Positions 1 through 64,000 of a DNA stretch of 64,000 nucleotides are shown piece by piece (the first letter of the stretch is position 1; each line of letters opens with the position of its first letter). Where the stretch lies: contig CAVOLK010000005.1 of the NCBI GenBank assembly GCA_963696765.1, positions 252,851 through 316,850 on the forward strand, read 5' to 3'. Both the position numbers and the translations under genes were made by a program. Under the pieces are notes generated by a model that was not told the origin of the DNA, made no database searches, and saw only the letters and a list, made by a program, of their open reading frames with translations. Source of the DNA: an uncultured Acidobacteriota bacterium. GTDB taxonomy: Bacteria; Acidobacteriota; Terriglobia; Terriglobales; Acidobacteriaceae.

Positions 1-77
1 GGCGAAACCGGAAACGGACGCCGAAATCAAGTTTCCAGAAGGACACGCGGGCCCGGCCCGCGGGTGGGAGAGGCGAA

Positions 78-2116
78 ATGCGAAAGCAACAAGTGACCAT
101 GTTCGTATCGTTGCTGCTGTTGGTGGTGGCTGCATCCGCGCAAACACCGACCCAGCTCGATCGAGTCAACGTAGTCCGGGGTACGGACGACATCCGCGTG
201 GAGATGACCTCCAAGGGCACTCTCACGCCAAAGCTCAGCGCGCTGGACTCACCCGCTCGCGTGGTGGTGGATTTGCCGGAAACCGTCATGGCGACCGGAC
301 AGAAGCACATCACCGTGGGCGCGGCTGGCGTCAAGGACGTGCGCATTGGCATGGACGGCCAGACGCATCCTTCGACCCGCGTCGTCGTCGACCTCGATCA
401 AGCCTGCGCTTACGAGTTGACGCCCGGTCCTGCCGGGAAGCTGGTCCTGACGCTGCATACCAACGCAGTCGCCAAGGCCGCTGCAGCGACGACCACGGTC
501 GCCACACAATCCGCGACCAAGGCTGAAGCGCCCGCAACGAAAGAAGTTGCGAAGGACTCTTCGCCCACCGACTTTGTTTTTGTTGAGCCTTCTTATCAGG
601 CCAAGAGCCAGGCGAGCGACGTGAAGAAAGACGACGCCGCCCAGCGCCTCGGAAGACCAGCCCACGGTTCGCGCCCAGGAAGCTGCCGCACGGTTCTCCG
701 ACAAGACTGCCGCAGAATTGCTTCCGGTGAGCGCTCACGCTGCCCAGGCGCAGAACAGCCAACACCATCACGCCCGCGGTCAATCTCGCGGCTGAGCAGA
801 AAGCTCAAGCCGGACAAGCCGCTGCCGTAACCGGACCGAAGTATACCGGCGAGCCGATCTCGGTGAACTTGAAAGATGTCGACCTGAAAGATTTCTTCCG
901 TCTGATTCACGAAATCAGCGGCCTGAACGTCGTGCTCGATCCTAATGTGCACGGCACGCTGACCGTTGTGCTCGATGATGTGCCGTGGGATCAGGCGCTC
1001 GACATCGTGCTCAAGAACAACGACCTGGCCCGCGAGCTGGAAGGCAACGTTCTTCGCATCGCCACCGTCGAAACTCTGAAGCATGAAGCCGACTCTCGCC
1101 GCGCGCAGATCGAATCGGAAACGCTGGCGGTTGAGAAAGTTTCGGTCACCCGCTTCCTGAGCTATGCCAAGGCGAAAGACGTCATCATTACCGTAAAGAA
1201 GTTCCTCTCGCAGCGCGGCGATGTGGTGGCTGACGATCGCACCAACGCCGTCATCATCAACGATATTCCCAAAGTGCTTCCCACCATCGACCGCCTGCTG
1301 ACGCAGCTGGATCGCAAGACGCAGGAAGTCGAAATCGAAGCGCGCGTGGTGGCTGCCACACGGCAGTTTGCCCGCGACATCGGCACCCAGTTCGGATTTG
1401 GCTGGGGCAATGGACACAGCGCCATCGGCGGAAACCAGCAGGTGGGGTCGTCGCCAACTTCGGTCACTCTGCCGGGCCAGGGCCCGGGTTACATCACGGT
1501 GCCGGGTTCAGGCGGCGCGAGCAGCGGCGGGTCCTCCATTCCCTTGTTCTCGAACCTGGGATCGACTTCGCCCACCAGCGGCCTGAGCTTTGTGAACGCT
1601 AGCAGCAACGTGCGAATCGACGCCATTCTTTCACTGGCCGAGTCGCGCGGCTTGCTGAAAGTTCTCTCGCGACCGCGAGTGGTTACCCAGAACAACATTC
1701 AAGCCTTGGTTAAGCAGGGCGTGCGCGTGCCGATCGTGACGCAAGCGCAGTTGGGCGGTCCTCCGACCGTAACTTACATTGACGCCTTCCTGCGCTTGAC
1801 GGTTACTCCGCAGATCACTTCGGAGAACACCATCTTCCTGAACGTCGACGTGGAAAACACCACGCCGAACTTCGGTCAGCAAGTGCAGGGCAACCCGGAA
1901 CTCATCACCCAGCAGGCGACCACGCAAGTGCTGGTCACTGACGGCGGCACGGTGGTGATTGGCGGCGTTATCCAGACGCAGAACTCGGTCAGCATTAATC
2001 AGGTGCCAGTGCTGGGCAACATCCCATACCTCGGAAACCTGTTCAAGCACACGCAAGTATCCACCACCAACCAGGAGCTGATTTTCTTCATCACGCCGCG
2101 AATTATCCAGACATAA
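78..2116 (+). pseudogene. pilQ: Type IV pilus secretin PilQ (signal peptide, AMIN domain, secretin domain); reading frame broken twice
   Basis: ORF 78-830 gives a signal peptide and an AMIN-like N-terminus (ARVVVDLPETV, VRIGMDGQ..TRVVVDL), but its last ~60 aa are Arg-rich out-of-frame text. ORF 863-2116 gives the N0/secretin part (VLSRPRVVTQNN, PVLGNIPYLGNLF). YTGEPISVNLKDV continues upstream of 863, and a plausible Ala/Gln linker runs in the third frame at ~625-780. SD GGAGAGG precedes ATG 78. Confidence 0.8.
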
Positions 2117-2136
2117 GCAGCGAGTCGAAGATTGAA

Positions 2137-2179
2137 GCCGCCAGCCTGAAGAACCTGTCAGGCTGGCGGTTTTGTTTTT
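2137..2179 (+). terminator. Intrinsic terminator after pilQ
   Basis: GCCGCCAGCC-N14-GGCTGGCGG hairpin followed by TTTTGTTTTT, about 20 nt after the pilQ stop. Confidence 0.75.
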
Positions 2180-2197
2180 AATGCGAGTGGTTAAATC

Positions 2198-2358
2198 TGA
2201 GTTCTCAGTTCTCGGTTCTCAGTTCTCAGTTCTCAGTTAAGGCGCGCGGTTGTGTAATCTGATCTGTATCGAATGAGCCTTTAACGCCTGGTAGGAACGT
2301 GACAACTGCTCTTGCCTCTTCTGAGAACTGAGAACTGAGAACTGAGAACTGAGAACTG
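2198..2358. repeat. Inverted tandem-heptamer arrays (GTTCTCA)n ... (TGAGAAC)n with an 82-nt spacer
   Basis: About 5.5 copies of GTTCTCA at 2198-2238 and about 5.5 copies of the reverse complement TGAGAAC at 2321-2358. The arms are complementary over ~38 nt with one mismatch. The right arm ends 15 nt before the pepP-like ATG. Confidence 0.9.
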
Positions 2359-2373
2359 CTAGACTCAGCAGCA

Positions 2374-3462
2374 ATGGATTTCCGCACGCGTCAGAAAAAA
2401 CTGCAAGAGCATCTCTCCGCCACCCGGTTCGATGCTTTGTTGATCAGTCATCTTCCCAACATCCATTACCTTTGCGGTTTTACCGGCAGCGCCGGACTGC
2501 TGCTCGTGGAGGAGACTGGCAGCGTTTTCTTTACCGATGTTCGCTACGACACTCAGGCCCACGAAGAAGTGAAGGGCGCGAAGGTGGTGATTCCGCGCAA
2601 ATCGTTGTTGGCAGGTTTCGGCGAATGGCTGGGAAAGCGGCGCAAGCGGGCTGGCGGATTGGCAATCGGCATTGAGGCCGAGCACTTCACCGTCGCCGAA
2701 AAGAAGCGTCTATCTGAGTCATTACCGTCGGGCGTAAGGCTGAAGGATGCGCCCTCAGTCGTCGAACGGGCGCGCATGGTGAAAGACGCCGACGAGTTAA
2801 AGCGAATCCGCGCCGCGGTCGCGCTGGGAGCGAAATTATTTGACCGCGCACTCGAAGTGCTGCGCCCAGGAGTAAAGGAAACTGACGTTGCCGGAGAGAT
2901 GGAATTTGCCGCACGCCAAGGCGGTGCGGAGGCGATGTCTTTCCCGACGATCATTGCTTCGGGAGCGCGGTCTGCGCTGCCGCACGGCCGCGCTACCGAT
3001 CAGCCCATTGCGGCCGGCGGATTCGTCGTCTGCGACTTCGGTGTTATACTTGAGGGTTATTGTTCAGACCAGACGCGCACCGTGTGGGTGGGGTCCGTAC
3101 CGAGCGAAGCCCGCCGGGCTTATGAGGCGGTAAAGGAAAGCCAGCAGGCGGCAATCGAGGCTGTGCGGCCTGGCATCACGGTCGGCGAGGTCGATGCGGC
3201 CGCTCGTAAGGTATTGCGCAAGGCCGGATTGGGGCGCTACTTTACCCATTCCACGGGGCACGGAGTGGGGCTCGAAATTCACGAAGCTCCTCGAGTCGCC
3301 CAGGGTCAGAAGGAAATTCTGCAGCCGGGGATGGTCATCACCATCGAGCCCGGAGTATACTTCCCCGGCAAATGGGGCATCAGGATCGAGGACATGGTCG
3401 CGGTTACGGCTGACGGGTGCGAGGTTCTGACGCCGACCAGCAAAGAATTTTTGGCAGTTTAG
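2374..3462 (+). CDS. Xaa-Pro aminopeptidase / M24 family metallopeptidase
   Basis: 362-aa intact ORF with a creatinase-like N-domain plus M24 core motifs: DFGVILEGYCSDQTRT, HSTGHGVGLEIHEAP, ITIEPGVY, IRIEDMV. Confidence 0.85.
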   Translation: MDFRTRQKKLQEHLSATRFDALLISHLPNIHYLCGFTGSAGLLLVEETGSVFFTDVRYDTQAHEEVKGAKVVIPRKSLLAGFGEWLGKRRKRAGGLAIGIEAEHFTVAEKKRLSESLPSGVRLKDAPSVVERARMVKDADELKRIRAAVALGAKLFDRALEVLRPGVKETDVAGEMEFAARQGGAEAMSFPTIIASGARSALPHGRATDQPIAAGGFVVCDFGVILEGYCSDQTRTVWVGSVPSEARRAYEAVKESQQAAIEAVRPGITVGEVDAAARKVLRKAGLGRYFTHSTGHGVGLEIHEAPRVAQGQKEILQPGMVITIEPGVYFPGKWGIRIEDMVAVTADGCEVLTPTSKEFLAV

Positions 3463-3576
3463 TCTTCTTATTAATGTATCGCCGGACAGACTCCGCATTC
3501 CGGCAGCTTCGCGCAGCCGGGGACCGCGGCGCGGATTTTGTTCGTAGTACGCAGCAAAGAGTCCCACCCTACGCGA

Positions 3577-4074
3577 ATGAATTCAAAAGAGCTGAAAGAA
3601 CTAATCGAATTTTTAATCGAGAAGGATATCGCCGAGTTTGAACTGGAGCGCGGCGATGTCAAAGTCCGGATCAAACGCGCCGGCGAACACACCGTTGTTC
3701 ATAGCCATGGCGAGCCCCGCTTTTATGCGGTGCCTCCGGCGCCCGAGTCCGCGGCCGTGCCCTTGGTGGTGGCGGCGCCCGCTGCTCCGGCACCCGCGGC
3801 TGCTCCCGCCGCTCCCGCTCCCGAGGAGGGCCTTCATACTGTGAAGTCTCCCATCGTCGGAACCTTCTACGAAGCACCCTCGCCGGGCGCTCCGCCGTTT
3901 GTGAAAGTGGGAGACGGCGTTGAAGTGGGGCAGGTGCTGTGCATCGTCGAAGCCATGAAGCTGCTCAATGAAATCGAATCCGACTTTGCCGGGGAGATCG
4001 TTAAGAAGCTGGCGGTCAATGGCCAGCCCATCGAATATGGCCAGGAACTGTTCGTGATCCGGCCCAAGAAGTAG
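3577..4074 (+). CDS. accB: Acetyl-CoA carboxylase biotin carboxyl carrier protein
   Basis: Ala/Pro-rich linker and a C-terminal biotinyl domain with the motif [15 protein letters not shown]. Start [13 protein letters not shown] at 3577 is preferred over the ORF-track start 3538. Confidence 0.9.
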
Positions 4075-4084
4075 GTGTGCTCCA

Positions 4085-4196
4085 TTGTTGATTGTTGATT
4101 TTTGATTGCCGATTGGAAAACGCCCCGTGTTGTCACTCCCAATCAGGGATCGGCGTTTCAATCAACAATCATCAATCAACAATCAACAATTTTTTT
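4085..4196 (+). terminator. ~40-bp imperfect hairpin built from inverted heptamer arrays (ATTGTTG / CAATCAA) followed by T7; terminator- or attenuator-like, between accB and accC
   Basis: Left arm attgttgattgttgatttttgattgccgattggaaaacgcc. The reverse complement of the right arm is attgttgattgttgattgatgattgttgattgaaacgcc. Loop ~26 nt, then ttttttt at 4190-4196. Confidence 0.7.
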
Positions 4197-4218
4197 GAGA
4201 GCCGAAAACTGAGACTGC

Positions 4219-5574
4219 ATGTTCAAGAAAATCCTGGTAGCCAATCGTGGGGAGATCGCACTGCGCGTGATTTGCGCGTGCAAGGAACTGGGCATTCGCA
4301 CGGTCGCGATTTACAGCGAGGCCGACCGCAACTCGTTGCCTGTGCGCTTTGCCGATGAGGCCATTTGCATTGGGCCGCCGCAGCTTGCGCTCAGCTACCT
4401 GAATATTCCCGCAGTCATCAGCGCGGCAGAAATCGCCAACGTGGAAGCGGTGCATCCCGGCTACGGATTGCTCGCGGAAAATGCCAACTTCGCCGAAGTC
4501 TGCGAGACCTGCGGCATTAAGTTCATTGGCCCGCGCCCGGAAGTGACGCGCCTGATGGGCGAGAAAGAAAAAGCCCGTGCCGCCATGAAGCGGGCGGGAG
4601 TGCCCATCCTGCCCGGCTCCGACGGCATCATCGCTTCGGACGGCGAGGCGGTCGAGTGGGCGCGGCAGGTCGGCTTCCCGGTCATCGTGAAAGCTTCGGC
4701 AGGCGGCGGCGGGCGCGGCATGCGCATCGTGCGCAACGAAGAAGAACTGCCCGGCTTGTTCAGGGCGGCGCAGGCCGAGGCTGCGGGCGCTTTCGGCAAC
4801 GGCGATCTCTACATGGAAAAATATGTCGAGCATCCCCGCCACATCGAATTTCAGGTGCTGGCCGATGAGCATGGCAACGTCGTCAGCCTGGGCGAGCGCG
4901 AATGTTCCATCCAGCGCCGTCACCAGAAGTTGCTGGAAGAATCGCCTTCCACGCAGGTCACGCCCGAATTGCGCGATCAGATTGGCGCGGTGCTGTGCAA
5001 GTCGCTGGCCGCGATCGGCTACAGCAACGCCGGTACCATTGAATTTCTGATGGACCAGGATCGCAAGCTTCATTTCATCGAAATGAATACTCGCATTCAG
5101 GTGGAGCATCCCGTCACGGAAATGGTGACCGACGTCGACCTGGTGAAGAGCCAGATCATGATCGCCGCCGGCGCGAAGATGAGCGACGTGCTGCAGGGGC
5201 CGATCATCCATCGCGGGCATGCCATCGAATGCCGCATCAACGCCGAGCATCCGGAGAAATTTACGCCATCGGCAGGGAAGATCACGGCCTTCAATCCTCC
5301 CGGAGGCACAGGGGTGCGCGTCGACACGGCGGCTTACGCCGAGGGCGTGATTCCGCCCTATTACGACTCGCTGATTGCCAAGCTGATTGTGCGCGGCAAA
5401 GACCGCGCCGAGGCCGTTTCGCGCATGTCGCGCGCGCTGGAAATGTTTATCGTCGAGGGCATCTACACTACGATTCCGCTGCACCGGAAGATTCTCGCCG
5501 ACGAAGATTTCCGGGCAGGGAAGATCGATACCGGATTCATCGAGCGCTTCCTGAAGAAAAACAGTCACACGTAG
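4219..5574 (+). CDS. accC: Acetyl-CoA carboxylase biotin carboxylase subunit
   Basis: 451-aa intact ORF: [42 protein letters not shown]; directly downstream of accB. Confidence 0.95.
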
Positions 5575-5694
5575 CGGCGGACGCATTCGTCCGCCGTGGG
5601 ATGGAGAAGGCCGGAGCACTCTTCGGATCCTCCAGCTTTGCGGTTTGTACATGACCTACTAGTTCTGGAAAATTCTCCGGACGAATGCGTCCGG
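5575..5694. repeat. Small palindromic repeat element with paired terminal hairpins
   Basis: Hairpin CGGCGGACG-catt-CGTCCGCCG (5575-5596) and hairpin CCGGACG-aatg-CGTCCGG (5677-5694). The cores are reverse complements of each other and bracket ~80 nt between accC and thiE. Confidence 0.6.
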
Positions 5695-5707
5695 GGCTAC
5701 GTGATTT

Positions 5708-6338
5708 ATGATTGTCCTTCCGCGCCTCTACGCCATCGTGGATTCATCCGCTCGCCAGTCGACTCAGGATCTGCTCGCCTATGCGGAGGAACTCGCCGCC
5801 GCGGGTTGCACCCTGATGCAATACCGCAACAAGAGCGGCAACGCACGTGTGATGCTGGAGCAGGCGCGGGAATTGCGACGGCAGTCGCGGGCAGGAGTGC
5901 CCGCGCCACACGTGCGGCTGATCATGAATGATCGGGCTGACTTGTGCCTCGCCGCCGACTTCGATGGAGTGCACGTCGGGCAGGATGATCTTGTCTCCCG
6001 AGTCTGTCCGAGGCATCATCGGCCCGGACCGCTGGCTCGGAGTATCCACGCACAATCCCGAGCAACTGCGCGAGGCAGATTTGACTTCTGCTGATTATCT
6101 TGCCATCGGCCCTGTGTTTTCCACTTCCAGCAAAGAGAAGCCCGATCCGGTCATCGGCCTTGAAGGCGTCCGCCGGGCGCGGCAATTGACCCGCAAGCCG
6201 CTGATTGCCATCGGCGGGATCACGCGGGCTAATGCAGCGTCTGTCATTGAGGCCGGGGCCGATTCGGTCGCGGTGATATCTGACTTGTTACGGGAGCCCC
6301 GCAAATCAGCAGAGGAATTTTTCCGCATATTGCGGTAA
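5708..6338 (+). pseudogene. thiE: Thiamine-phosphate synthase, one frame break near 5990
   Basis: ORF 5708-6094 reads LYAIVDS...IMNDRADLCLAADFDGVHVGQDDL. ORF 5928-6338 continues SPESVRGIIG..GVSTHNPEQL..DYLAIGPVFSTSSK..IAIGGI. The span is 631 nt (3n+1), i.e. a net +1. Confidence 0.85.
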
Positions 6339-6446
6339 AGTTCTCAGCATCGTTATTGGCTTGTCAGATGTTCAAAAGCATTCGCAGGACAAGTCAGGGT
6401 CCCCGTGAGAACGCCGGTAAGGGCCGCGGGTGATGCTGGCAGGCAC

Positions 6447-6509
6447 GGGGTCCTTCGACTCCGTAACGATTTCGCTTGCAGCGAAATCGTTACTCCGCTC
6501 AGGATGACA
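6447..6509. repeat. Dispersed palindromic repeat, family 1 (GTCATCC[CT]GAGCG ... hairpin ... GAAGGACC type)
   Basis: Contains the perfect hairpin gtaacgatttcgc-ttgca-gcgaaatcgttac and the terminal motif ctcaggatgaca. Same architecture at 13394-13454, 48363-48421 and inside 28814-29016 and 43228-43428. Confidence 0.7.
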
Positions 6510-6520
6510 AGCTAGAGTGT

Positions 6521-6627
6521 GACCAATGACTAGCGACGTAAGGACGTAACGACCGACGACGAACGACGAACGACGAACGACCAACGACCAACGACGTAAC
6601 GACCGAGGACCAACGACGAACGATCGA
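6521..6627. repeat. Tandem heptamer array (ACGACGA / ACGACCA units, ~15 copies)
   Basis: gaccgacgacgaacgacgaacgacgaacgaccaacgaccaacgacgtaacgacc...; single orientation, immediately upstream of the first permease gene. Confidence 0.85.
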
Positions 6628-6712
6628 ACCCGGAGGCTTCCTGAGTACATCGACCACGCGACCGCCCGCCAGCAGCGACTGGGACATCCACAGTCATCAG
6701 GACAAGGAACTG

Positions 6713-8218
<1,506 letters not shown>

Positions 8219-8240
8219 GATCCAAGGAGAAACCAAACGG

Positions 8241-9716
8241 ATGGCAAATCTGTTCGCAAAAAAAGACCTGCCCACACTGATGAAAGAAGCGGTTGAAGTT
8301 GAAGGCGAACAGAGCCTGCGGCGCGCCCTCGGTCCGCTCAACCTGTTGACCCTGGGCATCGGCGCGATTATTGGGGCTGGCATTTTTGTGATCACGGGGC
8401 AGGCGGCGGCGCAATTTGCCGGGCCGGCGATTGTGATCTCTTTCGTGCTGGCTGGGATTGCTTGCGCGTTCGCGGGGCTCTGCTACGCCGAGTTTGCGTC
8501 GATGATCCCGATCGCGGGCAGCGCCTACACTTACTCCTACGCCACGCTGGGAGAGTTGGTCGCCTGGATTATTGGCTGGGACCTGATTCTGGAATATGCC
8601 TTTGGCGCAGCCACCGTCGCGGTCGGTTGGAGCGGCCACTTACGAGCATTTCTGCACGATCTTGGCTGGAACATGCCGCCGTTTCCGACCTCCGATTTCA
8701 TGCTGTTCGGTACGCCTGTGCATCTGAAGTATGACTATGTGGGATTTGTGGTGATCATGGTGATCACCACGATTCTGGTGATCGGCATCAAGGAATCGGC
8801 GAACTTCACCACCGCTGTCGTAATTATGAAGGTCGCGGTGGTCTGTATGTTTATCGTTCTCGCGGCTGCGTTTTTGTTTTCGCATTCATGGAAGCCGAAC
8901 TACTGGCACCCGTTCATTCCCGCGAATACCGGCGAGTGGGGACACTTTGGATGGTCCGGAATTTTGCGCGGAGCTGGGGTTGTGTTCTTCGCGTATATCG
9001 GTTTCGATGCAGTTTCCACCGCCGCACAAGAGGCCAAGAATCCGAAGAAAGATATGCCGCTGGGGATTCTGGGTTCACTTGTGATTTGCACCGTGCTCTA
9101 TATTTTGGTGTCCGGTCTGTTGACTCATATTGTTCCTTACCAGCAGCTTAATGTGCCCGATCCGGTGGTCGTCGGAATCCGGGTCACCGGTCAGCAATGG
9201 GCTACGTTTCTCGTGGAAATTGGCGCGCTCGGCGGTTTGGCGACAGTGATGCTGGTGATGTTGCTAGGGCAATCGCGCGTCTTCTACTCGATGTCGCGGG
9301 ATGGTTTGCTCTGGCCCTGGGCCGGGAAGATTCATCCAAAGTTTCGCACACCGTATCTGAGTTCCATTGTCGTGGGAATTTTCGTTGCCATCCTGGCCAC
9401 GATCATTCCGCTCAATGTGCTGGATGAAATGACAAGCGTGGGAACGCTCCTCGCTTTTGTGCTGGTCAGTGCGGGGGTGTGGGTGATGCGCCGGACACAT
9501 CCCGAACTAAACCGTCCATTCAGAACTCCGATGGTGCCGCTGGTTCCGATCCTCTCGATTCTCTTCTCCGGAGCGCTTATCGTGTTTCTATCCCCAGCCA
9601 CGCAAATTCGGCTGGTGGTCTGGCTGATCATCGGACTGGCGATCTACTTTACCTACGGACGCAAGCACAGCAAAGTGCAGGCTCAAGTGGCGAATGGAAC
9701 CTTGCCGCCTCGATGA
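8241..9716 (+). CDS. APC-superfamily amino acid permease (cationic amino acid transporter-like)
   Basis: LLTLGIGAIIGAGIFVITG, CYAEFASMIPIAGSAYTYSY, WDLILEYA. ATG 8241 (MANLFAKKD) with AAGGAG ~11 nt upstream is preferred over ORF-track start 8193, which overlaps the previous gene. Confidence 0.85.
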   Translation: MANLFAKKDLPTLMKEAVEVEGEQSLRRALGPLNLLTLGIGAIIGAGIFVITGQAAAQFAGPAIVISFVLAGIACAFAGLCYAEFASMIPIAGSAYTYSYATLGELVAWIIGWDLILEYAFGAATVAVGWSGHLRAFLHDLGWNMPPFPTSDFMLFGTPVHLKYDYVGFVVIMVITTILVIGIKESANFTTAVVIMKVAVVCMFIVLAAAFLFSHSWKPNYWHPFIPANTGEWGHFGWSGILRGAGVVFFAYIGFDAVSTAAQEAKNPKKDMPLGILGSLVICTVLYILVSGLLTHIVPYQQLNVPDPVVVGIRVTGQQWATFLVEIGALGGLATVMLVMLLGQSRVFYSMSRDGLLWPWAGKIHPKFRTPYLSSIVVGIFVAILATIIPLNVLDEMTSVGTLLAFVLVSAGVWVMRRTHPELNRPFRTPMVPLVPILSILFSGALIVFLSPATQIRLVVWLIIGLAIYFTYGRKHSKVQAQVANGTLPPR

Positions 9717-9746
9717 GAATCTGACCGATCTTTCCTCTAATCATTT

Positions 9747-9782
9747 CGGCCCTCCGCACGGCGCGGAGGGCCGTTTTGTTTT
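9747..9782 (+). terminator. Intrinsic terminator after the second permease
   Basis: CGGCCCTCCGC-acgg-GCGGAGGGCCG followed by TTTTGTTTT. Confidence 0.8.
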
Positions 9783-9787
9783 AACAT

Positions 9788-9883
9788 CGGTCGTGGAATG
9801 ATCGTTGGTCAATAGCCGTTGGTCGTTGGCCAAGCACCGCAAATTTAAACGCTACAACGACCAACGACCAACGACGAACGACC
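9788..9883. repeat. Inverted heptamer arrays (TTGGTCG-type / CGACCAA-type)
   Basis: Left arm cggtcgtggaatgatcgttggtcaatagccgttggtcgttggcc (9788-9831); right arm acaacgaccaacgaccaacgacgaacgacc (9854-9883). Same unit as the array at 6521-6627. Confidence 0.8.
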
Positions 9884-9895
9884 TGGAATTGCCCC

Positions 9896-11464
9896 ATGAA
9901 AATTGTTACCGCGGCAGAAATGCGCGAGATTGATCGCGCCACAAGTGAGCGCTTCGGCGTGCCCTCGCTAACGCTGATGGAAAATGCGGGGGCCGCGGTC
10001 GCCGAGCATGTGCTTTCGCATTACGCTGACGCCGAAAAGATCGTCGTCTTCTGCGGCAAGGGCAATAATGGCGGCGACGGATTCGTCGCGGCGCGGCACT
10101 TACATCAAGCGGGCAAAGCAGTTCAGGTCATCCTGCTGGCCGATCGCGTGGACCTGCACGGCGACGCTGCGGCCATGTTCGAGAAACGTCTGCTGCCGGC
10201 GGTCGCAGCCCACTCCATCGAAGATTTTCGCGGCGAGCAAGTGCGGCTCGCGCTCCCCGCGGATTTATATGTGGACGCGATTCTCGGCACCGGCTTTAAG
10301 CCGCCGGTCACCGGCCTCTACGCTGAGGCCATCGCATTTCTGAATTCGACTAAAGTTCCTGTGGTGGCAGTCGACATTCCTTCTGGCGCCGACGCGGATG
10401 CGATGGCTCCGCAGCAGGGAACTATCGCGCGCGCCGATTCGATCATTACATTCACTGCGCCGCGGCCCGCGCACGTTTTCAGCTCGCTGGCTAAGGGGCC
10501 CACATGCGTCGCCGAAATCGGTTCGCCGCCCGAGGCGATTGTTTCGGCGCTGCACCTCAACGTGATCACGCCTCGCGACTTCGCGCCGCTGATCGGCCCG
10601 CGTCCGGCGGATTCGAACAAAGGCAAATATGGGCACGTGCTGGTCGTCGGCGGATCGAAGGGCAAGGCGGGTTCGGTTGCAATGGCTGGCATGTCCGCGC
10701 TGCGCGCTGGCGCCGGATTATCTACCGTGGCGACGGCCGAGTCGGTGCTGTCGACCGTTGCCGGGTTCCATCCCGAACTGATGACCGAACCGCTGAAAGA
10801 AACAATCGATGGCACGATCGCGAACTCCACGTTCGAGCAATTGCAAGCGCTCGTGAAGGGCAAAAGCGTTTTGGCAATCGGTCCGGGAATTTCGCAATTT
10901 CCCGAAACGTCCGAGCTTGTTCGAACTTTGCTGCGCGAGCTTGATGTTCCAATCGTGCTCGACGCCGATGGGCTGAACGCATTCGACGGTCGCACGGAAG
11001 AGTTAAGCGGCAAAGGCCGGCTGCTCGTGATTACTCCGCATCCCGGCGAGATGGCGCGGCTGGTGGGAAGTTCCGTCGCCGACGTGCAGAAAGATCGCCT
11101 GGGCATCGCGCGGAAGTTCGCTCGCGAGCATGACCTGATTGTCGTCCTCAAGGGCAATCGCACGCTCGTAGTTCAGCCGGATGGCGAAGCCTGGGTCAAC
11201 ACGACGGGCAATCCTGGAATGTCGACGGGAGGCACCGGCGACATTCTCACTGGGATGGTTGCGGGCATGATTGCGCAACGCCCGAACGACGCGTTGTTGG
11301 CGGTGATTGCTGCGGTTCATCTACACGGCCTAGCGGGCGATGTCATGCGCGAAAGTGTGGGCGAGCATTCGATGGTCGCGACCGATCTGCTGCGCGGTTT
11401 GCCGGAAGCCTTCTTGCGCGCCCAGAAACACGCACAGGACAAGTTCGTATGTTGGACCGGCTGA
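9896..11464 (+). CDS. nnr: Bifunctional NAD(P)H-hydrate repair enzyme (epimerase + ADP-dependent dehydratase)
   Basis: 522-aa intact ORF with an N-terminal YjeF_N domain (FCGKGNNGGDGFVAAR) and a C-terminal kinase-fold dehydratase (KGKYGHVLVVGGS, TGGTGDILTGMVAGM). Confidence 0.9.
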   Translation: MKIVTAAEMREIDRATSERFGVPSLTLMENAGAAVAEHVLSHYADAEKIVVFCGKGNNGGDGFVAARHLHQAGKAVQVILLADRVDLHGDAAAMFEKRLLPAVAAHSIEDFRGEQVRLALPADLYVDAILGTGFKPPVTGLYAEAIAFLNSTKVPVVAVDIPSGADADAMAPQQGTIARADSIITFTAPRPAHVFSSLAKGPTCVAEIGSPPEAIVSALHLNVITPRDFAPLIGPRPADSNKGKYGHVLVVGGSKGKAGSVAMAGMSALRAGAGLSTVATAESVLSTVAGFHPELMTEPLKETIDGTIANSTFEQLQALVKGKSVLAIGPGISQFPETSELVRTLLRELDVPIVLDADGLNAFDGRTEELSGKGRLLVITPHPGEMARLVGSSVADVQKDRLGIARKFAREHDLIVVLKGNRTLVVQPDGEAWVNTTGNPGMSTGGTGDILTGMVAGMIAQRPNDALLAVIAAVHLHGLAGDVMRESVGEHSMVATDLLRGLPEAFLRAQKHAQDKFVCWTG

Positions 11465-11523
11465 GTGGAAGGTCGCCAGGGAAGCACGTGCCCTGCGATG
11501 TCGTGGAAGAGGAACTGCTGTAA

Positions 11524-11686
11524 TGTCGTGGAAGAGCGGCCCTTCAGGGCCGCGTCGGGTACGTTTATCGATCGGGCTTTAGCCCCGGTGAACTCTTCGG
11601 GCGAAATGGTGAAAGGCGACCACCGGGGCTAAAGCCCTCGGCGTATCCAAGGCCTAACGCGGCCCTGAAGGGCCGCTCTTCCACAG
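11524..11686. repeat. MITE-like palindromic repeat, family 2
   Basis: Terminal inverted repeats tgtcgtggaagagcggcccttcagggccgcg ... cgcggccctgaagggccgctcttccaca, with inner gggctttagccccgg / ccggggctaaagccc. Degenerate relatives at 32655-32765 and 34187-34327. Confidence 0.75.
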
Positions 11687-11693
11687 GCAGCCT

Positions 11694-12851
11694 CTATCTC
11701 GAAGCCGGCAGCCTGATTGTTTTTCCTTCCGCCGCCGAACGCCGCGCCGCATCGAGGATCTCGGTCACGGTCACGTTGGTTTCGAGCGACGACAGCGCAT
11801 CCGGCTTCGCTCCATCCGCAATGACCGCCCGCACGTACGACAATTCATTATCGTAAGGCGCGGGCACGGGCTTGGCGGCGATCTGCTGATCGGCGTTCTC
11901 TCCCTTTCGGCGCACGCGAATGTCGTCTCGCTTCACCGTGATCGCGTATCCCGTCTGCCCGTAGACTTCCATGTCTTTGCGGTCGAACGGCCAGTTCCAC
12001 GAGGCTTGCACGATGGCCTGCGCCTTCGGATAGGTCAGCACGATCGTCGCTTCATCGTCGACGTGCGCATAAATCTCCGGCTTGATTTGCTGGGTGACGG
12101 CCGTGACCGTCAGCGGGCGTTGGCCGTCCATCAGCCAGGTCATCAGGTCGGCGCCGTAGCATCCGAAGTCGAAGAGCGCGCCTGCGCCGTTCAGTTTCGG
12201 GTCGGTGAGCCAGGCGAGAAATTCCGGCTCGACGCCAATTTCTTTCGGGCCGCTGTGCCCGTCGTGCACGACGACTTTGCGCACGTCGCCCAGCGCGCCT
12301 TCGTGCACAAGGTCATAAGCGGCGTGATTGCTGCGGTACCAGGACGTTTCGTAATTCACCAGCACTTGAATCTTTCCCTCGCGCGCAGCCTTCTGAATGG
12401 CCAGCGCGTCGTCGAGGCTGACCGCCAGCGGCTTTTCCATGACGACGGAAACGCCGTGCCGGGCGCAGGTTTCCACCACGCGCCGATGATCGTAAGTGTC
12501 GGTGTAGACCAGAACGGCCTGCGGATGCGCCTTGGCGAGCATGTCGTCGAGGCTCGTAAATAAAATGGACGGATTGAAGCCGTATCGCGTCCCGGCCTGC
12601 GAAAGAAGGCGCGCATCGGGCTCGGCGACGCCGACGATTTCGATCTCGGCGCTCTGGCGCGACTGCGCGAGAAATCCGTGCACGTGCCCGTGCACCAGTC
12701 CCACAATTCCCACGCGAAGCGGCGCCGGCGCGGCCGGGACTGCCAAAGCGAGCTGGAAGAAAAACGCGCAGAATAAAACGATACAGAAAATTCGCGCCAC
12801 GAGAGAGCCTCCGGAATCACCGTCAGACATATTAAATCTGCGAAGCCTCAT
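11694..12851 (-). CDS. Gfo/Idh/MocA family oxidoreductase with N-terminal signal/anchor
   Basis: RVGIVGLVHGHVHGF Rossmann N-terminus, typical length and C-terminal alpha/beta domain, hydrophobic leader FCIVLFCAFFFQLALA. The start could be 12830 (MSDGD). Confidence 0.8.
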   Translation of the reverse strand: MRLRRFNMSDGDSGGSLVARIFCIVLFCAFFFQLALAVPAAPAPLRVGIVGLVHGHVHGFLAQSRQSAEIEIVGVAEPDARLLSQAGTRYGFNPSILFTSLDDMLAKAHPQAVLVYTDTYDHRRVVETCARHGVSVVMEKPLAVSLDDALAIQKAAREGKIQVLVNYETSWYRSNHAAYDLVHEGALGDVRKVVVHDGHSGPKEIGVEPEFLAWLTDPKLNGAGALFDFGCYGADLMTWLMDGQRPLTVTAVTQQIKPEIYAHVDDEATIVLTYPKAQAIVQASWNWPFDRKDMEVYGQTGYAITVKRDDIRVRRKGENADQQIAAKPVPAPYDNELSYVRAVIADGAKPDALSSLETNVTVTEILDAARRSAAEGKTIRLPASR

Positions 12852-12990
12852 CTGAGTATCTTCTCAACCTTAGAAATTGGCGCATGTTAATGAATCGGTT
12901 AATGGCCGATTTCCCAGTCGCGCGCGGAATCCGGACAAGGGGCTTGAGTAATCTGTTACCCGCTACCCGTCCATGCGACAGTAATCAGGT

Positions 12991-13377
12991 ATGACCCACT
13001 TCCCCCAAGCGCACCCTTCGCGGCGCGCGGCCCGGGTCCAGCTTGGCGATTCTGTCCTGGCTGCGATCCGCCTCGAAGACGGCCGCCGCACAAAAGCTAA
13101 ACTACAAACCATCTCTGTAACTGGCGGCCTGCTGCAACTGGCGCAATGTCTCGCGCAAGGCGACTTCGTTGAAGTAGCTTTTCAAACGCAGTCCGGCCCG
13201 GTTCACGGCATGGCGGAAGTCTTGAGTCCCATGCGACAGATGACCAGCGGAGTATTGCAGCCGTTCCGCTTCGTCGCGCTCGAGGACGACGACCATCGCC
13301 GCCTGCGCACCTCACTCGATCACGTAGTCGATCGCGGTTCGATGGGCCTGAAGTCGAGCGCGTTTACCGCGCATTAA
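12991..13377 (+). CDS. PilZ domain protein (putative c-di-GMP binding)
   Basis: RRAAR (RxxxR) followed by TISVTGG (D/NxSxxG-like) about 30 aa later; 128 aa. Confidence 0.55.
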   Translation: MTHFPQAHPSRRAARVQLGDSVLAAIRLEDGRRTKAKLQTISVTGGLLQLAQCLAQGDFVEVAFQTQSGPVHGMAEVLSPMRQMTSGVLQPFRFVALEDDDHRRLRTSLDHVVDRGSMGLKSSAFTAH

Positions 13378-13393
13378 GTCGCCAATCTTGCTC

Positions 13394-13454
13394 TGTCATC
13401 CCGAGCGAAGGTCCGTCCTCCGCTTTGTGGAGGACGAAACGCTGTCGAGGGACC
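13394..13454. repeat. Dispersed palindromic repeat, family 1
   Basis: tgtcatcccgagcgaaggtccgtcctccgctttgtggaggacgaaacgctgtcgagggacc with internal hairpin gtcctcc-gctttgt-ggaggac. It accounts for the spurious N-terminal extension of ORF 13388. Confidence 0.7.
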
Positions 13455-13507
13455 TTGGGTTTCCCGCCCTAAGCAAGAGTGTCTGCGACTCCCGATATAC
13501 TGTCCCT

Positions 13508-13960
13508 GTGAACACCGAGACTCGGGCGAAAGAAATTCTGCGTGAGATCACCACGCACTCCGCCGAGGAGACGATCACGTTCGGACGCACGCTGAAAGAG
13601 TTGCTCGCCCCTCCGAAATTAGTGCTGCTGCGCGGCGATCTGGGCGCGGGCAAAACCACGCTGGTCAAGGGAATTGCCGCAGCCTTCGAGGCCGCAGCCG
13701 AGGAAGACGTCACCAGCCCAACGTTCACCCTGGTGCACGAATACCGCGGGCCGCGAGCCAACCTCTATCACATCGATCTCTACCGCATCGATACGCAGCG
13801 GGAATTGGAAACGCTCGCTCTGGATGACCTGCGCGACGACAACAGCATCCTGCTGATCGAGTGGGGAGAAAAATTTCCGCGGCTGCTGCGCGAGCGGGAT
13901 GTGGAGATTGCGCTCGATCGGCTGGGCGAGAACGAGCGGCGGATCAAGGTGAGAGCTTAG
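13508..13960 (+). CDS. tsaE: tRNA threonylcarbamoyladenosine biosynthesis ATPase TsaE
   Basis: LLRGDLGAGKTTLVKG (P-loop), TSPTFTLVHEY, LYHIDLYR, LLIEWGE. GTG 13508 is preferred because upstream ORF text is repeat-derived. Confidence 0.85.
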   Translation: MNTETRAKEILREITTHSAEETITFGRTLKELLAPPKLVLLRGDLGAGKTTLVKGIAAAFEAAAEEDVTSPTFTLVHEYRGPRANLYHIDLYRIDTQRELETLALDDLRDDNSILLIEWGEKFPRLLRERDVEIALDRLGENERRIKVRA

Positions 13961-14234
13961 CGATAGAGTTCGTTTCCCGGCCCCCACGCCTTTTCTTTTC
14001 GCCAATCTGGCGAACAAAAAATGCAGCGTTACGATAACGACTGTTCCGCGGCCAAAGTCCAAACAGGCTGTTGGTCGGGGATAGAGCATTTTGCCGCGCC
14101 TTATACAAACCCGTCCAATCCGGGCCCGGGTCGCGGTAATTAAGGACAACCATTTTTGCTTGGGCACCATCGAAATCCCAACTCTGCCGTACGAAGGCGA
14201 ACAATACTTCACTTCCAATCCGAGGTTGAACACC

Positions 14235-15326
14235 ATGAAAATCAAAACCAGCCGAGCCATTACGGGAGCCTGTGCGTTTGCGCTCCTCACGGGAATTGCG
14301 TTTGCGCAAGCGACAGCGGGACCGACTAACTTCGAGGGATCAAACAGCACCAAAATTGTGAATGTGATCCAAAGCGGAAGCGGATTCGGTATTGAAGCGA
14401 GTACTCCTTCTACCGGAGGCGTGGGAGCCGTATTTGGGCAGGCCACCGGCACCAGCGGGTATAACAACGGTTTGTGGGGACGCAGTTTCAGCCCGGCTGG
14501 AGTTGCCGTGCGCGGAGAGAATATGGCCACCACCGGAACTGCGACGGGCGGTGCGTTCTTCAGCAAAGGCGCCAACGGACTGGGTTTATACGGGGCTGCG
14601 ACTGCCCAGAACGGCGCCGGGGTAGGCGTGCATGGCTTTGCGCAAAGTCCCAATGGAGTCGGGGTGTTAGGTGAAGTCGCTTCGCCTTGTTCGCCCCCGA
14701 TCGGAGCTTGCGGCGCAGGTTTCCCCGTGGGGGTCCTTGCGCGAATCAATGCGACCAGTGGCGCGGCCGGAATTTTCGAGGAAGATTACAACGACGGCGG
14801 CGGACAATTGATTATTGGTAGAACCATGTCGCACAATCCTGGCGTTTTCGAAAACGTGTTTCGTGTGCAGGATAGCGGAGACGTTTTCGCAAGATCCTAC
14901 AACACCGGGGGCGCAGATTTTGCCGAATCCTTTTCCGTGAGGGGCGCAAAAACCCTCTACGCCGCAGGGGACGTACTGGTGATTGATGACACGTCGAATC
15001 GTCGTCTGACCCGAACGACAAAACCGTATTCGACCTTGGTAGCTGGCATCTATTCCACTCAACCTGGCGTGCTCGCGAGTCCCTACAAAATGGGCCAACA
15101 CCCTGAATCCGATGTTCCTCTCGCGGTTGTGGGAGTTGTTCCCTGTAAAGTCACAACTGAAAACGGAGACATTCGAGCAGGCGATCTCCTGGTTACGTCC
15201 AGCAAGGCAGGTTATGCAATGAAGGGAACTGATCGAAACCGGATGGCTGGCGCGATTGTGGGCAAAGCTCTGGAGCCTCTCACAAAAGGTGATGGCGTAA
15301 TCCAGGCCCTGGTCACATTGCAGTAA
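14235..15326 (+). CDS. Secreted Gly-rich repeat protein with C-terminal beta-rich domain (hypothetical; tail-fibre/intramolecular-chaperone-like resemblance)
   Basis: Signal peptide MKIKTSRAITGACAFALLTGIAFAQA; degenerate G-x-G-V/A repeats; C-terminal ADFAESF..GDVLVID..VAGIYSTQPGV..VGVVPCKV..GDLLVTS..GKALEPL. ATG 14235 lies inside ORF 14091-15326. Confidence 0.6.
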   Translation: MKIKTSRAITGACAFALLTGIAFAQATAGPTNFEGSNSTKIVNVIQSGSGFGIEASTPSTGGVGAVFGQATGTSGYNNGLWGRSFSPAGVAVRGENMATTGTATGGAFFSKGANGLGLYGAATAQNGAGVGVHGFAQSPNGVGVLGEVASPCSPPIGACGAGFPVGVLARINATSGAAGIFEEDYNDGGGQLIIGRTMSHNPGVFENVFRVQDSGDVFARSYNTGGADFAESFSVRGAKTLYAAGDVLVIDDTSNRRLTRTTKPYSTLVAGIYSTQPGVLASPYKMGQHPESDVPLAVVGVVPCKVTTENGDIRAGDLLVTSSKAGYAMKGTDRNRMAGAIVGKALEPLTKGDGVIQALVTLQ

Positions 15327-15488
15327 TGGCACACTCTGAACAACACCGGAAACTTGATGCGGGGGCTGCGTTACTCGAAAACGCGGCCTCCATCTGACTG
15401 CGGCATCGTCGTGACTATTGCCAACCCAGATTAGTGTGCTTGAGGCGGAAGATTGAGCGATGGCTTCTGCGTAACTCGTGAAACAGCG

Positions 15489-15833
15489 CGATTACTTGCT
15501 GCTGCGCGGGGATCTGGGCGCGGGCAAAACCATGCTGGTCAAGGGAATTGCCGCCGCGTTCGAGGCCGCCGCCGAGGAAGACGTCACCAGCCCACGTTCA
15601 CTCTGGTGCACGAATATCGCGGGCCGCGAGCCAACCTCTACCACATCGATCTCTACCGCATCGACATGCAGCGGGAATTGGAAACGCTCGCTCTGGATGA
15701 CCTGCGTGACGACAAGAGCATCCTGCTGATCGAGTGGGGAGAAAAATTTCCGCGGCTGGTTCGCGAGCGGGATGTGGAGATTGCGCTGGAACGGCTGGGC
15801 GAAAATGAGCGGCGGATCAAGGTAAGAGGGTAG
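15489..15833 (+). pseudogene. Truncated, frameshifted second copy of the tsaE 3' part
   Basis: About 93% identical by manual alignment to 13619-13960 (about 24 differences plus a 1-nt deletion at ~15592). It lacks the first ~37 codons and ends at the equivalent stop codon. Confidence 0.85.
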
Positions 15834-15999
15834 TTTTGGAGGTCGGTTTTTCGTGGGTTTGGAGGTTAATCGCTGTTGGGAACAACGGGGCCGCACTTCG
15901 GTGTACCGGTTGTCGGTAAGCCGAATCGCCGGGGCCTGATGACCTCTCCGAGTTTCGGTCGTCTCAATGGAAGAAGTAAATCGGAGAGCCACGTCATTT

Positions 16000-17196
16000 A
16001 TGCAGAGACGAGAATTCTTGCAGGTGAGTGCGGGCGCAGGGGTGGCATCGTTGATTTCTCTTTCTGCGTGGGCCGATGCTTCTGGACCGACGAAGGCGAT
16101 TCGACAGCCCAGCAAGGAATTTGTGGCAACATTGCCGCATTTGATGGAACTGGCTCAGTTACCGGGGCTGGGTATAGGAGTAGTCGAGGACGGCAAGCCG
16201 GCCTGGCAACACTATGAAGGAGTCTCGAACCGGACTACCAACGCGCCGATTACTCCAGCATCTTTGTTCCCAGCCGCGTCCATGGGCAAGCAATTGTTCG
16301 CCATTGGAGCGCTGCAACTGGCCGAAGAAGGAAAGCTCGATCTCGACAAGCCGCTGAACAAATACCTGGACGAGGGAGGACCAACCGGAAAATGGTCGGA
16401 CAAGATCACAGCAAGGCGCGTGCTGAGCCATTCTTCGGGATTGATGAACTGGCGGGACGATAAAAGCCAGGAACTGACGCCCGCCTTTGAACCCGGCACG
16501 AAGTTCCGATACTCGGGCGAAGGCTTTTACTGCTTGCAGCGGTGCGTGGAACACATCACCGGCGTTGGGTTCGAACAATGGATGCAAGACCGCGTCATGA
16601 AGCCACTGGGGATGAAGTCGTCCACCTACCTATGGAGAGCGGATGGAGATGCACGCATCGTGGCGGGCCACCGCGGAGACGAACCGTTTTACAACACAGA
16701 ATTTGCCAAGAAACTGTTCACGCTCATTGAAGCAAGTGGGAAGCCTCTGGCAGCGTGGCATCACGAAGAGATCGTGGCGGCGATGCTGAAGGACAAACCA
16801 GAAGGCACAAAGCTCTTGCCGAACGAAATCAGCCCCAACGCCGCGTTCAGTTTACTAACGACAGTAGAGGACTATTCTCTCTTTCTGGCGCATGTTGCAT
16901 CGCCACGCAAAGCGGATGTTTCTTCCGCAATTCGTGCCCAGATCAGCACGCCTATCTCGCGCATTAACAGCGCGCTCGGATGGGGCCTCGGTTTCGGAGT
17001 GGAGCAGGAGGGAACGCAGCCCCGCTATTTGTGGCAATGGGGAGACAATGGCGGCTGGAAGAATTTTTTTCTTTTGCATCCGGAAAGCCACACAGCAATC
17101 GTGGCCTTCACGAACGGCGGAAACGGAATGCACGTTGTTGAACGAGTCATGCGCACGGCGACTGGGCGGGAGCAAGTGGCGTTTTTGTGGGTTTAG
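16000..17196 (+). CDS. Serine hydrolase (beta-lactamase/PBP-related) with Tat-type signal
   Basis: MQRREFLQVSAGAGVASLISLSAWA twin-Arg leader; SxxK motif AASMGKQLF; YSGEG; C-terminal WGDNGGW. ATG 16000 lies within ORF 15967. Confidence 0.8.
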   Translation: MQRREFLQVSAGAGVASLISLSAWADASGPTKAIRQPSKEFVATLPHLMELAQLPGLGIGVVEDGKPAWQHYEGVSNRTTNAPITPASLFPAASMGKQLFAIGALQLAEEGKLDLDKPLNKYLDEGGPTGKWSDKITARRVLSHSSGLMNWRDDKSQELTPAFEPGTKFRYSGEGFYCLQRCVEHITGVGFEQWMQDRVMKPLGMKSSTYLWRADGDARIVAGHRGDEPFYNTEFAKKLFTLIEASGKPLAAWHHEEIVAAMLKDKPEGTKLLPNEISPNAAFSLLTTVEDYSLFLAHVASPRKADVSSAIRAQISTPISRINSALGWGLGFGVEQEGTQPRYLWQWGDNGGWKNFFLLHPESHTAIVAFTNGGNGMHVVERVMRTATGREQVAFLWV

Positions 17197-17514
17197 CGGT
17201 TCCTGCTGTTTCTACAGCGCTGTCAAAGTAGATGAGCCCAGAAACTATGCGCTCATTGGCGCAACCCCCCAGCACTCATTGGCTGAGCCTGGAGAAGTGT
17301 GTCCGGGCGATTGCGATTCGTGCGCAACTGACTGGGGCGCTCCATTCCTTCACTATTGAAAATAGGATGGCGGCGGCGAAGAGGGCGAAGGCAAGGCGTT
17401 GAGCGCGCATGGACAATATTATCCCTCGGCGGGTCAGTCCGCGCCCAGCATAAGCGTAAGCCTCGGCGTGACCAAACTGTCCGCTTGGGCTCTCTGACGC
17501 TCTGGTATTTTTTC

Positions 17515-17601
17515 TTTCGCCCCTTTCGGGGCTTGGCTTTTTCGAACTCCTATCCCACGCCTTACGGCGTGGGCTGCATTCTTTCGCCGCTTCGCGGCTG
17601 A
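17515..17601. repeat. Small hairpin-rich dispersed repeat, family 3
   Basis: gcccctttcggggc and cccacgccttacggcgtggg hairpins followed by ttcgccgcttcgcggctga. It explains the pseudo-ORF text PTPYGVGCILSPLRG. Confidence 0.5.
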
Positions 17602-17995
17602 CACTTAATAATCTCGCTTGCCGATGTCAATTGCCGAGCTCACTTCTTCACTTGCCGTTGCCATGTAAAACGTCAGGAGTGATCACTCCCACTGCGGGTG
17701 CCAGATCCCGAGCAATTCGGGTTTGCTGTCTGCGGCACCCTGGCTTTCGGATGTCCCTGGCTGTCCCTCCCTCGGAGGTTGCGGGGGTCGCGAGTTTCCT
17801 AGGACTGCGCGTCGTTGCATCCGGGCCCTACGTTTCCCAGATTGCGCGAAATGAAATTCTCAGTAAAGGTTGTGCGTCACATTTTGAAAATAAAGTTTGT
17901 GGAAAAGTGTTGGGCTGGGGCGAGGGCTGGAGCCGGGCTTTGCCCGGACGGGCAGGCGGGGGCGGATGTCGCTACACATTCGCTAAGTCGCATTT

Positions 17996-18028
17996 TCTGA
18001 GAACTGAGAACTGAGAACTGGGAACTGC
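17996..18028. repeat. Tandem heptamer array (TGAGAAC x4), same unit as 2321-2358
   Basis: tctgagaactgagaactgagaactgggaactg, ending 3 nt from the fabI stop; no inverted partner seen nearby. Confidence 0.85.
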
Positions 18029-18030
18029 TC

Positions 18031-18801
18031 CTAAAATCCCATGATGTTATAGCCGCAGTCCACGAAAATTACTTCGCCGGTGATGCCGCTGCTGGCGTCG
18101 GAGGCTAGAAAGACTCCTGTGTTTCCTACTTCCGCGACTTCGACATTGCGGCCCAGCGGCGCGCGCTCGGCGTGGGATTTCAGCATGTCGCTCAAACCGG
18201 AGATGCCGCGCGCGGCCAGCGTTTTGATCGGGCCCGCGGAAATTGCGTTCACGCGAATCTTTTTCTTTCCCAATTCGTAGGCGAGATAGCGCACCGAGCA
18301 TTCCAGTCCGGCCTTTGCCACGGCCATCACGTTATATCGTGGAACGACTTTCTCCGACGCGTAGTACGTCATGGTCATGATCGAGCCGCCGTCTTCCATC
18401 AAGGGCGCGGCGGCGCGCGCCACCGCGATCAGCGAGTAAACGCTCACATCCAGCGCCACGCGAAATCCCTCGCGGGTGGTGTTGACGAAATCGCCTTTTA
18501 ATTCGTCCGCGGGCGCATAGGCCACGGAATGCACCAGGGCGTGCAGCTTGCCGTGGCGCTCCTTCAAAGTCGCGAAGAGGCGCGCGATCTCTTCGTCCTT
18601 GGAGACGTCGCACATATATGCTTCGGCTCCCGGCAGCGACAGGATTAGGTCTTTGGCTTCCTGCTCCAGGCGCTCGTTCTGGTAGGTGATGGCCAGTTTC
18701 ATGCCGGCGGCGTGCAGTCCCTGCGCGATCGACCACGCGATCGAACGCTTGTTGGCGACTCCAAAGACCACGCCATTACGGCCCTGCAAATCAGCAGACA
18801 T
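18031..18801 (-). CDS. fabI: Enoyl-[acyl-carrier-protein] reductase (NADH)
   Basis: 256-aa intact ORF: VVFGVANKRSIAWSIAQ, YxxxxxxK-type SDR core (YNVMAVAKAGLE), ISAGPIKTLAA. Confidence 0.9.
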   Translation of the reverse strand: MSADLQGRNGVVFGVANKRSIAWSIAQGLHAAGMKLAITYQNERLEQEAKDLILSLPGAEAYMCDVSKDEEIARLFATLKERHGKLHALVHSVAYAPADELKGDFVNTTREGFRVALDVSVYSLIAVARAAAPLMEDGGSIMTMTYYASEKVVPRYNVMAVAKAGLECSVRYLAYELGKKKIRVNAISAGPIKTLAARGISGLSDMLKSHAERAPLGRNVEVAEVGNTGVFLASDASSGITGEVIFVDCGYNIMGF

Positions 18802-18923
18802 GTCGGCTCCTTAGGAATGAAAAAGAATAACAGTCGGAGGCGGTGATTGACCACGGAGACTGGCTTGCGCGTCTTGTGCCTGCTTTCGTTGTCAGTCAAA
18901 TCAGAGTCAAAAAATCCCCACTT

Positions 18924-19011
18924 CTCGCAAAGAACGCGCGAAACGGGGTACCCGTCTGACCATTCATCTCGCAAAGAACGCGAGAGATCAGGCACCCGCC
19001 TGACCATTCAT
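18924..19011. repeat. Two tandem 44-bp repeats
   Basis: ctcgcaaagaacgcg[cg]gaaac[g]gggtacccgtctgaccattcat twice in tandem (18924-18967, 18968-19011). The second copy overlaps the stop of the MFS gene. Confidence 0.8.
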
Positions 19012-20260
19012 TTGGCGGCGATCTCTTCGGCCACTGGCGCATTGACCGGCCAACTCGAGGCCACGAACGCCAAGCCATACACACTCGCCAGAATCGCGAA
19101 CCCGCCCACCAGACTTACGCGGTGCGCGACTGCACCCACGCTCAGGGCGAGCACGATCTGCAGAAACGTTCCGAAAAAATAATAGGTGTTCTGCACGCGT
19201 CCCATGAGATGTTTGGGAACCATCTCCATCAGGCTGGTATTCATGGCGACGCCGCCCACGCCGCGCGCCGATCCCATCAGGAAGTAGGCCGCGATCGCCA
19301 GGACCAGGAACCTGCGAGACCGGCGCGCAGATCATCACCACGGAAAGCAGGGCCATCGAAAACGCCACCGCTCGCCGGCCGCCCAAGTACGCAATTGCCC
19401 GCGGCGCGTAGAGCACGCTGATGAATGCTCCGGTGCCCCATCCCGCGCTCAGCCAGCCGTAGCCCACAGGCCCGGCATGAAAGACGCGCTCGCTGAGCGA
19501 GGGCGTAACCACTCCGCCAGTCGTCATCGCACCCAGAAACAGCGCCCAACTGATTCCGAGCATCACGGCAGCGCGATGATCGCGCAGGAAGTGCAGGCCC
19601 TCGCGCATGTCGTGCCAGAAACGTTGCAACTGGTTTTCCGCGGCGCGGATGTCAGTTCGCAACTCGTCCGGGCGCAGCACTACGTGTCGTCCCTTGCGCA
19701 CGGCGAAGTAGCAGAGAAACGAGACCACGTATGTCGAAACGTCGATCAGCAGCACGCCACCCAGCCCGATGTGGTTGTACATGAACCCGACGAGCGAGCC
19801 CGCGATAAGCCATCCTCCCTGCACGCCGGCCATCAGAAACGTGTTGGAGTGCACGAACCCGTCTTCCGGCGTGAGTTCCTGAATGAGTGCGGTGATGGTG
19901 GGCCAGAACATCCAGAAGCCGGCGGCCACCAGAGTGTTCATCAGATAGAGCTGCCAGATCTGCACGCGATGGCGGAAGGCAAGAATGGCCACGGTCACGA
20001 TGATCACGGCGCGCACTGCGTCGAGCCACATCACCAGCCGGCGCCGGTCTTCGCGGTCGATAATCACGCCGGTGAAGGGAAGCATGAGCATGGCGGGGAT
20101 GGTCTGCAGCACGGCCAGCGTGCCCAGCGCCTGCTCGGAGTGCGTGGCCTGCAGAATGTACCAGGCGACCGCAGCCGCAGTTCATCCCGCTGCCCAACAT
20201 GGACACCATGTTGGCCGCGAAAACGAATCGCAGCGGCCGCTGGCTGAGGATGGCACGCAT
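19008..20260 (-). pseudogene. MFS transporter, two frame breaks (~20170 and ~19300)
   Basis: N-terminus MRAILSQRPLRFVFAANMVSMLGSGMN (ORF 19652-20260), core ORF 18988-20112 (12-TM-like hydrophobic text), C-terminus in ORF 19008-19277 (VPKHLMGRVQNTYYFFGTFLQIV). Confidence 0.75.
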
Positions 20261-20459
20261 GTTTCTACTTTAGCCCAAGTCGGGGAGCCTCGGAATTGCC
20301 AAGGAAGCACACCGTCGTGTTCGTCACGGCCGCTCTCGTTCAGGGATGAATTTTCTTCACCTCCAGTGATCTCGGCGCTTGCACACCGCCGCGTTCGGCG
20401 ATACGATTCGCCTGCTCGAAGGTTGAGCCCTCAACTTCCCACCTGTCCCGGAGGCGTTT

Positions 20460-21621
20460 ATGAAACGCTGCAGCGATTCGCTCACGCTGGCTGTGCTGGT
20501 TCTCTCTTCTCTTTCTTGCGCGATTGTCCCTGCGGCTCACGCGCAGGTCGATCACATCGTTATCGCTGCCGGCACCGATGAAGATCACGCCCTGCAAGCC
20601 ATCTCCAACGAGCAGGATGCGCAAAAGAAGCTCGCCATGTACGAAGATTTCGTGCAGAAGTTTTCGTCGAATCCCGCGGCCGTGGCTTACGGGAACTGGC
20701 AACTCGCCCAGGCCTACCAAGCGACCGGCGATCTGCAAAAGGCGCTCGACTACGGCGACAAGGCTCTGGCCGGGTCTCCGCATAATCTGGACATTCTGGT
20801 GTCGCAGGCCAGCGTCGCGCAGCAGGCGAAGAATAACGCCAAGCTGATGGACTACTCCGCGCAGGGCGGCGAGGTTTGTCAGGCCATTGCCAAGCAAGCC
20901 AAGCCCGAGGGCATGAGCGATGAGGACTTCGCACGCAAAGTAAACGAGGAAAAATCCGGCGCGCAAAACAGTTGCGATTTTCTCGAGACCTCCGGCTTCA
21001 ACGTAATTACCAGCGAAACCGATCCCAAGAGCCGCATGTCGGAGATCGAAAAATTCACCGCGGCTTATCCCAGTTCGAAATTTCAGGAGCAGGTTTCGAA
21101 CTACGCCATGTACACGCTCGGTCCGGGCCAGTTGAACGATCCAGGCGCGGCTGGTCGCATTCGGGGAAAAGATTCTTGCGGCGAATCCAAAATCGCTTAC
21201 CGCGTTGCTCTTGCTGGCAGGTTCCTACGCTGACGATCCCAAGCCGGGCAGCGCGGCCAAGGCGATCGGCTATGCGCAGAGAGCCATCGCGGTCGCGAAG
21301 CCAGACGACCCCGACGCGGATAAATCGCGAAAACTTTCGGCGGGAGTCGCGCACAACACCATCGGATGGGCCAACTTGAAACAGGATAAATCCGCCGCCG
21401 CGATTCCTGACCTCAAAGCCGCCGCGGCTTTGCTCAAAGGACAGGACGACCAGCAATACGCCCGGGCGCTTTATGGATTGGGTTTCGCCTACGGCAAGTT
21501 GAACAAGTTGACCGAGGCACGCGAGGTGCTAACCGAGGCCGTGAAAATTTCGGGCCCGCTGCAGCCCATGTCGCAAGACCTGCTGGCGAAAGTGAACAGC
21601 GCGCGAGCGAAAGGGAAGTGA
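20460..21621 (+). pseudogene. Secreted TPR-like repeat protein, one frame break (~21150)
   Basis: Signal peptide in ORF 20460-21233. The text continues as FGEKILAANPKSLTALLLLAGSYADDP in the frame of ORF 21205-21621. The span is 3n+1. Confidence 0.6.
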
Positions 21622-21680
21622 TTTGGGGGATTTCTCTGTGTTCCTCAGTGCCCTCTGTGGTTGAAGTTCTTGACGTAAGG

Positions 21681-22297
21681 TTATTGCGCGGGCTTCACTA
21701 ATTCCTCAGAGAGCACTTGAGCTTTCCACGCCAGAGTGCGGGCACGCTCCATATCGCCATCTCCCTCCGCGGCCTTCGATTGTTCCATGAACTGGCGAAT
21801 TTGACTCACCATGTCCTTTTGGTCCGAACTGAGTTGCTGCCCGGAGATCTTCTTGAGGTTTGATTCCGTCGTCGCCAACATTTGATTGGCCGTATCTTTT
21901 TGATTCGAACTCGCGCCCGATCCCGCTCCGGCCCCGGCTAACTGAATGCTGTTATCCGCGGCTCCTCCTTGCTTCACGATTACCTTCGCCGGAGGCGCGC
22001 AATTCGCTGACTTGGCCGAGGTCGCGGAAGCTTGCCGGCGCGCTGCTGCAGTTGGATGAAACTGCTTTCTTCTTGTGCGGATGCTTCGCCGGAGTCGCAG
22101 TTTGATCGGAAGGTTTCTGCGCCGGTGCGGGAGACGATGGCTGTGGGGTCGCGCCTGGAGAAGACTGAGTTTTATCTTGCGCCTGGGTTCCTGTCGGCTT
22201 TCGCCGGCGCTGACGCCGGAGCGGACTGGTTCCTCGCCGCGACCGGCAGAGCCGGCAGCACACAAAGAATTATGATGAGAATTGCTTCCCGAGTCAT
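21681..22297 (-). pseudogene. Small secreted low-complexity protein (hypothetical), two frame breaks
   Basis: MTREAILIIILCVLPALPVAA leader (frame of ORF 22172-22363), Pro/Gln/Ser-rich middle (ORF 21952-22263), C-terminal helical part (ORF 21681-22265). Confidence 0.45.
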
Positions 22298-22419
22298 ACG
22301 CACGTTCCCTGGTCTAACGTCCGTCGCAACCGATTCTAATCTCCTGAATGCGCCCTGCGGCAAGACATCGGGATTCTACTTCATGGCGCCGCAATGCGAG
22401 CGTTCATGATGCGACAGTT

Positions 22420-24347
22420 CTATGAATTAATCTTTGCCTTGTCCAATTGCGCTTCCACGACATAATCCGGGCCGGCTTCTAGTGTTCCCGCGGCCGGAAT
22501 ATGAAATCGAAAAACAGTGCCGATGCCTTCGCTGGATTCGAAGTCCACGGAACCGTAATGCCATTGCAGTATCTGATAGGTCTGCGCCAGGCCGATGCCG
22601 CTGCCATCTTTCTTGGTTGTGAAATAGAGCTCGAAAAGTTTGTCGTGCATGTCCTTGGGAATTCCGCCGCCTTCATCGCGAATCTCAGCCACGACCGCAT
22701 TGTCCTCGCGCCGCGCTGAAATCGTGAGCAGTCCGCCCTGCCGGCATAGCCTGCACGCCGTTGATCACCACATTGAGCAAAGCCTGTTTCATCAGATCGA
22801 CGTCGACTTTAACGGGCAATCGCTGATCCGGCATCTGCCGGTCGATGGTAACGCCGTGCTGCTCCGCATCGGGAGCGGCCAGTTGCGCCACTTCTTCCAT
22901 CAGGCGGCGCAGGTCTATCTCCTCCAGGTGAAGATCGCGCGGCCGGGTGAAGTCGACCAGCGTCTGCACCACGCGATCGAGGCGTCGGATTTCGGTGTCG
23001 ATAATATCCATGTGGCGCCGCGTGTCCGGCTCCTGTTGCGAAAGTTTGTTGCGCAACAACTGCAGGTGCAGCACGATCGCGTTGATGGGATTCTTTACTT
23101 CGTGGGCGACGCCGCGAGTGAGTCGTCCGCTGGCGGAGAGGCGGCGGGACATTTCAATCTCGTCGCCAATGCGACGCACCGATTCCGTGTCTCTCATGAT
23201 CAGCAGCGCGCCGATCTGCGAATTTCTTTCCTGCACGAAGTCGAGCGACACCTGTACGCGCTTTCCCCCGGCCGCCTCAAACTCGCGCTGCGACAGTGGC
23301 CGCCTGCGCTCAAAAGCTTCCAGCAGCGCGCTGCCCAGAAGGGAATCGCGAGCAAACACTTCCTGGACCGTATGCCCGAGCAGTTCCGCGCGCGGACGCC
23401 CCAGGAAAGCTTCCACCGGAGCGCTCACCAGCACCACGCGCGAATCGCGCGCGAACAGCATCAGGCCATCCTGCAGGTTCGACATCAGCTGATCGACGTT
23501 GTCCTTGAGGGCCGAGAAAATTTCCCGGCTGTCTCGAATCTGGCGTCCCAGGTTGGCGATTTTCAGCGAGACCAGACCATATTCGTCGTGCCGCGATTCG
23601 TCCCCGTAGAGCGCTTCCGCGTCGCCGGCACTCACGCTATCAAGATTGCGGCTGATTTTTTTCAGCGGCCCCAGCGCCAGGTTGGAAATTCCCGCAGCCA
23701 GAAACAGCGAGACAAAGATCAGCGTGACCGAAACGTAGGCCGACCTCATCAGCCGGGCCTGCACTTCGCTCTTCAGGAAGACGGTTTGCACGCCGATGCG
23801 AATCGTGCCGAAAGGCTGCGCCATTCAACTCCAGCGGGTAAGTGACGTCGTAAACTGTCGGCCGGACTGAATACCAGGCGCATCTGCTCGCGGAAGCGGG
23901 CATTGACCACTTCCTGAAAGTCGCGCGCGCTTGGGAATCATCTTGCCGACCATAGCGGCATTGGTATGAAGCAACGCCCTGCCGTTGACGTCGACGATCG
24001 AGACGTCGTAGATGAATCGCCAGTCGCCGGGATCGGATTGAAGCAGATTGTTCAGGGCGACGTCGGTTTGCACGTAATCGGCCAAGGCCCGCCGCACCGC
24101 GACCGCATTGCTGGTGTCGATCGAAGTGCTGCTGAAGTCGGGTACGGCGTTCGAGGCGGCGTAGGCCAGTTGATGCGTCAGGCTGATTGCCGTATCCTTG
24201 GCATTGGTGATGCGCAGCCGCAGAATTTGGGAGATGTACAGATACCGAGAACGCCGTAACCATGGTCGCCACCATGAGAGTGATGACCAGCACGATGATG
24301 GTTTTTCGTCGCAACATGAAGCGAAGGGCGGGAACTCGATGCAACAA
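22420..24347 (-). pseudogene. Membrane sensor histidine kinase (TM, sensor, HAMP, PAS, HisKA, HATPase), about five frame breaks
   Basis: Fragments 23640-24347, 23825-24097, 22685-23824 (GVAHEVKNPINAI H-box) and 22420-22692 (EIRDEGGGIP, GSGIGLA). Breaks reconstructed near 24238, 23925, 23875, 23825 and 22738. Confidence 0.8.
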
Positions 24348-24362
24348 CTTTGCGAGGAAGCC

Positions 24363-25774
24363 TTAGCTGCTGGGCACTTCCTCTTTGCCGGGAACCGCTT
24401 CCGCGGCGGCGCTGCCGTATTCCTTCAACTTATTATGAAGGGTTTTCAGGCTGATTCCCAGAATTTCCGCGGCTCGCGTCTTGTTATTGCTGGTCGCCTC
24501 CAGCGTCTTCAGGATCAGCATCTTCTCGGCTTCTTCTACAGTAGTACCTACACCCAGTCGAACCGCATCGGGATCGTTGGCCGAACTGCGCAGCGGAGCC
24601 TGTCCAAAACCCGGCGGCAAATGCTTGGTCTCAATCACGCCGGCGTCGCAGACAATTACTGCGCGCTCCAGCGTGTTGCGCAATTCCCGCACGTTGCCGG
24701 GCCAGGAGTATTGATTGAATTGGTTGAGCACCGCCTCACTGACGGCCGCAACTTTGCGGCCATGCTTGGCGCTCATCTCGGCCAGCAGCAGTTCCACCAG
24801 CGCCGCAATGTCCTCTTTATGCTCGCGCAAAGGCGGCATATGAATGTTGAATACGTTCAGCCGGTAATACAGATCGCTGCGCAACTCGCCCCGCGAGACC
24901 GCCTCGTCCGGAACTTTATTGGTGGCCGCGAGCACGCGCACGTCCACCGAGGTTTCCACCTTGCTGCCCAGGCGCCGCAGTTTCCGGTCTTCCAGAACGC
25001 GCAACAATTTGGCCTGGGTTCCGATCGGCATCTCGCCAATCTCGTCCAGCAATAATGTTCCGCCTTCAGCCAGTTCGAAGCAGCCGGTGCGGCGTTCCAG
25101 CGCTCCGGTGAATGCCCCTTTTTCGTGGCCGAAGATTTCGCTTTCCATCAAGGTCTCCGGAATCGCGGCGCAGTTGATGGCAACGAATGGACGATCCTTG
25201 CGCGGGCTGAGTTCATGGATGGTGCGCGCCACCAGTTCTTTTCCCGTGCCGCTCGCGCCGGTAATGAGTACCGAGGCCGTGCTGGGCGATACCATCTCAA
25301 TCAGCCGGAAAATTTCCTGCATCTTGCGCGAGGCCCCATTCAGCCGCCCCAGCGAACCGACGTCGCGCAATCTGCGCCGGGTAGCCTCTAGTTCGGCGCG
25401 CGTACCCAGCAGCGCCGACGCGTTCCCCAGAATCGTTCGCAGCCGGTTGGTGTCGATGGGCTTGGTAATGTAATCGTAGGCTCCCATTCGCATGGCCTGC
25501 ACCGCGCTGTCGATGGTTCCCTGCGCCGTCACCAGGATCACGGCGATCGTCTGTCGCCTGTTCCGCAAGATGGCCCAGCAAGTTCGAGTCCTCCCATGCG
25601 CGGCATTTTCAGGTCGGTGATAACAATCGATGGCCCCCACTGCGTTGCCTTCTCCAGGCCTTCCGCGCCATCGCGGGCCGTCTCCACCCGAAATCCCCAG
25701 GACGACACCAGTTCCGCCAGTCCGGATCGTTCGTTCTCTTCGTCTTCGACTATCAGTATTTTTTCGTGGCTCAT
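24363..25774 (-). pseudogene. Sigma-54-dependent response regulator (NtrC family: REC, AAA+, Fis HTH), frame break(s) near 25580
   Basis: REC N-terminus MSHEKILIVEDEENERSGL..DLKMPRMGG in ORF 25538-25774. The remainder in ORF 24363-25850 has GASGTGKE, GAFTGA, ESELFGHEKGAFTGA-like text and a C-terminal HTH. Confidence 0.85.
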
Positions 25775-25797
25775 GGATGTCGTTTTGTGCTGCCCCT

Positions 25798-25814
25798 GGC
25801 AGCTTTGATGCCAG
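25798..25814. promoter_or_regulatory. Palindrome TGGCA-N7-TGCCA in the divergent regulator/OmpA control region
   Basis: ctggcagctttgatgccag, 24 nt upstream of the regulator ATG (25774). It reads as a GG-N10-GC sigma-54-like motif on both strands because it is palindromic. Confidence 0.35.
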
Positions 25815-26129
25815 TTGCGAGCGAACCCGCATTCCGACTGAAGGTCTCACGATACGCGGCTAGCTTCCTTGAGGGCAAGGTCTCGATGGGCATTGCCTAG
25901 GAGTTTCGCCGCCTACAGTCCTGCATTTCAATTTGAGACGGAACTGCCTCCCGCGTTGCCGAACGCGGCAACTCTACGAGTCTATACTTTCGTTTTAAGG
26001 TCTGGGTACGATAGAATTTCCGGTCGCACGACAACCGCGAGTTTCCGCCACTCTGGCTCAAGAGTTTTGTTTCTCATGAACGTCTCGTTGCTTTGTTCCG
26101 CTCGCAACGATCATCTCTCGGAGGAGTTA

Positions 26130-27941
26130 ATGTCTAAGTTATCTGGTTCTCGGCTATGCGTCGCCTGTCTTGCCGTTCTTCTAACACTAGGTCTTTTGTC
26201 CCCTTCTGGATTTGCCCAGAGTGACTCTTATCCAAAGTGGGACGCCTTCATCGGCTATCAATATCAGCAAGCGGATGGCGACCACGTTCCCGCCGCATTC
26301 AGCAACCCGAGCAATCCCTTCTCACTCGCTTTGCCTGATATGACCAAGGGGTTTGGCGGTGCTGTGGCCAAGGACTTCAGCCGTTATTGGGCTATCGAAG
26401 GCGATCTGGGATACAACTGGCACTCTAACCTGGATGCCAACGTATTCACGGCGTCCATCGGACCGCGATTTATGATCCGCACCGATTCCTTCAACTTTTT
26501 CCTGCATGCTATGCCGGGGCTTAATCGCTTGAGTTACGAGGGCGGTGCGGTCACGCACTACGGATTTGGCGCTATCTTCGGGGGCGGGATGGATATTCCT
26601 ATCACGAAGAAGTTTGCCTGGCGCGTTTTTGAAGCCGACTATGTTTGGGGACGGCACAACTTTGCTAACCTGGCGGGACCTCAAGATGCTTCGCTCCGGC
26701 GTCCTACCTTTGAAGGCGCGCGACTGCGCACCGGTATCGTATTCAACTTCGGCAGCAACGAGACGGTTCCACCTACTGCGTCCTGTTCGGTGCAGCCCAC
26801 GGAAGTGATGGTTGGTGAACCCATTACCGCCACCGTTACACCCGGCAGTTTCAATCCCAAGCACACCGTTACTTATGAATGGAGCACTAACGGCGGCCAG
26901 GTCACGGGAAAAGATGCGACGGCCACCATTGAAACCAACAACGTGGCTCCCGGATCTTATGCGGTCACCGCGCACGTGACCGACCCGAGAGCTAAGGCGA
27001 ACAACGTGGCCAGTTGCTCGGCGAACTATACCGTCAAGCCTCTGCCTCCAAAGAATCCGCCGACCATTTCTATTTCGGCGAACCCGACGAGCGTTCAACC
27101 CGGCGGACCCGTCACTCTGACCGCCAACTGTACCAGTCCTGACGGCGTTCCCGTATCGGTCGCCAACTGGACAGCCACGGGTGGCACGATTACCGGCAAT
27201 GGCAACCAGGCCACGTTGAGCACCAACGGCGCCGCGCCCGGTTCAGTGACTGCCACAGCCACCTGCACCGATTCGCGCGGGCTGAACAGTCAAGGTTCAA
27301 CCCAGGTGACGGTGGAGAATCCTCCAGCAGCGAATCCTCAGATCGAAGTTCTTGAGGCTCGCCTGGCTCTGCACAGCATTTACTATCCAACCGCCCAGCC
27401 CAATAGCGATCGCCCGGGCGCCGGTCTGGTCCCGAGTCAACAGAGAACCCTGCAAGCTCTGGCCACGGACTTCAAGACTTATCTGCAGTCCAAGCCGGAC
27501 GCTCACCTCATCCTTGAAGGTCACGCCGATATGCGCGGTACGGACGCCTTCAACCAGAAGCTCACCGAACGCCGCGTAGCCAGTGTGAAAGCTTATCTGG
27601 TCGCGCAGGGCATTCCCGATTCCGCCATCGAGACCGTGGCCTACGGCAAGCAGAGAAATCTGACTACCGACGAGGTCAGGACTTCGGTGACGAGCAATCC
27701 GGAGCTGACGACCGAAGAGCGTCGCCGAGCGCTGCTGCGGCTGGGTGTGATCAAGCTGGCCAGCAATCGCCGCGTCGATGTCACCCTGAGAACGGCGAAC
27801 GGAACTGAGAACTCGGTGCGGCAATTCCCCTTCAACGCAGCCGACGCGTTAAGCCTGATCGGCGGCCGCGAAAGTGAGAGAAAGACTGCCAAACCCGCGC
27901 CTCGCAAGCGACCAGCGAAGAAGCCAGCGAGCAAGCAGTAG
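26130..27941 (+). CDS. OmpA-family outer membrane protein: beta-barrel, tandem Ig-like domains, OmpA_C peptidoglycan-binding domain
   Basis: ATG 26130 with GGAGGAG SD; signal peptide ..SPSGFAQ; barrel-like alternating text; repeated Cys-bounded ~90-aa modules (SCSVQPTEV.., ASCSANYTV.., LTANCTSPDG.., ATATCTDSRG); LEGHADMRGTDAFNQKLTERRVASVKAYL. Confidence 0.8.
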   Translation: MSKLSGSRLCVACLAVLLTLGLLSPSGFAQSDSYPKWDAFIGYQYQQADGDHVPAAFSNPSNPFSLALPDMTKGFGGAVAKDFSRYWAIEGDLGYNWHSNLDANVFTASIGPRFMIRTDSFNFFLHAMPGLNRLSYEGGAVTHYGFGAIFGGGMDIPITKKFAWRVFEADYVWGRHNFANLAGPQDASLRRPTFEGARLRTGIVFNFGSNETVPPTASCSVQPTEVMVGEPITATVTPGSFNPKHTVTYEWSTNGGQVTGKDATATIETNNVAPGSYAVTAHVTDPRAKANNVASCSANYTVKPLPPKNPPTISISANPTSVQPGGPVTLTANCTSPDGVPVSVANWTATGGTITGNGNQATLSTNGAAPGSVTATATCTDSRGLNSQGSTQVTVENPPAANPQIEVLEARLALHSIYYPTAQPNSDRPGAGLVPSQQRTLQALATDFKTYLQSKPDAHLILEGHADMRGTDAFNQKLTERRVASVKAYLVAQGIPDSAIETVAYGKQRNLTTDEVRTSVTSNPELTTEERRRALLRLGVIKLASNRRVDVTLRTANGTENSVRQFPFNAADALSLIGGRESERKTAKPAPRKRPAKKPASKQ

Positions 27942-27971
27942 GGCGCACGACAGCTCGGAAAAACGAACCAC

Positions 27972-28004
27972 CGGAGGGCAGATTTCCTGCCCTCCGTTTT
28001 TTTT
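27972..28004 (+). terminator. Intrinsic terminator after the OmpA-family gene
   Basis: CGGAGGGCAG-atttc-CTGCCCTCCG followed by T8. Confidence 0.85.
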
Positions 28005-28094
28005 GCTCCGCAGAATAAAGTTCTCCTGGCGGCAGGATTTACATTCCAGCTCGAAAGTGCCATCGCCAAGTCGTTGATTTAGTGAGATGGTGAC

Positions 28095-28110
28095 TGGTAT
28101 TTCGGTTGCG
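28095..28110 (+). promoter_or_regulatory. Candidate sigma-54 promoter (-24/-12)
   Basis: TGGTATttcggTTGCg with exact GG-N10-GC spacing, ~36 nt upstream of GTG 28145. Confidence 0.4.
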
Positions 28111-28144
28111 ACTCTCCGGCGGGGAATTGAAGGGGATTTTTTCT

Positions 28145-28814
28145 GTGAGCTGGCTGCGAAGGCCTCGACGTCTGACGCTCGGATTCATCGTGCTGGCCCA
28201 AGTGTGCGTGGTTGGCTGCACTTCTCCGGCAGGCCTGCAGAGCGGCAACAGCGCTAGTCAAGGGGATCAGCATCCCGTTCCTTTTCACGACGACAATGCG
28301 AAAGTCGGTGGCCCGGGCGAGTCGTCAGCCACACAGGAAAATGACCCCAAAGCCAGAGACGCCCCTTCCTTTTCGTGATCCGAAGAGTCTGCCTGCAGGC
28401 ACCCTGCTCACGGTTCGACTGAAGAGGCCAATCTTCGCCGGGAATTCGAACGCCAACGGCACGTTCGATGCGGTCATCGACCAACCCGTAATCGTCGACG
28501 GCAATCAACTGGTTCCGCTCGGCACCCTGGTTTCCGGACGCGTGGAATCGGCCCAGGCCTCGCACCTCAAGGGCAATCACGGGTATCTTCGGCTCACTCT
28601 CGGAACAATTCACCTCGCAGGATCGAACGTACCGCTTCAAACCTGCCAGCCTTTTTGTGGGCGGAAATGCCGGCACAATTTTGCAGTCTCCTCATCAGCA
28701 ACCGGCCAGGGTGGCCCGCCGGGGGTCGAGCTGGAAAAAGGCCGGCGCCTGGTGTTTCGCCTGACCGAGCCGGTATATGTGGCCGCTACAAACCAGTCTT
28801 CGTCTGCAAATTAG
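28145..28814 (+). pseudogene. Lipoprotein (hypothetical), one frame break (~28350)
   Basis: VSWLRRPRRLTLGFIVLAQVCVVGC lipobox-like leader in ORF 28106-28378. The text continues in ORF 28212-28814 (PFRDPKSLPAGTLLTVRLKRPI..). The span is 3n+1. Confidence 0.55.
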
Positions 28815-29016
28815 GGTAGTGGGTCACTTTGAAATTCTGATGGCTTGTTCCCTCATCGAACGGCGTCATCCTGAGCGTAGCCGTTCTCCAGGCGGAGCGA
28901 AGGATCTCCCGTTAGGACACTGTTTGCCACGGAGATCCCTCGGCCCGCTGGTAAAGAACGCGGGCACTTCGGGATGACGCCCCCGTGACATTCACAGTTC
29001 AAACTGACCACTACCC
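28814..29016. repeat. ~200-bp composite MITE-like element (outer inverted repeat enclosing a family-1 palindromic repeat); inverted copy at 43228-43428
   Basis: Outer IR gggtagtgggtcactttgaa / ttcaaactgaccactaccc; inner ggcgtcatcctgagcg ... cttcgggatgacgc. It aligns by eye at about 90% with the reverse complement of 43228-43428. Confidence 0.8.
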
Positions 29017-29105
29017 GAATTAACCCGCAGTTGACAGTCCAGCAGTTTCGGCAGAGTTTTCCACAAAAATTATTCCCGTTTTAGTGACATCTGCCCTTAG
29101 CAGGC

Positions 29106-30554
29106 ATGCCCTCCGCTCTCTATAGTGGGCTCGAAATGGATTTGCAGTTCAGCTTGCGCGGGCCTGCGAACTCCCATTTCAGGAAAACTAAGGTCTCGGG
29201 TAGGGATTTCACGATTCCTTCCGGGAATCGTTCCGCGCAAAGTAGGGACATGAGCAGTGCCGCCGAGTTCGCAAGGATCCAGCAAGATTCAGATCCGGAA
29301 TCTTGTTCTGTTTTTGATTACTCACCCTTTCCCGTGGCGCAATGCCAGCGCCACGGGAACATAATTGCGTTCAATTCCGCTTTGGAACAGATGCTTGGGG
29401 ACAGGGTCAGAACGTCTCCGCCCCTGTATTTTGCCGATCTCATTTGTCCTCAGGATTGCGTCGAAGGGCAGCGGCTGTTTCAAGATTTGTTTGACGGCCG
29501 GCAGGACAGTTTTCAGATTAATTCCCACATTGGCAGCGCAGGTGGTCGCCCGGTGCGTTGGACTCTTTGGCGTGTGCAGGGGATGAATGGAAATTCCGAC
29601 TACGCGCTGGCCGTGGCCGAGGATGCTCCGCACGACCGTGAAGCCGAGCAACGCCTGCGGCAAGCCGAGAAGTTGGAGGCTGTGGGCCGCTTGGCGGGAG
29701 GAGTGGCTCACGACTTCAACAATCTGCTCACCGGAATTCTCTTGTACTGCGACCTGCTGAAGACCCACCTGGAGCCTTGCCATCGAGTGCGAAAGTATGC
29801 CGATGAAATCCGCGATGCCAGCATGCAGGCTGCCGGCCTGGTGCGCCAGTTGCTCGCCGTCGCGCGACCCTCGAATTCCGAGCCGCGCTTGCTTTCCCTG
29901 AACGAGGTTGTCGAAGGCATGCGCAACCTTCTGGGTCGCCTGATCGGGGAGAACATCAACCTGCATTTCCGGCTCGATCCCAATGTTGGCTTGATCAGGA
30001 TGGATCCGACGCAGGCGCAACAGATTTTGCTGAACCTGGTGCTGAACTCGAGGGATGCGATGCCCGGCGGCGGCGATATCACGGTTGAAACGTGCCAGTG
30101 CAAAGTGCAAGTACTGCTGGAATCAGGCCGGCCGGAAAGTTCGACTGAATCAGATAGGGAGGAAGCAAGTCGCGCGATCGCGATTCCAACTTCGCTGCCC
30201 TGCGCTCTGTTCGTAGTGGCGGACAACGGCAGCGGGATGGATGACGCCACACGCAAGCGCGTGTTCGACGCATTTTTCACGACCAAGGCAGGGAAGGGCA
30301 CGGGCCTTGGACTAGCCACGGTGCACGACATTGTCACCAGCAACGGCGGCCTCATTCACGTCGACAGCGCGCCCGCACGGGGCACGCGCGTCTCCGTGCT
30401 GCTGCCGCTGGTTCCCCCGCCACTGGTGGAATTGCACAGTAGCCGCGAAGCTCTGACCGAAACGAATCTGACCGAAACGAACGTGATCGAAACGAACGTG
30501 ATCGAAACGAACCTGATCGAAACGAAGCTGAAAGTGCTTTTACCGAAAGCATAG
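29106..30554 (+). CDS. Cytoplasmic PAS sensor histidine kinase
   Basis: PAS-like N-terminus, H-box GVAHDFNNLLTGI, HATPase (DNGSGMD, GKGTGLGLA); no TM segment. The start is uncertain (29106, 29136 or 29250 MSSAAEF). The C-terminal tail is encoded by a 15-bp tandem repeat. Confidence 0.85.
   Translation: MPSALYSGLEMDLQFSLRGPANSHFRKTKVSGRDFTIPSGNRSAQSRDMSSAAEFARIQQDSDPESCSVFDYSPFPVAQCQRHGNIIAFNSALEQMLGDRVRTSPPLYFADLICPQDCVEGQRLFQDLFDGRQDSFQINSHIGSAGGRPVRWTLWRVQGMNGNSDYALAVAEDAPHDREAEQRLRQAEKLEAVGRLAGGVAHDFNNLLTGILLYCDLLKTHLEPCHRVRKYADEIRDASMQAAGLVRQLLAVARPSNSEPRLLSLNEVVEGMRNLLGRLIGENINLHFRLDPNVGLIRMDPTQAQQILLNLVLNSRDAMPGGGDITVETCQCKVQVLLESGRPESSTESDREEASRAIAIPTSLPCALFVVADNGSGMDDATRKRVFDAFFTTKAGKGTGLGLATVHDIVTSNGGLIHVDSAPARGTRVSVLLPLVPPPLVELHSSREALTETNLTETNVIETNVIETNLIETKLKVLLPKA
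30453..30533 (+). repeat. Five tandem 15-bp repeats read in frame as the kinase C-terminal tail
   Basis: [cg]tga[ct]cgaaacgaa[tcg] x5 giving LTETNLTETNVIETNVIETNLIETKL, located at the kinase/regulator gene junction. Confidence 0.85.
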
Positions 30555-30570
30555 AAGAGGAACGAACGCC

Positions 30571-32013
30571 ATGACGTCAGCAGCTCTCAGTCCGATGCCG
30601 GCGACCCCGCAAATCGAAGCCGCCAATTTTCTCAACCTGCTTATCGTGGACGATGAACGATCGATCCGCGAGGCCTGCCGCGAAGTCGCGCAGTCGTTAG
30701 GATACTCCGCCGCAGCGGCCGACTCGGCGGAGCAGGCCTATCGCATGCTGGACACGCAAACCTTTGACGCGGTCCTGCTCGATTTACGCTTGCCGGGCGC
30801 AGGCGGCCTGGATGCTCTGCGGCGCATCAAGGAACGCCGCCCGGAAGCTGTCGTCATCGTGGTCACCGGCTACGGCACGGTGCAGTCGGCGGTGCAGGCC
30901 ATGAAGAATGGCGCCTACGACTACGTTACCAAACCGTTTAGCCTCGACGAATTGAAAATGCTGCTGGAGCGCGTGGCCAGCCATCTGAAGCTGAAGTCGG
31001 AAAATCGGCTGCTGCGCGAGAAAGTGAAATCCAAGCAGGGGTTCGGCGGCATTGTGGGGCGTGCTCCAGAAATGGAGAAGCTTTATCGCATCATCGCGAA
31101 GGCCGCCAACAGCATTCATCCCGTGCTGATTCTGGGCGAGAGCGGCACGGGCAAGGAGATGGTGGCGCGTTCCATTCACTACTCTGGCCCCTTTCGCGAC
31201 AAGCCTTTCATTCCCGTGGATTGCGGATCGCTGGTCCCGACGCTGATCGAGAGCGAACTGTTCGGCTACGTCAAGGGCGCATTCACCGGCGCGAATCAAA
31301 CCAAAGATGGACTTCTCGCCATGGCGGAAGGGGGAACGGTTTTTCTCGACGAAGTGGGAGAGTTGCCGGTCGATCTGCAGGCCAAAATGTTGCGCGCCAT
31401 CCAGGAAAAAGAGATTCGTCCGGTCGGCAGTACGCGCCGCGTGCCCATCAATGTGCGGATTCTGGCGGCCACCAATCGCGACCTGGAGCACGCGGTGACG
31501 CAAGGTGAGTTTCGCCGCGATCTTTATTTCCGGCTCAATGTTTTGAGTCTGCGCATTCCTGCGTTGCGCGAGCGCCGCCAGGACATTCCATTGCTGATCG
31601 CGTTTTTTATGGAGCGCATGGTACGAGCTTCCGGTCAGGAAAAAACGCTCAGCGACGAGGCCCTTAAGGCGATGCTGGCCTACGACTGGCCGGGAAACGT
31701 GCGCGAACTGGAGAATTGTCTGGAGCGGACATACGCCTTCACCAGCGGGCCGCTGATTCACACGACGGACTTGCCGCGTGAGGTTGCCAATTTGCCCCTG
31801 CCGGAGATGGTCGATGGCAACGGAGGCGCCAACGGGCGCGGCAAAATCATTTCTATGGCGGAACTTGAAAGGAAAACAATTTTAAGCGCCATCACAGAAC
31901 TCAATGGCGACAAGTTGCAGGCCGCGCGGCTGCTGGGCATTGGAAAAACCACGCTCTATCGCAAACTCAAAGACTATGCTACCCACGAATATCAAGCGGG
32001 AGCCCGATTATGA
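30571..32013 (+). CDS. Sigma-54-dependent response regulator (NtrC/Fis family)
   Basis: 480-aa intact ORF: REC (LLIVDDERSIRE..DLRLPG), AAA+ (GESGTGKE, GAFTGA, VRILAATN, WPGNVRELEN), C-terminal HTH (AARLLGIGKTTLYRKLK). Confidence 0.9.
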   Translation: MTSAALSPMPATPQIEAANFLNLLIVDDERSIREACREVAQSLGYSAAAADSAEQAYRMLDTQTFDAVLLDLRLPGAGGLDALRRIKERRPEAVVIVVTGYGTVQSAVQAMKNGAYDYVTKPFSLDELKMLLERVASHLKLKSENRLLREKVKSKQGFGGIVGRAPEMEKLYRIIAKAANSIHPVLILGESGTGKEMVARSIHYSGPFRDKPFIPVDCGSLVPTLIESELFGYVKGAFTGANQTKDGLLAMAEGGTVFLDEVGELPVDLQAKMLRAIQEKEIRPVGSTRRVPINVRILAATNRDLEHAVTQGEFRRDLYFRLNVLSLRIPALRERRQDIPLLIAFFMERMVRASGQEKTLSDEALKAMLAYDWPGNVRELENCLERTYAFTSGPLIHTTDLPREVANLPLPEMVDGNGGANGRGKIISMAELERKTILSAITELNGDKLQAARLLGIGKTTLYRKLKDYATHEYQAGARL

Positions 32014-32098
32014 ACCTGGTGCTGGAACCCGAGTGCCGCAACGGGAACTTGCATTGCCATCGCTGGCCCTAAACACCCTGTTTTCAGTGGGCAAACCG

Positions 32099-32114
32099 TG
32101 GCCGCAGAGTTGCT
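32099..32114 (+). promoter_or_regulatory. Candidate sigma-54 promoter (-24/-12)
   Basis: TGGCCGcagagTTGCT with exact GG-N10-GC spacing. The TTGC ends 12 nt before ATG 32126, so the transcript would be nearly leaderless. Confidence 0.35.
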
Positions 32115-32125
32115 ATTGAAAGAGC

Positions 32126-32611
32126 ATGATTCTACTCATCACTTCGTCCTCTAAGGGCGCGCAGTGCGCAGAAGCCTTGCAAGCCGCTACTGGCATGGAA
32201 GCGCACTGGGCCCAGACGCTGCAGGAGGCTGCCACCCGCCTGCGCCAACAAACTTATTCCGCTGCCGTCATCGACCAGTTCCTGCTTGAGACCGAACCGG
32301 TCGAAAGCGATCAGATGATCGAACACTTGGGCACCGCTTTTCCTGTGTATCTCAACTTCGCGGTCACGGGAATGGAGCGACTGGTGCGCGAGGTTCGTTC
32401 GGCGCTGCATCGCCGCAAACGCGAGGAGGCTGCGGCGCGGCGCGCGGTCGAGGACCAGATGCGCAGCGACATGCGCGAGACTCTGACTGCCATGCTGCTG
32501 TCGTGCGAGTTGGCCATGTCGGTGCCGGATGTTCCCGACCCGGCGGTAGAAAAAATTCGCGCTATCGATAACCTTGCGCGCGAACTTCGCTATCGCCTGC
32601 AGGTGAATTGA
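32126..32611 (+). CDS. Receiver-like domain fused to a degenerate HisKA/DHp-like helix pair (hypothetical regulator)
   Basis: 161 aa. The N-terminal beta-alpha pattern (MILLITSS, AAVIDQFL, PVYLNF) lacks the acidic pocket. The C-terminal RSDMRETLTAMLLSCELA resembles an H-box with Asp in place of His. Confidence 0.45.
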   Translation: MILLITSSSKGAQCAEALQAATGMEAHWAQTLQEAATRLRQQTYSAAVIDQFLLETEPVESDQMIEHLGTAFPVYLNFAVTGMERLVREVRSALHRRKREEAAARRAVEDQMRSDMRETLTAMLLSCELAMSVPDVPDPAVEKIRAIDNLARELRYRLQVN

Positions 32612-33005
32612 GGGCTGCTGTTGTTGGGGAAGGGGGCGGGGGTGGGCGGTCGTCGCACGGGCTAAAGTCCAATTTATTTCATCGACCCGTACGCGGCGCT
32701 AAAGCGCCGCTCTTCCACAGAACTCTCCACGCACGCAACGCTAAAGCGCGCTCTACGAGAGCTGCAGTCCTTGCGCTTACTTCGCTTCGCCGCCACGAGG
32801 GTTTGGACGCCCTGCTTCCTTGATGCCGCCGGGCTGCGCCCTGGCGGGACAGCCGAGGCGGCTGTCTCTACCTGATTCCCGAGGCTGCTGCGTCTACGTG
32901 ATCCGATATCGGGACTCAGCTGGAGCCGCGACTGGCGTTCGCAAAATCTTGCGCAGTCTGCCTCTCCCACAAAATTCATTCCCACTCTTCTTCAATTCCA
33001 CTAAA

Positions 33006-34187
33006 ATGGATCGGCTCGGGCTCGCGGAATCCGTGTCCAGCGCGGTTTCCGCAATCTGTGGAGGTTTCGTGCACGTTCTGGTCACTACCGACTCGCTGCC
33101 GGGCGCGTGGTCTTACACGCGCGAACTGGTTACGGGACTGGTGACGCGCGGAGTGCGAGTCACGCTGGTCAGTTTTGGCGAGATTCCGCTCCCCGACCAG
33201 ACCGCGTGGATGGAGCACCTGCACGGCCTCGATTTCCGCCCGACCGCCTTCCATCTGGAATGGATGCAGGAAGCGGAACGGGATTTACATGAATCGTCGG
33301 CGTTTCTCGCCGCCTTGGTTCGCGAAGTCAGGCCCGATGTTCTGCACCTCAACCAGTTCTGCTACGGAAGCCTGCCGGTCGACGTTCCGCGCGTAGTGAT
33401 GGCTCACGGAGACTTGATTACCCGGACGCATGCGCTGCACAATCGCGCGCCGCGTCCCGAGGGATCGCTGAACTGGTATCGCACCACGGTCCTCAACGGC
33501 CTTGCCGGCGCAGACGCAGTCGTGGCCCCATCTGCGTGGATGCTCGATCGCATCTCTGCCTGTTACATGCGGCCACGACGGGCGCAAGTGATTTATCCGG
33601 GACGCAATCCTATTTTCTTCAATCCTTACGTGAGCAAAGACGATTGCGTGCTGGCGATCGGGCGCCTCGTGGACGTCAGCAAGCAGGTCTTCCTGCTCAC
33701 GCAGCATCCGTATTCCGTGCCGGTGTGCATTGTGGGCGCGGAACACACGGTGCCGGTGCCGCGCATTCCCATTCGCGCCGACGTGAAAGTGGATACCGAA
33801 CAGACCACGGTGGCGATTCGCGGCCCGCAAACGGAAGCGCAGTTGCGCGCGCTGTATAGCCGCGCCTCCATTTACGCCGCCACGGCGCGTTACGAACCGC
33901 TGGGCATCAGCGCTCTCGAAGCCGCGTTTTCGAGGTGCGCCATCGTCGCCAATGACATTCCAAGCTTCCGCGAAATCTGGGGCGATGCGGCTCTCTACTT
34001 CCGCACCAACGACTCCGCCAGCCTCGCCGAAAATATTCGGATGCTCAACGCAGACCGGTCCATGCGTCGCGCCTATGCCGAACTTGCCTACACTCGCGCC
34101 CGCGAACGTTTTACTACCAAGCGCATGATTGACGATTGCCTGCAGCTTTATCGCAGTCTGAGTTCCGTGCGGGTGGAAGCTGCGTAG
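33006..34187 (+). CDS. GT4-family glycosyltransferase
   Basis: C-terminal RYEPLGISALEAAFSRCAIVANDIPSFREIWGD (E-x7-E region). N-terminal VHVLVTTDSLPGAWSYTRELV. ATG 33006 or GTG 33069; upstream ORF text is repeat-derived. Confidence 0.8.
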   Translation: MDRLGLAESVSSAVSAICGGFVHVLVTTDSLPGAWSYTRELVTGLVTRGVRVTLVSFGEIPLPDQTAWMEHLHGLDFRPTAFHLEWMQEAERDLHESSAFLAALVREVRPDVLHLNQFCYGSLPVDVPRVVMAHGDLITRTHALHNRAPRPEGSLNWYRTTVLNGLAGADAVVAPSAWMLDRISACYMRPRRAQVIYPGRNPIFFNPYVSKDDCVLAIGRLVDVSKQVFLLTQHPYSVPVCIVGAEHTVPVPRIPIRADVKVDTEQTTVAIRGPQTEAQLRALYSRASIYAATARYEPLGISALEAAFSRCAIVANDIPSFREIWGDAALYFRTNDSASLAENIRMLNADRSMRRAYAELAYTRARERFTTKRMIDDCLQLYRSLSSVRVEAA

Positions 34188-34327
34188 CAGGCTGATAAAA
34201 AACTCTTTTTGCAGCAGAAGGCATTCCCCAGGCGCTAAAGCGCGGCTGATTTTTAGAGACCTAACGGCACGACTGAAGTCGTGCCCTTCCCAAAACCTGC
34301 GCGAAACGGAGTTTTTCAGCAGCCTGC
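34187..34327. repeat. MITE-like palindromic repeat (family 2 relative)
   Basis: Terminal IR gcaggctgataaaaaactc / gagtttttcagcagcctgc enclosing ggcgctaaagcgc and ggcacgactgaagtcgtgcc hairpins; starts at the glycosyltransferase stop codon. Confidence 0.7.
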
Positions 34328-34337
34328 TAAGTTCAAG

Positions 34338-34410
34338 GGCGCGCAAGCCCCGGGTCGCGCAAGCGCGGGTCGCGCAAGCCCGGGCCGCGCAAGTTCGGGC
34401 CGCGCGCAAG
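34338..34410. repeat. Five tandem 15-bp repeats (GGG[CT]CGCGCAAG[CT]NC)
   Basis: gggcgcgcaagcccc gggtcgcgcaagcgc gggtcgcgcaagccc gggccgcgcaagttc gggccgcgcgcaag. Confidence 0.85.
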
Positions 34411-34479
34411 ACAATCAACCTGCATTGGTGATATGGTTTTATCCTTACTAGAAACCCGTAAGGTTGGAGGATTAAATTC

Positions 34480-34716
34480 ATGGCTCAAGTTAAAATCACT
34501 GTCAGACCCAATGGCCCGTTCCGCGTCGAGGCCGCCGAAGGCTCTGTCGAGTTGGTTGATGCGAACGGTACTCCGTACGATCTCACCGGCAAACCCGCGT
34601 TCTCGCTGTGCCGCTGCGGCGGATCGGTTAACAAGCCTTTCTGTGACGGCACGCACAGCCGTATCGGATTCCAGGGCGCCGAGTTGGCCGTGAAAAAAGC
34701 GGACAGCAGTTCCTAA
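34480..34716 (+). CDS. CDGSH iron-sulfur domain protein
   Basis: 78 aa with CRCGGSVNKPFCDGTHS (CDGSH-type 2Fe-2S motif); GGAGG SD 8 nt upstream. Confidence 0.85.
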   Translation: MAQVKITVRPNGPFRVEAAEGSVELVDANGTPYDLTGKPAFSLCRCGGSVNKPFCDGTHSRIGFQGAELAVKKADSSS

Positions 34717-34928
34717 ACAATTTGTGAAGGGCGAGGCAGACGTCGGCACCGCCAGCTTGAAAAGGTGTTGTGGGAGGGCGCGGCTTTAGCCTTGCCGCCT
34801 GCGCGATTCATCACTCGGGCTTGTAGCCCCTGAGCGCCGCTTCTCGGGGCAAGACTTCCATCAGAGAGTTTACGGAGAAGATCGTGCACGAAAAACGGGA
34901 CCATGATTCGCAGGACCGGGAACTGGGA

Positions 34929-36872
34929 ATGCAGCGCAAGATTACGCGCCGTGATTTTCTTAACGGGGTTGCGATGACGGCGGGCGCTGCCATGATGCCG
35001 TGGGATCTGCTAGCCGCCAACGGTGGTGAAGGTCAGGCCGCGGTTGGTCCTGTGAACTCTCCCAACTATTATCCGCCAGCGCTCACCGGCATGCGCGGCA
35101 GCCATGCCGGCTCGTTCGAAACCGCGCACGGCCTGCGCGACGGAACGTTTTGGGATTCTGTCGGCCAGCCCGAAGACACGCATGAAACTTACGACCTGAT
35201 CATTGTCGGCGGGGGCATCAGCGGCCTTTCGGCGGCTCACTTTTATCGCAAGGCCAACGGCGGCAAGGCGCGCATCCTCATTCTCGATAATCATGACGAC
35301 TTCGGCGGCCACGCGAAGCGCAACGAATTTCGCGTGAACAACGCGTTCCGCCTGGGTTTCGGCGGCACCTTTTCCATCGAGAGCCCCGCTCCCTACAGTG
35401 CCGTCGCCAAGGGCGTGATCCAGGAATTGGGTATTGATGTCGCGTCCTATCGCAAATACTTCGAGAAGAATCTTTATCCTTCGGCTGGTCTTTACCCCAA
35501 AATATTTTTCAACAAAGAAACGTTCGGCGCCGACAAACTTGTATTCAATCCCAGCCCGCATAGCGGGGGCGAGAGCGAAGAAGAATCGCCTCACTCACCG
35601 GAGCGGCTTAAGAAATTTCTCGCGGAAGCTCCGCTCGCCGAGCAAGCTAAGATCGACCTGCAACGACTTTATAACGAGCCAAAGGATTATCTTCCCGGCT
35701 TAAGCTCGGACGAGAAGAAAGCGAAGTTGGCGCGCATCAGTTATGCAAGATTTCTGACTGAGATTGCCGGCGTGCATCCAGACATCGTCAAGATGTTCCA
35801 GGCGCTTCCGCATCCGCTGTTTGGAGTGGGCATCGACGCGGTATCGGCACAGGACGCGTGGGGACTGGACTGGCTCGGGTTTGACGGCATGAAGCTCGAT
35901 CCCACCCCTGGCAAGGGCATGAACCGCGACGCTATTCCCAACGAAGAAGCGGAGAAATATTTTTTCCATTTTCCCGATGGCAACGCGACGATTGCACGAC
36001 TGCTGGTTCGCCAACTGATTCCCGCTGCAATCCCCGGCAGTTCTTCGTCGGATGTTGTACTCGCCAAAGCCAACTACTCGAAGCTCGACGACGCGTCGTC
36101 ACCCGTGCGCATTCGCCTGAACAGCACGGCCGTTCGCGTGAAGCACCTGGGCGACGCCGCCTCTGCGAAGGAAGTGGAAGTCACCTACGCTCGCGGCGGC
36201 AAGGTTTATACCGCGAAAGCGAAGAACGCAATCCTTGCTTGCTGGCACGTTGTGATCCCGTATATTTGCGAAGAACTTCCAGACAAACAAAAACAGGCTC
36301 TGGCCTCCGCGCAGAAGGTTCCGCTGCTTTATACCAACGTGGCCCTGCGCAACTGGACTTCGTTTCAGAAAGTCGCCGCGAGTTCGATTTACTCGCCGGG
36401 CATGTATCACACCTCGGTGAACCTCGACCTGCCCGTAAGCATTGGCGGATACGAGTGCGCGCGCAAGCCGGAAGAGCCGATCGTCATCCACATGATGAAA
36501 GCGGCGTGCCATCCGGGCCGCCCTGCCCGCGAGCAGCACAGCATGGGTCGCATGGAACTCTATACCACGACATTCGAAACGATGGAGCGCAACATTCGCG
36601 ATCAACTGGCTCGGACGCTGGGTGCCGGGGGCTTCGATCCGGCGCGCGACATTGCGGCGATCACCGTCAATCGCTGGCCGCACGGTTACGCTTACGAGTA
36701 CAACTCGCTGTTCGATTCTTTCTGGCTGGAGGGCGGCGAGACTCCCTGCGAAGTGGCGCGACAACCGCACGGCCGCATTGCTATTGCGAACGCCGACGCC
36801 GGCGCTTACGCCTATACCGACGAGGCTATCAACCAGGCTTACCGCGCGGTGGGAGAAATCACGAAGGGTTGA
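34929..36872 (+). CDS. Tat-exported FAD/NAD(P)-binding oxidoreductase, spermidine dehydrogenase (SpdH)-like
   Basis: MQRKITRRDFLNGVAMTAGAAMMP twin-Arg leader; YDLIIVGGGISGLSAAHFY dinucleotide fold; ~650 aa. The SpdH likeness is from memory of that family. The ORF-track start is 34884 (GTG). Confidence 0.7.
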   Translation: MQRKITRRDFLNGVAMTAGAAMMPWDLLAANGGEGQAAVGPVNSPNYYPPALTGMRGSHAGSFETAHGLRDGTFWDSVGQPEDTHETYDLIIVGGGISGLSAAHFYRKANGGKARILILDNHDDFGGHAKRNEFRVNNAFRLGFGGTFSIESPAPYSAVAKGVIQELGIDVASYRKYFEKNLYPSAGLYPKIFFNKETFGADKLVFNPSPHSGGESEEESPHSPERLKKFLAEAPLAEQAKIDLQRLYNEPKDYLPGLSSDEKKAKLARISYARFLTEIAGVHPDIVKMFQALPHPLFGVGIDAVSAQDAWGLDWLGFDGMKLDPTPGKGMNRDAIPNEEAEKYFFHFPDGNATIARLLVRQLIPAAIPGSSSSDVVLAKANYSKLDDASSPVRIRLNSTAVRVKHLGDAASAKEVEVTYARGGKVYTAKAKNAILACWHVVIPYICEELPDKQKQALASAQKVPLLYTNVALRNWTSFQKVAASSIYSPGMYHTSVNLDLPVSIGGYECARKPEEPIVIHMMKAACHPGRPAREQHSMGRMELYTTTFETMERNIRDQLARTLGAGGFDPARDIAAITVNRWPHGYAYEYNSLFDSFWLEGGETPCEVARQPHGRIAIANADAGAYAYTDEAINQAYRAVGEITKG

Positions 36873-36974
36873 ACGGCGCGCTGGGAAATTGCGACAAAAG
36901 CTTTTAACCGCTGAGGCCGCTGAGAAGTGCCGCGGAGTTCGCTGAGAAACTCCGGTCAAAACAGGCCGCAGCGA

Positions 36975-38429
36975 CTAATCTTTCTGCCCATCCCCTAATT
37001 GCGCAGCCTTGTTGCGAGCCTCTTGCGCCTGCTGGGTCAGGCCCTTGGCCTGATAGGCGTCGGCCAGGGCATTTTCTAACTCGCGCATCGTCGCCGTTCT
37101 GTTTCTCTTTTGAGAAAGGATGCGATGGCGTCGTCGTACTGCTTCAACTGGCTTTGTGAAACTCCCATCCGGTAATTGACGCCTTCGCGCCTGCGGCTCC
37201 AGGCGCAGCGCGGTCTTGTACTGGTTGATGGCCGACTCGTGATCGTTCTGCTCGGCAAACGCCACGCCCAGCCCGGCATGCGCCGCCGAGTTGTTTGGCT
37301 CTGCCTCCACTACTTTCACAAATTGTTCCTGCGCTTCTTTCGGCTGCTCTTGGCGCAGGTACGCAGCAGCCCAGTTCCAGTCGAGCTCGGGTGTTATCCG
37401 GCTGCAGATCGATGACTCGTTTCAATTCGCTCGTGCCATCCTCAAAGTTTCCCTTGGCGAAGTAGGCGTGGGCGAGGGCGTAATGCGCGGACGCATCCTG
37501 CGGATTCTTCTGAACTTTCTTTTGTAAATCCCCGATCGCGCGGTCGAGATTCTTTTGCGTCTCGCTCCATGGAGCCGAAACGAATTCCGGACCCGCGCCA
37601 GCGATGCACGCCGAGCGCGCTGCCTGCAACAATCAAAATCATGAACAGGAGAACGCCCACTCGCTTTAGCGGCTGATCCTGTTGCGGGGCCAGCCGCGCA
37701 ATCAGCGCACCGACGATCAGTCCGCTGATCAATCCTCCCGCGTGGCAGGCATTGTCGATGCCCGAAATCATGCTGCCAAAGAGCACATTAAATCCGACGA
37801 AGAATAAAAGGCTGCGCAGCGTTCCCTGGATCGCAAATCGCGGCACAGAAAACTCGCCCAGATAGAACGACGCGATCAATGCTCCGGCTAATCCGAAGAT
37901 TGCGCCCGATGCGCCCACGCTCAACACGCCGGGATTCCATCCCACGCTCGCCAAGCCTGCCGCGATGCCGGTAACGAAATAGATGGCGGCATAGGTCCAG
38001 CGGCCGTAAAGCGATTCGCACAGCGCTCCCAGGTCCCAGAGGCACCACATGTTGAACGCGATGTGCATCAGGCCGCCGTGCAGGAACATGTAGGTCAGCA
38101 GCCGCCACCACTGGCCCGACAAAGTGAACGGCCCAAAGTTGGCGCCGAAATGCACCATCAGTTGGCCGGGGAAGTCGAACGAAAGCCCGCTGGTCGTGGC
38201 CATCGCGATCACCATCGCGATGAAGACCATCACGTTGGCGATCAGGAGAACGTTGGTAAGGCTGATGCTCGATTCGCTGCCGCGCCCAGGGAACGTTCAT
38301 GACGGGCTGGGGCGCGTCGTCGGCGAGTTCGCCGCGCTGCGCCGCTTCGTGCTGCTTACACCACGGGCAAATCTTCTTGCCAAAGGTCAGGCCAGAAAGT
38401 TGCCGCCCACATCGAATGCAGTTCGCCAT
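36975..38429 (-). pseudogene. Rhomboid-family intramembrane serine protease with N-terminal zinc ribbon and C-terminal TPR repeats; about six frame breaks
   Basis: MANCIRCGRQL..CPWCKQH (ORF 37788-38429); rhomboid core WRLLTYMFLHGGLMHIAFNM, GASGAIFGL, CHAGGLISG (ORF 37442-38233); TPR text spread over ORFs 37144-37632, 37076-37279 and 36975-37319. Confidence 0.75.
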
Positions 38430-38504
38430 GTCTTACAAAAGATTATCAGCAGTTGGGTGGTTGCGGGGCGGGAGGGAGCGATGGTGTCATGGTTGGCTGG
38501 TGAG

Positions 38505-38575
38505 AATTGATGATTGTTGATTTGTGATTGTTAATTGAAAAACTCTCGAGGCGCGACAGCAATCAGCAATTACCA
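38505..38575. repeat. Inverted heptamer arrays (GATTGTT-type / CAATCAG-type), weak right arm
   Basis: aattgatgattgttgatttgtgattgttaattg ... gcaatcagcaattacca, between the VWA stop (38615) and the rhomboid start (38429). Unit related to the array at 4085-4190. Confidence 0.6.
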
Positions 38576-38614
38576 CTCAGTATTCAAAAATCTGAACTCT
38601 GCAATCTAAAATCG

Positions 38615-39850
38615 TCAGTGAATGGTTTTGGTCTTGCGCGACATGTAATCCATCAGCAGATACTGCCCCAGCGTGTAGGGCGTGGTGAAGTAGGCCTTGC
38701 CGCGGCACATCTCGGTGACTTTCTGCACGAACTGCACCAGGCCGTAATCCGACGCGAGCATGAACGTGTTGATGAGCACGCCCGCGCGCTTGCACTTCGA
38801 AACTTCTTCCAGCGTCTGGCTGACGACCAGCGGATCGAGGCCGAAGGCATTTTTGTAGATGCGGCCATCTTCGAGCGTGAGCGCCGAGGGCTTGCCGTCG
38901 GTGATCATCACGATCTGCTTCATGTCTTTTCGCTGGCGCTGCAGAATCCGCTGCGCCATGCGCAGGCCTTCGCGCGTGTTGGTGTAGTACGGTCCAACTT
39001 TCACGCGCGCCAGCTGCGACAAGCGGAATCTCTTCCGCCGAATCGTGAAACAGCACCAGCGACAGCGAGTCGCCGGGATACTGCGTGCGGATCAGATGCG
39101 AGAGCGCCATGGCGACTTTTTTCGCCGGAGTGAAGCGGTCTTCGCCGTAGAGAATCATCGAGTGCGAGCAGTCGAGCATCAGCACCGTCGCGCACGATGA
39201 CTGGTACTCGCACTGATGCACCTGCAGATCGGAATATTCGATGTTCAGCGGCAGCGTGAGCCCCTCGCGCTGGATCGCGCTCGACAGCGTGGCAGTGATG
39301 TCGAGATTCGAGCGTGTCGCCGAACTCGTAGGTCTTCGACGAGCCGCTGGTTTCGATGCCGGTGGCCAGATCGCGCGTGTCGTGCCGTCCAAAGCTCGAT
39401 TTGCCCAGCGATCCCAGCAGATTGCGCAGCGACTTGAAGCCCAGGAAGTCGAGACTCTTGTCGGTGATTTCGAACTTGGCTTGCTGCGCCTCGCCGGTCT
39501 GTCCGCCGACGCTCGACTGCCGCGCGGGATCGTGCGGCTCATCGATGGAAATGTAATCTTCCTGCTGCATGCGCTCGATGAGCTTTTCGATCAGTTCGTC
39601 GAGTTGGCCATCTGCGCATCTGCTCGATCTGTTCGCGCAAATTCTCGTCGAACATTTCGCCATTCATCAGCGCCTGCTCGATGGCGCGCTTGAGTTCGTC
39701 GAGCGTCTGCTCGCCCTCGGGCAGCTCGTACCACATGGACTCCTGAAACCCGCTCTGCAGCAGGTAGTCCGAGAGCGCGCCGAGCAAGTCTTCCATGCTC
39801 ATTTCGCCGGCCGGGTCAGGGACGTATTTGGAATAGCGAATGCGTTTCAT
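38615..39850 (-). pseudogene. VWA domain protein (partner of the upstream ChlI-like ATPase), about three frame breaks
   Basis: MKRIRYSKYVPDP (ORF 39539-39850), middle in ORFs 39001-39663 and 38577-39542 ([15 protein letters not shown] DxSxS-like), C-terminus in ORF 38615-39022 ([11 protein letters not shown]). Confidence 0.75.
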
Positions 39851-39856
39851 GAAAAC

Positions 39857-39979
39857 AGCTTTCAGCTATCAGCTATTAGCTTTCAGTTAAGACGTTCTTG
39901 CCAAGTTCACGTTGTGGCGCCGGAGATCTGATCTAGTTCTGACTTGCTGACAGCTGACGAGCTGATAGCTGACAGCTAA

Positions 39980-39981
<2 letters not shown>
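39857..39981. repeat. Inverted heptamer arrays (CAGCTAT-type / AGCTGAC-type)
   Basis: agctttcagctatcagctattagctttcagtt (39857-39888) and tctgacttgctgacagctgacgagctgatagctgacagctaatt (39938-39981). They fill the ATPase-VWA intergenic gap. Confidence 0.85.
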
Positions 39982-41500
<1,519 letters not shown>

Positions 41501-41608
41501 ATAACAAACTTTCCCCGATTATACGCGCCGCGCGAGGCGAGCGTTTTCAACCGTACGTCAGCGATCCACGGCGCGCCTGGCAATTCGGATTGAGTACCGC
41601 ACTGCCGC

Positions 41609-42266
41609 TCATCGCGCGTGGCCGTTCCCGCCGGCCTTCTCGCGCGTCTTCGCCGCCTTTTGAAGGTTGGGAAGAATATTTTCCAGGTAAGCCGCGACGG
41701 CTTTGATGCGTTCGCTCTCCGACCGCATCGCTAGCAGTTTCTGCTTGAAATCCAGATCGAGCGGTAGCGAGCCCGCGAGGTAGAACGAAAGCGAAGTCTG
41801 GTCGGCGGCCGACAAATCCTGCACCGCTCCCGCCAGCGAAAGAATTTCCAGGTGTGCCTGAATCGCCCGCGCCTTGTCTTCTTCCGACGCAGCGCCGGGT
41901 TCATCCGGCACCAGCAGCACTTCCGCCTGCAGAAACGCGCGCTCGCGCTTCAGTTCGAGCACTTCGAAACGCTCACGGCCCTCCGCGACCAGGTCCAGCC
42001 GCCCGTCGGAATATTCCTTGGTTACACTGATAATCTCAGCCGTGCAGCCAACTTCCGCCACGCCATCTTCGAGGGCGCGCACCACGCCGAACGGAGCATT
42101 CGTTTGCCCGACACTCGCCGATCATCTCTTTGTATCGCGGCTCGAAGATATGCAGCGGCAGGGGAGTGCCGGGGAGAAGGACAACATCGAGCGGGAACAA
42201 GGGAAGCAGGGCCACGAACTCTCCACCGAGCGCAGAAGCGGCGCGGGTTTTCCGATTGTACGACAT
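41609..42266 (-). pseudogene. LON N-terminal (substrate-binding) domain protein, one frame break (~42100)
   Basis: [29 protein letters not shown] (ORF 42036-42293) continues as [21 protein letters not shown] (ORF 41609-42085). The span is 3n+1. Confidence 0.75.
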
Positions 42267-42340
42267 GACTAAGGGGCATGAGATGCGAGGCATGACCTTC
42301 GCGTCTTGACTTGCACCGGCGCAGCGAATACAACCCGAGC

Positions 42341-43123
42341 ATGGAACTCGTCGGGAAAGTGGTGGTGGTTACGGGCGCTTCGATGGGCATTGGCGAGGCC
42401 ATCGCCAAAGTGTTTGCCGAGCAGGGAGCGGGGGTCGTGCTGCTCTCTCGCGATACGGCGCGCGCCGAGGCTGCCCGCGAGCGCGTCGGATTTCCGGAAC
42501 GCACCATCGCGCTTTCCTGCGACGTGCGGCATTCGGAGGAGATCGACCGCGTGCTCGGGCTCACGCTGCATCACTTCAAGCGCGTCGATGTCTGGATCAA
42601 CAACGCGGGGCATGGCCTGATGGATTCGGTCGCGGAACTGGATTCGCCGGCCACTCACGAACTGTTCGAGACTAATTTCTTTGGCGCGCTCTCGGGGATG
42701 CAGGCAGTGATCCCGGTCATGCGCCAGGAGGGCGGCGGCACCATCATCAACATCTCAAGCGTTGCGGGACATATCCCGCTGCCGTTTCACGGCGCCTACA
42801 GCGCTACCAAGTTTGCCCTGAATGCTATTGGCAATGCGGCGCGAGTCGAATTGAAAAAAGATGGAATTCACGTGCTCACGGTCTGCCCCGGCTATGTGCG
42901 CACGGCGTTCAGTCAAAATGCGGTTCGAGGGAACGAGCCAAAGACGGTGCGCCCGGCTGCGATTCGCGGCATCAGCGCCGAACGCGTGGCCCGCGCAACG
43001 CTGCGCGGATATTTAAAAGGGAAGAGGGAAGTGATCGTTCCCTGGTGGATGCACCTGCCGGTGAAGGTGTATCAGTTGTTTCCTGGCTTGGTGGAGTGGG
43101 GGATGGTGAGGATGGCGAAGTGA
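42341..43123 (+). CDS. SDR family oxidoreductase
   Basis: [22 protein letters not shown] (TGxxxGxG), [12 protein letters not shown] catalytic YxxxK. Confidence 0.85.
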
Positions 43124-43126
43124 AAA

Positions 43127-43486
43127 GGTTTCAAGGTTGCAGAGTTTCGAGGTTTCAAGGCCTCGAGGTTTCAAGGACTCTGCTGACTAGACACTCTAAG
43201 ACTGTGAAACCTGAAACCCTGAAACTTGGTATTGGGGTCAGTTTGAATTATGAATGTCACAGGGCGTCATCCCGAAGAGCCCGCGTTTTTACCAGCGGGC
43301 CGAGGGATCTCCCGTGGCACACAGTGTCGTAGCGGGAGATCCTTCGCTCCGCCGGAAGAACGGCTACGCTCAGGATGACGCCATCGACGAGCGAACATGC
43401 CATCAGAATTTCACACTGGCCCACGACCTCAAACCGTGGAACCTTGAAACTTTGCAACGTTGCAACCTTGCAACCTTGAAATCTTG
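43127..43486. repeat. Inverted short-period arrays (GGTTTCAAGG-type / CCTTGAAAC-type) whose spacer holds the composite MITE copy 43228-43428
   Basis: Left arm 43127-43176; short inverse block tgtgaaacctgaaaccctgaaactt at 43203-43227; right arm 43437-43486. The structure fills the convergent gap between the SDR stop and the TPR stop. Confidence 0.8.
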
Positions 43487-43488
43487 TT

Positions 43489-43800
43489 TTATCCCAGTTC
43501 GGCGAGCAAGGCTTCCATTTCCGACTGGGCGTGCAAGTTTCCTGTGCGGCGCGCCGATGCGATCCCGTCGTGCAACATCTTCTTCGCGTCTTGTGCGCGC
43601 TCGGCCCGGACCAGCGTTTGCGCCGCCATGAAATATCCGGCGGTGTAGTCGGGATGCCCTTCCAGCAAAATCGCAAACTCCGCCAGCGCGCGGTCGAAGT
43701 CGCCCTGCTTGGAATACTCCATGGCAAGCCCGTAGCGCGCGAAGGCGTCGTTGGGATTCTCCGTCAGAATTTCGTTCAGCGTAGCGATACGATCCATTCG
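43489..43800 (-). CDS. Small TPR protein
   Basis: MDRIATLNEILTENPNDAFARYGLAMEYSKQGDFDRALAEF...; the start at 43800 is preferred over ORF-track start 43887. Confidence 0.6.
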   Translation of the reverse strand, partial: RMDRIATLNEILTENPNDAFARYGLAMEYSKQGDFDRALAEFAILLEGHPDYTAGYFMAAQTLVRAERAQDAKKMLHDGIASARRTGNLHAQSEMEALLAELG

Positions 43801-44071
43801 GTCTATTCCTGCTTTCGAGCTTAGTATAACCAGCGGCGGCAGGGTGCGTGGTTCACGTCCGCCTATAAGGGCTGCTGAAAAGCTCACACGGTAAGGTGCA
43901 CGCGCGTGAATCGAAGCCCTGCGCTCAAACCGTTAGCGCTCGCCGCTTGGAATATAATCGTGCGCACAAACGGTCCTCGCTACCGGGGAGAAGTGCAACG
44001 AAAACAATTGATTTGAAAAAGTTTTCTCGTGCACGTTCGCATCCTTCGTGGTAGTAGCCGTCGAGTGAAGC

Positions 44072-44933
44072 ATGAAGGAAATGACCGCCAACGAGTGCGA
44101 ACGGTTCCGAACCGACGCCGCGAAGTACGCCGCATACCTTGAAACGCCCGAGGGCCGGCTGCGCCTTGATCTCGCTTTTGCCAATTTGCAAGAGTTTCTG
44201 CCGCAGGCCTCTGAAACCACGCGGCCTTTGCGTGCGCTGGACATTGGAGGCGGGACGGGCGCCATTGCGGTGCGCCTGGCACGACTTGGGTTTCACGTCA
44301 CGTTACTGGATGAGTCCCTGCCGATGCTGGATTATGCCAAGGGGGCGGCGCAGGCCGCAGGAGTTGCCGAGAAAGTTTCGCTGACACAAGGCGATGCCAA
44401 CCAATTTGCAGAGTTGTTCCCCGCTGGGTGGTTTGACGTAATCACTTGCCACAATATCCTGGAATTTGTCGACGATCCATGTGCTGTGTTGCGCAATGCG
44501 GCTCGCGCCTTGCGTGATTCGTCTGGCATACTCTCGGTGTTGGTGCGTAACCAGGCAGGCGAAGTATTGAAGTCCGCTTTGCTGGCCGGCGATCTGGTAG
44601 GGGCGGAACAAACCCTGACCTCAGAGTGGGGAGACGAGTCGCTGTACGGAGGAAGAGTGCGGCTGTTCACTCCGGCGAGCGTGCGAGCCTTGCTGCTCGA
44701 ATCATCTCTCGCGGTAACCGCAGAGCGTGGTGTACGGGTGCTGTCAGATTACTTGCCGCCGAAGATTTCTCGAGATCGATGAGTACGAGCGGATTCTTCA
44801 GCTGGAACTTAAGCTGGGCAGGCGACCGGAGTTCGCCGCAGTCGCGCGCTACACGCACTGCCTGGCACATCGCGGAAATCAGAATCAGGCAGGGTTGACG
44901 CACACAAGCGCAGTCATGAAGGACCGTGAATGA
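44072..44933 (+). pseudogene. Class I SAM-dependent methyltransferase (CmoM/SmtA-like), one frame break (~44775)
   Basis: LDIGGGTGAIAVRLARLGFHVTLLDES motif I; GVRVLSDYL then EYERILQLELKLGRRPEF..ARYTHCLA in the frame of ORF 44727-44933. The layout resembles E. coli CmoM as I remember it. Confidence 0.7.
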
Positions 44934-45985
44934 GCAACGTCGGCGTCCAGCCTTCATCGTCGGCTTCTCACTTAACGCTCGATGACGGTATTGCGATTGG
45001 GCTCGGACTTACGAACGAATGCAATCTCGCGTGCGCCTTCTGCTATCGCGATCCAACTCGCACCGATCGTCTCTCCCTGGATCAAGTGAGGGCAGTCATG
45101 GAACGCCTGCCGGTTCGGTCGGTGAATCTCGGCACCGGCGAGAACGGCATGCATCCCGAGTTCAAGGCAATTCTGGCCTACCTGCGAACGAGGCCGGTCA
45201 AGCTCACCATCACTTCCAACGGTCATAGTGTTGCCGTGCTGGAAGACAACGAACTGCGAGCCTTTCACGACATCGAGTTCTCTCTCGACTACGCGACGCG
45301 AGGCGAACAGGATGCGCAGCGCGGGCAGGGCAACTGGGAACTCGTCCAGCAGCAGGCTGAACGCTGCGTGAAGCTGGGTATTCCCGTGACCATCATCGCC
45401 GTGATGATGAAGGCGAACTACCTGCGCCTCGCGGACGTGGCGCGAGTCGCCAAACAGTTTGACGCTCCTTTGCGGGTGAACGTGTACCAGGCGGTGCGAT
45501 CGGACATCTATGCCCTGAGCTACGAGGAATATTGGGAAGGGTTTCGGCGCCTTTTTGCGGAGACCGACGTAGTCGCGATTGGCGAGCCGCTGGTGCGCGC
45601 GATGGCAGGACTTCCGCCGCTGCGATCCGGTTGCGGCGTGAGCACCGTGCGCGTAACGCCGCGAGCGACGACCCAACCCTGCGTCTATTGGCCAGGATCG
45701 GGAGAGCCGCTTTCAGATTTGATTTCCGAAGGGCTCAACATTCTGAGCTCTACACCGTTCGAGCAAGCACGCGCGCTTCCTCGGATCTGCAATGCGTGCG
45801 AATTCCGCGAGTCGTGTCACGGCGGGTGTGCGGGACGGCGGCGCCTGCAAGGCGCACTACTCGAGCCTGACTTTTACTGTCCGATCGTTCGGGACGAACG
45901 CCCTCGACTCCAGATCCGCATGGCTGCAAATCGCGATCTGCCCAAATTGAGCAGTTCCTGCACCACGGTTGTAATCGCCAGGTAG
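44930..45985 (+). CDS. Radical SAM protein with C-terminal SPASM/twitch-like Cys cluster
   Basis: GLTNECNLACAFCY (Cx3Cx2C); C-terminal CGVSTVRV..QPCVYW..CNACEFRESCHGGCAGRR. ATG 44930 overlaps the upstream stop (ATGA). Confidence 0.8.
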   Translation: MSNVGVQPSSSASHLTLDDGIAIGLGLTNECNLACAFCYRDPTRTDRLSLDQVRAVMERLPVRSVNLGTGENGMHPEFKAILAYLRTRPVKLTITSNGHSVAVLEDNELRAFHDIEFSLDYATRGEQDAQRGQGNWELVQQQAERCVKLGIPVTIIAVMMKANYLRLADVARVAKQFDAPLRVNVYQAVRSDIYALSYEEYWEGFRRLFAETDVVAIGEPLVRAMAGLPPLRSGCGVSTVRVTPRATTQPCVYWPGSGEPLSDLISEGLNILSSTPFEQARALPRICNACEFRESCHGGCAGRRRLQGALLEPDFYCPIVRDERPRLQIRMAANRDLPKLSSSCTTVVIAR

Positions 45986-46044
45986 CCCGAGGGCATGGGC
46001 GCGTTGCTCACCCTCGGTCCCCCAAAAACAAAGGACCCTGTAAA

Positions 46045-46080
46045 TATACGTTGACACGTATATGCCGTTACGCGTATATA
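46045..46080 (+). promoter_or_regulatory. Sigma-70-type promoter with overlapping inverted-repeat operator for the ArsR operon
   Basis: ATATACG-TTGACA-CGTATAT (the IR spacer is a perfect -35), 18-nt spacer, TATATA at 46075-46080. The ATG at 46088 lies only 7 nt downstream. Confidence 0.55.
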
Positions 46081-46087
46081 CAGACTT

Positions 46088-46468
46088 ATGGAATCTGCCT
46101 TCGAAATCATCGCCGAACCGAACCGGCGCGCGATCCTGAGCCTGCTGGTCTCGTCAGAGCAGTCAGTGGGGGAGATCGAGCGCCAGCTTCGTATGACGCA
46201 GCCGACTGTGTCGAAGCACCTGCGAGTGCTGCGCGAGGCGGGTTTCGTGGAGTCCACAGTGGATGCACAGCGACGTCTGTACCGGCTGAGACCTGAACCA
46301 TTTCAGGAGGTGGACTCCTGGCTGGCTCAATTCCGCCGCTTCTGGTCCGCTCACCTCGATGCCCTGGAACGGCACCTCGACCGCATGGATCGCCAACAGC
46401 ATGGAGAATCAACACCACAGAAAAAAAAGACAAAAACGAAAACGATGCGGCCCAAACCGCGTATATGA
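46088..46468 (+). CDS. ArsR/SmtB family transcriptional regulator
   Basis: FEIIAEPNRRAILSLL..SVGEIERQLRMTQPTVSKHLRVLREAGFV winged-HTH signature. Confidence 0.85.
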   Translation: MESAFEIIAEPNRRAILSLLVSSEQSVGEIERQLRMTQPTVSKHLRVLREAGFVESTVDAQRRLYRLRPEPFQEVDSWLAQFRRFWSAHLDALERHLDRMDRQQHGESTPQKKKTKTKTMRPKPRI

Positions 46469-46484
46469 CATAAGGAGAGACGAA

Positions 46485-46878
46485 ATGAAAATCAAAGTGA
46501 CCAGCATTTATGTGGACGACCAGGAAAAGGCACTGCACTTCTATACCGAGATACTCGGCTTCGCGAAGAAGACGGATTTCAGCCAGGGTCCATATCGCTG
46601 GCTGACCGTGGTCCCGTCCGAGGAGCCCGAATGGCACTGAACTGCAGTTGGCGCTCAACAACAACCCGGCGGCCAAAGCGTATCAGCAGGCGATCTTTCA
46701 GCAGAACCAGCCCGCGATGATGTTCTTTACCGATGACGTGAAGGGCGACTATGAGCGCATCAAGGTGCGCGGCGCCGAGTTCACCATGCCGCCGACCGAC
46801 GTGACTGGCTCGACCATTGCGATGCTGAAAGATACTTGCGGCAACCTCGTTCAGTTGACCCAACTGGCGAAGTATTAA
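46485..46878 (+). pseudogene. VOC (glyoxalase/bleomycin resistance) family protein, one frame break (~46635)
   Basis: MKIKVTSIYVDDQEKALHFYTEILGF (AAGGAG SD) continues as ELQLALNNNPAAKAY...TIAMLKDTCGNLVQL in ORF 46648-46878. The span is 3n+1. Confidence 0.75.
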
Positions 46879-46902
46879 TGCAGAGGAGAAGAGGAGAAGA
46901 AG

Positions 46903-47487
46903 ATGAGCGACCTCCAGCACTACACGCCGGGCCCGGCGCGCGGAGCGCGGGTACGAAAGGAGCGCGGCCAAAGCGGTGAAGAGAAGTGGACGCTCATTCT
47001 CGTCCGTGAAGTGCGGCACTCGCCGGAAAAAGTTTGGCAGGCGCTGACCGACCCGGCGCATCTGCGCGAGTGGGCTCCATTCGACGCCGATGGGAACCTG
47101 GGTGCCGCTGGAACCACGGTGAAGCTGACCACGGTGGGAGCGCCCGTGCCGCGCGTCACCGAAACAACCGTGACGCGAGCCGACGCTCCTGAGTTGCTTG
47201 AATACAAGTGGGGCGGCTTCGACATGCGATGGGAACTCGAACCGCTTGGAGGCGGAACACGCTTGACGCTTTGGACCAACATCGGTCACCGCTTCATCGC
47301 GATGGGGGCTGCGGGATGGCACATTTGTTTCGATGTGCTGGATCACCTTCTCAGCGGAACTCCACTGGGTCGCCTCGTCGGTCCTGATGCCATGAAGTTC
47401 GGCGGATGGCAACGGCTGAACGCGGAGTACGCCAAGCAGTTCGGGATCGAATCGCCCAACTGGCCGCCCCAGGCCAAGCCAGAATGA
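46903..47487 (+). CDS. SRPBCC/AHSA1 (Aha1-domain) family protein
   Basis: LILVREVRHSPEKVWQALTDPAHLREW, LEYKWGGFDMRWELEPLGGGTRLTL; typical partner in ArsR operons. Confidence 0.7.
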   Translation: MSDLQHYTPGPARGARVRKERGQSGEEKWTLILVREVRHSPEKVWQALTDPAHLREWAPFDADGNLGAAGTTVKLTTVGAPVPRVTETTVTRADAPELLEYKWGGFDMRWELEPLGGGTRLTLWTNIGHRFIAMGAAGWHICFDVLDHLLSGTPLGRLVGPDAMKFGGWQRLNAEYAKQFGIESPNWPPQAKPE

Positions 47488-47520
47488 ATGTCGCGCGTCA
47501 GCGACTAAAGAGGATGAATT

Positions 47521-47733
47521 ATGACCGAAGCCACCAAACGTTCAATTTTTCGCTGGATTCACATCATCTGTGGCATTCCGATACTCGGCTACATTTATGA
47601 TTCGCCCTCCGATACTCCTAGTTACGCCTTCAGTATTAGGTATCTGTTTCTTCCTCTCCTAATTCTTTCCGGGCTTTGGATGTGGAAAGGCCATTGGGTT
47701 CGACGACTGATTTCGAAAAGATCGGCGGCGTAA
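47521..47733 (+). CDS. Small two-TM membrane protein (hypothetical)
   Basis: 70 aa with two hydrophobic helices (WIHIICGIPILGYIY, LFLPLLILSGLWMW), tightly spaced in the operon. Confidence 0.45.
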   Translation: MTEATKRSIFRWIHIICGIPILGYIYDSPSDTPSYAFSIRYLFLPLLILSGLWMWKGHWVRRLISKRSAA

Positions 47734-47738
47734 AAATC

Positions 47739-48299
47739 ATGCCAACTGGAACTCTTCCAAACAAACGGAGTGAAGAACTGCTCAGGGTTTTGAAAGCCCG
47801 CTTTGAGAAAAACATGAACCGCCATCCAGGTCTTGAGTGGGCGAAAGTACACGCCAAGCTTGAGGGGAACGCTGACAAACTGTGGTCGCTGAACGAAATG
47901 GAAAGAACCGGTGGTGAACCCGACGTTGTTGGCCACGACAAGAAGACGGGCGAATACATTTTTTATGATTGTTCGGCGGAAAGTCCGAAAGGCCGCAGAA
48001 GTATTTGCTACGACCGTGAGGCCCTCGATTCCAGAAAAGAAAACAAGCCAAAAGACAGCGCTGTTGGCATGGCGACGGCCATGGGCATTGAACTTTTGAC
48101 GGAAGAACAATATCGAGAGTTGCAGAAACTGGGAACTTTCGATACGAAAACGTCGAGCTGGGTGAAGACGCCTTCTGCCATCAGGCGACTCGGAGGCGCC
48201 CTGTTTTGTGATCGCCGCTTCGACACGGTTTTTCTGTATCACAACGGTGCGGAATCCTACTATGCCGCCAGGGGGTTTCGTGGGGCGCTCAGGGTCTAA
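47739..48299 (+). CDS. DUF4256-like protein
   Basis: LKARFEKNMNRHPGLEWAKV, WSLNEMERTGGEPDVVG, YIFYDCSAESPKGRRS. The family name is from memory. ATG 47739 lies within ORF 47676. Confidence 0.6.
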   Translation: MPTGTLPNKRSEELLRVLKARFEKNMNRHPGLEWAKVHAKLEGNADKLWSLNEMERTGGEPDVVGHDKKTGEYIFYDCSAESPKGRRSICYDREALDSRKENKPKDSAVGMATAMGIELLTEEQYRELQKLGTFDTKTSSWVKTPSAIRRLGGALFCDRRFDTVFLYHNGAESYYAARGFRGALRV

Positions 48300-48362
48300 G
48301 GTTAAGCTTTGTGCAGTGGCGTCAGGAAAATGGTGCACGCCCACATTTCTCCCGTCAGACAC

Positions 48363-48421
48363 AAGGTCCCTCCACTCCGCAAATCATCGCCTTCGCGATG
48401 ATCTGCTCCGGTCGGGATGAC
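48363..48421. repeat. Dispersed palindromic repeat, family 1
   Basis: aaggtccctccactccgc-aaatcatcgc-cttc-gcgatgatc-tgctccggtcgggatgaca; same layout as 6447-6509. Confidence 0.6.
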
Positions 48422-48531
48422 AAAGGGGGTGGAATCTGGACATCACGTTTGAACATCCCCACTCAAGCCAAAATCGGGCTTGAAAGGGCCACGTCATCAG
48501 CCCTCGGCGTTCGGAATAACGGAGCGGACTG

Positions 48532-49662
48532 TTAATGAGTTTGTTTTCTCTTTTTAAATGGCTCAATCGTTTGCCCGAAAAAACTTCGGGCAAGTTCTTG
48601 TCCATCCAGGCCGTAACGTTCTGGCCACTCGTCGGGATAGTAGTAAGTTCCGAAGAGTTTATCGATCCATGGAAAGTGAATCGCGAAGTTCTTGTCGAGG
48701 CCCTCATTTTGAGAAGTATGGTGCCAATGGTGATACCGGGGCATGACCAAGTACTGTTCCAGCCATTTAACGGTGGGGGCAAAGTTGCAATGAGACCAAG
48801 TCGCTTGAAGAGTGACAACAATCAGGTACGCCAGGATGATCGATTGCGAGAACCCGAGCATGAGAGGAGTGAGGATAACTACGCGGACCAATGTGTCGTC
48901 GACGAAGTGGGCGCGCGAACCTGAGATCCAATCAAGCCTCTTCGAAGAGTGGTGAACGGCATGAAAACGCCAGAGAAAAGGCACTTTGTGTAAAGCCAGA
49001 TGAATAAAGTATTCTGCAAGGTCTGCAACCAGAATGGCCAAAAACAGCTGCAAAAGCCAGGGGAGTCGCGCGATAAGGTTTTGAAGAGCCGGAACCCCCA
49101 AGTATTTCGTGGCCTGGGTTGCCGGGACTAAGACGAGAAACGATAAAATCTGCAGAGGTAGATGAGTAGACATGAAGTAAACAACATCCAAAGTCCACTC
49201 GCTGCGGAACGTTCCCTGCGCTGGATACTGCGGCCAGAGTCTTTCGAGGGGCACGTAGATGAGCGCCGTCAAAAATAAATCAAGCAAAAACCAGTCCAGA
49301 GCGATTGAGGGTCCATCGTGCAAGGTGTTGTTAATTTGAACGCTTGATCCGCCCATTGCCGTCGCCGCGATGGCGAGTAACATTCCGGTCAGTGCCAAAG
49401 TTTTCTTCTTGCGTGTAATCGAAGAGATGATTCCGAATACAACTGTGCCCAATATGAGGCATTGGATTAAGGCACGCATCGTGTGCATCGGATAATGTGG
49501 ACGCAGCTCGGGCGAAGTTAATAGCTGGGGAAAATGCAGGCACAGAACCGCTCCGAATGAAAGGCATCCAAAGAAGGCAGACAAGACGCCACTCCACCAA
49601 CCTGTGCCAAAGCCTGTGGACTCGGCATCAGCAAAGAAGTCATTCATCCGCTGCTCGATCAA
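48532..49662 (-). CDS. Fatty acid hydroxylase / sterol desaturase family membrane protein
   Basis: His boxes HLALHK, FHAVHHSS, HHWHH; multiple TM helices; 376-aa intact ORF. Confidence 0.8.
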   Translation of the reverse strand: MIEQRMNDFFADAESTGFGTGWWSGVLSAFFGCLSFGAVLCLHFPQLLTSPELRPHYPMHTMRALIQCLILGTVVFGIISSITRKKKTLALTGMLLAIAATAMGGSSVQINNTLHDGPSIALDWFLLDLFLTALIYVPLERLWPQYPAQGTFRSEWTLDVVYFMSTHLPLQILSFLVLVPATQATKYLGVPALQNLIARLPWLLQLFLAILVADLAEYFIHLALHKVPFLWRFHAVHHSSKRLDWISGSRAHFVDDTLVRVVILTPLMLGFSQSIILAYLIVVTLQATWSHCNFAPTVKWLEQYLVMPRYHHWHHTSQNEGLDKNFAIHFPWIDKLFGTYYYPDEWPERYGLDGQELARSFFGQTIEPFKKRKQTH

Positions 49663-49941
49663 GATGCCCCCCGTTTACGTTCCTCGAGTCCTGCAAACAT
49701 CGAGGCCCACGCTGCAACTTTGGACTCTTAGCAAAGATACCGGTAAGAGTCTCTGGCTGAAAGGCTGAAAAGAAGCGAGGTCATTACCGACGTTCAGCGG
49801 GCTCGGCTGGCCCGGTTCCGAACGCGCGGAACTGCTTCTCGGGCCAGCCCGCAGTTTCTATGGAAGATGTGCCAGACGCGCCCTCGCGGCACACATCTCC
49901 GGTGGGCGCCACGCAGATGGGATCGCCGATTTTGCGAGCGC

Positions 49942-50721
49942 TCATTGCACGGCGATGCCCGCCAGCAGCCCGCCATCTACGAGATAGTCGCCTCCGGTGC
50001 AGAATCCGGCTTTGTCGGAGACAAGAAATGCGGCCAATTCCGCGACTTCCTCTGGCGTGCCGATGCGTCCCAGTGGATGCGAGGCGCCGAAGCGCTTGAA
50101 GACTTCGTCCTCGGGCAGATCGGGACCGAAGTGCGCGGCGGATCGTGCCAGCATCGGCGTGCGAATGGAGCCGGGGCTGATCGAATTGACGCGAATGTGG
50201 TCCGCGGCGTGATCGAGCGCCAGCGCCCGCGTCAGGCTATGGACGGCTCCTTTCGAGGTGGCATAGGCCGCGACGCCGCGCTGGCAGGCGTGACCTTGCA
50301 CGGACGAAAGATTCACAATCGATCCTCCGCCTCGCTTCTTCATCTCGGGGATGCCGAAGTGCGCGAGCAAAAAGATGCTGCCGACGTTGACAGCCAGGCA
50401 TCGATTCCAGATTTCGGGATCGGTCTCGACCGCGGTGCCGAAGGGATGAATCGCCGCGGCATTGACGATAATGTCGAGGCCGCCGGTCGCGGCTGCTTTT
50501 ACAACCATCGATTGGACCTGACCCGGTTGGCTCACGTCGCAATGCTCGACGTGCAACGCCAGCCCGGCGGTTCGCGCCTCTTGCTCGAGTTGCTGGTTCG
50601 CAGTCAATTCAATTCCGCACGCTACCACGCTGCATCCGCCGGCAGCGAGACGCTTCGCGATCGCCGCGCCGATGCCGCTGGTGCCAGTCACGATAGCAAT
50701 TCGATTTTCGAATTCTTTCAT
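49942..50721 (-). CDS. SDR family oxidoreductase
   Basis: IAIVTGTSGIGAAIAKRL, NAAA, YATSKGAVHSL, PGSIRTP; 259-aa intact ORF. Confidence 0.85.
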   Translation of the reverse strand: MKEFENRIAIVTGTSGIGAAIAKRLAAGGCSVVACGIELTANQQLEQEARTAGLALHVEHCDVSQPGQVQSMVVKAAATGGLDIIVNAAAIHPFGTAVETDPEIWNRCLAVNVGSIFLLAHFGIPEMKKRGGGSIVNLSSVQGHACQRGVAAYATSKGAVHSLTRALALDHAADHIRVNSISPGSIRTPMLARSAAHFGPDLPEDEVFKRFGASHPLGRIGTPEEVAELAAFLVSDKAGFCTGGDYLVDGGLLAGIAVQ

Positions 50722-50741
50722 CTGCGGCTGCTCCTTCTGCT

Positions 50742-51932
50742 CTATTCAGCCAACTCCGGAATGGCATATTTCAGGCCTGCGATCACTCCTCGTAATTCAG
50801 CAAGGCCTTTCAATCTGCCCACCAGCGAGTAACCAGGGTACGACGGTCGTGAGATATCGTCGGCCATCAGGTGGCCATGATCTGGACGCATGGGGATCTC
50901 GTGATCCGGTTGGTTCTGCCTTCGCCTGCGCGCTTCTTCTTTTAGAACTGCGGCGATCACGCCGGCCATGTCGGAACTGCCGCGCAGATGTTCGGCCTCG
51001 TGAAACGAACCGTCGGGCTCGCGCATGACCTGGCGCAGATGCACGAAATGAATTCGCGGCGCAAATTCGTTAACCATCGCGAGCAAATCGTTGTCGGCAC
51101 GGGCTCCGTAGGAGCCAACGCAAAACGTCAGCCCATTCGTCGCGGTATTGTAGCCGGCGAGAATAGACCGCGCGTCTTCCGCAGTTGACACAATGCGCGG
51201 CAAGCCGAACAAGGACCACGGCGGATCATCTGGGTGGATGGCGAGACGAATGCCGAGTTCCTCCGCCACCGGCGCCACTTCTTGCAGGAACGCGACGAGA
51301 TGATCGCGCAGCCCGTGCGAGTCCAGATCCTGGTACTCCGCGATTAAGCTGTTAAGCGTCGCACGGTTATGCGGCCCTTCCGCTCCCGGCAATCCAGCAA
51401 TGATGGTTTGTTCTAATTCGTCGCGTCGGGCACCGGTCATGGCTTCGTAACGCGAGAGCGCTGCGGCAATGCGCTCCGCATCATAATCCTCCTCGGCATG
51501 TGGACGCTGGAGAATGAATAAATCGTACGCCGCGAAATCGTTGGCATCGAAGCGCAACGCGAAGGCGGAAGAGGGTAGCCGCCAGCGCAAGTCGGTTCGA
51601 GTCCAGTCGACGACGGGCATGAAGTTGTAGCACACGATCTTCACATCGGCCTGTGCGAGCGCGGCGAGAGAATCCTTCCACGCGTCGATGAACTGGCGAA
51701 ACGGTCCGGTGCGCAGCTTGATGGAATTGTGAATGGGAATGCTTTCGACAACCGACCAAGTCAGTCCGGCGGATTCGATCTGCGCCTTGCGCTTGAGCAC
51801 CTCATCCAATGGCCAGCGTTCGCCACGATAGAGATGATGCAGCGCCGACACTACACCGGTCGCGCCCGCTTGCCGGACATGATCGAGCGGAACTGTATCT
51901 TGAGGACCAAACCACCGCCAGGTTTCCTTCAC
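50742..51932 (-). CDS. uxuA: Mannonate dehydratase
   Basis: MKETWRWFGPQDTVPLDHVRQAGATGVVSALHH, CYNFMPVVDWTRTDL, AIHPDDPPW..GLPRIVST, IPMRPDHGH: close co-linear match to E. coli UxuA as I remember it. Confidence 0.9.
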   Translation of the reverse strand: MKETWRWFGPQDTVPLDHVRQAGATGVVSALHHLYRGERWPLDEVLKRKAQIESAGLTWSVVESIPIHNSIKLRTGPFRQFIDAWKDSLAALAQADVKIVCYNFMPVVDWTRTDLRWRLPSSAFALRFDANDFAAYDLFILQRPHAEEDYDAERIAAALSRYEAMTGARRDELEQTIIAGLPGAEGPHNRATLNSLIAEYQDLDSHGLRDHLVAFLQEVAPVAEELGIRLAIHPDDPPWSLFGLPRIVSTAEDARSILAGYNTATNGLTFCVGSYGARADNDLLAMVNEFAPRIHFVHLRQVMREPDGSFHEAEHLRGSSDMAGVIAAVLKEEARRRRQNQPDHEIPMRPDHGHLMADDISRPSYPGYSLVGRLKGLAELRGVIAGLKYAIPELAE

Positions 51933-52046
51933 GCCGATATCTTAAACCCGAGTTCGTGGCATCAGCCATGCTCACGAAATTCAAAGTTTCGATTCGACAC
52001 GAAAACCATTCTCGGTGAAGATGAATGGAGCGAGGCAATTGCGGAA

Positions 52047-52700
52047 ATGTCGAGCAATCTCAACCATCGGTGGAAGCATATAAAAGCGGTCATCCTGGAT
52101 TATGGAGAAGTCCTATCCCATCGTCCCACGGCGGAGGAAAACGCCCGCCTGGCAAGCTTTTTCAGCCTTCGCGCCGATCAGCTTCCGGCGTTGTGGGAGC
52201 GGAATCGCGGCCCCTACGACCGCGGCGATCTCACTCCAGAGGTGTATTGGTCAATGCTGGCGAAAGATGCGGGATGCAAACTCGGCCCGGATCAACTGGC
52301 AGCGATCCACGAGCTCGATACCGCGATGTGGAGCAAAGTGAATTCCCGCATGGTGGAATGGCTGGGTCACCTTCGTTCGTCTGGTATGAAGCTGGCCCTC
52401 CTCTCGAACATGCATCCCGGAATGGTGACCTATTGCCGCAAAGAGTTTGCATGGCTCAAGAATTTTGACTTCGTCACATTTTCGGCGGAGGTGAGATTGA
52501 TCAAGCCGGATCCAGCAATCTACGAGCATACGCTGCGCGGCCTGGGTGTGAGGGCTTCCGACGCTTTGTTTCTGGATGACCGGGAAGTCAACATTCGAGC
52601 GGCTCACGCTCTGGGCATTCATGCGCTGCGCTTTGAATCGATCGAGCAACTGCGCCGCGAGCTGGAATCTGCAGGCTTTCCGATTTTGCCGGTGGCCTGA
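52047..52700 (+). CDS. HAD-IA family hydrolase
   Basis: KAVILDYGEVL (DxG/DxD-like motif I), LALLSNM (motif II), LFLDDREVNIRAAHALG (motif IV). ATG 52047 lies within ORF 51729, whose 5' part is antisense to uxuA. Confidence 0.75.
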   Translation: MSSNLNHRWKHIKAVILDYGEVLSHRPTAEENARLASFFSLRADQLPALWERNRGPYDRGDLTPEVYWSMLAKDAGCKLGPDQLAAIHELDTAMWSKVNSRMVEWLGHLRSSGMKLALLSNMHPGMVTYCRKEFAWLKNFDFVTFSAEVRLIKPDPAIYEHTLRGLGVRASDALFLDDREVNIRAAHALGIHALRFESIEQLRRELESAGFPILPVA

Positions 52701-52721
52701 TCGCAGGCTCGCGGCTACGGG

Positions 52722-53498
52722 TCAGACTAAAGTGACCTTTATGCCGGCTTCCTTCAGCGCATGGAGATCCGCTTTCGGAATTTGTTTGTCGGTGATAACT
52801 TCCTGCACGGCGGTTACCGGCATAATGTTGCACAGGCTTCTGCGCCCAAATTTGCTGGAGTCGCAAACCGCAATGGTTCTGCGGCTCACCTCGACCATGG
52901 CGCGATTGACTTCAGACTCCAATAGATTCGGAGTGAAAAGTCCGGCCTTGGTATCGAATCCGTCCACGCCCAGAAATAGAATGTCCGCGCTCAGTTGCCG
53001 CAGGTTTCGCTCGGCCAGCGGACCTACCAGCGAAAATGAGTTCTTGCGCAGCATGCCTCCGGTCAGGATGACTTCAATTCGCGTTCCGGCAAGCTCGGCG
53101 GCAATGTTGAGCGCATTCGTAATTACGGTAAGCTGCGCCATATCTTTCAGCGCCCGCGCGATCGCCGTCGTGGTGGTTCCTGAGTCCAACAAAACGGACT
53201 GGCCCTCTTCAACCAGGCGGGCCGCAGCTTCGGCGATCTGGGCCTTCTGCTTACGATGAAGTTTCTCCTTCTCGCGCAGGGTAGGGTCGAGCAGAGCTCC
53301 GCCCTGCACCGGTAGCGCGCCACCGTGAGTGCGTTGGATGGCGCCCTGGCCGTCCAGGAACTCAAGATCTTTGCGGATAGTTATTTGAGAAATGCGAAAG
53401 TGCCGCGCCAGTTCCTTGACCAGCACTCGTCCGTCGCGATGCAGCACTCCAAGGATTTCGCGACGCCGTTCTTCGTTGAGCAAGCCATTCGAAGGCAT
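52722..53498 (-). CDS. DeoR/GlpR family transcriptional regulator
   Basis: RRREILGVLHRDGRVLVKELARHFRISQITIRKDLEFL HTH plus a C-terminal sugar-phosphate sensor fold. The start at 53498 (MPSNG) is preferred over 53606. Confidence 0.85.
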   Translation of the reverse strand: MPSNGLLNEERRREILGVLHRDGRVLVKELARHFRISQITIRKDLEFLDGQGAIQRTHGGALPVQGGALLDPTLREKEKLHRKQKAQIAEAAARLVEEGQSVLLDSGTTTTAIARALKDMAQLTVITNALNIAAELAGTRIEVILTGGMLRKNSFSLVGPLAERNLRQLSADILFLGVDGFDTKAGLFTPNLLESEVNRAMVEVSRRTIAVCDSSKFGRRSLCNIMPVTAVQEVITDKQIPKADLHALKEAGIKVTLV

Positions 53499-53644
53499 GT
53501 GTGAGGGTCTCGCGTTTTCCACAAAGCCGTTGCTGCGAGCAAAAGTAAAACCGGGATCGATGGCGTCCACCGCCGGCTGCATCACATAGACAGAGCCGTT
53601 GAGCACGCCTCCGAGGTTCGCATTGACGGGACGCGGTCTTACTG

Positions 53645-53706
53645 TATTATTACGAACGATTACTTTTACTTTCGTTTTATTGCGTTGTCAACCGCGATTA
53701 TTACGA
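53645..53706. promoter_or_regulatory. Direct repeat ATTATTACGAA x2 in the AT-rich DeoR / glycosidase divergent region
   Basis: Identical 11-mers at 53645-53655 and 53696-53706 (51-nt centre spacing). Confidence 0.35.
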
Positions 53707-53773
53707 ATGCACTTTAGAGGCGCTTTCGATTCGTGGCGCAGAAAAACTACTTGTTAGCTCATAGGAGTTCCCA

Positions 53774-56011
53774 ATGATCGTTCGCAGACACGGTGCTGTG
53801 CTGTTCGGCGTGGTCCTCGCCCTCACTTTCGTGCAGACGGATTGTTCGAAGGCGCCGGACGCACAGCCCAATTCGCCGCTAACCGCTTCCGAATCGTCCC
53901 AACCTTCGACGATCAAAGTGGACGTGAAGCCGGCAGGCCCCGTGGTTCTGACCACTAGCGCGGCCGAGTTTCAAGTAAGGCCAGACGGTTATGTGCAGGC
54001 CTCGCTGTTGAGCGACGGGAAGATGCTCTCACTCGACGAACCCAACGCCGGAACTGACGGCGACAGCAACTTTGTGCGCGTCGGTGGCAAAGATTTGCCT
54101 TTCAAACTCGACTTCGCGCAAGCCCAGGTTCGCGAAGCGACGGGCAAAATGGGTGCAGGCAAGCGCGTTGAAATTCCGGCGCAGAGCGCGGGAAGTTCGA
54201 CCAATTTGCAAGCCGTTCTGGCGTTCGAGGTCTATGACAAGTTTCCTAACGTCTTGCTGAGTACCGTGGAATATAAGAACGCGGGCACGAGTGCAGCGAC
54301 CCTTGAAAAGAGCGTGAATCTGCGGCGGCGGTTAAATGCACGACTCGAAGACGCGAAAGCGAAGCCGTGGGAAATGTGGTCGTTTCATGGCGCGAGCTAT
54401 GACTGGGGAAAAGACGATGTGGTGAAGCTGACACCAACGTTTTATCAGCCGAATCTGATGGGCGAGATGGTCAAAGGGGGCTATGGTGGCGGCATTCCGG
54501 TGGTTGCTTTCTGGACCCGACAGGTGGGTGAAGCGGTCGGACACGTGGAAACGATTCCGATTTCCGCGGCGATCCCGGCTAAGGTCGCGGGCGATGGGCG
54601 GCTGAATACGGAAGTGGATTACGCCGCGAACATCACGCTGAAGCCGGGCGAAACATATTCTACCCCGCGCAGTTTCGTCTCGGTTTTTTCGGGCGACTAC
54701 TACGAGCCGCTGCGCATTTGGTCGAGCGTGCTGCAAAAAGAGGGATGGGAACTTCCGAAGCCTTCGAGCGAGGCCTACAACGTAAGCTGGTGCGGTTGGG
54801 GATACGAAGCCGACGTGACGCCCGCGCAGATGCTGGGCACCGTTCCGAAGCTGAAAGAGCTTGGCATCAAGTGGGTCACGCTGGACGATCGCTGGTTCGA
54901 CACGTACGGCGACTGGAATCCGCGCACCGACACCTTTCCCGGCGAAAGTATTCAGAAGATGACTGAGGACTTCCACAAGCAAGGCATGCTGGCGCAACTA
55001 TGGTGGCTGCCGCTGGCGGTCGAGGATGGGCAGGGACGATACGAGTCGCACAAATATTCTGTGTCCAAGGTTGCGCAGGAGCATCCCGAGTGGCTGATCC
55101 TCGACAAGAACGGCAAGCACGCCCGCATGACTCGCGGCTTGGCGGTTATGTGCCCGGCGGTGCCGGAAGTTCGCGCGTATCACAAGCAGCTGACGGAAAA
55201 ATTCATTCGCGACTGGGGATTCGACGGCAGCAAGCTCGACAATATTTATAGCGTTCCAGCCTGCTACAACCCGGCTCACCATCACAAGTCGCCGCAGGAT
55301 TCTGTGAATGCGATGGGCGACGTCTACAAAGAAATTTTCCAGACGACGCGCGCGATAAAGCCGCAGAGCGTCACTCAGAGCTGCCCGTGCGGCACGCCGC
55401 CGTCGCTGGCATGGCTGCCGTTCATGGATCAGGCAGTGACTGCCGATCCGGTGGGCGCGGTGCAAGTGCGCCGGCGGATCAAGATGTACAAAGCGTTACT
55501 GGGCCCCGAATCGGCCGTCTACGGCGATCACGTCGAACTCTCGGCGATGACCCGAGTTGGCAACGACTATAGAGAACACGGCGCCGATTTCGCCTCCACG
55601 ATTGGAGCGGGAGGCGTGGTGGGAACGAAATTCGTGTGGCCCGATCCTGGCCCGAAATTCAAAGCGGTGAATCTCACGCCCGCGAAAGAAGAGCACTGGA
55701 AGAAGTGGATCGGCTTGTACAACCAGAAAATGTTATCCAAGGGCGAGTTCGAGGATCTTTACGTGACCGGCTACGACACGCCCGAGGGGTACGCGATCGC
55801 GAAAGACGGGAAAATGTATTACGCGTTCTTTGCCCCGGCCAACTGGAAAGGCGAACTGGAACTGCGCGGATTGAAGCCCGGTAAATATCGAGTGACTGAC
55901 TACGCCGATGCAACCGATCTGGGCACGGTGGAAGCTTCAGCTTCAGGGACCGCGAAGTTGAACGCGGAGTTCAAGGAACATCTGCTGCTCGAGGTCAGTG
56001 CGCAGCCGTAA
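53774..56011 (+). CDS. Secreted alpha-galactosidase-like glycoside hydrolase (clan GH-D, GH36/27-like)
   Basis: 745-aa intact ORF with a signal peptide; WVTLDDRWFDTYGDWNPRTDTFPG and GFDGSKLDN match the DDGW..GDW..FP and KxD catalytic-region pattern of clan GH-D. Confidence 0.65.
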   Translation: MIVRRHGAVLFGVVLALTFVQTDCSKAPDAQPNSPLTASESSQPSTIKVDVKPAGPVVLTTSAAEFQVRPDGYVQASLLSDGKMLSLDEPNAGTDGDSNFVRVGGKDLPFKLDFAQAQVREATGKMGAGKRVEIPAQSAGSSTNLQAVLAFEVYDKFPNVLLSTVEYKNAGTSAATLEKSVNLRRRLNARLEDAKAKPWEMWSFHGASYDWGKDDVVKLTPTFYQPNLMGEMVKGGYGGGIPVVAFWTRQVGEAVGHVETIPISAAIPAKVAGDGRLNTEVDYAANITLKPGETYSTPRSFVSVFSGDYYEPLRIWSSVLQKEGWELPKPSSEAYNVSWCGWGYEADVTPAQMLGTVPKLKELGIKWVTLDDRWFDTYGDWNPRTDTFPGESIQKMTEDFHKQGMLAQLWWLPLAVEDGQGRYESHKYSVSKVAQEHPEWLILDKNGKHARMTRGLAVMCPAVPEVRAYHKQLTEKFIRDWGFDGSKLDNIYSVPACYNPAHHHKSPQDSVNAMGDVYKEIFQTTRAIKPQSVTQSCPCGTPPSLAWLPFMDQAVTADPVGAVQVRRRIKMYKALLGPESAVYGDHVELSAMTRVGNDYREHGADFASTIGAGGVVGTKFVWPDPGPKFKAVNLTPAKEEHWKKWIGLYNQKMLSKGEFEDLYVTGYDTPEGYAIAKDGKMYYAFFAPANWKGELELRGLKPGKYRVTDYADATDLGTVEASASGTAKLNAEFKEHLLLEVSAQP

Positions 56012-56981
56012 TTATTGCTGCTGCTGTTCCTGCGCTTCGACCAGATGGGGTTGCTGGCTCTCATCGAGAAATTGGGACCACTCTTCATCCGCGGCAAACT
56101 CTTCGTCTGGAGGAAGCACTGCTTGCGATGGAGTCACGCGCACGCGAACCTGCAGCTGCGTTTCTGCTTTTCCCTTCATCATGCCCATGGTGGGCGGGAC
56201 GTCGCCATAATCGCGACCGATCGCAGTGCGAATATGCTTTTCCCCAGCCAGTCGATTAATCGTAGGATCGAAACCGACCCAACCGAAGCGGGGAAGAAGA
56301 GCTTCTACCCACGCATGCGTCGCACCCTCCGCCACGCCGCGTTCACCGTCGCTGCTGTGGTAAAGGTATCCACTGACGTAACGACAGGGGATTCTGGCAT
56401 TCCGCACCAGCGCGATCATGATGTGAGCAAAATCCTGACACACGCCCTGGCGCGAGCGAAGCGCATCTTCAATGGGAGAATTTACCGCCGTGCTTTTCTT
56501 TACGTAGCTGAAACTGCGATGCACGCCGGAGTTGATATCCTGCAGGAACGCGAGCGGGCTGCGGTCTCTTTCTTTCGTCCGCGCCCATCTCCGCTGCCAG
56601 TTGTTCCAGTTCCGGGCTGGAGCGCGCGAAATGACTGGGCATGAGCATGTCCCAATAGTCTTTTTTTTCTACAAGGTCTTCTAACTCTTGCCAGGCTTCG
56701 TACTCCATAACTTCGGGAATCGCAGGCTGGAGATCGATATTGACCAGCGCGTCGGTGATGATGGTGAGTTGGCTATGACGAGCCGGCAGGTCGAAATGGT
56801 GCACCAGGTTGCCGTAAGAATCGGTATACCCAAAAATCCGGGCGCGAGGATTTACGGATAATTGAAAAACGAAGCAGCGCTGATTGCCCTCGCTGCGCGG
56901 ATGCATGCGCACTTCCATCATGCTCTGCCAGACGGAGCGGCTGTAGCGGTAGCGCGTGAAATGGCGGATGGCGTAGAACAT
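56012..56981 (-). pseudogene. Transglutaminase family protein (Bact_transglu_N + transglutaminase core), one frame break (~56560)
   Basis: MFYAIRHFTRYRYS (ORF 56469-56981) continues via RDRSPLAFLQDIN into ORF 56012-56524 (RQGVCQDFAH, THAWVEA, GFDPT Cys-His-Asp triad). The span is 3n+1. Confidence 0.85.
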
Positions 56982-57915
56982 TCAGTTTTGAAACGCAACT
57001 TCAACCGGATAGTCGATATAAAGCTCATGAACCGCCGCGTGCAACTCACGGCATTGTTCAATAATTCCTGCGAGGTACTTGTGCAGGCCGCCTATGATTT
57101 CGCCGATCTGCACATACGTGACCATCGATCGCAAGCGCCCGATCAGTCTTTCGACTTTCTCCGTCCTGCGGCTCAAGGAGAGATTGCTGATCGCGCTCAG
57201 AGCGCCGTGCATATGGTCCATGGAATAACGAACCGAGTAAGGAAACTCCGGCTTCAACAGCAGGAAGTTTGCGATTCGTTCCGGCTTGAGTTCGGCGGTG
57301 CAGGCCTTGCAGTAGGCTTCAAATGCGGCACAGCTACTTAACAAGCCCTACCCAATCGAGGTCGTCCGCATGCTTGCCCACGACAAAGTAGGCGTCCAGC
57401 AGGATGCAGAGGTTAGTCGCACGCTCGATGTACTTGCCCAGTTGAATAAAATGCCAAGCTTCATCGTGATTCAAAGTGGCCGCGGTAATCCCGCTCAACC
57501 GGTACGAGCCTTCGCGAACCAGGGTCACCACACGCATGGCACCGGCATCATCGTCTGGCTGGAGCACGGACCCGGTGACGTCGTGGAACAGGCGATTGAG
57601 GTGCTCCCACATTTCCGAACTGATTTCCTCGCGAACTTGCCGAGCATTGTCGCGAGCGGCGCTGATGCACTTCACAATCGAGAAAGTTCCATCCGGATCG
57701 CCCACCAGCGAAAACAGAGCGCGCTGTGGATCGACGTTGTTGGAAGCCGCGCCCGGAGCCAGCGACGACACGGCGCGAAACCATCGTTCTTCCGTGGAAA
57801 ATTTCGCCGGATTCAAAATCAAGCCGTAGGTCGCCTTGAGCACACGAGCTGCATTGTCGGCCCGCTCGAAATAGCGGCTCATCCAGTAAAGACTGTCGGC
57901 TACGCGTGAAAGCAT
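56982..57915 (-). pseudogene. Alpha-E domain protein, one frame break (~57340)
   Basis: MLSRVADSLYWMSRYFERADN (ORF 57334-57915). DLDWVGL then LSSCAAFEAYCK (ORF 56982-57344). The break lies within gtagggctt. The span is 3n+1. Confidence 0.85.
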
Positions 57916-57932
57916 TTCTTATTCTTCCAATC

Positions 57933-59406
57933 TCAATTTTGCAGAACCCAGGTGTCTTTCGACCCTCCGCCCTGCGACGAATTCACTACCAGCGAACCCT
58001 TTCGCAGCGCCACGCGGGTCAAGCCGCCCGGAACAATCGTGATTTTGTCGCCATACAGAATATAGGGACGCAGATCGACGTGGCGCGGCTCAATGGACCC
58101 TTCTATAAAACATGGCGCGGTCGAAAGATTAATTGTAGGCTGCGCAATATAGTTTCGCGGCTGCGCGTAGATTCTCTGTCGAAACTCGGCCCGCTCCTTC
58201 TCCGTGCTGTGCGGGCCGATCAGCATTCCGTACCCGCCGGATTCACCAACAGCTTTCACCACATACTGGTCCAGTTTCTGGCAAACATGATCTCTCTGCC
58301 CGGGGTCGGACATCAGCAGCGTCTCAACGCCCTCGAGAATTGGATCCTCATCCAGGTAGTAGCGAATAATTTTCGGGACGAAGGCATAAATCGCCTTATC
58401 GTCGGCGACGCCCGTCCCCAGCGCGTTCGCGAAGGCTACGTTTCCCGCGCGATAGGCATTAAACAGTCCGACAGCTCCCAGCGAGGAACCAGTCCCAAAG
58501 ACCATGGGATCGAGATAGTCGTCATCGATGCGGCGATAGATCACATCCACACGCTGCAGGCCGAACGTCGTCCGCATGTAAACGATATTGTCGTGCACCA
58601 CCAAATCTCGTCCCTCGACGAGTTCAATGCCCATTTGCCGGGCCAGATATGCATGTTCGAAGTACGCCGAGTTGTAAGAGCCGGGCGTTAATAAGACCAC
58701 GGTCGGCTCGTTCCGGCCCTCGGGAGCAAGACGACCGCAGCGTCGACAATAAGACCTGGCTGTACTGCTCAATGGGCCGCACCCGGCATCTTTGAAACAA
58801 TCCGGGGAATATCTGCTTCATGACCCGGCGGCTGGTCAGCATGTAGGAGACCCCGCTGGGGACGCGCAGGTTGTCCTCCAGGACCACAAAGTTCCCATCC
58901 GGCCCGCGGATCAAATCGGTACCGACCACGGTGATGTACACGTCGCGGGGAACCTTCACACCGCGCATTTCGCGGCGGTAGTGTTTGCAGGTGTAGACGA
59001 TGCTGCCGGGCACCACGCCGTCTTCAATGATTTTGGCGTCATGATACACATCTTTCAGGAACAGATTGAGCGCTGTGATGCGCTGCGTTAGCCCGCGTTC
59101 AATTCGTTCCCATTCTGTCGCCGTTATGATTCGAGGCAGCAGGTCGTTCGGAAATATTCGCTCCGTGCCTTTATCGTTTCCATAGACGGTGAAAGTAATG
59201 CCCTGGTTGAAGAAGGATTGATCCGCCTCGTGCTTGCTGCGTCTTAGCTCGTCGGCGTCGAGCGTGAGGAGCAGGTTGTGGAGGGGCCGATATTGCTTGC
59301 GAGGATGGTCCACCGCGCTGAACATTTCGTCATACGCGCCATTGAATTCGTAGCGGTGGAGTGAGTCCGCTCCGCTGCGATTGGACGGATCCGTCTCGAT
59401 AATCAT
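57933..59406 (-). pseudogene. Circularly permuted type-2 ATP-grasp protein, one frame break (~58735)
   Basis: ORF 58624-59406 (NQGITFTVYG, VVGTDLIRGPDGNFVVLEDNLRVPSGVSYM) continues as [34 protein letters not shown] in ORF 57933-58772. The span is 3n+1. Confidence 0.85.
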
Positions 59407-59507
59407 GATCGCGGTGCCGTGGCCCTCGCCAGAATAGCGTATCGACCGCGAATTGAGGATCGGGAATACCGCTTCGCGTTATTGAAGAAACTGCTGGAAA
59501 CCCGAGC

Positions 59508-60289
59508 TTATACCCTCGATTGCGCGACTTCTCTGATGCTCTGTGCGGGGTTTTCGCTGCCTTCTGATTGAAACTCGATGTCGGGGAGCTGCTCGACCGC
59601 CCGCCGCAGGGACTGTTCCCAGCTGGAGTGGATCAGGTTCAAATCCCGATCCCCGGCGCTGAAACACGGCGGTACCGCGTGATTTGCAGGCTGTCTTTTT
59701 TATAGAGCAGGAGATCGAACGGGGGACCGACAGTGACATTGGAGCGCATGGTCGCGTCCAGCGAGAGAAGCGCGTATTTTGCCGCGACCTCAAGGGAGGT
59801 TGAGGATTGGATGCCGCGATCCAGGATCGGCCGGCCATACTTGCACTCGCCTAGCTGCAGATAAAGCGAATCCTCCGTGGCCGCCAGCGGATTTCCCTGG
59901 GGATAAATCAAGTAAAGGTTGGGCTCCTGCCCGCGCACCTGGCCGCCCAGCAGCAAATGAACGTTGAAGCTGAAGGAATCGCGCTCGAGCGAGGCCCGGT
60001 CAATGTCGGAGACACGGCGAACGCAGTCGCCTACAATGCGGGCAGCATCGTAAAGCGACCCGGCCTGGGCCAGGCCCCGCCCGGAATCAAAATCGTCTCC
60101 CAGAAGCGTGATTACCGATTGGCTGATGGAGAGGCTGCCGCTGGTAAGAATTACAAAAACCCTCTCGCCCGCCTGCACAAAGCGAAACATCTTGCGGCAG
60201 GTGTTAACCTGATCAAAACCCGCGTTGGTCCTCGAATCCGAGGCCAAGACCAGGCCTTCCCGCGTTGCAATTCCCAAACAATATGTCAA
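59508..60289 (-). pseudogene. Anbu (ancestral beta-subunit, proteasome-like Ntn peptidase), one frame break (~59680)
   Basis: TTG 60289 (AGAGGA SD) gives (M)TYCLGIATREGLVLASDSRTNAG with Thr as residue 2. The C-terminus DRDLNLIHSSWEQSLRRAVEQLPDIEF lies in another frame and ends at the stop at 59508-59510. The span is 3n-1. Confidence 0.8.
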
Positions 60290-60326
60290 TTTGTCCTCTG
60301 CTCTGAAGCCTAACGCATCATACACT

Positions 60327-60351
60327 GATTGCGCACTCAGATTGCGCACTC
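60327..60351. promoter_or_regulatory. Tandem direct repeat GATTGCGCACTC x2 upstream of the Anbu operon
   Basis: Identical 12-mers at 60327-60338 and 60340-60351, 38 nt upstream of the TTG start, in the 177-bp divergent region. Confidence 0.35.
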
Positions 60352-60466
60352 GAATTTGCAATCCGCCTCAGCAAGAAATAATGTGCAACATCAACTAGAT
60401 TAACGTGTTACTTTCTGCATCTCATGTGCGCCAGCACCCTGCTCGCGCAAGGATACCTGCATTCCT

Positions 60467-61279
60467 ATGATGATTCGGCTCGGCTATGACATTCAATTTG
60501 AGACGGTCGGCGAAGTGCCGATCATCACGCTGCTCAACGTGCACCCTTCGCGAAGGAACGATCTACGAGAAGCCGACGAATTAAGCACCGACCCCTTAGT
60601 GAAGATAGACAGCTATTGCGATACCTTCGGCAATCGGGCTTGCCGCCTGTTGGCCCCGCCCGGAAAGATTCGATTGCAGAATTCCACCCTGATCGAAGAC
60701 TCCGGCTTGCCGGACCCGGAAGGCCTCGATGCGGATGAGATTCCCGTCGATCAACTGCCGGTTGACGTCCTGCCATACCTGATGAACAGCCGTTATTGTG
60801 AAGTGGATCTCTTATCGAACACGGCCGCAGAGCTGTTTTGGAACGCTCCCAGAGGGTGGCAGCGTGTTAAAGCGGTCTGCAATTGGGTGCACAAAAAAGT
60901 CACTTTCGGCTACGAATTTTCCAATCCCACTCGCACCGCTCTGGGCGTCTATACCGAGCGGGTCGGGGTTTGCCGTGACTTTCAGCATCTGGCGATCACT
61001 TTTTGTCGAGCGCTTAACATCCCTGCCCGCTACGCCACCGGATACCTGGGAGACATCGGCGTGATTGTGGCTCCCAGTCCTATGGACTTCAGCGCGTGGT
61101 TTGAAGTTTACCTGGGAAATCGATGGTGGACATTCGATGCCCGGCACAACATTCCACGCATCGGCCGCGTGCTCATGGCGACCGGCCGCGACGCCACCGA
61201 TTGCGCGATTACAACGTCGTTCGGCAGAGCCCGGTTGACGCACTTCTTTGTAGTCTCCGACGAAGTGCCGAACCCATGA
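60467..61279 (+). CDS. Transglutaminase-like family protein (second copy, divergent from the Anbu operon)
   Basis: 270-aa intact ORF: N-terminal MIRLGYDIQFE.., core RVGVCRDFQHLAITFCRALNIPARYATGY, FSAWFEVYL, TFDARH. Confidence 0.8.
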   Translation: MMIRLGYDIQFETVGEVPIITLLNVHPSRRNDLREADELSTDPLVKIDSYCDTFGNRACRLLAPPGKIRLQNSTLIEDSGLPDPEGLDADEIPVDQLPVDVLPYLMNSRYCEVDLLSNTAAELFWNAPRGWQRVKAVCNWVHKKVTFGYEFSNPTRTALGVYTERVGVCRDFQHLAITFCRALNIPARYATGYLGDIGVIVAPSPMDFSAWFEVYLGNRWWTFDARHNIPRIGRVLMATGRDATDCAITTSFGRARLTHFFVVSDEVPNP

Positions 61280-61397
61280 CGGAGCCAGAAAGTCGCCCTG
61301 AGAGCGTTTTTTCTCCGCTTCCTGCTGTAAAGGGGAAACAACTCATGTTTCGTAACGAAAAATCAGGCACTTGGTCACCACACTGGCGCAGAGCTTT

Positions 61398-64000
61398 TTA
61401 ATTCAGTTTTGCATTCCAGTTCAGAACGATAGACATGGGCGTCATCTCTGTTTTCAATTGTGTGTTGATCAAGAATTTCTGGCCGTCTGAGCTGACGTCG
61501 TACGAGAAGAGTTCGGAAGTGGCGAACATTTCACGCGGATTCGCCTGGAAAAGCACCGTCGGAGTGCCGGCATCGAAGTTGGCTCCCGTTTTCACCGGTG
61601 CAGCCATAAGCTTGCTGTCGCTAGAGAGGTAGAAGAGTTCTTTCCCGTCACCCCGCCACCTGGGCTGATCTCCTCCCGCGCTCGACACCTGCCACTTTCC
61701 ATGCGCCTCGGGAAACGAAGTTACATATATTTCCCATCGTCCACTTTCATTCGAAGCGTACGCGACCCACTTGCCGTCCGGCGAGAAGCGGGCGCTCTTC
61801 AATGTGGAAGCCGCTTTAAGAAACTGACTAGCCCGCAGTTCTGGAAACGTTAAGAACCACAGGTCCGGGCCGCGCCCGTAAATCACGTACTTCCCGTCTC
61901 GCGACCAGTCCGTGGGAAATCGATCGGGACCATCCTGCGGAATGATCTTTTCCTCCTGCGCTCCATTGGTGTCTTTCAAATACAAGTCGAATTCGAGTTT
62001 TCGATTCGACGCAAAAATCATTCGGCTTCCATCTGGATTCCAAACGGGCAGCGAATCCAGAGCCGGATCGAATGTCAGCCGTTTCGCACTCCGGCTTTCG
62101 AGGTCGTAGGTGAAAATGTCGGTATTCTGGCTGACGGTATCTGTCGTCTCTGAGGCCGCAAACCTGCCGTTTGGGGACAGCATTACGTTGCCATAAATGC
62201 CAGGGTTCAGCGCGATTCCAATCTGCTGCCCTTTGCGATCGAACCAAAGTACTGGCGCTGCCCCCGAATCTGAATTACGTTGCGCTACAAGCAATCCAGT
62301 ACCGGTAGCTGCAAATACCGCCTGAGAAATTCGGGGAAAGAATTGAACATCGGTAAGGATGGGGGCGGGCTCCCCCTTCAACTCGAACTTGCTGGTGTCG
62401 AAGTGTTGCGCGAAAAGAGTCTGATCGCGATAAAACAGGAGATATTCCGGAGAGGCGTAGGCTGCGTTACCCTTCGCCTTGATCACAAACCGTTTCTCAT
62501 TCGAATTCAAGGAGCCGACATAGATGGAATAAAGATCTTTTCCCCCGGAAAGATTGATCGCGGAATATAAAAAATGAATTCCGTCGGGAAGGAACTGCGG
62601 CCAGCGATTGCTGTCTTCGCTGAGCGTCTTATCGGGCACGGTGACTTGCGTCGGCGTTCCCCCTGAGGCTGAAATTTTAGAGAGCCCGGTGCCCAGCGTT
62701 CCACTTGGCGTAAAAAGAATCACGCCGTTTTGGTTCCAGGTGCCGCCGCGGCCTGAGGACGCTTCGCACAAGGTCTGCACCGGACCGCCGCCCAGGCTTA
62801 ATTTCTTCAGCTTTCCATCGGCGAAGAATCCGATCGACCGCCCGTCGGGCGACCAGAACGGAAAACGAGCCCCTTCTGTGCTGGGCAGGCTGGTCGCTTC
62901 CGGTGTGCCCGGCTCGTAAATCCAGAGCGTATTATTTCTTTCGGATTCCAGTCGCCCAACGATCGCAACCGTATGGCCGTTGGGAGCGACGGCTATCGAG
63001 CGAGCTGCGAAAGGAAGCGGCGCAGAAAAATATGTGGTCTGTGCCGCCGCTTTCGATCCGCGCCACCACAGTAGCAAGGCGATCAGTAACAAGAGGAGTG
63101 CGCCAGCTACCCCCCAGGCGAGGGATTCGCGGTTGCCCCTTTTTATTTGTGTCGACGGCCTCAGAACCTGTATGCCGCTCTGGGCGATCCACTTCAACTG
63201 CAGCACGACATCCTGGGCGGTTTGAAATCGGTCTTCGGGATTTTTCGCCAGGCAGGCGGTAACGATGTGCTCGAGCGATGGCGGCGTCAGGGGCTGGACC
63301 ACCGAAATTGGCTCCGGTTCCTTATCGAGAATCGCGCTGGCCACGCTGATCTGACTCTTGCCTTCGAAAGGTCTCGCGCCGGTCACCATTTCGTATAGAA
63401 CCGCGCCGAGCGCAAACAGGTCTGATCGCGCATCCGCGTCCTTGCCCTCAATTTGTTCGGGCGACATGTACTGGATCGTCCCGACCATCGTGCCAGCCGT
63501 CGTCAGTGGCGAAACTGGGCTGGCCTGGCTCATCGTTCGGGCCGCGGACAAAAGGGGCGCGCTCGTTGCTCCGCTGGAAACGCCTGCCCCTGCTGACTTG
63601 GCCAGCCCAAAGTCCATCAGCTTCGCCCCGCCTTTGGTCAGCATGATGTTGCCCGGCTTCAGGTCGCGATGCACGATACCCTGGCGGTGGGCCACCGCCA
63701 GCGCTTCGGCCACGGAAATCCCAATCTTAAGAACTTCGTTTAGCGGCAAGCCTCCCTTCCGAAGCCGCTCGGCCAGAGTTTCCCCTTCGAGAAACTCCAT
63801 CACGAGGTAGTCGGCGCCGTCTTGCGATCCAATGTCGTAGAGATGGCAAATGTGCGGATGATTCAGCGAAGAAATGGCGCGAGCTTCGCGCTCCATGCGC
63901 TGCCTCAATTCCGGCGACGAAGAAAGATGGGAAGCTAAAACTTTAACCGCGACGATCCGGTCGAGGCGCACGTCCCTTGCACGGTACACTTCTCCCATTC
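61398..64000 (-). CDS. Ser/Thr protein kinase with TM segment and TolB-like beta-propeller domain (5' end outside the window)
   Basis: MGEVYRARD..VAVKVL, HRDLKPGNIML, DFGLAK, GTIQYMSPEQ; TM LAWGVAGALLLLLIALLLWW; repeated SPDG(R/K)xxxF/Y PD40-type blades. The glycine loop is missing, so the gene continues past 64000. Confidence 0.85.
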   Translation of the reverse strand, partial: MGEVYRARDVRLDRIVAVKVLASHLSSSPELRQRMEREARAISSLNHPHICHLYDIGSQDGADYLVMEFLEGETLAERLRKGGLPLNEVLKIGISVAEALAVAHRQGIVHRDLKPGNIMLTKGGAKLMDFGLAKSAGAGVSSGATSAPLLSAARTMSQASPVSPLTTAGTMVGTIQYMSPEQIEGKDADARSDLFALGAVLYEMVTGARPFEGKSQISVASAILDKEPEPISVVQPLTPPSLEHIVTACLAKNPEDRFQTAQDVVLQLKWIAQSGIQVLRPSTQIKRGNRESLAWGVAGALLLLLIALLLWWRGSKAAAQTTYFSAPLPFAARSIAVAPNGHTVAIVGRLESERNNTLWIYEPGTPEATSLPSTEGARFPFWSPDGRSIGFFADGKLKKLSLGGGPVQTLCEASSGRGGTWNQNGVILFTPSGTLGTGLSKISASGGTPTQVTVPDKTLSEDSNRWPQFLPDGIHFLYSAINLSGGKDLYSIYVGSLNSNEKRFVIKAKGNAAYASPEYLLFYRDQTLFAQHFDTSKFELKGEPAPILTDVQFFPRISQAVFAATGTGLLVAQRNSDSGAAPVLWFDRKGQQIGIALNPGIYGNVMLSPNGRFAASETTDTVSQNTDIFTYDLESRSAKRLTFDPALDSLPVWNPDGSRMIFASNRKLEFDLYLKDTNGAQEEKIIPQDGPDRFPTDWSRDGKYVIYGRGPDLWFLTFPELRASQFLKAASTLKSARFSPDGKWVAYASNESGRWEIYVTSFPEAHGKWQVSSAGGDQPRWRGDGKELFYLSSDSKLMAAPVKTGANFDAGTPTVLFQANPREMFATSELFSYDVSSDGQKFLINTQLKTEMTPMSIVLNWNAKLN

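Follow-up and report, generated by a model that had tools for sequence, protein, structure and literature searches.

It has been known since 2007 that, among the longer microsatellites, tandem heptamers are in many bacteria the most over-represented. To our knowledge, these repeats (STRR, GGGAATC, TAACTGA and those of Geobacter) have been described case by case, without a function or mechanism. In Xanthomonas, the heptamer GGGAATC, or (GGGANTN)n, forms tandem arrays, including inverted pairs, with a mode of about 4 units, 89–93% of which are intergenic and located near the end of the upstream ORF (Rehm 2015, PMC4692102). These units contain conserved and degenerate positions, and about 40% of the arrays occur as convergent inverted pairs capable of forming stem-loops, in co-directional (about 65–70%), convergent (16%) and divergent (7–8%) contexts, while in sister species the gaps are re-occupied by repeats differing in length and sequence (PMC4692102). 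In Geobacter metallireducens, three classes of tandem-repeat sites have been listed, namely four 8-mers GTTGCTYN, three units of ~8–9 nt TCTCCGTS[Y] and five 7-mers MTYCTGA (Aklujkar 2009, PMC2700814), which mostly occur as opposite-strand pairs at variable distance and are read there as putative binding sites of a global regulator. The TAACTGA repeats of marine Beggiatoaceae, cyanobacteria and Bacteroidetes consist of 2–6 tandem intergenic heptamers, whose A-rich strand reads toward start codons and ends just before them, often without a Shine–Dalgarno sequence; essentially one unit is found per genome, and only one set among 170 is inverted (MacGregor 2015, PMC4679880). Two further element types are relevant here. 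REP sequences and REPINs have a palindromic core, a cognate flanking RAYT gene, related spacers and singlets in which decay has gone further than in doublets (Bertels and Rainey 2011, PMC3116915), and Coxiella burnetii's intervening sequence (IVS) has a 28-bp terminal stem, carries an S23p ORF and is cut out by RNase III (Warrier et al. 2016, PMC4990558).

The window analysed here is the whole stretch of 64,000 nucleotides from an uncultured Acidobacteriota bacterium. The feature at 2198–2358 of this window belongs to the GAACTGA/GTTCTCA family and is one copy among the short-period array modules that form a population across the lineage. Its layout is already in print (Xanthomonas GGGAATC, the Geobacter paired arrays, cyanobacterial STRR) and represents a known, unexplained class; the preliminary description, which knew of no described family with this layout, is corrected on this point by the Xanthomonas study and by the Geobacter account. 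The arrays resemble the Xanthomonas type in having about 4 units, a degenerate position, an intergenic bias, proximity to stop codons, inverted pairs and few divergent locations, since 59 of 86 non-overlapping hairpins are co-directional (69%), 18 convergent (21%) and 9 divergent (10%). However, a single G-rich unit with G-quadruplex potential is found in Xanthomonas, whereas this genome contains 10–15 AT-rich families, including 8-mers, and no G3 run in any main unit family. Quadruplex formation is, thus, not the common denominator of the class. G-tracts characterize the units of Xanthomonas and Nostoc, not the layout. As in Geobacter, several paired families coexist in one genome, and MTYCTGA is close to the ATTCTGA/AATCTGA family found here; that account deals with putative regulator sites, whereas gene-boundary abutment, polarity and enclosed genes are analysed in the present work. 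TAACTGA is one base away from GAACTGA, the commonest unit here, and the cyanobacterial STRR and Nostoc heptamers are grouped alongside. Nevertheless, inverted pairs dominate in this genome and arrays also follow stop codons, unlike in the TAACTGA sets. Our search of a limited literature collection found nothing on Acidobacteria with heptamer repeats, nor on S23p with heptamers.

Array hairpins of the window and of the genome

The preliminary description had reported inverted (GTTCTCA)n/(TGAGAAC)n arrays around an 82-nt spacer at the focal locus, which was borne out by TRF, an inverted-repeat finder and RNA folding (Table 1). TRF assigned period 7 to both arms, with 91% matches in the 5' arm and 100% in the 3' arm, while the inverted-repeat finder delimited 44-nt arms at 2200–2243 and 2314–2357 with 91% complementarity, so that the stem measures 38–44 bp. 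Folded as RNA, positions 2185–2375 reach −93.3 kcal/mol, compared with −53.7 ± 4.1 for shuffled sequences (z = −9.8). A portion of the loop, ATCGAATGAGCC, is common to the focal hairpin and to the orthologous hairpin of a relative (L002). The focal hairpin is not the terminator of the secretin gene, because a canonical terminator precedes it. No T-run follows its 3' arm, which ends 1 nt before a conserved −10-like TAGACT and 15 nt before the ATG of the M24 peptidase gene at 2374. The possibility that the arrays act as phased −35 elements, located upstream of the −10 box conserved at pepP, was considered and rejected, as the array hexamers at the right spacing match TTGACA at only 2–4 of 6 positions by eye; a consensus promoter scan of this region found no promoter.

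Table 1. Array features and associated elements of the window (window positions; a dot marks a feature given on neither strand).
Feature	Position	Strand	Description
Secretin-gene intrinsic terminator (canonical, GC-rich)	2133–2174	+	Kept in relatives; upstream of the focal hairpin
Focal hairpin, 5' arm	2196–2238	.	(GTTCTCA) x6.1, T/G-rich L-form, GAACTGA family; TRF, inverted repeat, fold
Focal hairpin, loop	2239–2320	.	Unique, 82 nt
Focal hairpin, 3' arm	2321–2358	.	(CTGAGAA) x5.4, perfect, A-rich R-form
accB–accC junction hairpin	4084–4197	+	(ATTGTTG)-type arm 4084–4115, loop, (CAATCAA)-type arm 4159–4190, then T7
Single long array	6534–6629	.	(CGACGAA/CGACCAA) x13, R-form, CCAACGA family; upstream of the gene (6713) for the first amino-acid permease
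GTCGTTG/CCAACGA-family hairpin	9802–9883	.	Arms 9802–9828 and 9855–9881, 27 nt, 81% complementary
Single (CTGAGAA) x4.4 array	17997–18027	.	Near the enoyl-ACP reductase gene (minus strand)
ATTGTTG-type arm with decayed inverse arm	38506–38592	.	Arm 38506–38537; decayed arm about 38562–38592
CAGCTNT/AGCTGAN-family hairpin	39856–39977	.	Arms 39856–39886 and 39946–39977
Period-8 hairpin, AAGGTTTC / GAAACCTT family	43125–43486	.	Arms 43125–43176 and 43432–43486

The other loci listed in the preliminary description are all present by TRF and inverted-repeat analysis, with small corrections. At 38.5 kb, the left arm of the proposed pair stands and the right arm is largely decayed; at 43.1–43.5 kb, the arrays are paired as proposed, although their period is 8 and not 7. 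The accB–accC inverted repeat has arms of 35 nt (4084–4118 and 4156–4190) with 86% complementarity. The hairpin at 9802 has a degenerate left arm, follows a canonical terminator (9747–9773), and its right arm lies 12 nt before the ATG of a YjeF-family gene at 9896. Read on the minus strand, which is the sense strand for the enoyl-ACP reductase gene, the array at 17997–18027 is a T-rich L-form starting 3 nt past the stop codon. Moreover, two hairpins fill their gaps: that at 39856–39977 occupies the whole junction of two co-directional minus-strand genes (stop codon, 2 nt, arms, 5 nt, start codon), and that at 43125–43486 occupies a convergent gap, 1 and 2 nt off the two stop codons. The loop of the latter (255 nt) contains another multi-copy repeat with 62 genomic matches.

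Across the genome assembly, which is 85% complete, there are about 450 arrays (348 of period 7 and 103 of period 8) and at least 89 hairpins. The recurrent inverted-array architecture noted in the preliminary description is not due to chance, since 292 period-7 and 78 period-8 intergenic arrays of at least 3 copies were counted, compared with 3–8 and 2–6, respectively, in Markov-1 shuffles; periods 5, 6 and 9–11 show mild intergenic enrichment or none. Of the period-7 arrays, 81% are intergenic according to a crude gene map, in which intergenic DNA makes up 20% of the genome. Adjacent arrays of the same unit are inverted in 89 cases and direct in 6, and these 89 same-unit pairs compare with 17 pairs of divergent units or mixed L–R type. 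The units fall into about 10–15 families of 10–60 arrays each, which are AT-rich (unit GC content 0.43). Units thus recur from locus to locus, as the preliminary description also noted, and are not truly different at each one. Long perfect arrays include (AGTTCTC)15 at C2:3007717 and an ATTCTGA array of 15.9 copies, with one of 13 copies in a relative (L001), and 45 arrays lie in the 100-kb ribosomal-protein/tuf region. An assembly artefact, a concern raised in advance, does not account for the arrays, since they recur in soil metagenome contigs assembled independently from short reads, and dozens of related MAGs that come from other projects contain them as well. Arrays also break short-read metagenome contigs. 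A search for RNA-seq or metatranscriptome runs found none containing this sequence, and an Rfam search gave no match at the gathering score, with only spurious sub-threshold miRNA-precursor matches on long stems.

Module anatomy, polarity and genomic position

The array module measures ~31 nt and comprises a median of 4.4 units (IQR 4.0–4.7) of 7 or 8 nt. Each unit consists of a 6-nt core, whose positions are mostly 85–100% conserved, and one degenerate position (two in some families). In the stems, which have a mean of 29 bp with 85% paired positions, span 29–44 bp and show a mismatch every 7–8 bp, the main degenerate position is paired in 27–59% of cases, i.e., about as expected by chance, compared with mostly about 85–100% for the core positions. 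The outer ends of arrays lie at a preferred phase of the unit, and copies at separate loci have a common order of variant units and a common terminal phase.

The order of the arms is fixed within each family, the T/G-rich arm preceding the A/C-rich one (15/15, 11/11, 10/11 and 7/7), so that the T/G-rich form adjoins the left-hand gene and the A/C-rich form the right-hand gene. True singles, which have no partner remnant, keep this polarity (62 vs. 8). Arrays of stop codons in all frames were rejected as the cause of polarity, since, judged from the unit sequences, five families agree with this idea, whereas CAATCAN shows the reverse and two others are neutral.

Single and paired arrays are alike in length and in core identity (0.89 and 0.90, p = 0.6). 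Furthermore, arms are no more complementary to their own partner than to non-partner arms of the same family (0.84 vs. 0.83; 0.865 vs. 0.874), i.e., arm-to-arm compensatory evolution is absent genome-wide in the comparison of own arms with the other arms of the family. Therefore, the cores may be read as sequence by a protein and not as a helix. Mismatches of the stems show no clear RNA wobble bias on the sense strand (G.U 84 vs. A.C 62, p = 0.08). The slippage within stems with compensatory expansion that had been suggested as a stem-generating process disagrees with these comparisons of arms, as well as with the near-chance pairing of the variable position, the equal conservation and length of singles and pairs, and the tight length distribution. 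The other process suggested there, in which stems at gene junctions are selected as transcript boundaries, is plausible.

With respect to genes, the median distance between a stop codon and the arm that follows is 6 nt, and 63 of 99 stop-side boundaries lie within 0–10 nt of the stop codon, which confirms the earlier observation that arrays abut gene ends. For 35 of the 89 hairpins, the element takes up 80% or more of the gap. Divergent gaps make up 19% of all gaps by count but only 10% of hairpin locations, an about two-fold depletion, and hairpins are not enriched in convergent gaps (21% of hairpins vs. 19% of all gaps), although in at least 9 convergent gene pairs a hairpin alone separates the two stop codons. 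T-runs of at least 3 nt follow 39–44% of 3' arms, the figure for random intergenic sites being 9%, and many 5' arms have an A-run before them. The canonical terminators of the genome are short GC-rich stems, and the window hairpins at 2198 and 9802 are located just downstream of such terminators, in promoter or leader regions, where co-transcription of the whole hairpin may fail. Shine–Dalgarno usage was 26% compared with 10% in a control window, but the start-codon calls are too crude for this difference to be relied on.

Conservation, turnover and mobility

Orthologous gaps of related species contain hairpins that often belong to different unit families, in agreement with the initial proposal that geometry is kept while sequence turns over. 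The abundance of a family is species-specific, with 60 and 69 matches vs. 0 within one genus. The accB–accC copy is under purifying conservation: the hairpin is kept in 13 other species, and the pairwise identity of its 5' arm is 0.89 over the 14 species, compared with 0.54 at accC codon position 3, with unchanged copy number. This arm is conserved as well as codon positions 1+2, the hairpin exhibits one two-sided compensatory change, and a T6–7 run is present in most of the 14 species.

The elements share with REPINs their occurrence as hundreds of short extragenic repeats, mostly inverted hairpin-forming doublets, in several families per genome. However, they have no flanking RAYT gene, their loops are unique and singles are as conserved as pairs. 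Genome-wide, only 2 trivial matches were found among 71 loops, and therefore the elements cannot spread whole, unlike MITEs or REPINs. A search for target-site duplication gave a small excess of flank matches only (k = 5: 13 vs. 6 expected), which is plausibly due to palindromic AGCT ends within the ±4-nt boundary tolerance. None of the four Y1_Tnp (PF01797) genes of the genome has arrays directly at its flanks. These data bear out the preliminary conclusion that the elements are not ordinary REP/MITE copies. Mobilization of MITEs or REPINs by a transposase or RAYT elsewhere in the genome is thus already largely refuted and hardly credible, even though multi-copy families, inverted termini, a defined end phase, a tandem duplicate element at C2:3087014–3087168 and the Y1_Tnp genes themselves would be in keeping with it.

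S23p genes in hairpin loops and competing explanations

S23p, a small gene for a four-helix bundle, was originally discovered in the intervening sequences of ribosomal RNA. Each of the five strong PF05635 (S23p) genes of the genome is located inside an array hairpin loop, with a different unit family in every case, and these five cassettes, in a genome whose stems average 29 bp, have exactly the build of the ORF-bearing 23S rRNA IVSs of Leptospira and Coxiella. Four S23p proteins are intact, those of C2:2765067–2765432, 1867808–1868200 and 3096523–3096894 and that of a 122-aa ORF around C2:2016669–2016983. Known IVSs interrupt 23S rRNA at helix 25 or 45, and they are proven substrates of RNase III, whereas the copies found here are mostly ORF-less, including the focal hairpin and all other hairpins of the window. 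All copies examined lie between protein-coding genes. S23p-bearing versions of the focal AGTTCTC family are found in three relatives (L124, L125 and L132). Among the 80 nearest homologue loci, which are a biased nearest-relative sample of PF05635 extending across phyla, 51 are flanked by inverted arrays, and heptamer-periodic inverted repeats are present at a further 14. Pairs of S23p proteins have the same unit in 77% of cases at 70% protein identity or above and in 2% at 40–50%, which was matched by 1 of 2000 permutations. Among solved structures, Xanthomonas XCC0516 (2GSC, five chains) comes closest, and XCC0516 itself adjoins a GGGAATC array next to bccP. However, no S23p-bearing copy of the two most abundant families (GAACTGA and CAATCAN) is present in this assembly, which is 85% complete, and the number of S23p genes shows no simple relation to array density in relatives (3 genes and 295 arrays/Mb in G158; 7 genes and 40 arrays/Mb in G179).

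The explanation that we favour, and hold tentatively at somewhat less than even confidence, is that the gene-less hairpins are IVS-like stem-loops located at transcribed junctions and are probably RNase III substrates. By analogy with the ORF-bearing 23S rRNA IVSs (~28-bp stem, S23p ORF in the loop), they would be the ORF-less form of the same element type. When both edges of a gap contain the same unit, the gap could fold into a stem of 29–44 bp; transcription of operon junctions or 3' regions would then yield long stems, whose processing by RNase III would separate or insulate neighbouring cistrons. In the about 40% of copies followed by a U-tract, the hairpin could also promote termination or attenuation, a role that is likely for the accB–accC copy. 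Some of the hairpins would have been domesticated, while others would be neutral passengers.

Partly overlapping with this explanation, the modules may be arrays of sites for a trans-acting protein, the hairpin being a by-product of two opposed arrays per gap. Candidate proteins are the pentameric S23p, OB-fold RNA binders (ribosomal protein S1, cold-shock proteins) or a global regulator, as proposed for Geobacter. The conservation of the 6-nt cores in each arm irrespective of pairing, with the free position near chance, the equivalence of singles and pairs, and the lack of a better match between own arms all point in this direction, as does the co-variation of S23p clades with the unit. Moreover, 4.4–4.7 units hold five copies of a sub-core, matching the five chains of the 2GSC/2RLD pentamers, and S1, Csp or CsrA have been proposed in the literature for TAACTGA, as have global regulators for the Geobacter arrays. 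Nevertheless, 10–15 families would need as many specificities and there are only 5–6 S23p genes, the two largest families lack a cognate S23p gene here, gene count is unrelated to array density in relatives, and same-unit pairs far exceed what a random choice of families would give, which implies that pairing itself matters. We regard protein sites as a somewhat unlikely explanation of the modules. A broader proposal, speculative and a little less likely still, unites the array hairpins and the PF05635/S23p four-helix-bundle pentamers in one genetic system, in which each clade would read its own heptamer with five units per arm for five subunits. Gene-plus-arms elements would be autonomous and ORF-less hairpins their satellites, and the ~31-nt arms would serve as recognition sites or as portable homology arms exchanging loop contents, gene included, between junctions and helices of rRNA. 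Such a system, if real, would provide a protein partner and a spreading mechanism for the heptamer excess of Xanthomonas, cyanobacteria, Geobacter, Beggiatoaceae and Acidobacteria.

A further alternative regards the arrays as functionless microsatellites, produced by slippage favouring 7-nt units (Mrazek's proposal) and grown in tolerant non-coding DNA, with inverted pairs arising by template switching. Long perfect arrays of 13 to 15.9 copies, the variation of units and lengths between related species at one gap, the species-specific abundance of families and the known over-representation of heptamers in many bacteria are all compatible with this origin, which is nonetheless improbable in view of the narrow length range, the confinement of variation to one unit position, and the order of variant units and terminal phase common to different loci. 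The strict polarity, a dozen units recurring at up to 60 loci, and the accB–accC arm, which far exceeds synonymous sites in identity at unchanged copy number, also argue against it. Less probable again is the view that the hairpins are intrinsic, often bidirectional, terminators or attenuators with unusually long AT-rich stems. The excess of T-runs after 3' arms, the A-runs before 5' arms, the convergent pairs separated by a hairpin alone and the T6–7 run kept between accB and accC fit such a role; however, over half of the copies have no T-run, canonical terminators are of another kind and directly precede two window hairpins, convergent gaps are not enriched, and the 7-nt periodicity, the unit families and the enclosed S23p genes are left unexplained.

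With a dozen unrelated AT-rich units arranged in one geometry, this genome is a useful test bed that excludes unit-specific ideas such as G-quadruplexes. It isolates rules common to all of these units, namely the ~31-nt module, the 6-nt core with a free, unpaired position, the order of the arms, the contact with stop and start codons, and the re-occupation of gaps by other units. Moreover, the S23p genes in hairpin loops tie heptamer repeats to the equally unexplained rRNA intervening sequences. If the hairpins process or insulate the cistrons of core operons, such as accBC and those of ribosomal proteins, they would constitute a widespread post-transcriptional layer in soil Acidobacteria.

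Array hairpins in the window and across the genome

The hairpin located between the secretin gene pilQ and the M24 peptidase gene pepP consists of two heptamer arrays recognized by TRF with 82 nt between them (see table), while inverted-repeat analysis delimits arms of 44 nt with 91% complementarity. The RNA fold of this region reaches -93.3 kcal/mol, versus -53.7 +/- 4.1 in dinucleotide shuffles (z = -9.8), and all three analyses bear out the feature first recognized by eye. The remaining loci of that preliminary description were all found in the window, although the array at 43.1-43.5 kb has a period of 8 nt rather than the 7 nt reported, and at 38.56 kb the array is present with a decayed right arm. 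The idea that each locus carries a distinct unit has to be abandoned, since units recur in families. The window arrays lie beside housekeeping genes, including those for the secretin, the M24 peptidase, BCCP (accB) and biotin carboxylase (accC), as well as two amino-acid permeases, a YjeF-family protein and enoyl-ACP reductase.

Features in the window and elsewhere (positions are those of the window unless a contig or locus is named; C2, another contig of this genome; L001, the homologous locus of a relative)
Feature	Position	Remarks
Focal 5' arm, (TCTCAGT) x6.1	2196-2238	TRF, 91% matches
Focal 3' arm, (CTGAGAA) x5.4	2321-2358	TRF, 100% matches
-10-like TAnnnT motif, CTGATAAACTC / CTGCTACACTC	2359-2373	8-10 nt 5' of pepP ATG
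accB-accC hairpin	4084-4197	ORF-less
GC-rich REP-like inverted repeat	5568-5593 / 5678-5703	26 nt, 92%
GC-rich REP-like inverted repeat	11528-11555 / 11657-11684	28 nt, 100%
Acido-Lenti-1 RNA (RF01687)	17554-17599 (+)	52.2 bits; gathering score 37
15-bp tandem array	30453-30531	5.3 copies
15-bp tandem array	34340-34405	4.3 copies
Hairpin	39856-39977	occupies whole operon junction
Hairpin	43125-43486	occupies whole convergent gap
Y1_Tnp (IS200/RAYT-like) genes, n = 4	C2:1229355, 2281110, 555208, 3218278	
Perfect (AGTTCTC)15	C2:3007717-3007822	longest perfect array
Chimeric junction	C2:3080254-3080413	arms not complementary
Two tandem 8-mer hairpins	C2:3087014-3087168	near-identical; fill one operon junction
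Group II intron domain matches	L001:2325-2838	RF02001, 79 bits; RF01998, 54 bits

The -10-like motif preceding pepP is found at this position in over 50 related loci, nearly all relatives, and the 3' array arm always ends just 5' of it. This conserved motif so near the ATG suggests that the pepP mRNA may be leaderless or carry a very short leader. Elsewhere in the window, the Acido-Lenti-1 RNA lies in a convergent gap of 830 nt with a (CTGAGAA)4.4 array at its end. The GC-rich inverted repeats are of another kind, with which the Y1_Tnp genes may go, and the two unrelated 15-bp arrays fall outside the 7/8-nt class.

The genome surveyed, an uncultured MAG (5.16 Mb, 58% GC, 5 contigs, an 85%-complete assembly) of which the window covers C5:252851-316850, lies near 'Ca. 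Sulfotelmatobacter' according to the 80 nearest pepP loci (Terriglobia/Acidobacteriaceae). TRF returned 475 period-7 and 235 period-8 rows, and merged arrays of at least three copies number 450. The main period-7 units are AACTGAG (52 rows), AACAATC (38), AACGACC (22) and AAGCTAG (20), accompanied by several AGCTNNN and AATCTGN types and by the 8-mer AAACCTTG (37 rows). On a crude map of longest-ORF calls (80% coding), intergenic DNA accounts for 81% of the period-7 and 74% of the period-8 arrays, and the GC content of the units is 0.43 versus 0.58 for the genome. Intergenic DNA holds 292 period-7 and 78 period-8 arrays, versus 3-8 and 2-6, respectively, in Markov-1 shuffles, and at other periods there is hardly any enrichment. 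Neighbouring same-unit arrays form 89 inverted versus 6 direct pairs. The array hairpins are a real and striking feature of this genome: the scan proposed earlier extends them well beyond the window and into relatives, and an assembly artefact, the doubt raised at the outset, is ruled out by their presence in independent assemblies.

Position and anatomy of the array module

The module occupies gene junctions with a polarity fixed relative to the gap. Stop-side arms lie a median of 6 nt from the stop codon, with 63 of 99 boundaries at 0-10 nt, in agreement with the early impression that arms abut gene ends; the start-side median is 23 nt. The element takes up 80% or more of its gap in 35 of 89 cases. 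By context, 59 hairpins are co-directional, 18 convergent and 9 divergent, with another 3 overlapping, and since the genome offers 788 divergent gaps (besides 2521 co-directional and 778 convergent), they are about two-fold depleted in the divergent class. Single arrays no more than 20 nt from a gene boundary show the expected polarity 52 times at stops (T-rich on the sense strand) and 36 times at starts (A-rich), versus 5 and 3 in the opposite one; among those that have no remnant of a partner within 300 nt, the figures fall to 35 and 27 versus 5 and 3. The start-side figures are possibly inflated by the longest-ORF calls, but the stop-side figures cannot be. Other adjacent pairs, of divergent or different units or of the same unit in other arrangements, comprise 17 L-R, 13 R-R, 3 R-L and 1 L-L, L being the T/G-rich form and R the A/C-rich form.

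In the chimeric junction, the stop codon is immediately followed by a GGTTTCAA-type 8-mer arm and the next start immediately preceded by an AGCTAGA-type arm, and REP-like palindromes rich in GC separate the two. Codon bias is stronger in hairpin-adjacent genes (0.217) than on average (0.174; p = 5e-13) in a comparison set that includes spurious ORFs, and a 100-kb ribosomal-protein/tuf region contains 45 arrays. The perfect (AGTTCTC)15, among the few T-rich-form arrays preceding a start, runs right up to a Shine-Dalgarno sequence (AGGAGG) and start codon, and is a candidate for copy-number variation.

The module itself is about 31 nt long, with a median of 4.4 units (interquartile range 4.0-4.7 in pairs, 3.9-4.9 in singles), and has a sequence-constrained core. 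Family by family, the unit combines core positions that are mostly ~85-100% conserved with one degenerate position (AGCTGA-N, AGCTAG-N, CAATCA-N, C-N-AACGA, TTGAAAC-N), while in the GAACTGA family most variation consists of transitions at positions 3, 5 and 7. Within hairpins, pairing reaches ~85-100% at most core positions but only 27-59% at the degenerate one, so that the stems, on average 29 bp and 85% paired, are 6-7-bp helices with periodic interruptions. Arm order is fixed in each family (15/15, 11/11, 10/11, 7/7, 5/5 and so on), the T-rich form being the 5' arm and the A-rich form the 3' arm whichever the strand. Sense-strand mismatches show a weak excess of G.U over A.C (84 versus 62, p = 0.08).

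Turnover at conserved sites and association with S23p genes

Unit families turn over at conserved sites. In 80 related pepP loci, the pilQ-pepP and accB-accC gaps are very often array-bearing, the former with GAGAACT, AGTACCN or GAGCNAT types and the latter with ATTGTTG, GAGCTNN, the 8-mer ATTTGGTA or a single AGCTGAN array. In G158, a genome of the same genus with 76% nucleotide identity, the tuf/ribosomal-protein region is syntenic, and at least six orthologous gaps bear arrays in both genomes, five with different units (e.g., TAGCTNN versus AGCTGNC, GGTTTCAA versus GTCGTTN, and two GGTTTCAA versus GTAATTNN). The junction filled here by two tandem hairpins has a single GTAATTNN-type hairpin in G158. 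Array abundance depends on the species. With at most one mismatch, (GAACTGA)3 occurs 60 times here, 69 times in G158, never in G179 of the same genus, and between 0 and 6 times in any one of the 298 further Acidobacteriota genomes sampled. Per Mb of sampled DNA there are ~87 arrays here, 295 in G158 and 40 in G179, while a same-class genome of 8.8 Mb has 10. In the pilQ-pepP gap of L001, ~700 extra nt separate the pilQ terminator from a CTGAGAA array of 13 copies; judged by its domain matches, this insert is an ORF-less group II intron or a fragment of one, in place of the window's 5' arm and loop.

At least one copy is under purifying constraint. The ATTGTTG hairpin of accB-accC is orthologous in 14 species, and pairwise identity in its 5' arm averages 0.89, similar to accC codon positions 1+2 (0.906) and well above position 3 (0.54). 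Across these species the copy number is constant and the post-stem T-run is kept, while the loop is unalignable. The pair table contains a single compensatory change affecting both sides (T:A in 7 species, A:T in 4) and recurrent mismatches at three stem positions, two of them the degenerate unit position.

Arrays are also physically associated with genes for S23p (PF05635, 23S_rRNA_IVP), the four-helix-bundle protein of ORF-bearing 23S rRNA intervening sequences (IVSs). All five matches above cut-off in this genome lie inside loops of long-loop array hairpins, which fill gaps just like ORF-less ones and each carry a different unit (AGTACCG, GGTCTTG/GGTGTTG, the 8-mer GTTTCAAG, GTCGTTG and TAGCTAT). 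The proteins have 121-130 aa, with an uncertain N-terminus in one copy, and the solved structure nearest to them is that of XCC0516 from Xanthomonas campestris (2GSC, E = 1.7e-25, five chains), followed by 2RLD (five chains); published work describes a homopentameric toroid built from four-helix bundles and related to Avd of diversity-generating retroelements. Among the nearest 80 homologous loci only, 40 from Acidobacteriota and 40 from other phyla (Planctomycetota, Chloroflexota, Bacteroidota, Clostridia, Proteobacteria and others), TRF detects inverted arrays flanking the gene on both sides in 51; a further 14 show inverted repeats, mostly heptamer-periodic, 12 have a one-sided array and 3 have nothing. 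Upstream arms are G/T-rich, the polarity of ORF-less hairpins, and 24 of 50 contain AGT (~5 expected), although units differ between loci. Units are shared by 77% of pairs at 70% protein identity or more, 28% at 60-70%, 7% at 50-60% and 2% at 40-50%; protein and unit co-vary (Spearman -0.16; 1 of 2000 permutations as low). S23p-bearing versions of the focal AGTTCTC family occur in three relatives (L124, L125, L132), while no S23p copy was found in the GAACTGA and CAATCAN families of this 85%-complete assembly, and S23p gene number shows no correspondence with array density in eight relatives. The accB-side junction recurs as a host site: in X. campestris (XCC0516-XCC0517) a GGGAATC array lies between bccP and the S23p homologue XCC0516, and in the window accB-accC holds an ORF-less hairpin.

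Known repeat systems and competing explanations

The preliminary description knew of no family with this layout; such a repeat class is, in fact, already described, and what is new here is the phylum and the many unit families. The GGGAATC repeats of Xanthomonas have essentially the same layout with one unit, in arrays of ~4 units with degenerate positions, and form 70-75 inverted pairs per genome near upstream ORF ends; most were reported to be transcribed, with no function found (Rehm 2015, PMC4692102). Their depletion in divergent gaps is common to the hairpins described here, and bccP is 6 nt away from repeat no. 15, which overlaps the XCC0516 start (supplementary table of the same work). 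Heptamers were noted to be the most over-represented longer SSRs (Mrazek 2007, as cited in later work), and in Geobacter metallireducens the paired tandem sites listed, with units of 7, 8 and roughly 8-9 nt, fall into three classes (Aklujkar 2009, PMC2700814). TAACTGA direct repeats end just 5' of start codons, with binding of S1, Csp or CsrA proposed (MacGregor 2015, PMC4679880), and in a Nostoc preprint several types of heptamer close to start codons are reported to have modest effects on a reporter. The Coxiella IVS has a 28-bp terminal stem and an S23p ORF and is cut out by RNase III; the same paper cites an older proposal that S23p-type IVSs are mobile (Warrier 2016, PMC4990558). Our literature search found no report of heptamer arrays in Acidobacteria, nor one connecting such arrays with S23p genes, and Rfam holds no family for the array hairpins.

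The array hairpins may well be ORF-less IVS-like elements, a reading we favour tentatively. Once transcribed, they would form long stems with periodic mismatches that RNase III could process; part of them would also terminate transcription, and some copies, such as that of accB-accC, would now be useful while others would be passengers. The main rival, unlikely though partly compatible with the IVS-like reading, holds that the modules are protein-binding arrays, read as sequence. It best accounts for the unpaired free position, for singles being as good as pairs and for arms that match the family consensus and not the partner; complementarity to an element's own arm does not exceed that to arms of other same-family elements.

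The other explanations fail specific tests. Pure slippage is improbable; the outer arm ends at a preferred unit phase (e.g., ...CAAT, ...GAACT(G), ...AACGAC), and variant-unit order is common to copies, as with AAATCAN as third unit of CAATCAN arms and the 'G' unit in CCAACGA arms. That the hairpins are terminators only is still less probable. A-runs 5' of the 5' arm and T-runs 3' of the 3' arm are enriched, a T-run of at least three following 39% of 3' arms versus 9% of random sites, but more than half of the copies have no T-run, and the window hairpins at 2198 and 9802 stand immediately 3' of canonical GC-rich terminators and immediately 5' of the next gene. A MITE or REPIN origin is very improbable; the loops, 0 to 484 nt long (median 28), are unique, with 2 trivial matches among 71, and no convincing target duplication was found at element flanks. 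The value of the analysis lies in the rules exposed and in the tested link between arrays and S23p/IVS cassettes, a link that opens an old puzzle to experiment.

Follow-up and report, generated by a model that had tools for sequence, protein, structure and literature searches.

One probable consensus error interrupts each operon gene in the Anbu cluster of an uncultured Acidobacteriaceae bacterium

A window of 64,000 nucleotides from an uncultured soil bacterium of the Acidobacteriaceae (Terriglobia) contains a four-gene Anbu operon in which each gene is split once into two overlapping ORFs that lie in different frames. The original prediction, made from the window alone, had left two alternatives for this arrangement, a decaying operon or a locally poor consensus, and the question is which of them applies. 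Our reading, to which we assign a probability of about 0.88, is that the cluster is functional and strongly conserved and that the four breaks are errors of the consensus, not mutations.

The cluster and its products

The four operon genes are tightly spaced on one strand in the order Anbu, ATP-grasp, Alpha-E, TGase (Table 1), which links Anbu in the genome to the ATP-grasp, Alpha-E and transglutaminase genes. Both the co-directional layout and the identities of the genes had been predicted. All four genes lie at the predicted coordinates, and their identities are borne out by Pfam and by matches to Anbu structures in the PDB; the repaired translations gave significant matches to the expected families.

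Table 1. Features of the Anbu locus, numbered by position in the window
Feature	Coordinates	Strand	Remarks
Anbu (ancestral beta subunit; predicted Thr peptidase, proteasome-like)	59508..60289	-	259 aa after repair
Circularly permuted ATP-grasp (predicted amidoligase)	57933..59406	-	490 aa after repair
Alpha-E domain protein	56982..57915	-	310 aa after repair
Transglutaminase-like protein, Bact_transglu_N + Transglut_core	56012..56981	-	322 aa after repair
TGase2, second transglutaminase-like gene, divergent, intact	60467..61279	+	270 aa; Pfam Transglut_core E 2e-20
Divergent intergenic region	60290..60466		Anbu ribosome-binding site inside; 13-nt tandem duplication

The Anbu protein matched the PDB Anbu chains 5LOY, 5NYJ, 5NYF, 5LOX and 5NYW with E values of 1.5e-70 to 3.3e-54 (phmmer), and the alignment covered residues 1-237, continuing through the frame break. 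The best match to a proteasome beta subunit was far weaker (E 7.6e-4), and Pfam Proteasome also matched weakly. Translation starts at TTG 60289, with AGAGGA 4 nt 5' of the TTG. This start had been proposed because it makes Thr the first residue after Met removal, and the comparison with solved structures agrees: Thr2 aligns to the catalytic Thr1 of 5LOY and to Thr2 of M-T-Y in 5NYJ, and each of the 134 homologues with a recognisable N-terminal motif has a start-capable codon immediately 5' of this Thr. Asp17 and Lys32/33, which are named as part of the Anbu Ntn catalytic centre (PMC6376114), lie in LASDSRTNAG and CRKMFRF and align with identical D and K residues in 5LOY, 5NYJ and 5NYF. Anbu is described as lacking a propeptide (PMC5666114), and in the protein encoded here the catalytic Thr1 is likewise predicted from the sequence to be exposed right after the initiator Met, with no propeptide.

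The repaired ATP-grasp protein, 98% identical in amino acids to that of the sister species, covered the whole CP_ATPgrasp_2 profile (positions 1-374 of 374, E 3e-166, 553.5 bits with a gathering cut-off of 32); PF14403 and PF04174 are the models of the circularly permuted ATP-grasp family. The repaired Alpha-E protein matched PF04168 over positions 1-293 of 294 (E 2e-81, 274.8 bits), and its translation carries the ER motifs RYFERADN and KYIERATN. Both domains of the operon transglutaminase were matched (PF01841 with PF08379, 78.8 and 76 bits), and its predicted Cys-His-Asp core was located, with Cys in GVCQDF, His in THAWVE and Asp in GFDPT. An NCBIfam scan of the operon proteins matched no specific model.

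The breaks in the window and in related loci

Alignment to intact orthologues placed two extra nucleotides in Anbu within 59659-59664, one in the ATP-grasp gene at 58730 and one in the Alpha-E gene at 57346-57349. In the transglutaminase gene, one extra nucleotide lies within about 56563-56573, where alignments to three related loci (L001, L082 and L084) leave the exact base ambiguous. Three breaks are thus net +1 and that of Anbu is net -1, and both the shifts and the positions agree with those first read from the window (~59680, ~58735, ~57340 and ~56560). Even in the unrepaired ORFs, the family profiles run on across the breaks: CP_ATPgrasp_2 is matched over positions 1-139 and then 133-374, Alpha-E over positions 1-182 and then 184-293, and the broken transglutaminase gene shows Bact_transglu_N followed by Transglut_core (Pfam). 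After repair, no in-frame stop was left in any operon gene.

Two related loci, L001 from a sister species (91% nucleotide identity) and L002 (77%), have all four operon genes unbroken at the window's break positions, which disfavours the pseudogene reading. The repaired operon proteins are 97-99% identical to those of the sister species, at a DNA identity of 91%. With L001 as the reference, dN/dS was 0.017-0.028 per operon gene and also low (0.03) downstream of the breaks, whereas the intact neighbours gave higher values (GH 0.086, DeoR 0.15). None of the insertions at 57346-9, 58730 and 59659-64 occurs in L084 (96.2% nucleotide identity), a contig of the same species that has a 124-aa SDR fragment identical to one in the window; the transglutaminase gene of L084 does have an extra base, but at a different spot from that in the window, and 17 indels in these 4.4 kb are private to L084. 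Similarly, L082 belongs to the species of the intact L001 and has two insertions that are private to it, one in Anbu and one in the transglutaminase gene. When metagenomes were scanned with a pattern across the Alpha-E site that allowed the extra base to be present or absent, the one match was a JGI contig of 82% identity, and it lacks the insertion. Among 80 GTDB loci, frame-split operon genes were present in 4/16 MAGs of the Microflora Danica Nanopore set and in 0/64 of the others (Fisher P = 0.001). The Microflora Danica project used Nanopore-only assembly with one round of Medaka polishing (PMC12313526).

Breaks are also common elsewhere in the window, where at least 15 lie outside the operon. 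The genes affected include tsaE (broken at about 15588) and those for a histidine kinase (at about 22742), a LON-N domain protein, a VWA protein, a 513-aa protein and a glyoxalase, together with the start of a HAD gene; these are unbroken in L081, which belongs to the same contig as L084. The earlier impression that the breaks are special to the four operon genes is therefore contradicted both by the window itself and by the sister assemblies, which are broken at other positions. Given about 20 breaks in 64 kb, 1.4 would be expected in the 4.35-kb operon, where four were observed (P(>=4) about 0.05), and the probability of exactly one break per gene, given four breaks, is about 0.08. Since neither value is extreme, the pattern in the operon is not far from chance, which can produce a row of one break per gene. 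A net shift of +1 was seen in 17 of 19 probable breaks (P = 4e-4), and each of the five window-private events in coding sequence whose direction could be polarised was an insertion. In 17/19 cases, the inserted base differs from both of its neighbours (P = 0.002 against random expectation); because of this, homopolymer-length error was rejected as the specific mode.

Origin of the breaks

Almost certainly, the four frame breaks were introduced as consensus errors by a noisy metagenome assembly and do not reflect biology, so that, of the two alternatives first offered, locally poor consensus is the one that the evidence favours. They would be insertions of one or two bases, such as Nanopore-only metagenome assemblies leave where coverage is low or where the co-assembled strains are not identical. 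We give about even odds to a particular form of this artefact, a chimeric consensus of at least two co-occurring strains in which both alleles were threaded into the sequence at polymorphic sites. The position in the ATP-grasp gene that is T or C in relatives reads TC, in tandem, in the window, and the sequence at the Anbu break looks like a mosaic of two serine-codon haplotypes, GTT-TCC-GCC as in L084 and GTC-AGC-GCC as in L001. The identity of the inserted bases points the same way, in that they are mostly unlike both neighbours and adjoin their transition partner in 15/19 cases (read by eye from the contexts), as does the regional clustering of errors (38.7-42.1 kb and the operon), which is seen in both the window and L084 at different positions. 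Against a chimera, the second allele is absent from all relatives at the Alpha-E and transglutaminase sites.

It is improbable, in our judgement, that the operon has just been inactivated in the strain of the window and that the four insertions are real, making this an incipient pseudogene cluster. In its favour, no operon gene has escaped a break, whereas the neighbours of 745, 270 and 866 aa appear in the ORF list as unbroken, as had been noted, and the density of breaks in the operon is about 3x the window mean. Anbu operon genes are also reported to be non-essential without stress (PMC5666114). The dN/dS against L001 was slightly higher downstream of the breaks than upstream (0.030 and 0.016), a difference that was not significant (P = 0.08). 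An excess of nonsynonymous changes is lacking, however, as are stops after repair, and selection showed no sign of relaxation. Close relatives have not inherited the disruptions: the same-species contig L084 and the sister species are without the window's insertions, and the sister assemblies have breaks of their own at other sites. Breaks of this kind also occur in tsaE and many other window genes, and the spectrum consists almost entirely of insertions. Genuine bacterial pseudogenes show a bias to deletions. The suggestion of a decaying operon is accordingly set aside. Programmed recoding, in which ribosomal +1/-1 frameshifting or transcriptional slippage at the breaks would regulate the operon, was rejected as scarcely credible because, despite the orderly one break per gene and the identical net +1 of three of the four, the sites share no slippery heptamer or homopolymer and the examined orthologues (L001, L002, L004, L083 and L084) are all in frame at those positions, with comparable breaks in unrelated genes across the window.

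The locus is not a well-resolved example, and it serves mainly as a caution that clustered one-base insertions in long-read-only metagenome contigs mimic pseudogenes.

Relation to known Anbu systems

The locus is one more member of the known and widespread Anbu system, an ordinary, well-conserved acidobacterial copy. All four components of the Anbu operon described in the literature (Valas & Bourne 2008; Iyer et al. 2009; Fuchs et al. 2017; Piasecka et al. 2018) are found here too, and the literature cited in the original prediction supports what was said of this gene set. The cluster shares with the known operon a propeptide-less Anbu with Thr right after the start and with Asp17 and Lys32/33, a full-length CP_ATPgrasp, an Alpha-E protein, and a Cys-His-Asp transglutaminase with Bact_transglu_N. 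It differs in gene order, Anbu being first here, whereas Piasecka et al. give ATP-grasp, Alpha-E, TGase, Anbu. The ATP-grasp, Alpha-E and transglutaminase genes, in the order seen here, also make up an Anbu-less triad (COG2308 / COG2307 / COG1305), the arrangement in most of the 80 related loci; Anbu lies within about 6 kb in 14 of the 81 loci examined (L001-L080 plus L082), and the window thus belongs to the Anbu-containing minority. HslV and the 20S proteasome beta subunits belong to the same Ntn-hydrolase fold family, and the Anbu of the window matches PDB 6Z46; unlike them, it has neither HslU or another AAA+ partner nearby nor a propeptide.

Hypotheses of peptide tagging or degradation have been attached to the operon association (PMC3235984, PMC5666114, PMC6376114). 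Judged by the protein families and this literature, the ATP-grasp enzyme with Alpha-E would use ATP to form an amide or isopeptide bond on a peptide or protein, and the transglutaminase-like enzyme and Anbu would then process or degrade the ligated product. The same three papers cite induction in Pseudomonas putida under nitrogen limitation, and the most probable role of the system is in the turnover of proteins or peptides under that condition. Purified Anbu did not cleave standard peptidase substrates (PMC5666114, PMC6376114), and the only activity shown for an ATP-grasp enzyme of this kind is the release of orthophosphate from ATP, by that of Yersinia bercovieri (PMC6376114). In the literature searched, we found no functional assignment of Anbu after 2018. 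The operon adds a strongly conserved acidobacterial example and does not make the question of substrate and role more testable.

The divergent second transglutaminase-like gene, TGase2, was recovered by Pfam where it had been predicted (Table 1), and this lineage-specific paralogue, found with Anbu in Acidobacteriaceae loci, is an addition to the known Anbu operon. Its Cys-His-Asp triad is incomplete: Cys and Asp are kept, and the canonical His position is occupied by Ser (FSAWFEV), as in 9/9 TGase2 orthologues (that of the window and eight others). On its sequence, TGase2 is a member of the transglutaminase-like family with a non-canonical active site. It occurs together with Anbu in all eight complete loci of the Acidobacteriaceae type. 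We tentatively raise, and consider rather doubtful, a lineage-specific architecture in the Acidobacteriaceae, with Anbu at the head of the operon and, in every case, a divergent His-to-Ser transglutaminase paralogue as its partner gene. Were the pairing a functional partnership, with TGase2 as an adaptor, regulator or substrate-delivery factor, it might offer a handle on the Anbu substrate; this Anbu-linked paralogue without the canonical His is the only lead from the locus, and a mildly useful one. A scan of the Anbu locus for sigma-70 promoters and terminators gave no signal exceeding the shuffled expectation. The intergenic region between Anbu and TGase2 contains a 13-nt tandem duplication at 60322-60347 that is not present in the sister species.

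The operon and its interrupted genes

Four consecutive genes on the minus strand of the window each appeared in the ORF listing as two overlapping ORFs in different frames, and the pieces matched the Pfam families Proteasome, CP_ATPgrasp_1/2, Alpha-E, Bact_transglu_N and Transglut_core. The two pieces abut in Pfam profile coordinates both in the ATP-grasp gene (1-139 then 133-374) and in the Alpha-E gene (1-182 then 184-293). We used the C-terminal piece of ATP-grasp to scan GTDB species representatives and obtained 80 loci, the best match being L001, from the Acidobacteriaceae MAG MFD00008.bin.1.10, which is collinear with 51918-61280 of the window at ~90.5% DNA identity. The original prediction had proposed a comparison with orthologous loci, and all four operon genes proved to be intact in L001 and likewise in a second relative, L002 (77% identity). 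Relative to both loci the window carries extra bases in every one of the four genes, the exact base being ambiguous in the transglutaminase gene. When these bases were taken out, the repaired proteins matched their Pfam models end to end and were 97-99% identical to those of L001. The predicted operon was correctly called, and the ORF listing, Pfam and orthologue alignment bore out all of its gene coordinates, break positions and net shifts.

Operon genes and neighbours: ORF pieces or extent, extra bases relative to L001 and L002, repaired protein length, and dN/dS against L001
Gene	Position	Strand	Source	Extra bases	Length (aa)	dN/dS
Anbu	59639-60361 / 59479-59838	-	ORF listing	two, 59659-59664	259	0.017
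ATP-grasp	58624-59406 / 57933-58772	-	ORF listing	one, 58730	490	0.020
Alpha-E	57334-57915 / 56982-57344	-	ORF listing	one, 57346-57349	310	0.026
Transglutaminase	56469-56981 / 56012-56524	-	ORF listing	one, about 56563-56573	322	0.028
TGase2, Transglut_core protein (intact)	60467-61279	divergent	Pfam			0.031
GH36-like alpha-galactosidase (intact)	53774-56011		Pfam			0.086
DeoR regulator (intact)						0.15

Source of the frame breaks

The original prediction had left two readings of the breaks, poor consensus and a decaying operon. We favor consensus error, at a probability of about 0.9. A contig of the same species (ERZ25039604 contig_49139, taken as L081 and L084; ~96.2-96.6% identity to the window) was available for comparison, its operon region, L084, being reached via a 124-aa SDR fragment identical in the two assemblies. 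When the window was aligned four ways with L084, L001 and L082 (a contig from the same species as the intact L001, at 96.4% identity to it), the insertions at 57346-9, 58730 and 59659-64 proved to be private to the window. At the transglutaminase site L084 has its own extra base ~10 nt away, in a stretch with six L084-private indels; in all, 17 indels private to L084 lie between 54063 and 58496 and fragment its genes for GH, transglutaminase, Alpha-E and ATP-grasp. L082 has private one-base insertions in the Anbu and transglutaminase genes. On these alignments, the set of breaks differs from assembly to assembly, and no break is inherited.

The breaks had also been thought peculiar to the operon genes, a view that did not hold, as comparable breaks were found in the tsaE, histidine kinase, VWA and LON genes and others. 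Pfam continuity placed splits near 42100 in the LON substrate-binding-domain gene and near 39020 in the VWA gene, and suggests that the rhomboid/TPR gene is broken within 36975-38296; tsaE is split near 15588 and the histidine kinase near 22742, and splits are also probable in the genes for an MFS transporter, a TPR protein and an NtrC-type regulator. A codon-usage scan detected 24 same-strand frame switches, five of them ordinary gene boundaries and 19 probable breaks, 17 of the latter being net +1 (P = 4e-4). The same-species contig is intact at single-base insertions of the window in the VWA (360 aa), 513-aa, LON (201 aa) and glyoxalase genes, and has breaks of its own in genes that are whole in the window, such as an SDR gene and a radical-SAM gene. 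At about 20 breaks per 64 kb, 1.4 would be expected in the operon and four were observed (P about 0.05); given four, the probability of one break per gene is 0.08.

As to the kind of error, the inserted base differed from both neighbors in 17 of 19 cases, so homopolymer miscounts were rejected. At 58730, L001, L082 and L084 have T, the relatives L002, L083, L004 and L009 have C, and the window carries both bases in tandem. At the Anbu site, the window sequence GTT-TCA-GC-GCC mixes GTT-TCC-GCC of L084 with GTC-AGC-GCC of L001, in which serine is encoded by two different codon families. These features would fit a window consensus in which several strains were mixed. Of the 80 loci from GTDB, only L007, L008, L017 and L045 had operon genes split across two frames, all of them Microflora Danica MAGs (4/16 such MAGs versus 0/64 others; Fisher P = 0.001). 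The assemblies of that project were made from Nanopore data only, with a single round of Medaka polishing (PMC12313526), and the ENA contigs L081/L084 and L082 have contig names in the same style as those MAGs. The split gene in those four MAGs was Alpha-E.

Decay of the operon was rejected. Nei-Gojobori estimates for the window against L001 (dS about 0.4) gave dN/dS of 0.017-0.028 for the four genes, no stop codons were present in their repaired frames, and the breaks were private to each assembly and spread over the window. For pooled codons dN/dS was 0.030 downstream of the breaks versus 0.016 upstream, a difference that was not significant (P = 0.08). By these substitution patterns, the operon genes are without a signature of decay, and of the two original readings of the breaks only poor consensus stood.

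Several minor features of the error distribution were recorded. Window frame breaks lie at 15444-15833, 22420-23824, 36975-42368, 46479-46875 and about 51972, affecting tsaE, the histidine kinase, rhomboid/TPR, VWA, 513-aa, LON-N domain and glyoxalase genes and the HAD hydrolase start; the densest cluster, at 38.7-42.1 kb, has at least 10 single-base insertions versus the same-species contig. That contig has its 17 private indels in L084 1-6600 and few in the adjacent 38-53 kb, so that the density of errors in these assemblies varies strongly from region to region. Two independent assemblies were error-prone in the operon region, the window and L084, which may reflect strain heterogeneity at the locus. 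In L083 (JGI metagenome contig Ga0182024_10010794, 82% identity) a one-base deletion at about 4070, adjoining an A4 run, splits the ATP-grasp gene into two frames.

Anbu, its partners and the surrounding DNA

Against the solved Anbu structures 5LOY, 5NYJ, 5NYF, 5LOX and 5NYW, the repaired Anbu protein gave matches at E 1e-70 to 3e-54. It has Thr2 aligned with Thr1 of these structures and retains Asp17 and Lys32/33. The N-terminal motif was located in 134 database homologues, and every one of them has a start-capable codon immediately before the Thr. This confirms the predicted start at TTG 60289, with Thr as the first residue after Met removal, and is in line with the absence of a propeptide reported for Anbu (PMC5666114).

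That Anbu shares an operon with an ATP-grasp protein, Alpha-E and a transglutaminase has been published (PMC3235984, PMC5666114, PMC6376114). These papers offer peptide tagging, a DUB-like role or turnover during nitrogen starvation as hypotheses, record induction in nitrogen-limited Pseudomonas putida, and state that no peptidase activity of Anbu was detected in vitro. Our literature search found no later functional assignment for Anbu. The locus is a further example of this known, widespread system. In the mechanism that we propose, the ATP-grasp enzyme and Alpha-E would together join an amino group to a carboxylate of a peptide or protein by way of an acyl-phosphate intermediate, the transglutaminase-like enzyme and Anbu would then hydrolyse modified or damaged proteins, and the system would support protein turnover when nitrogen is scarce. 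We would give the biochemical part of this scheme, ligation followed by hydrolysis, roughly even odds.

Unlike in the textbook operon, where Anbu is last, Anbu is the first gene here, and a second, divergently transcribed transglutaminase paralogue, TGase2, is present. TGase2 accompanies Anbu in 8/8 complete Acidobacteriaceae-type loci; loci lacking Anbu have no TGase2. All nine orthologues have Ser at the canonical His position (FSAWFEV versus THAWVE) and keep the Cys and Asp. Across the 81 loci examined, the shared core is the ATP-grasp/Alpha-E/transglutaminase triad, and only 14 carry Anbu.

The Anbu leader, in the divergent intergenic region, contains a 13-nt tandem duplication at 60322-60347 (minus strand GAGTGCGCAATCT x2, including the palindrome TGCGCA) that is single-copy in L001 and L082; it may be either an operator that has been duplicated or a further artefact of assembly. 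Elsewhere in the window, at 43125-43486, lies an intergenic element (about 360 nt) in which arrays of 8-nt tandem repeats (AAGGTTTC-like) make up long, imperfect inverted arms on either side of a core; it looks MITE/REP-like, and a second, inverted copy of its core is located at 28815-29009 (88% identity).
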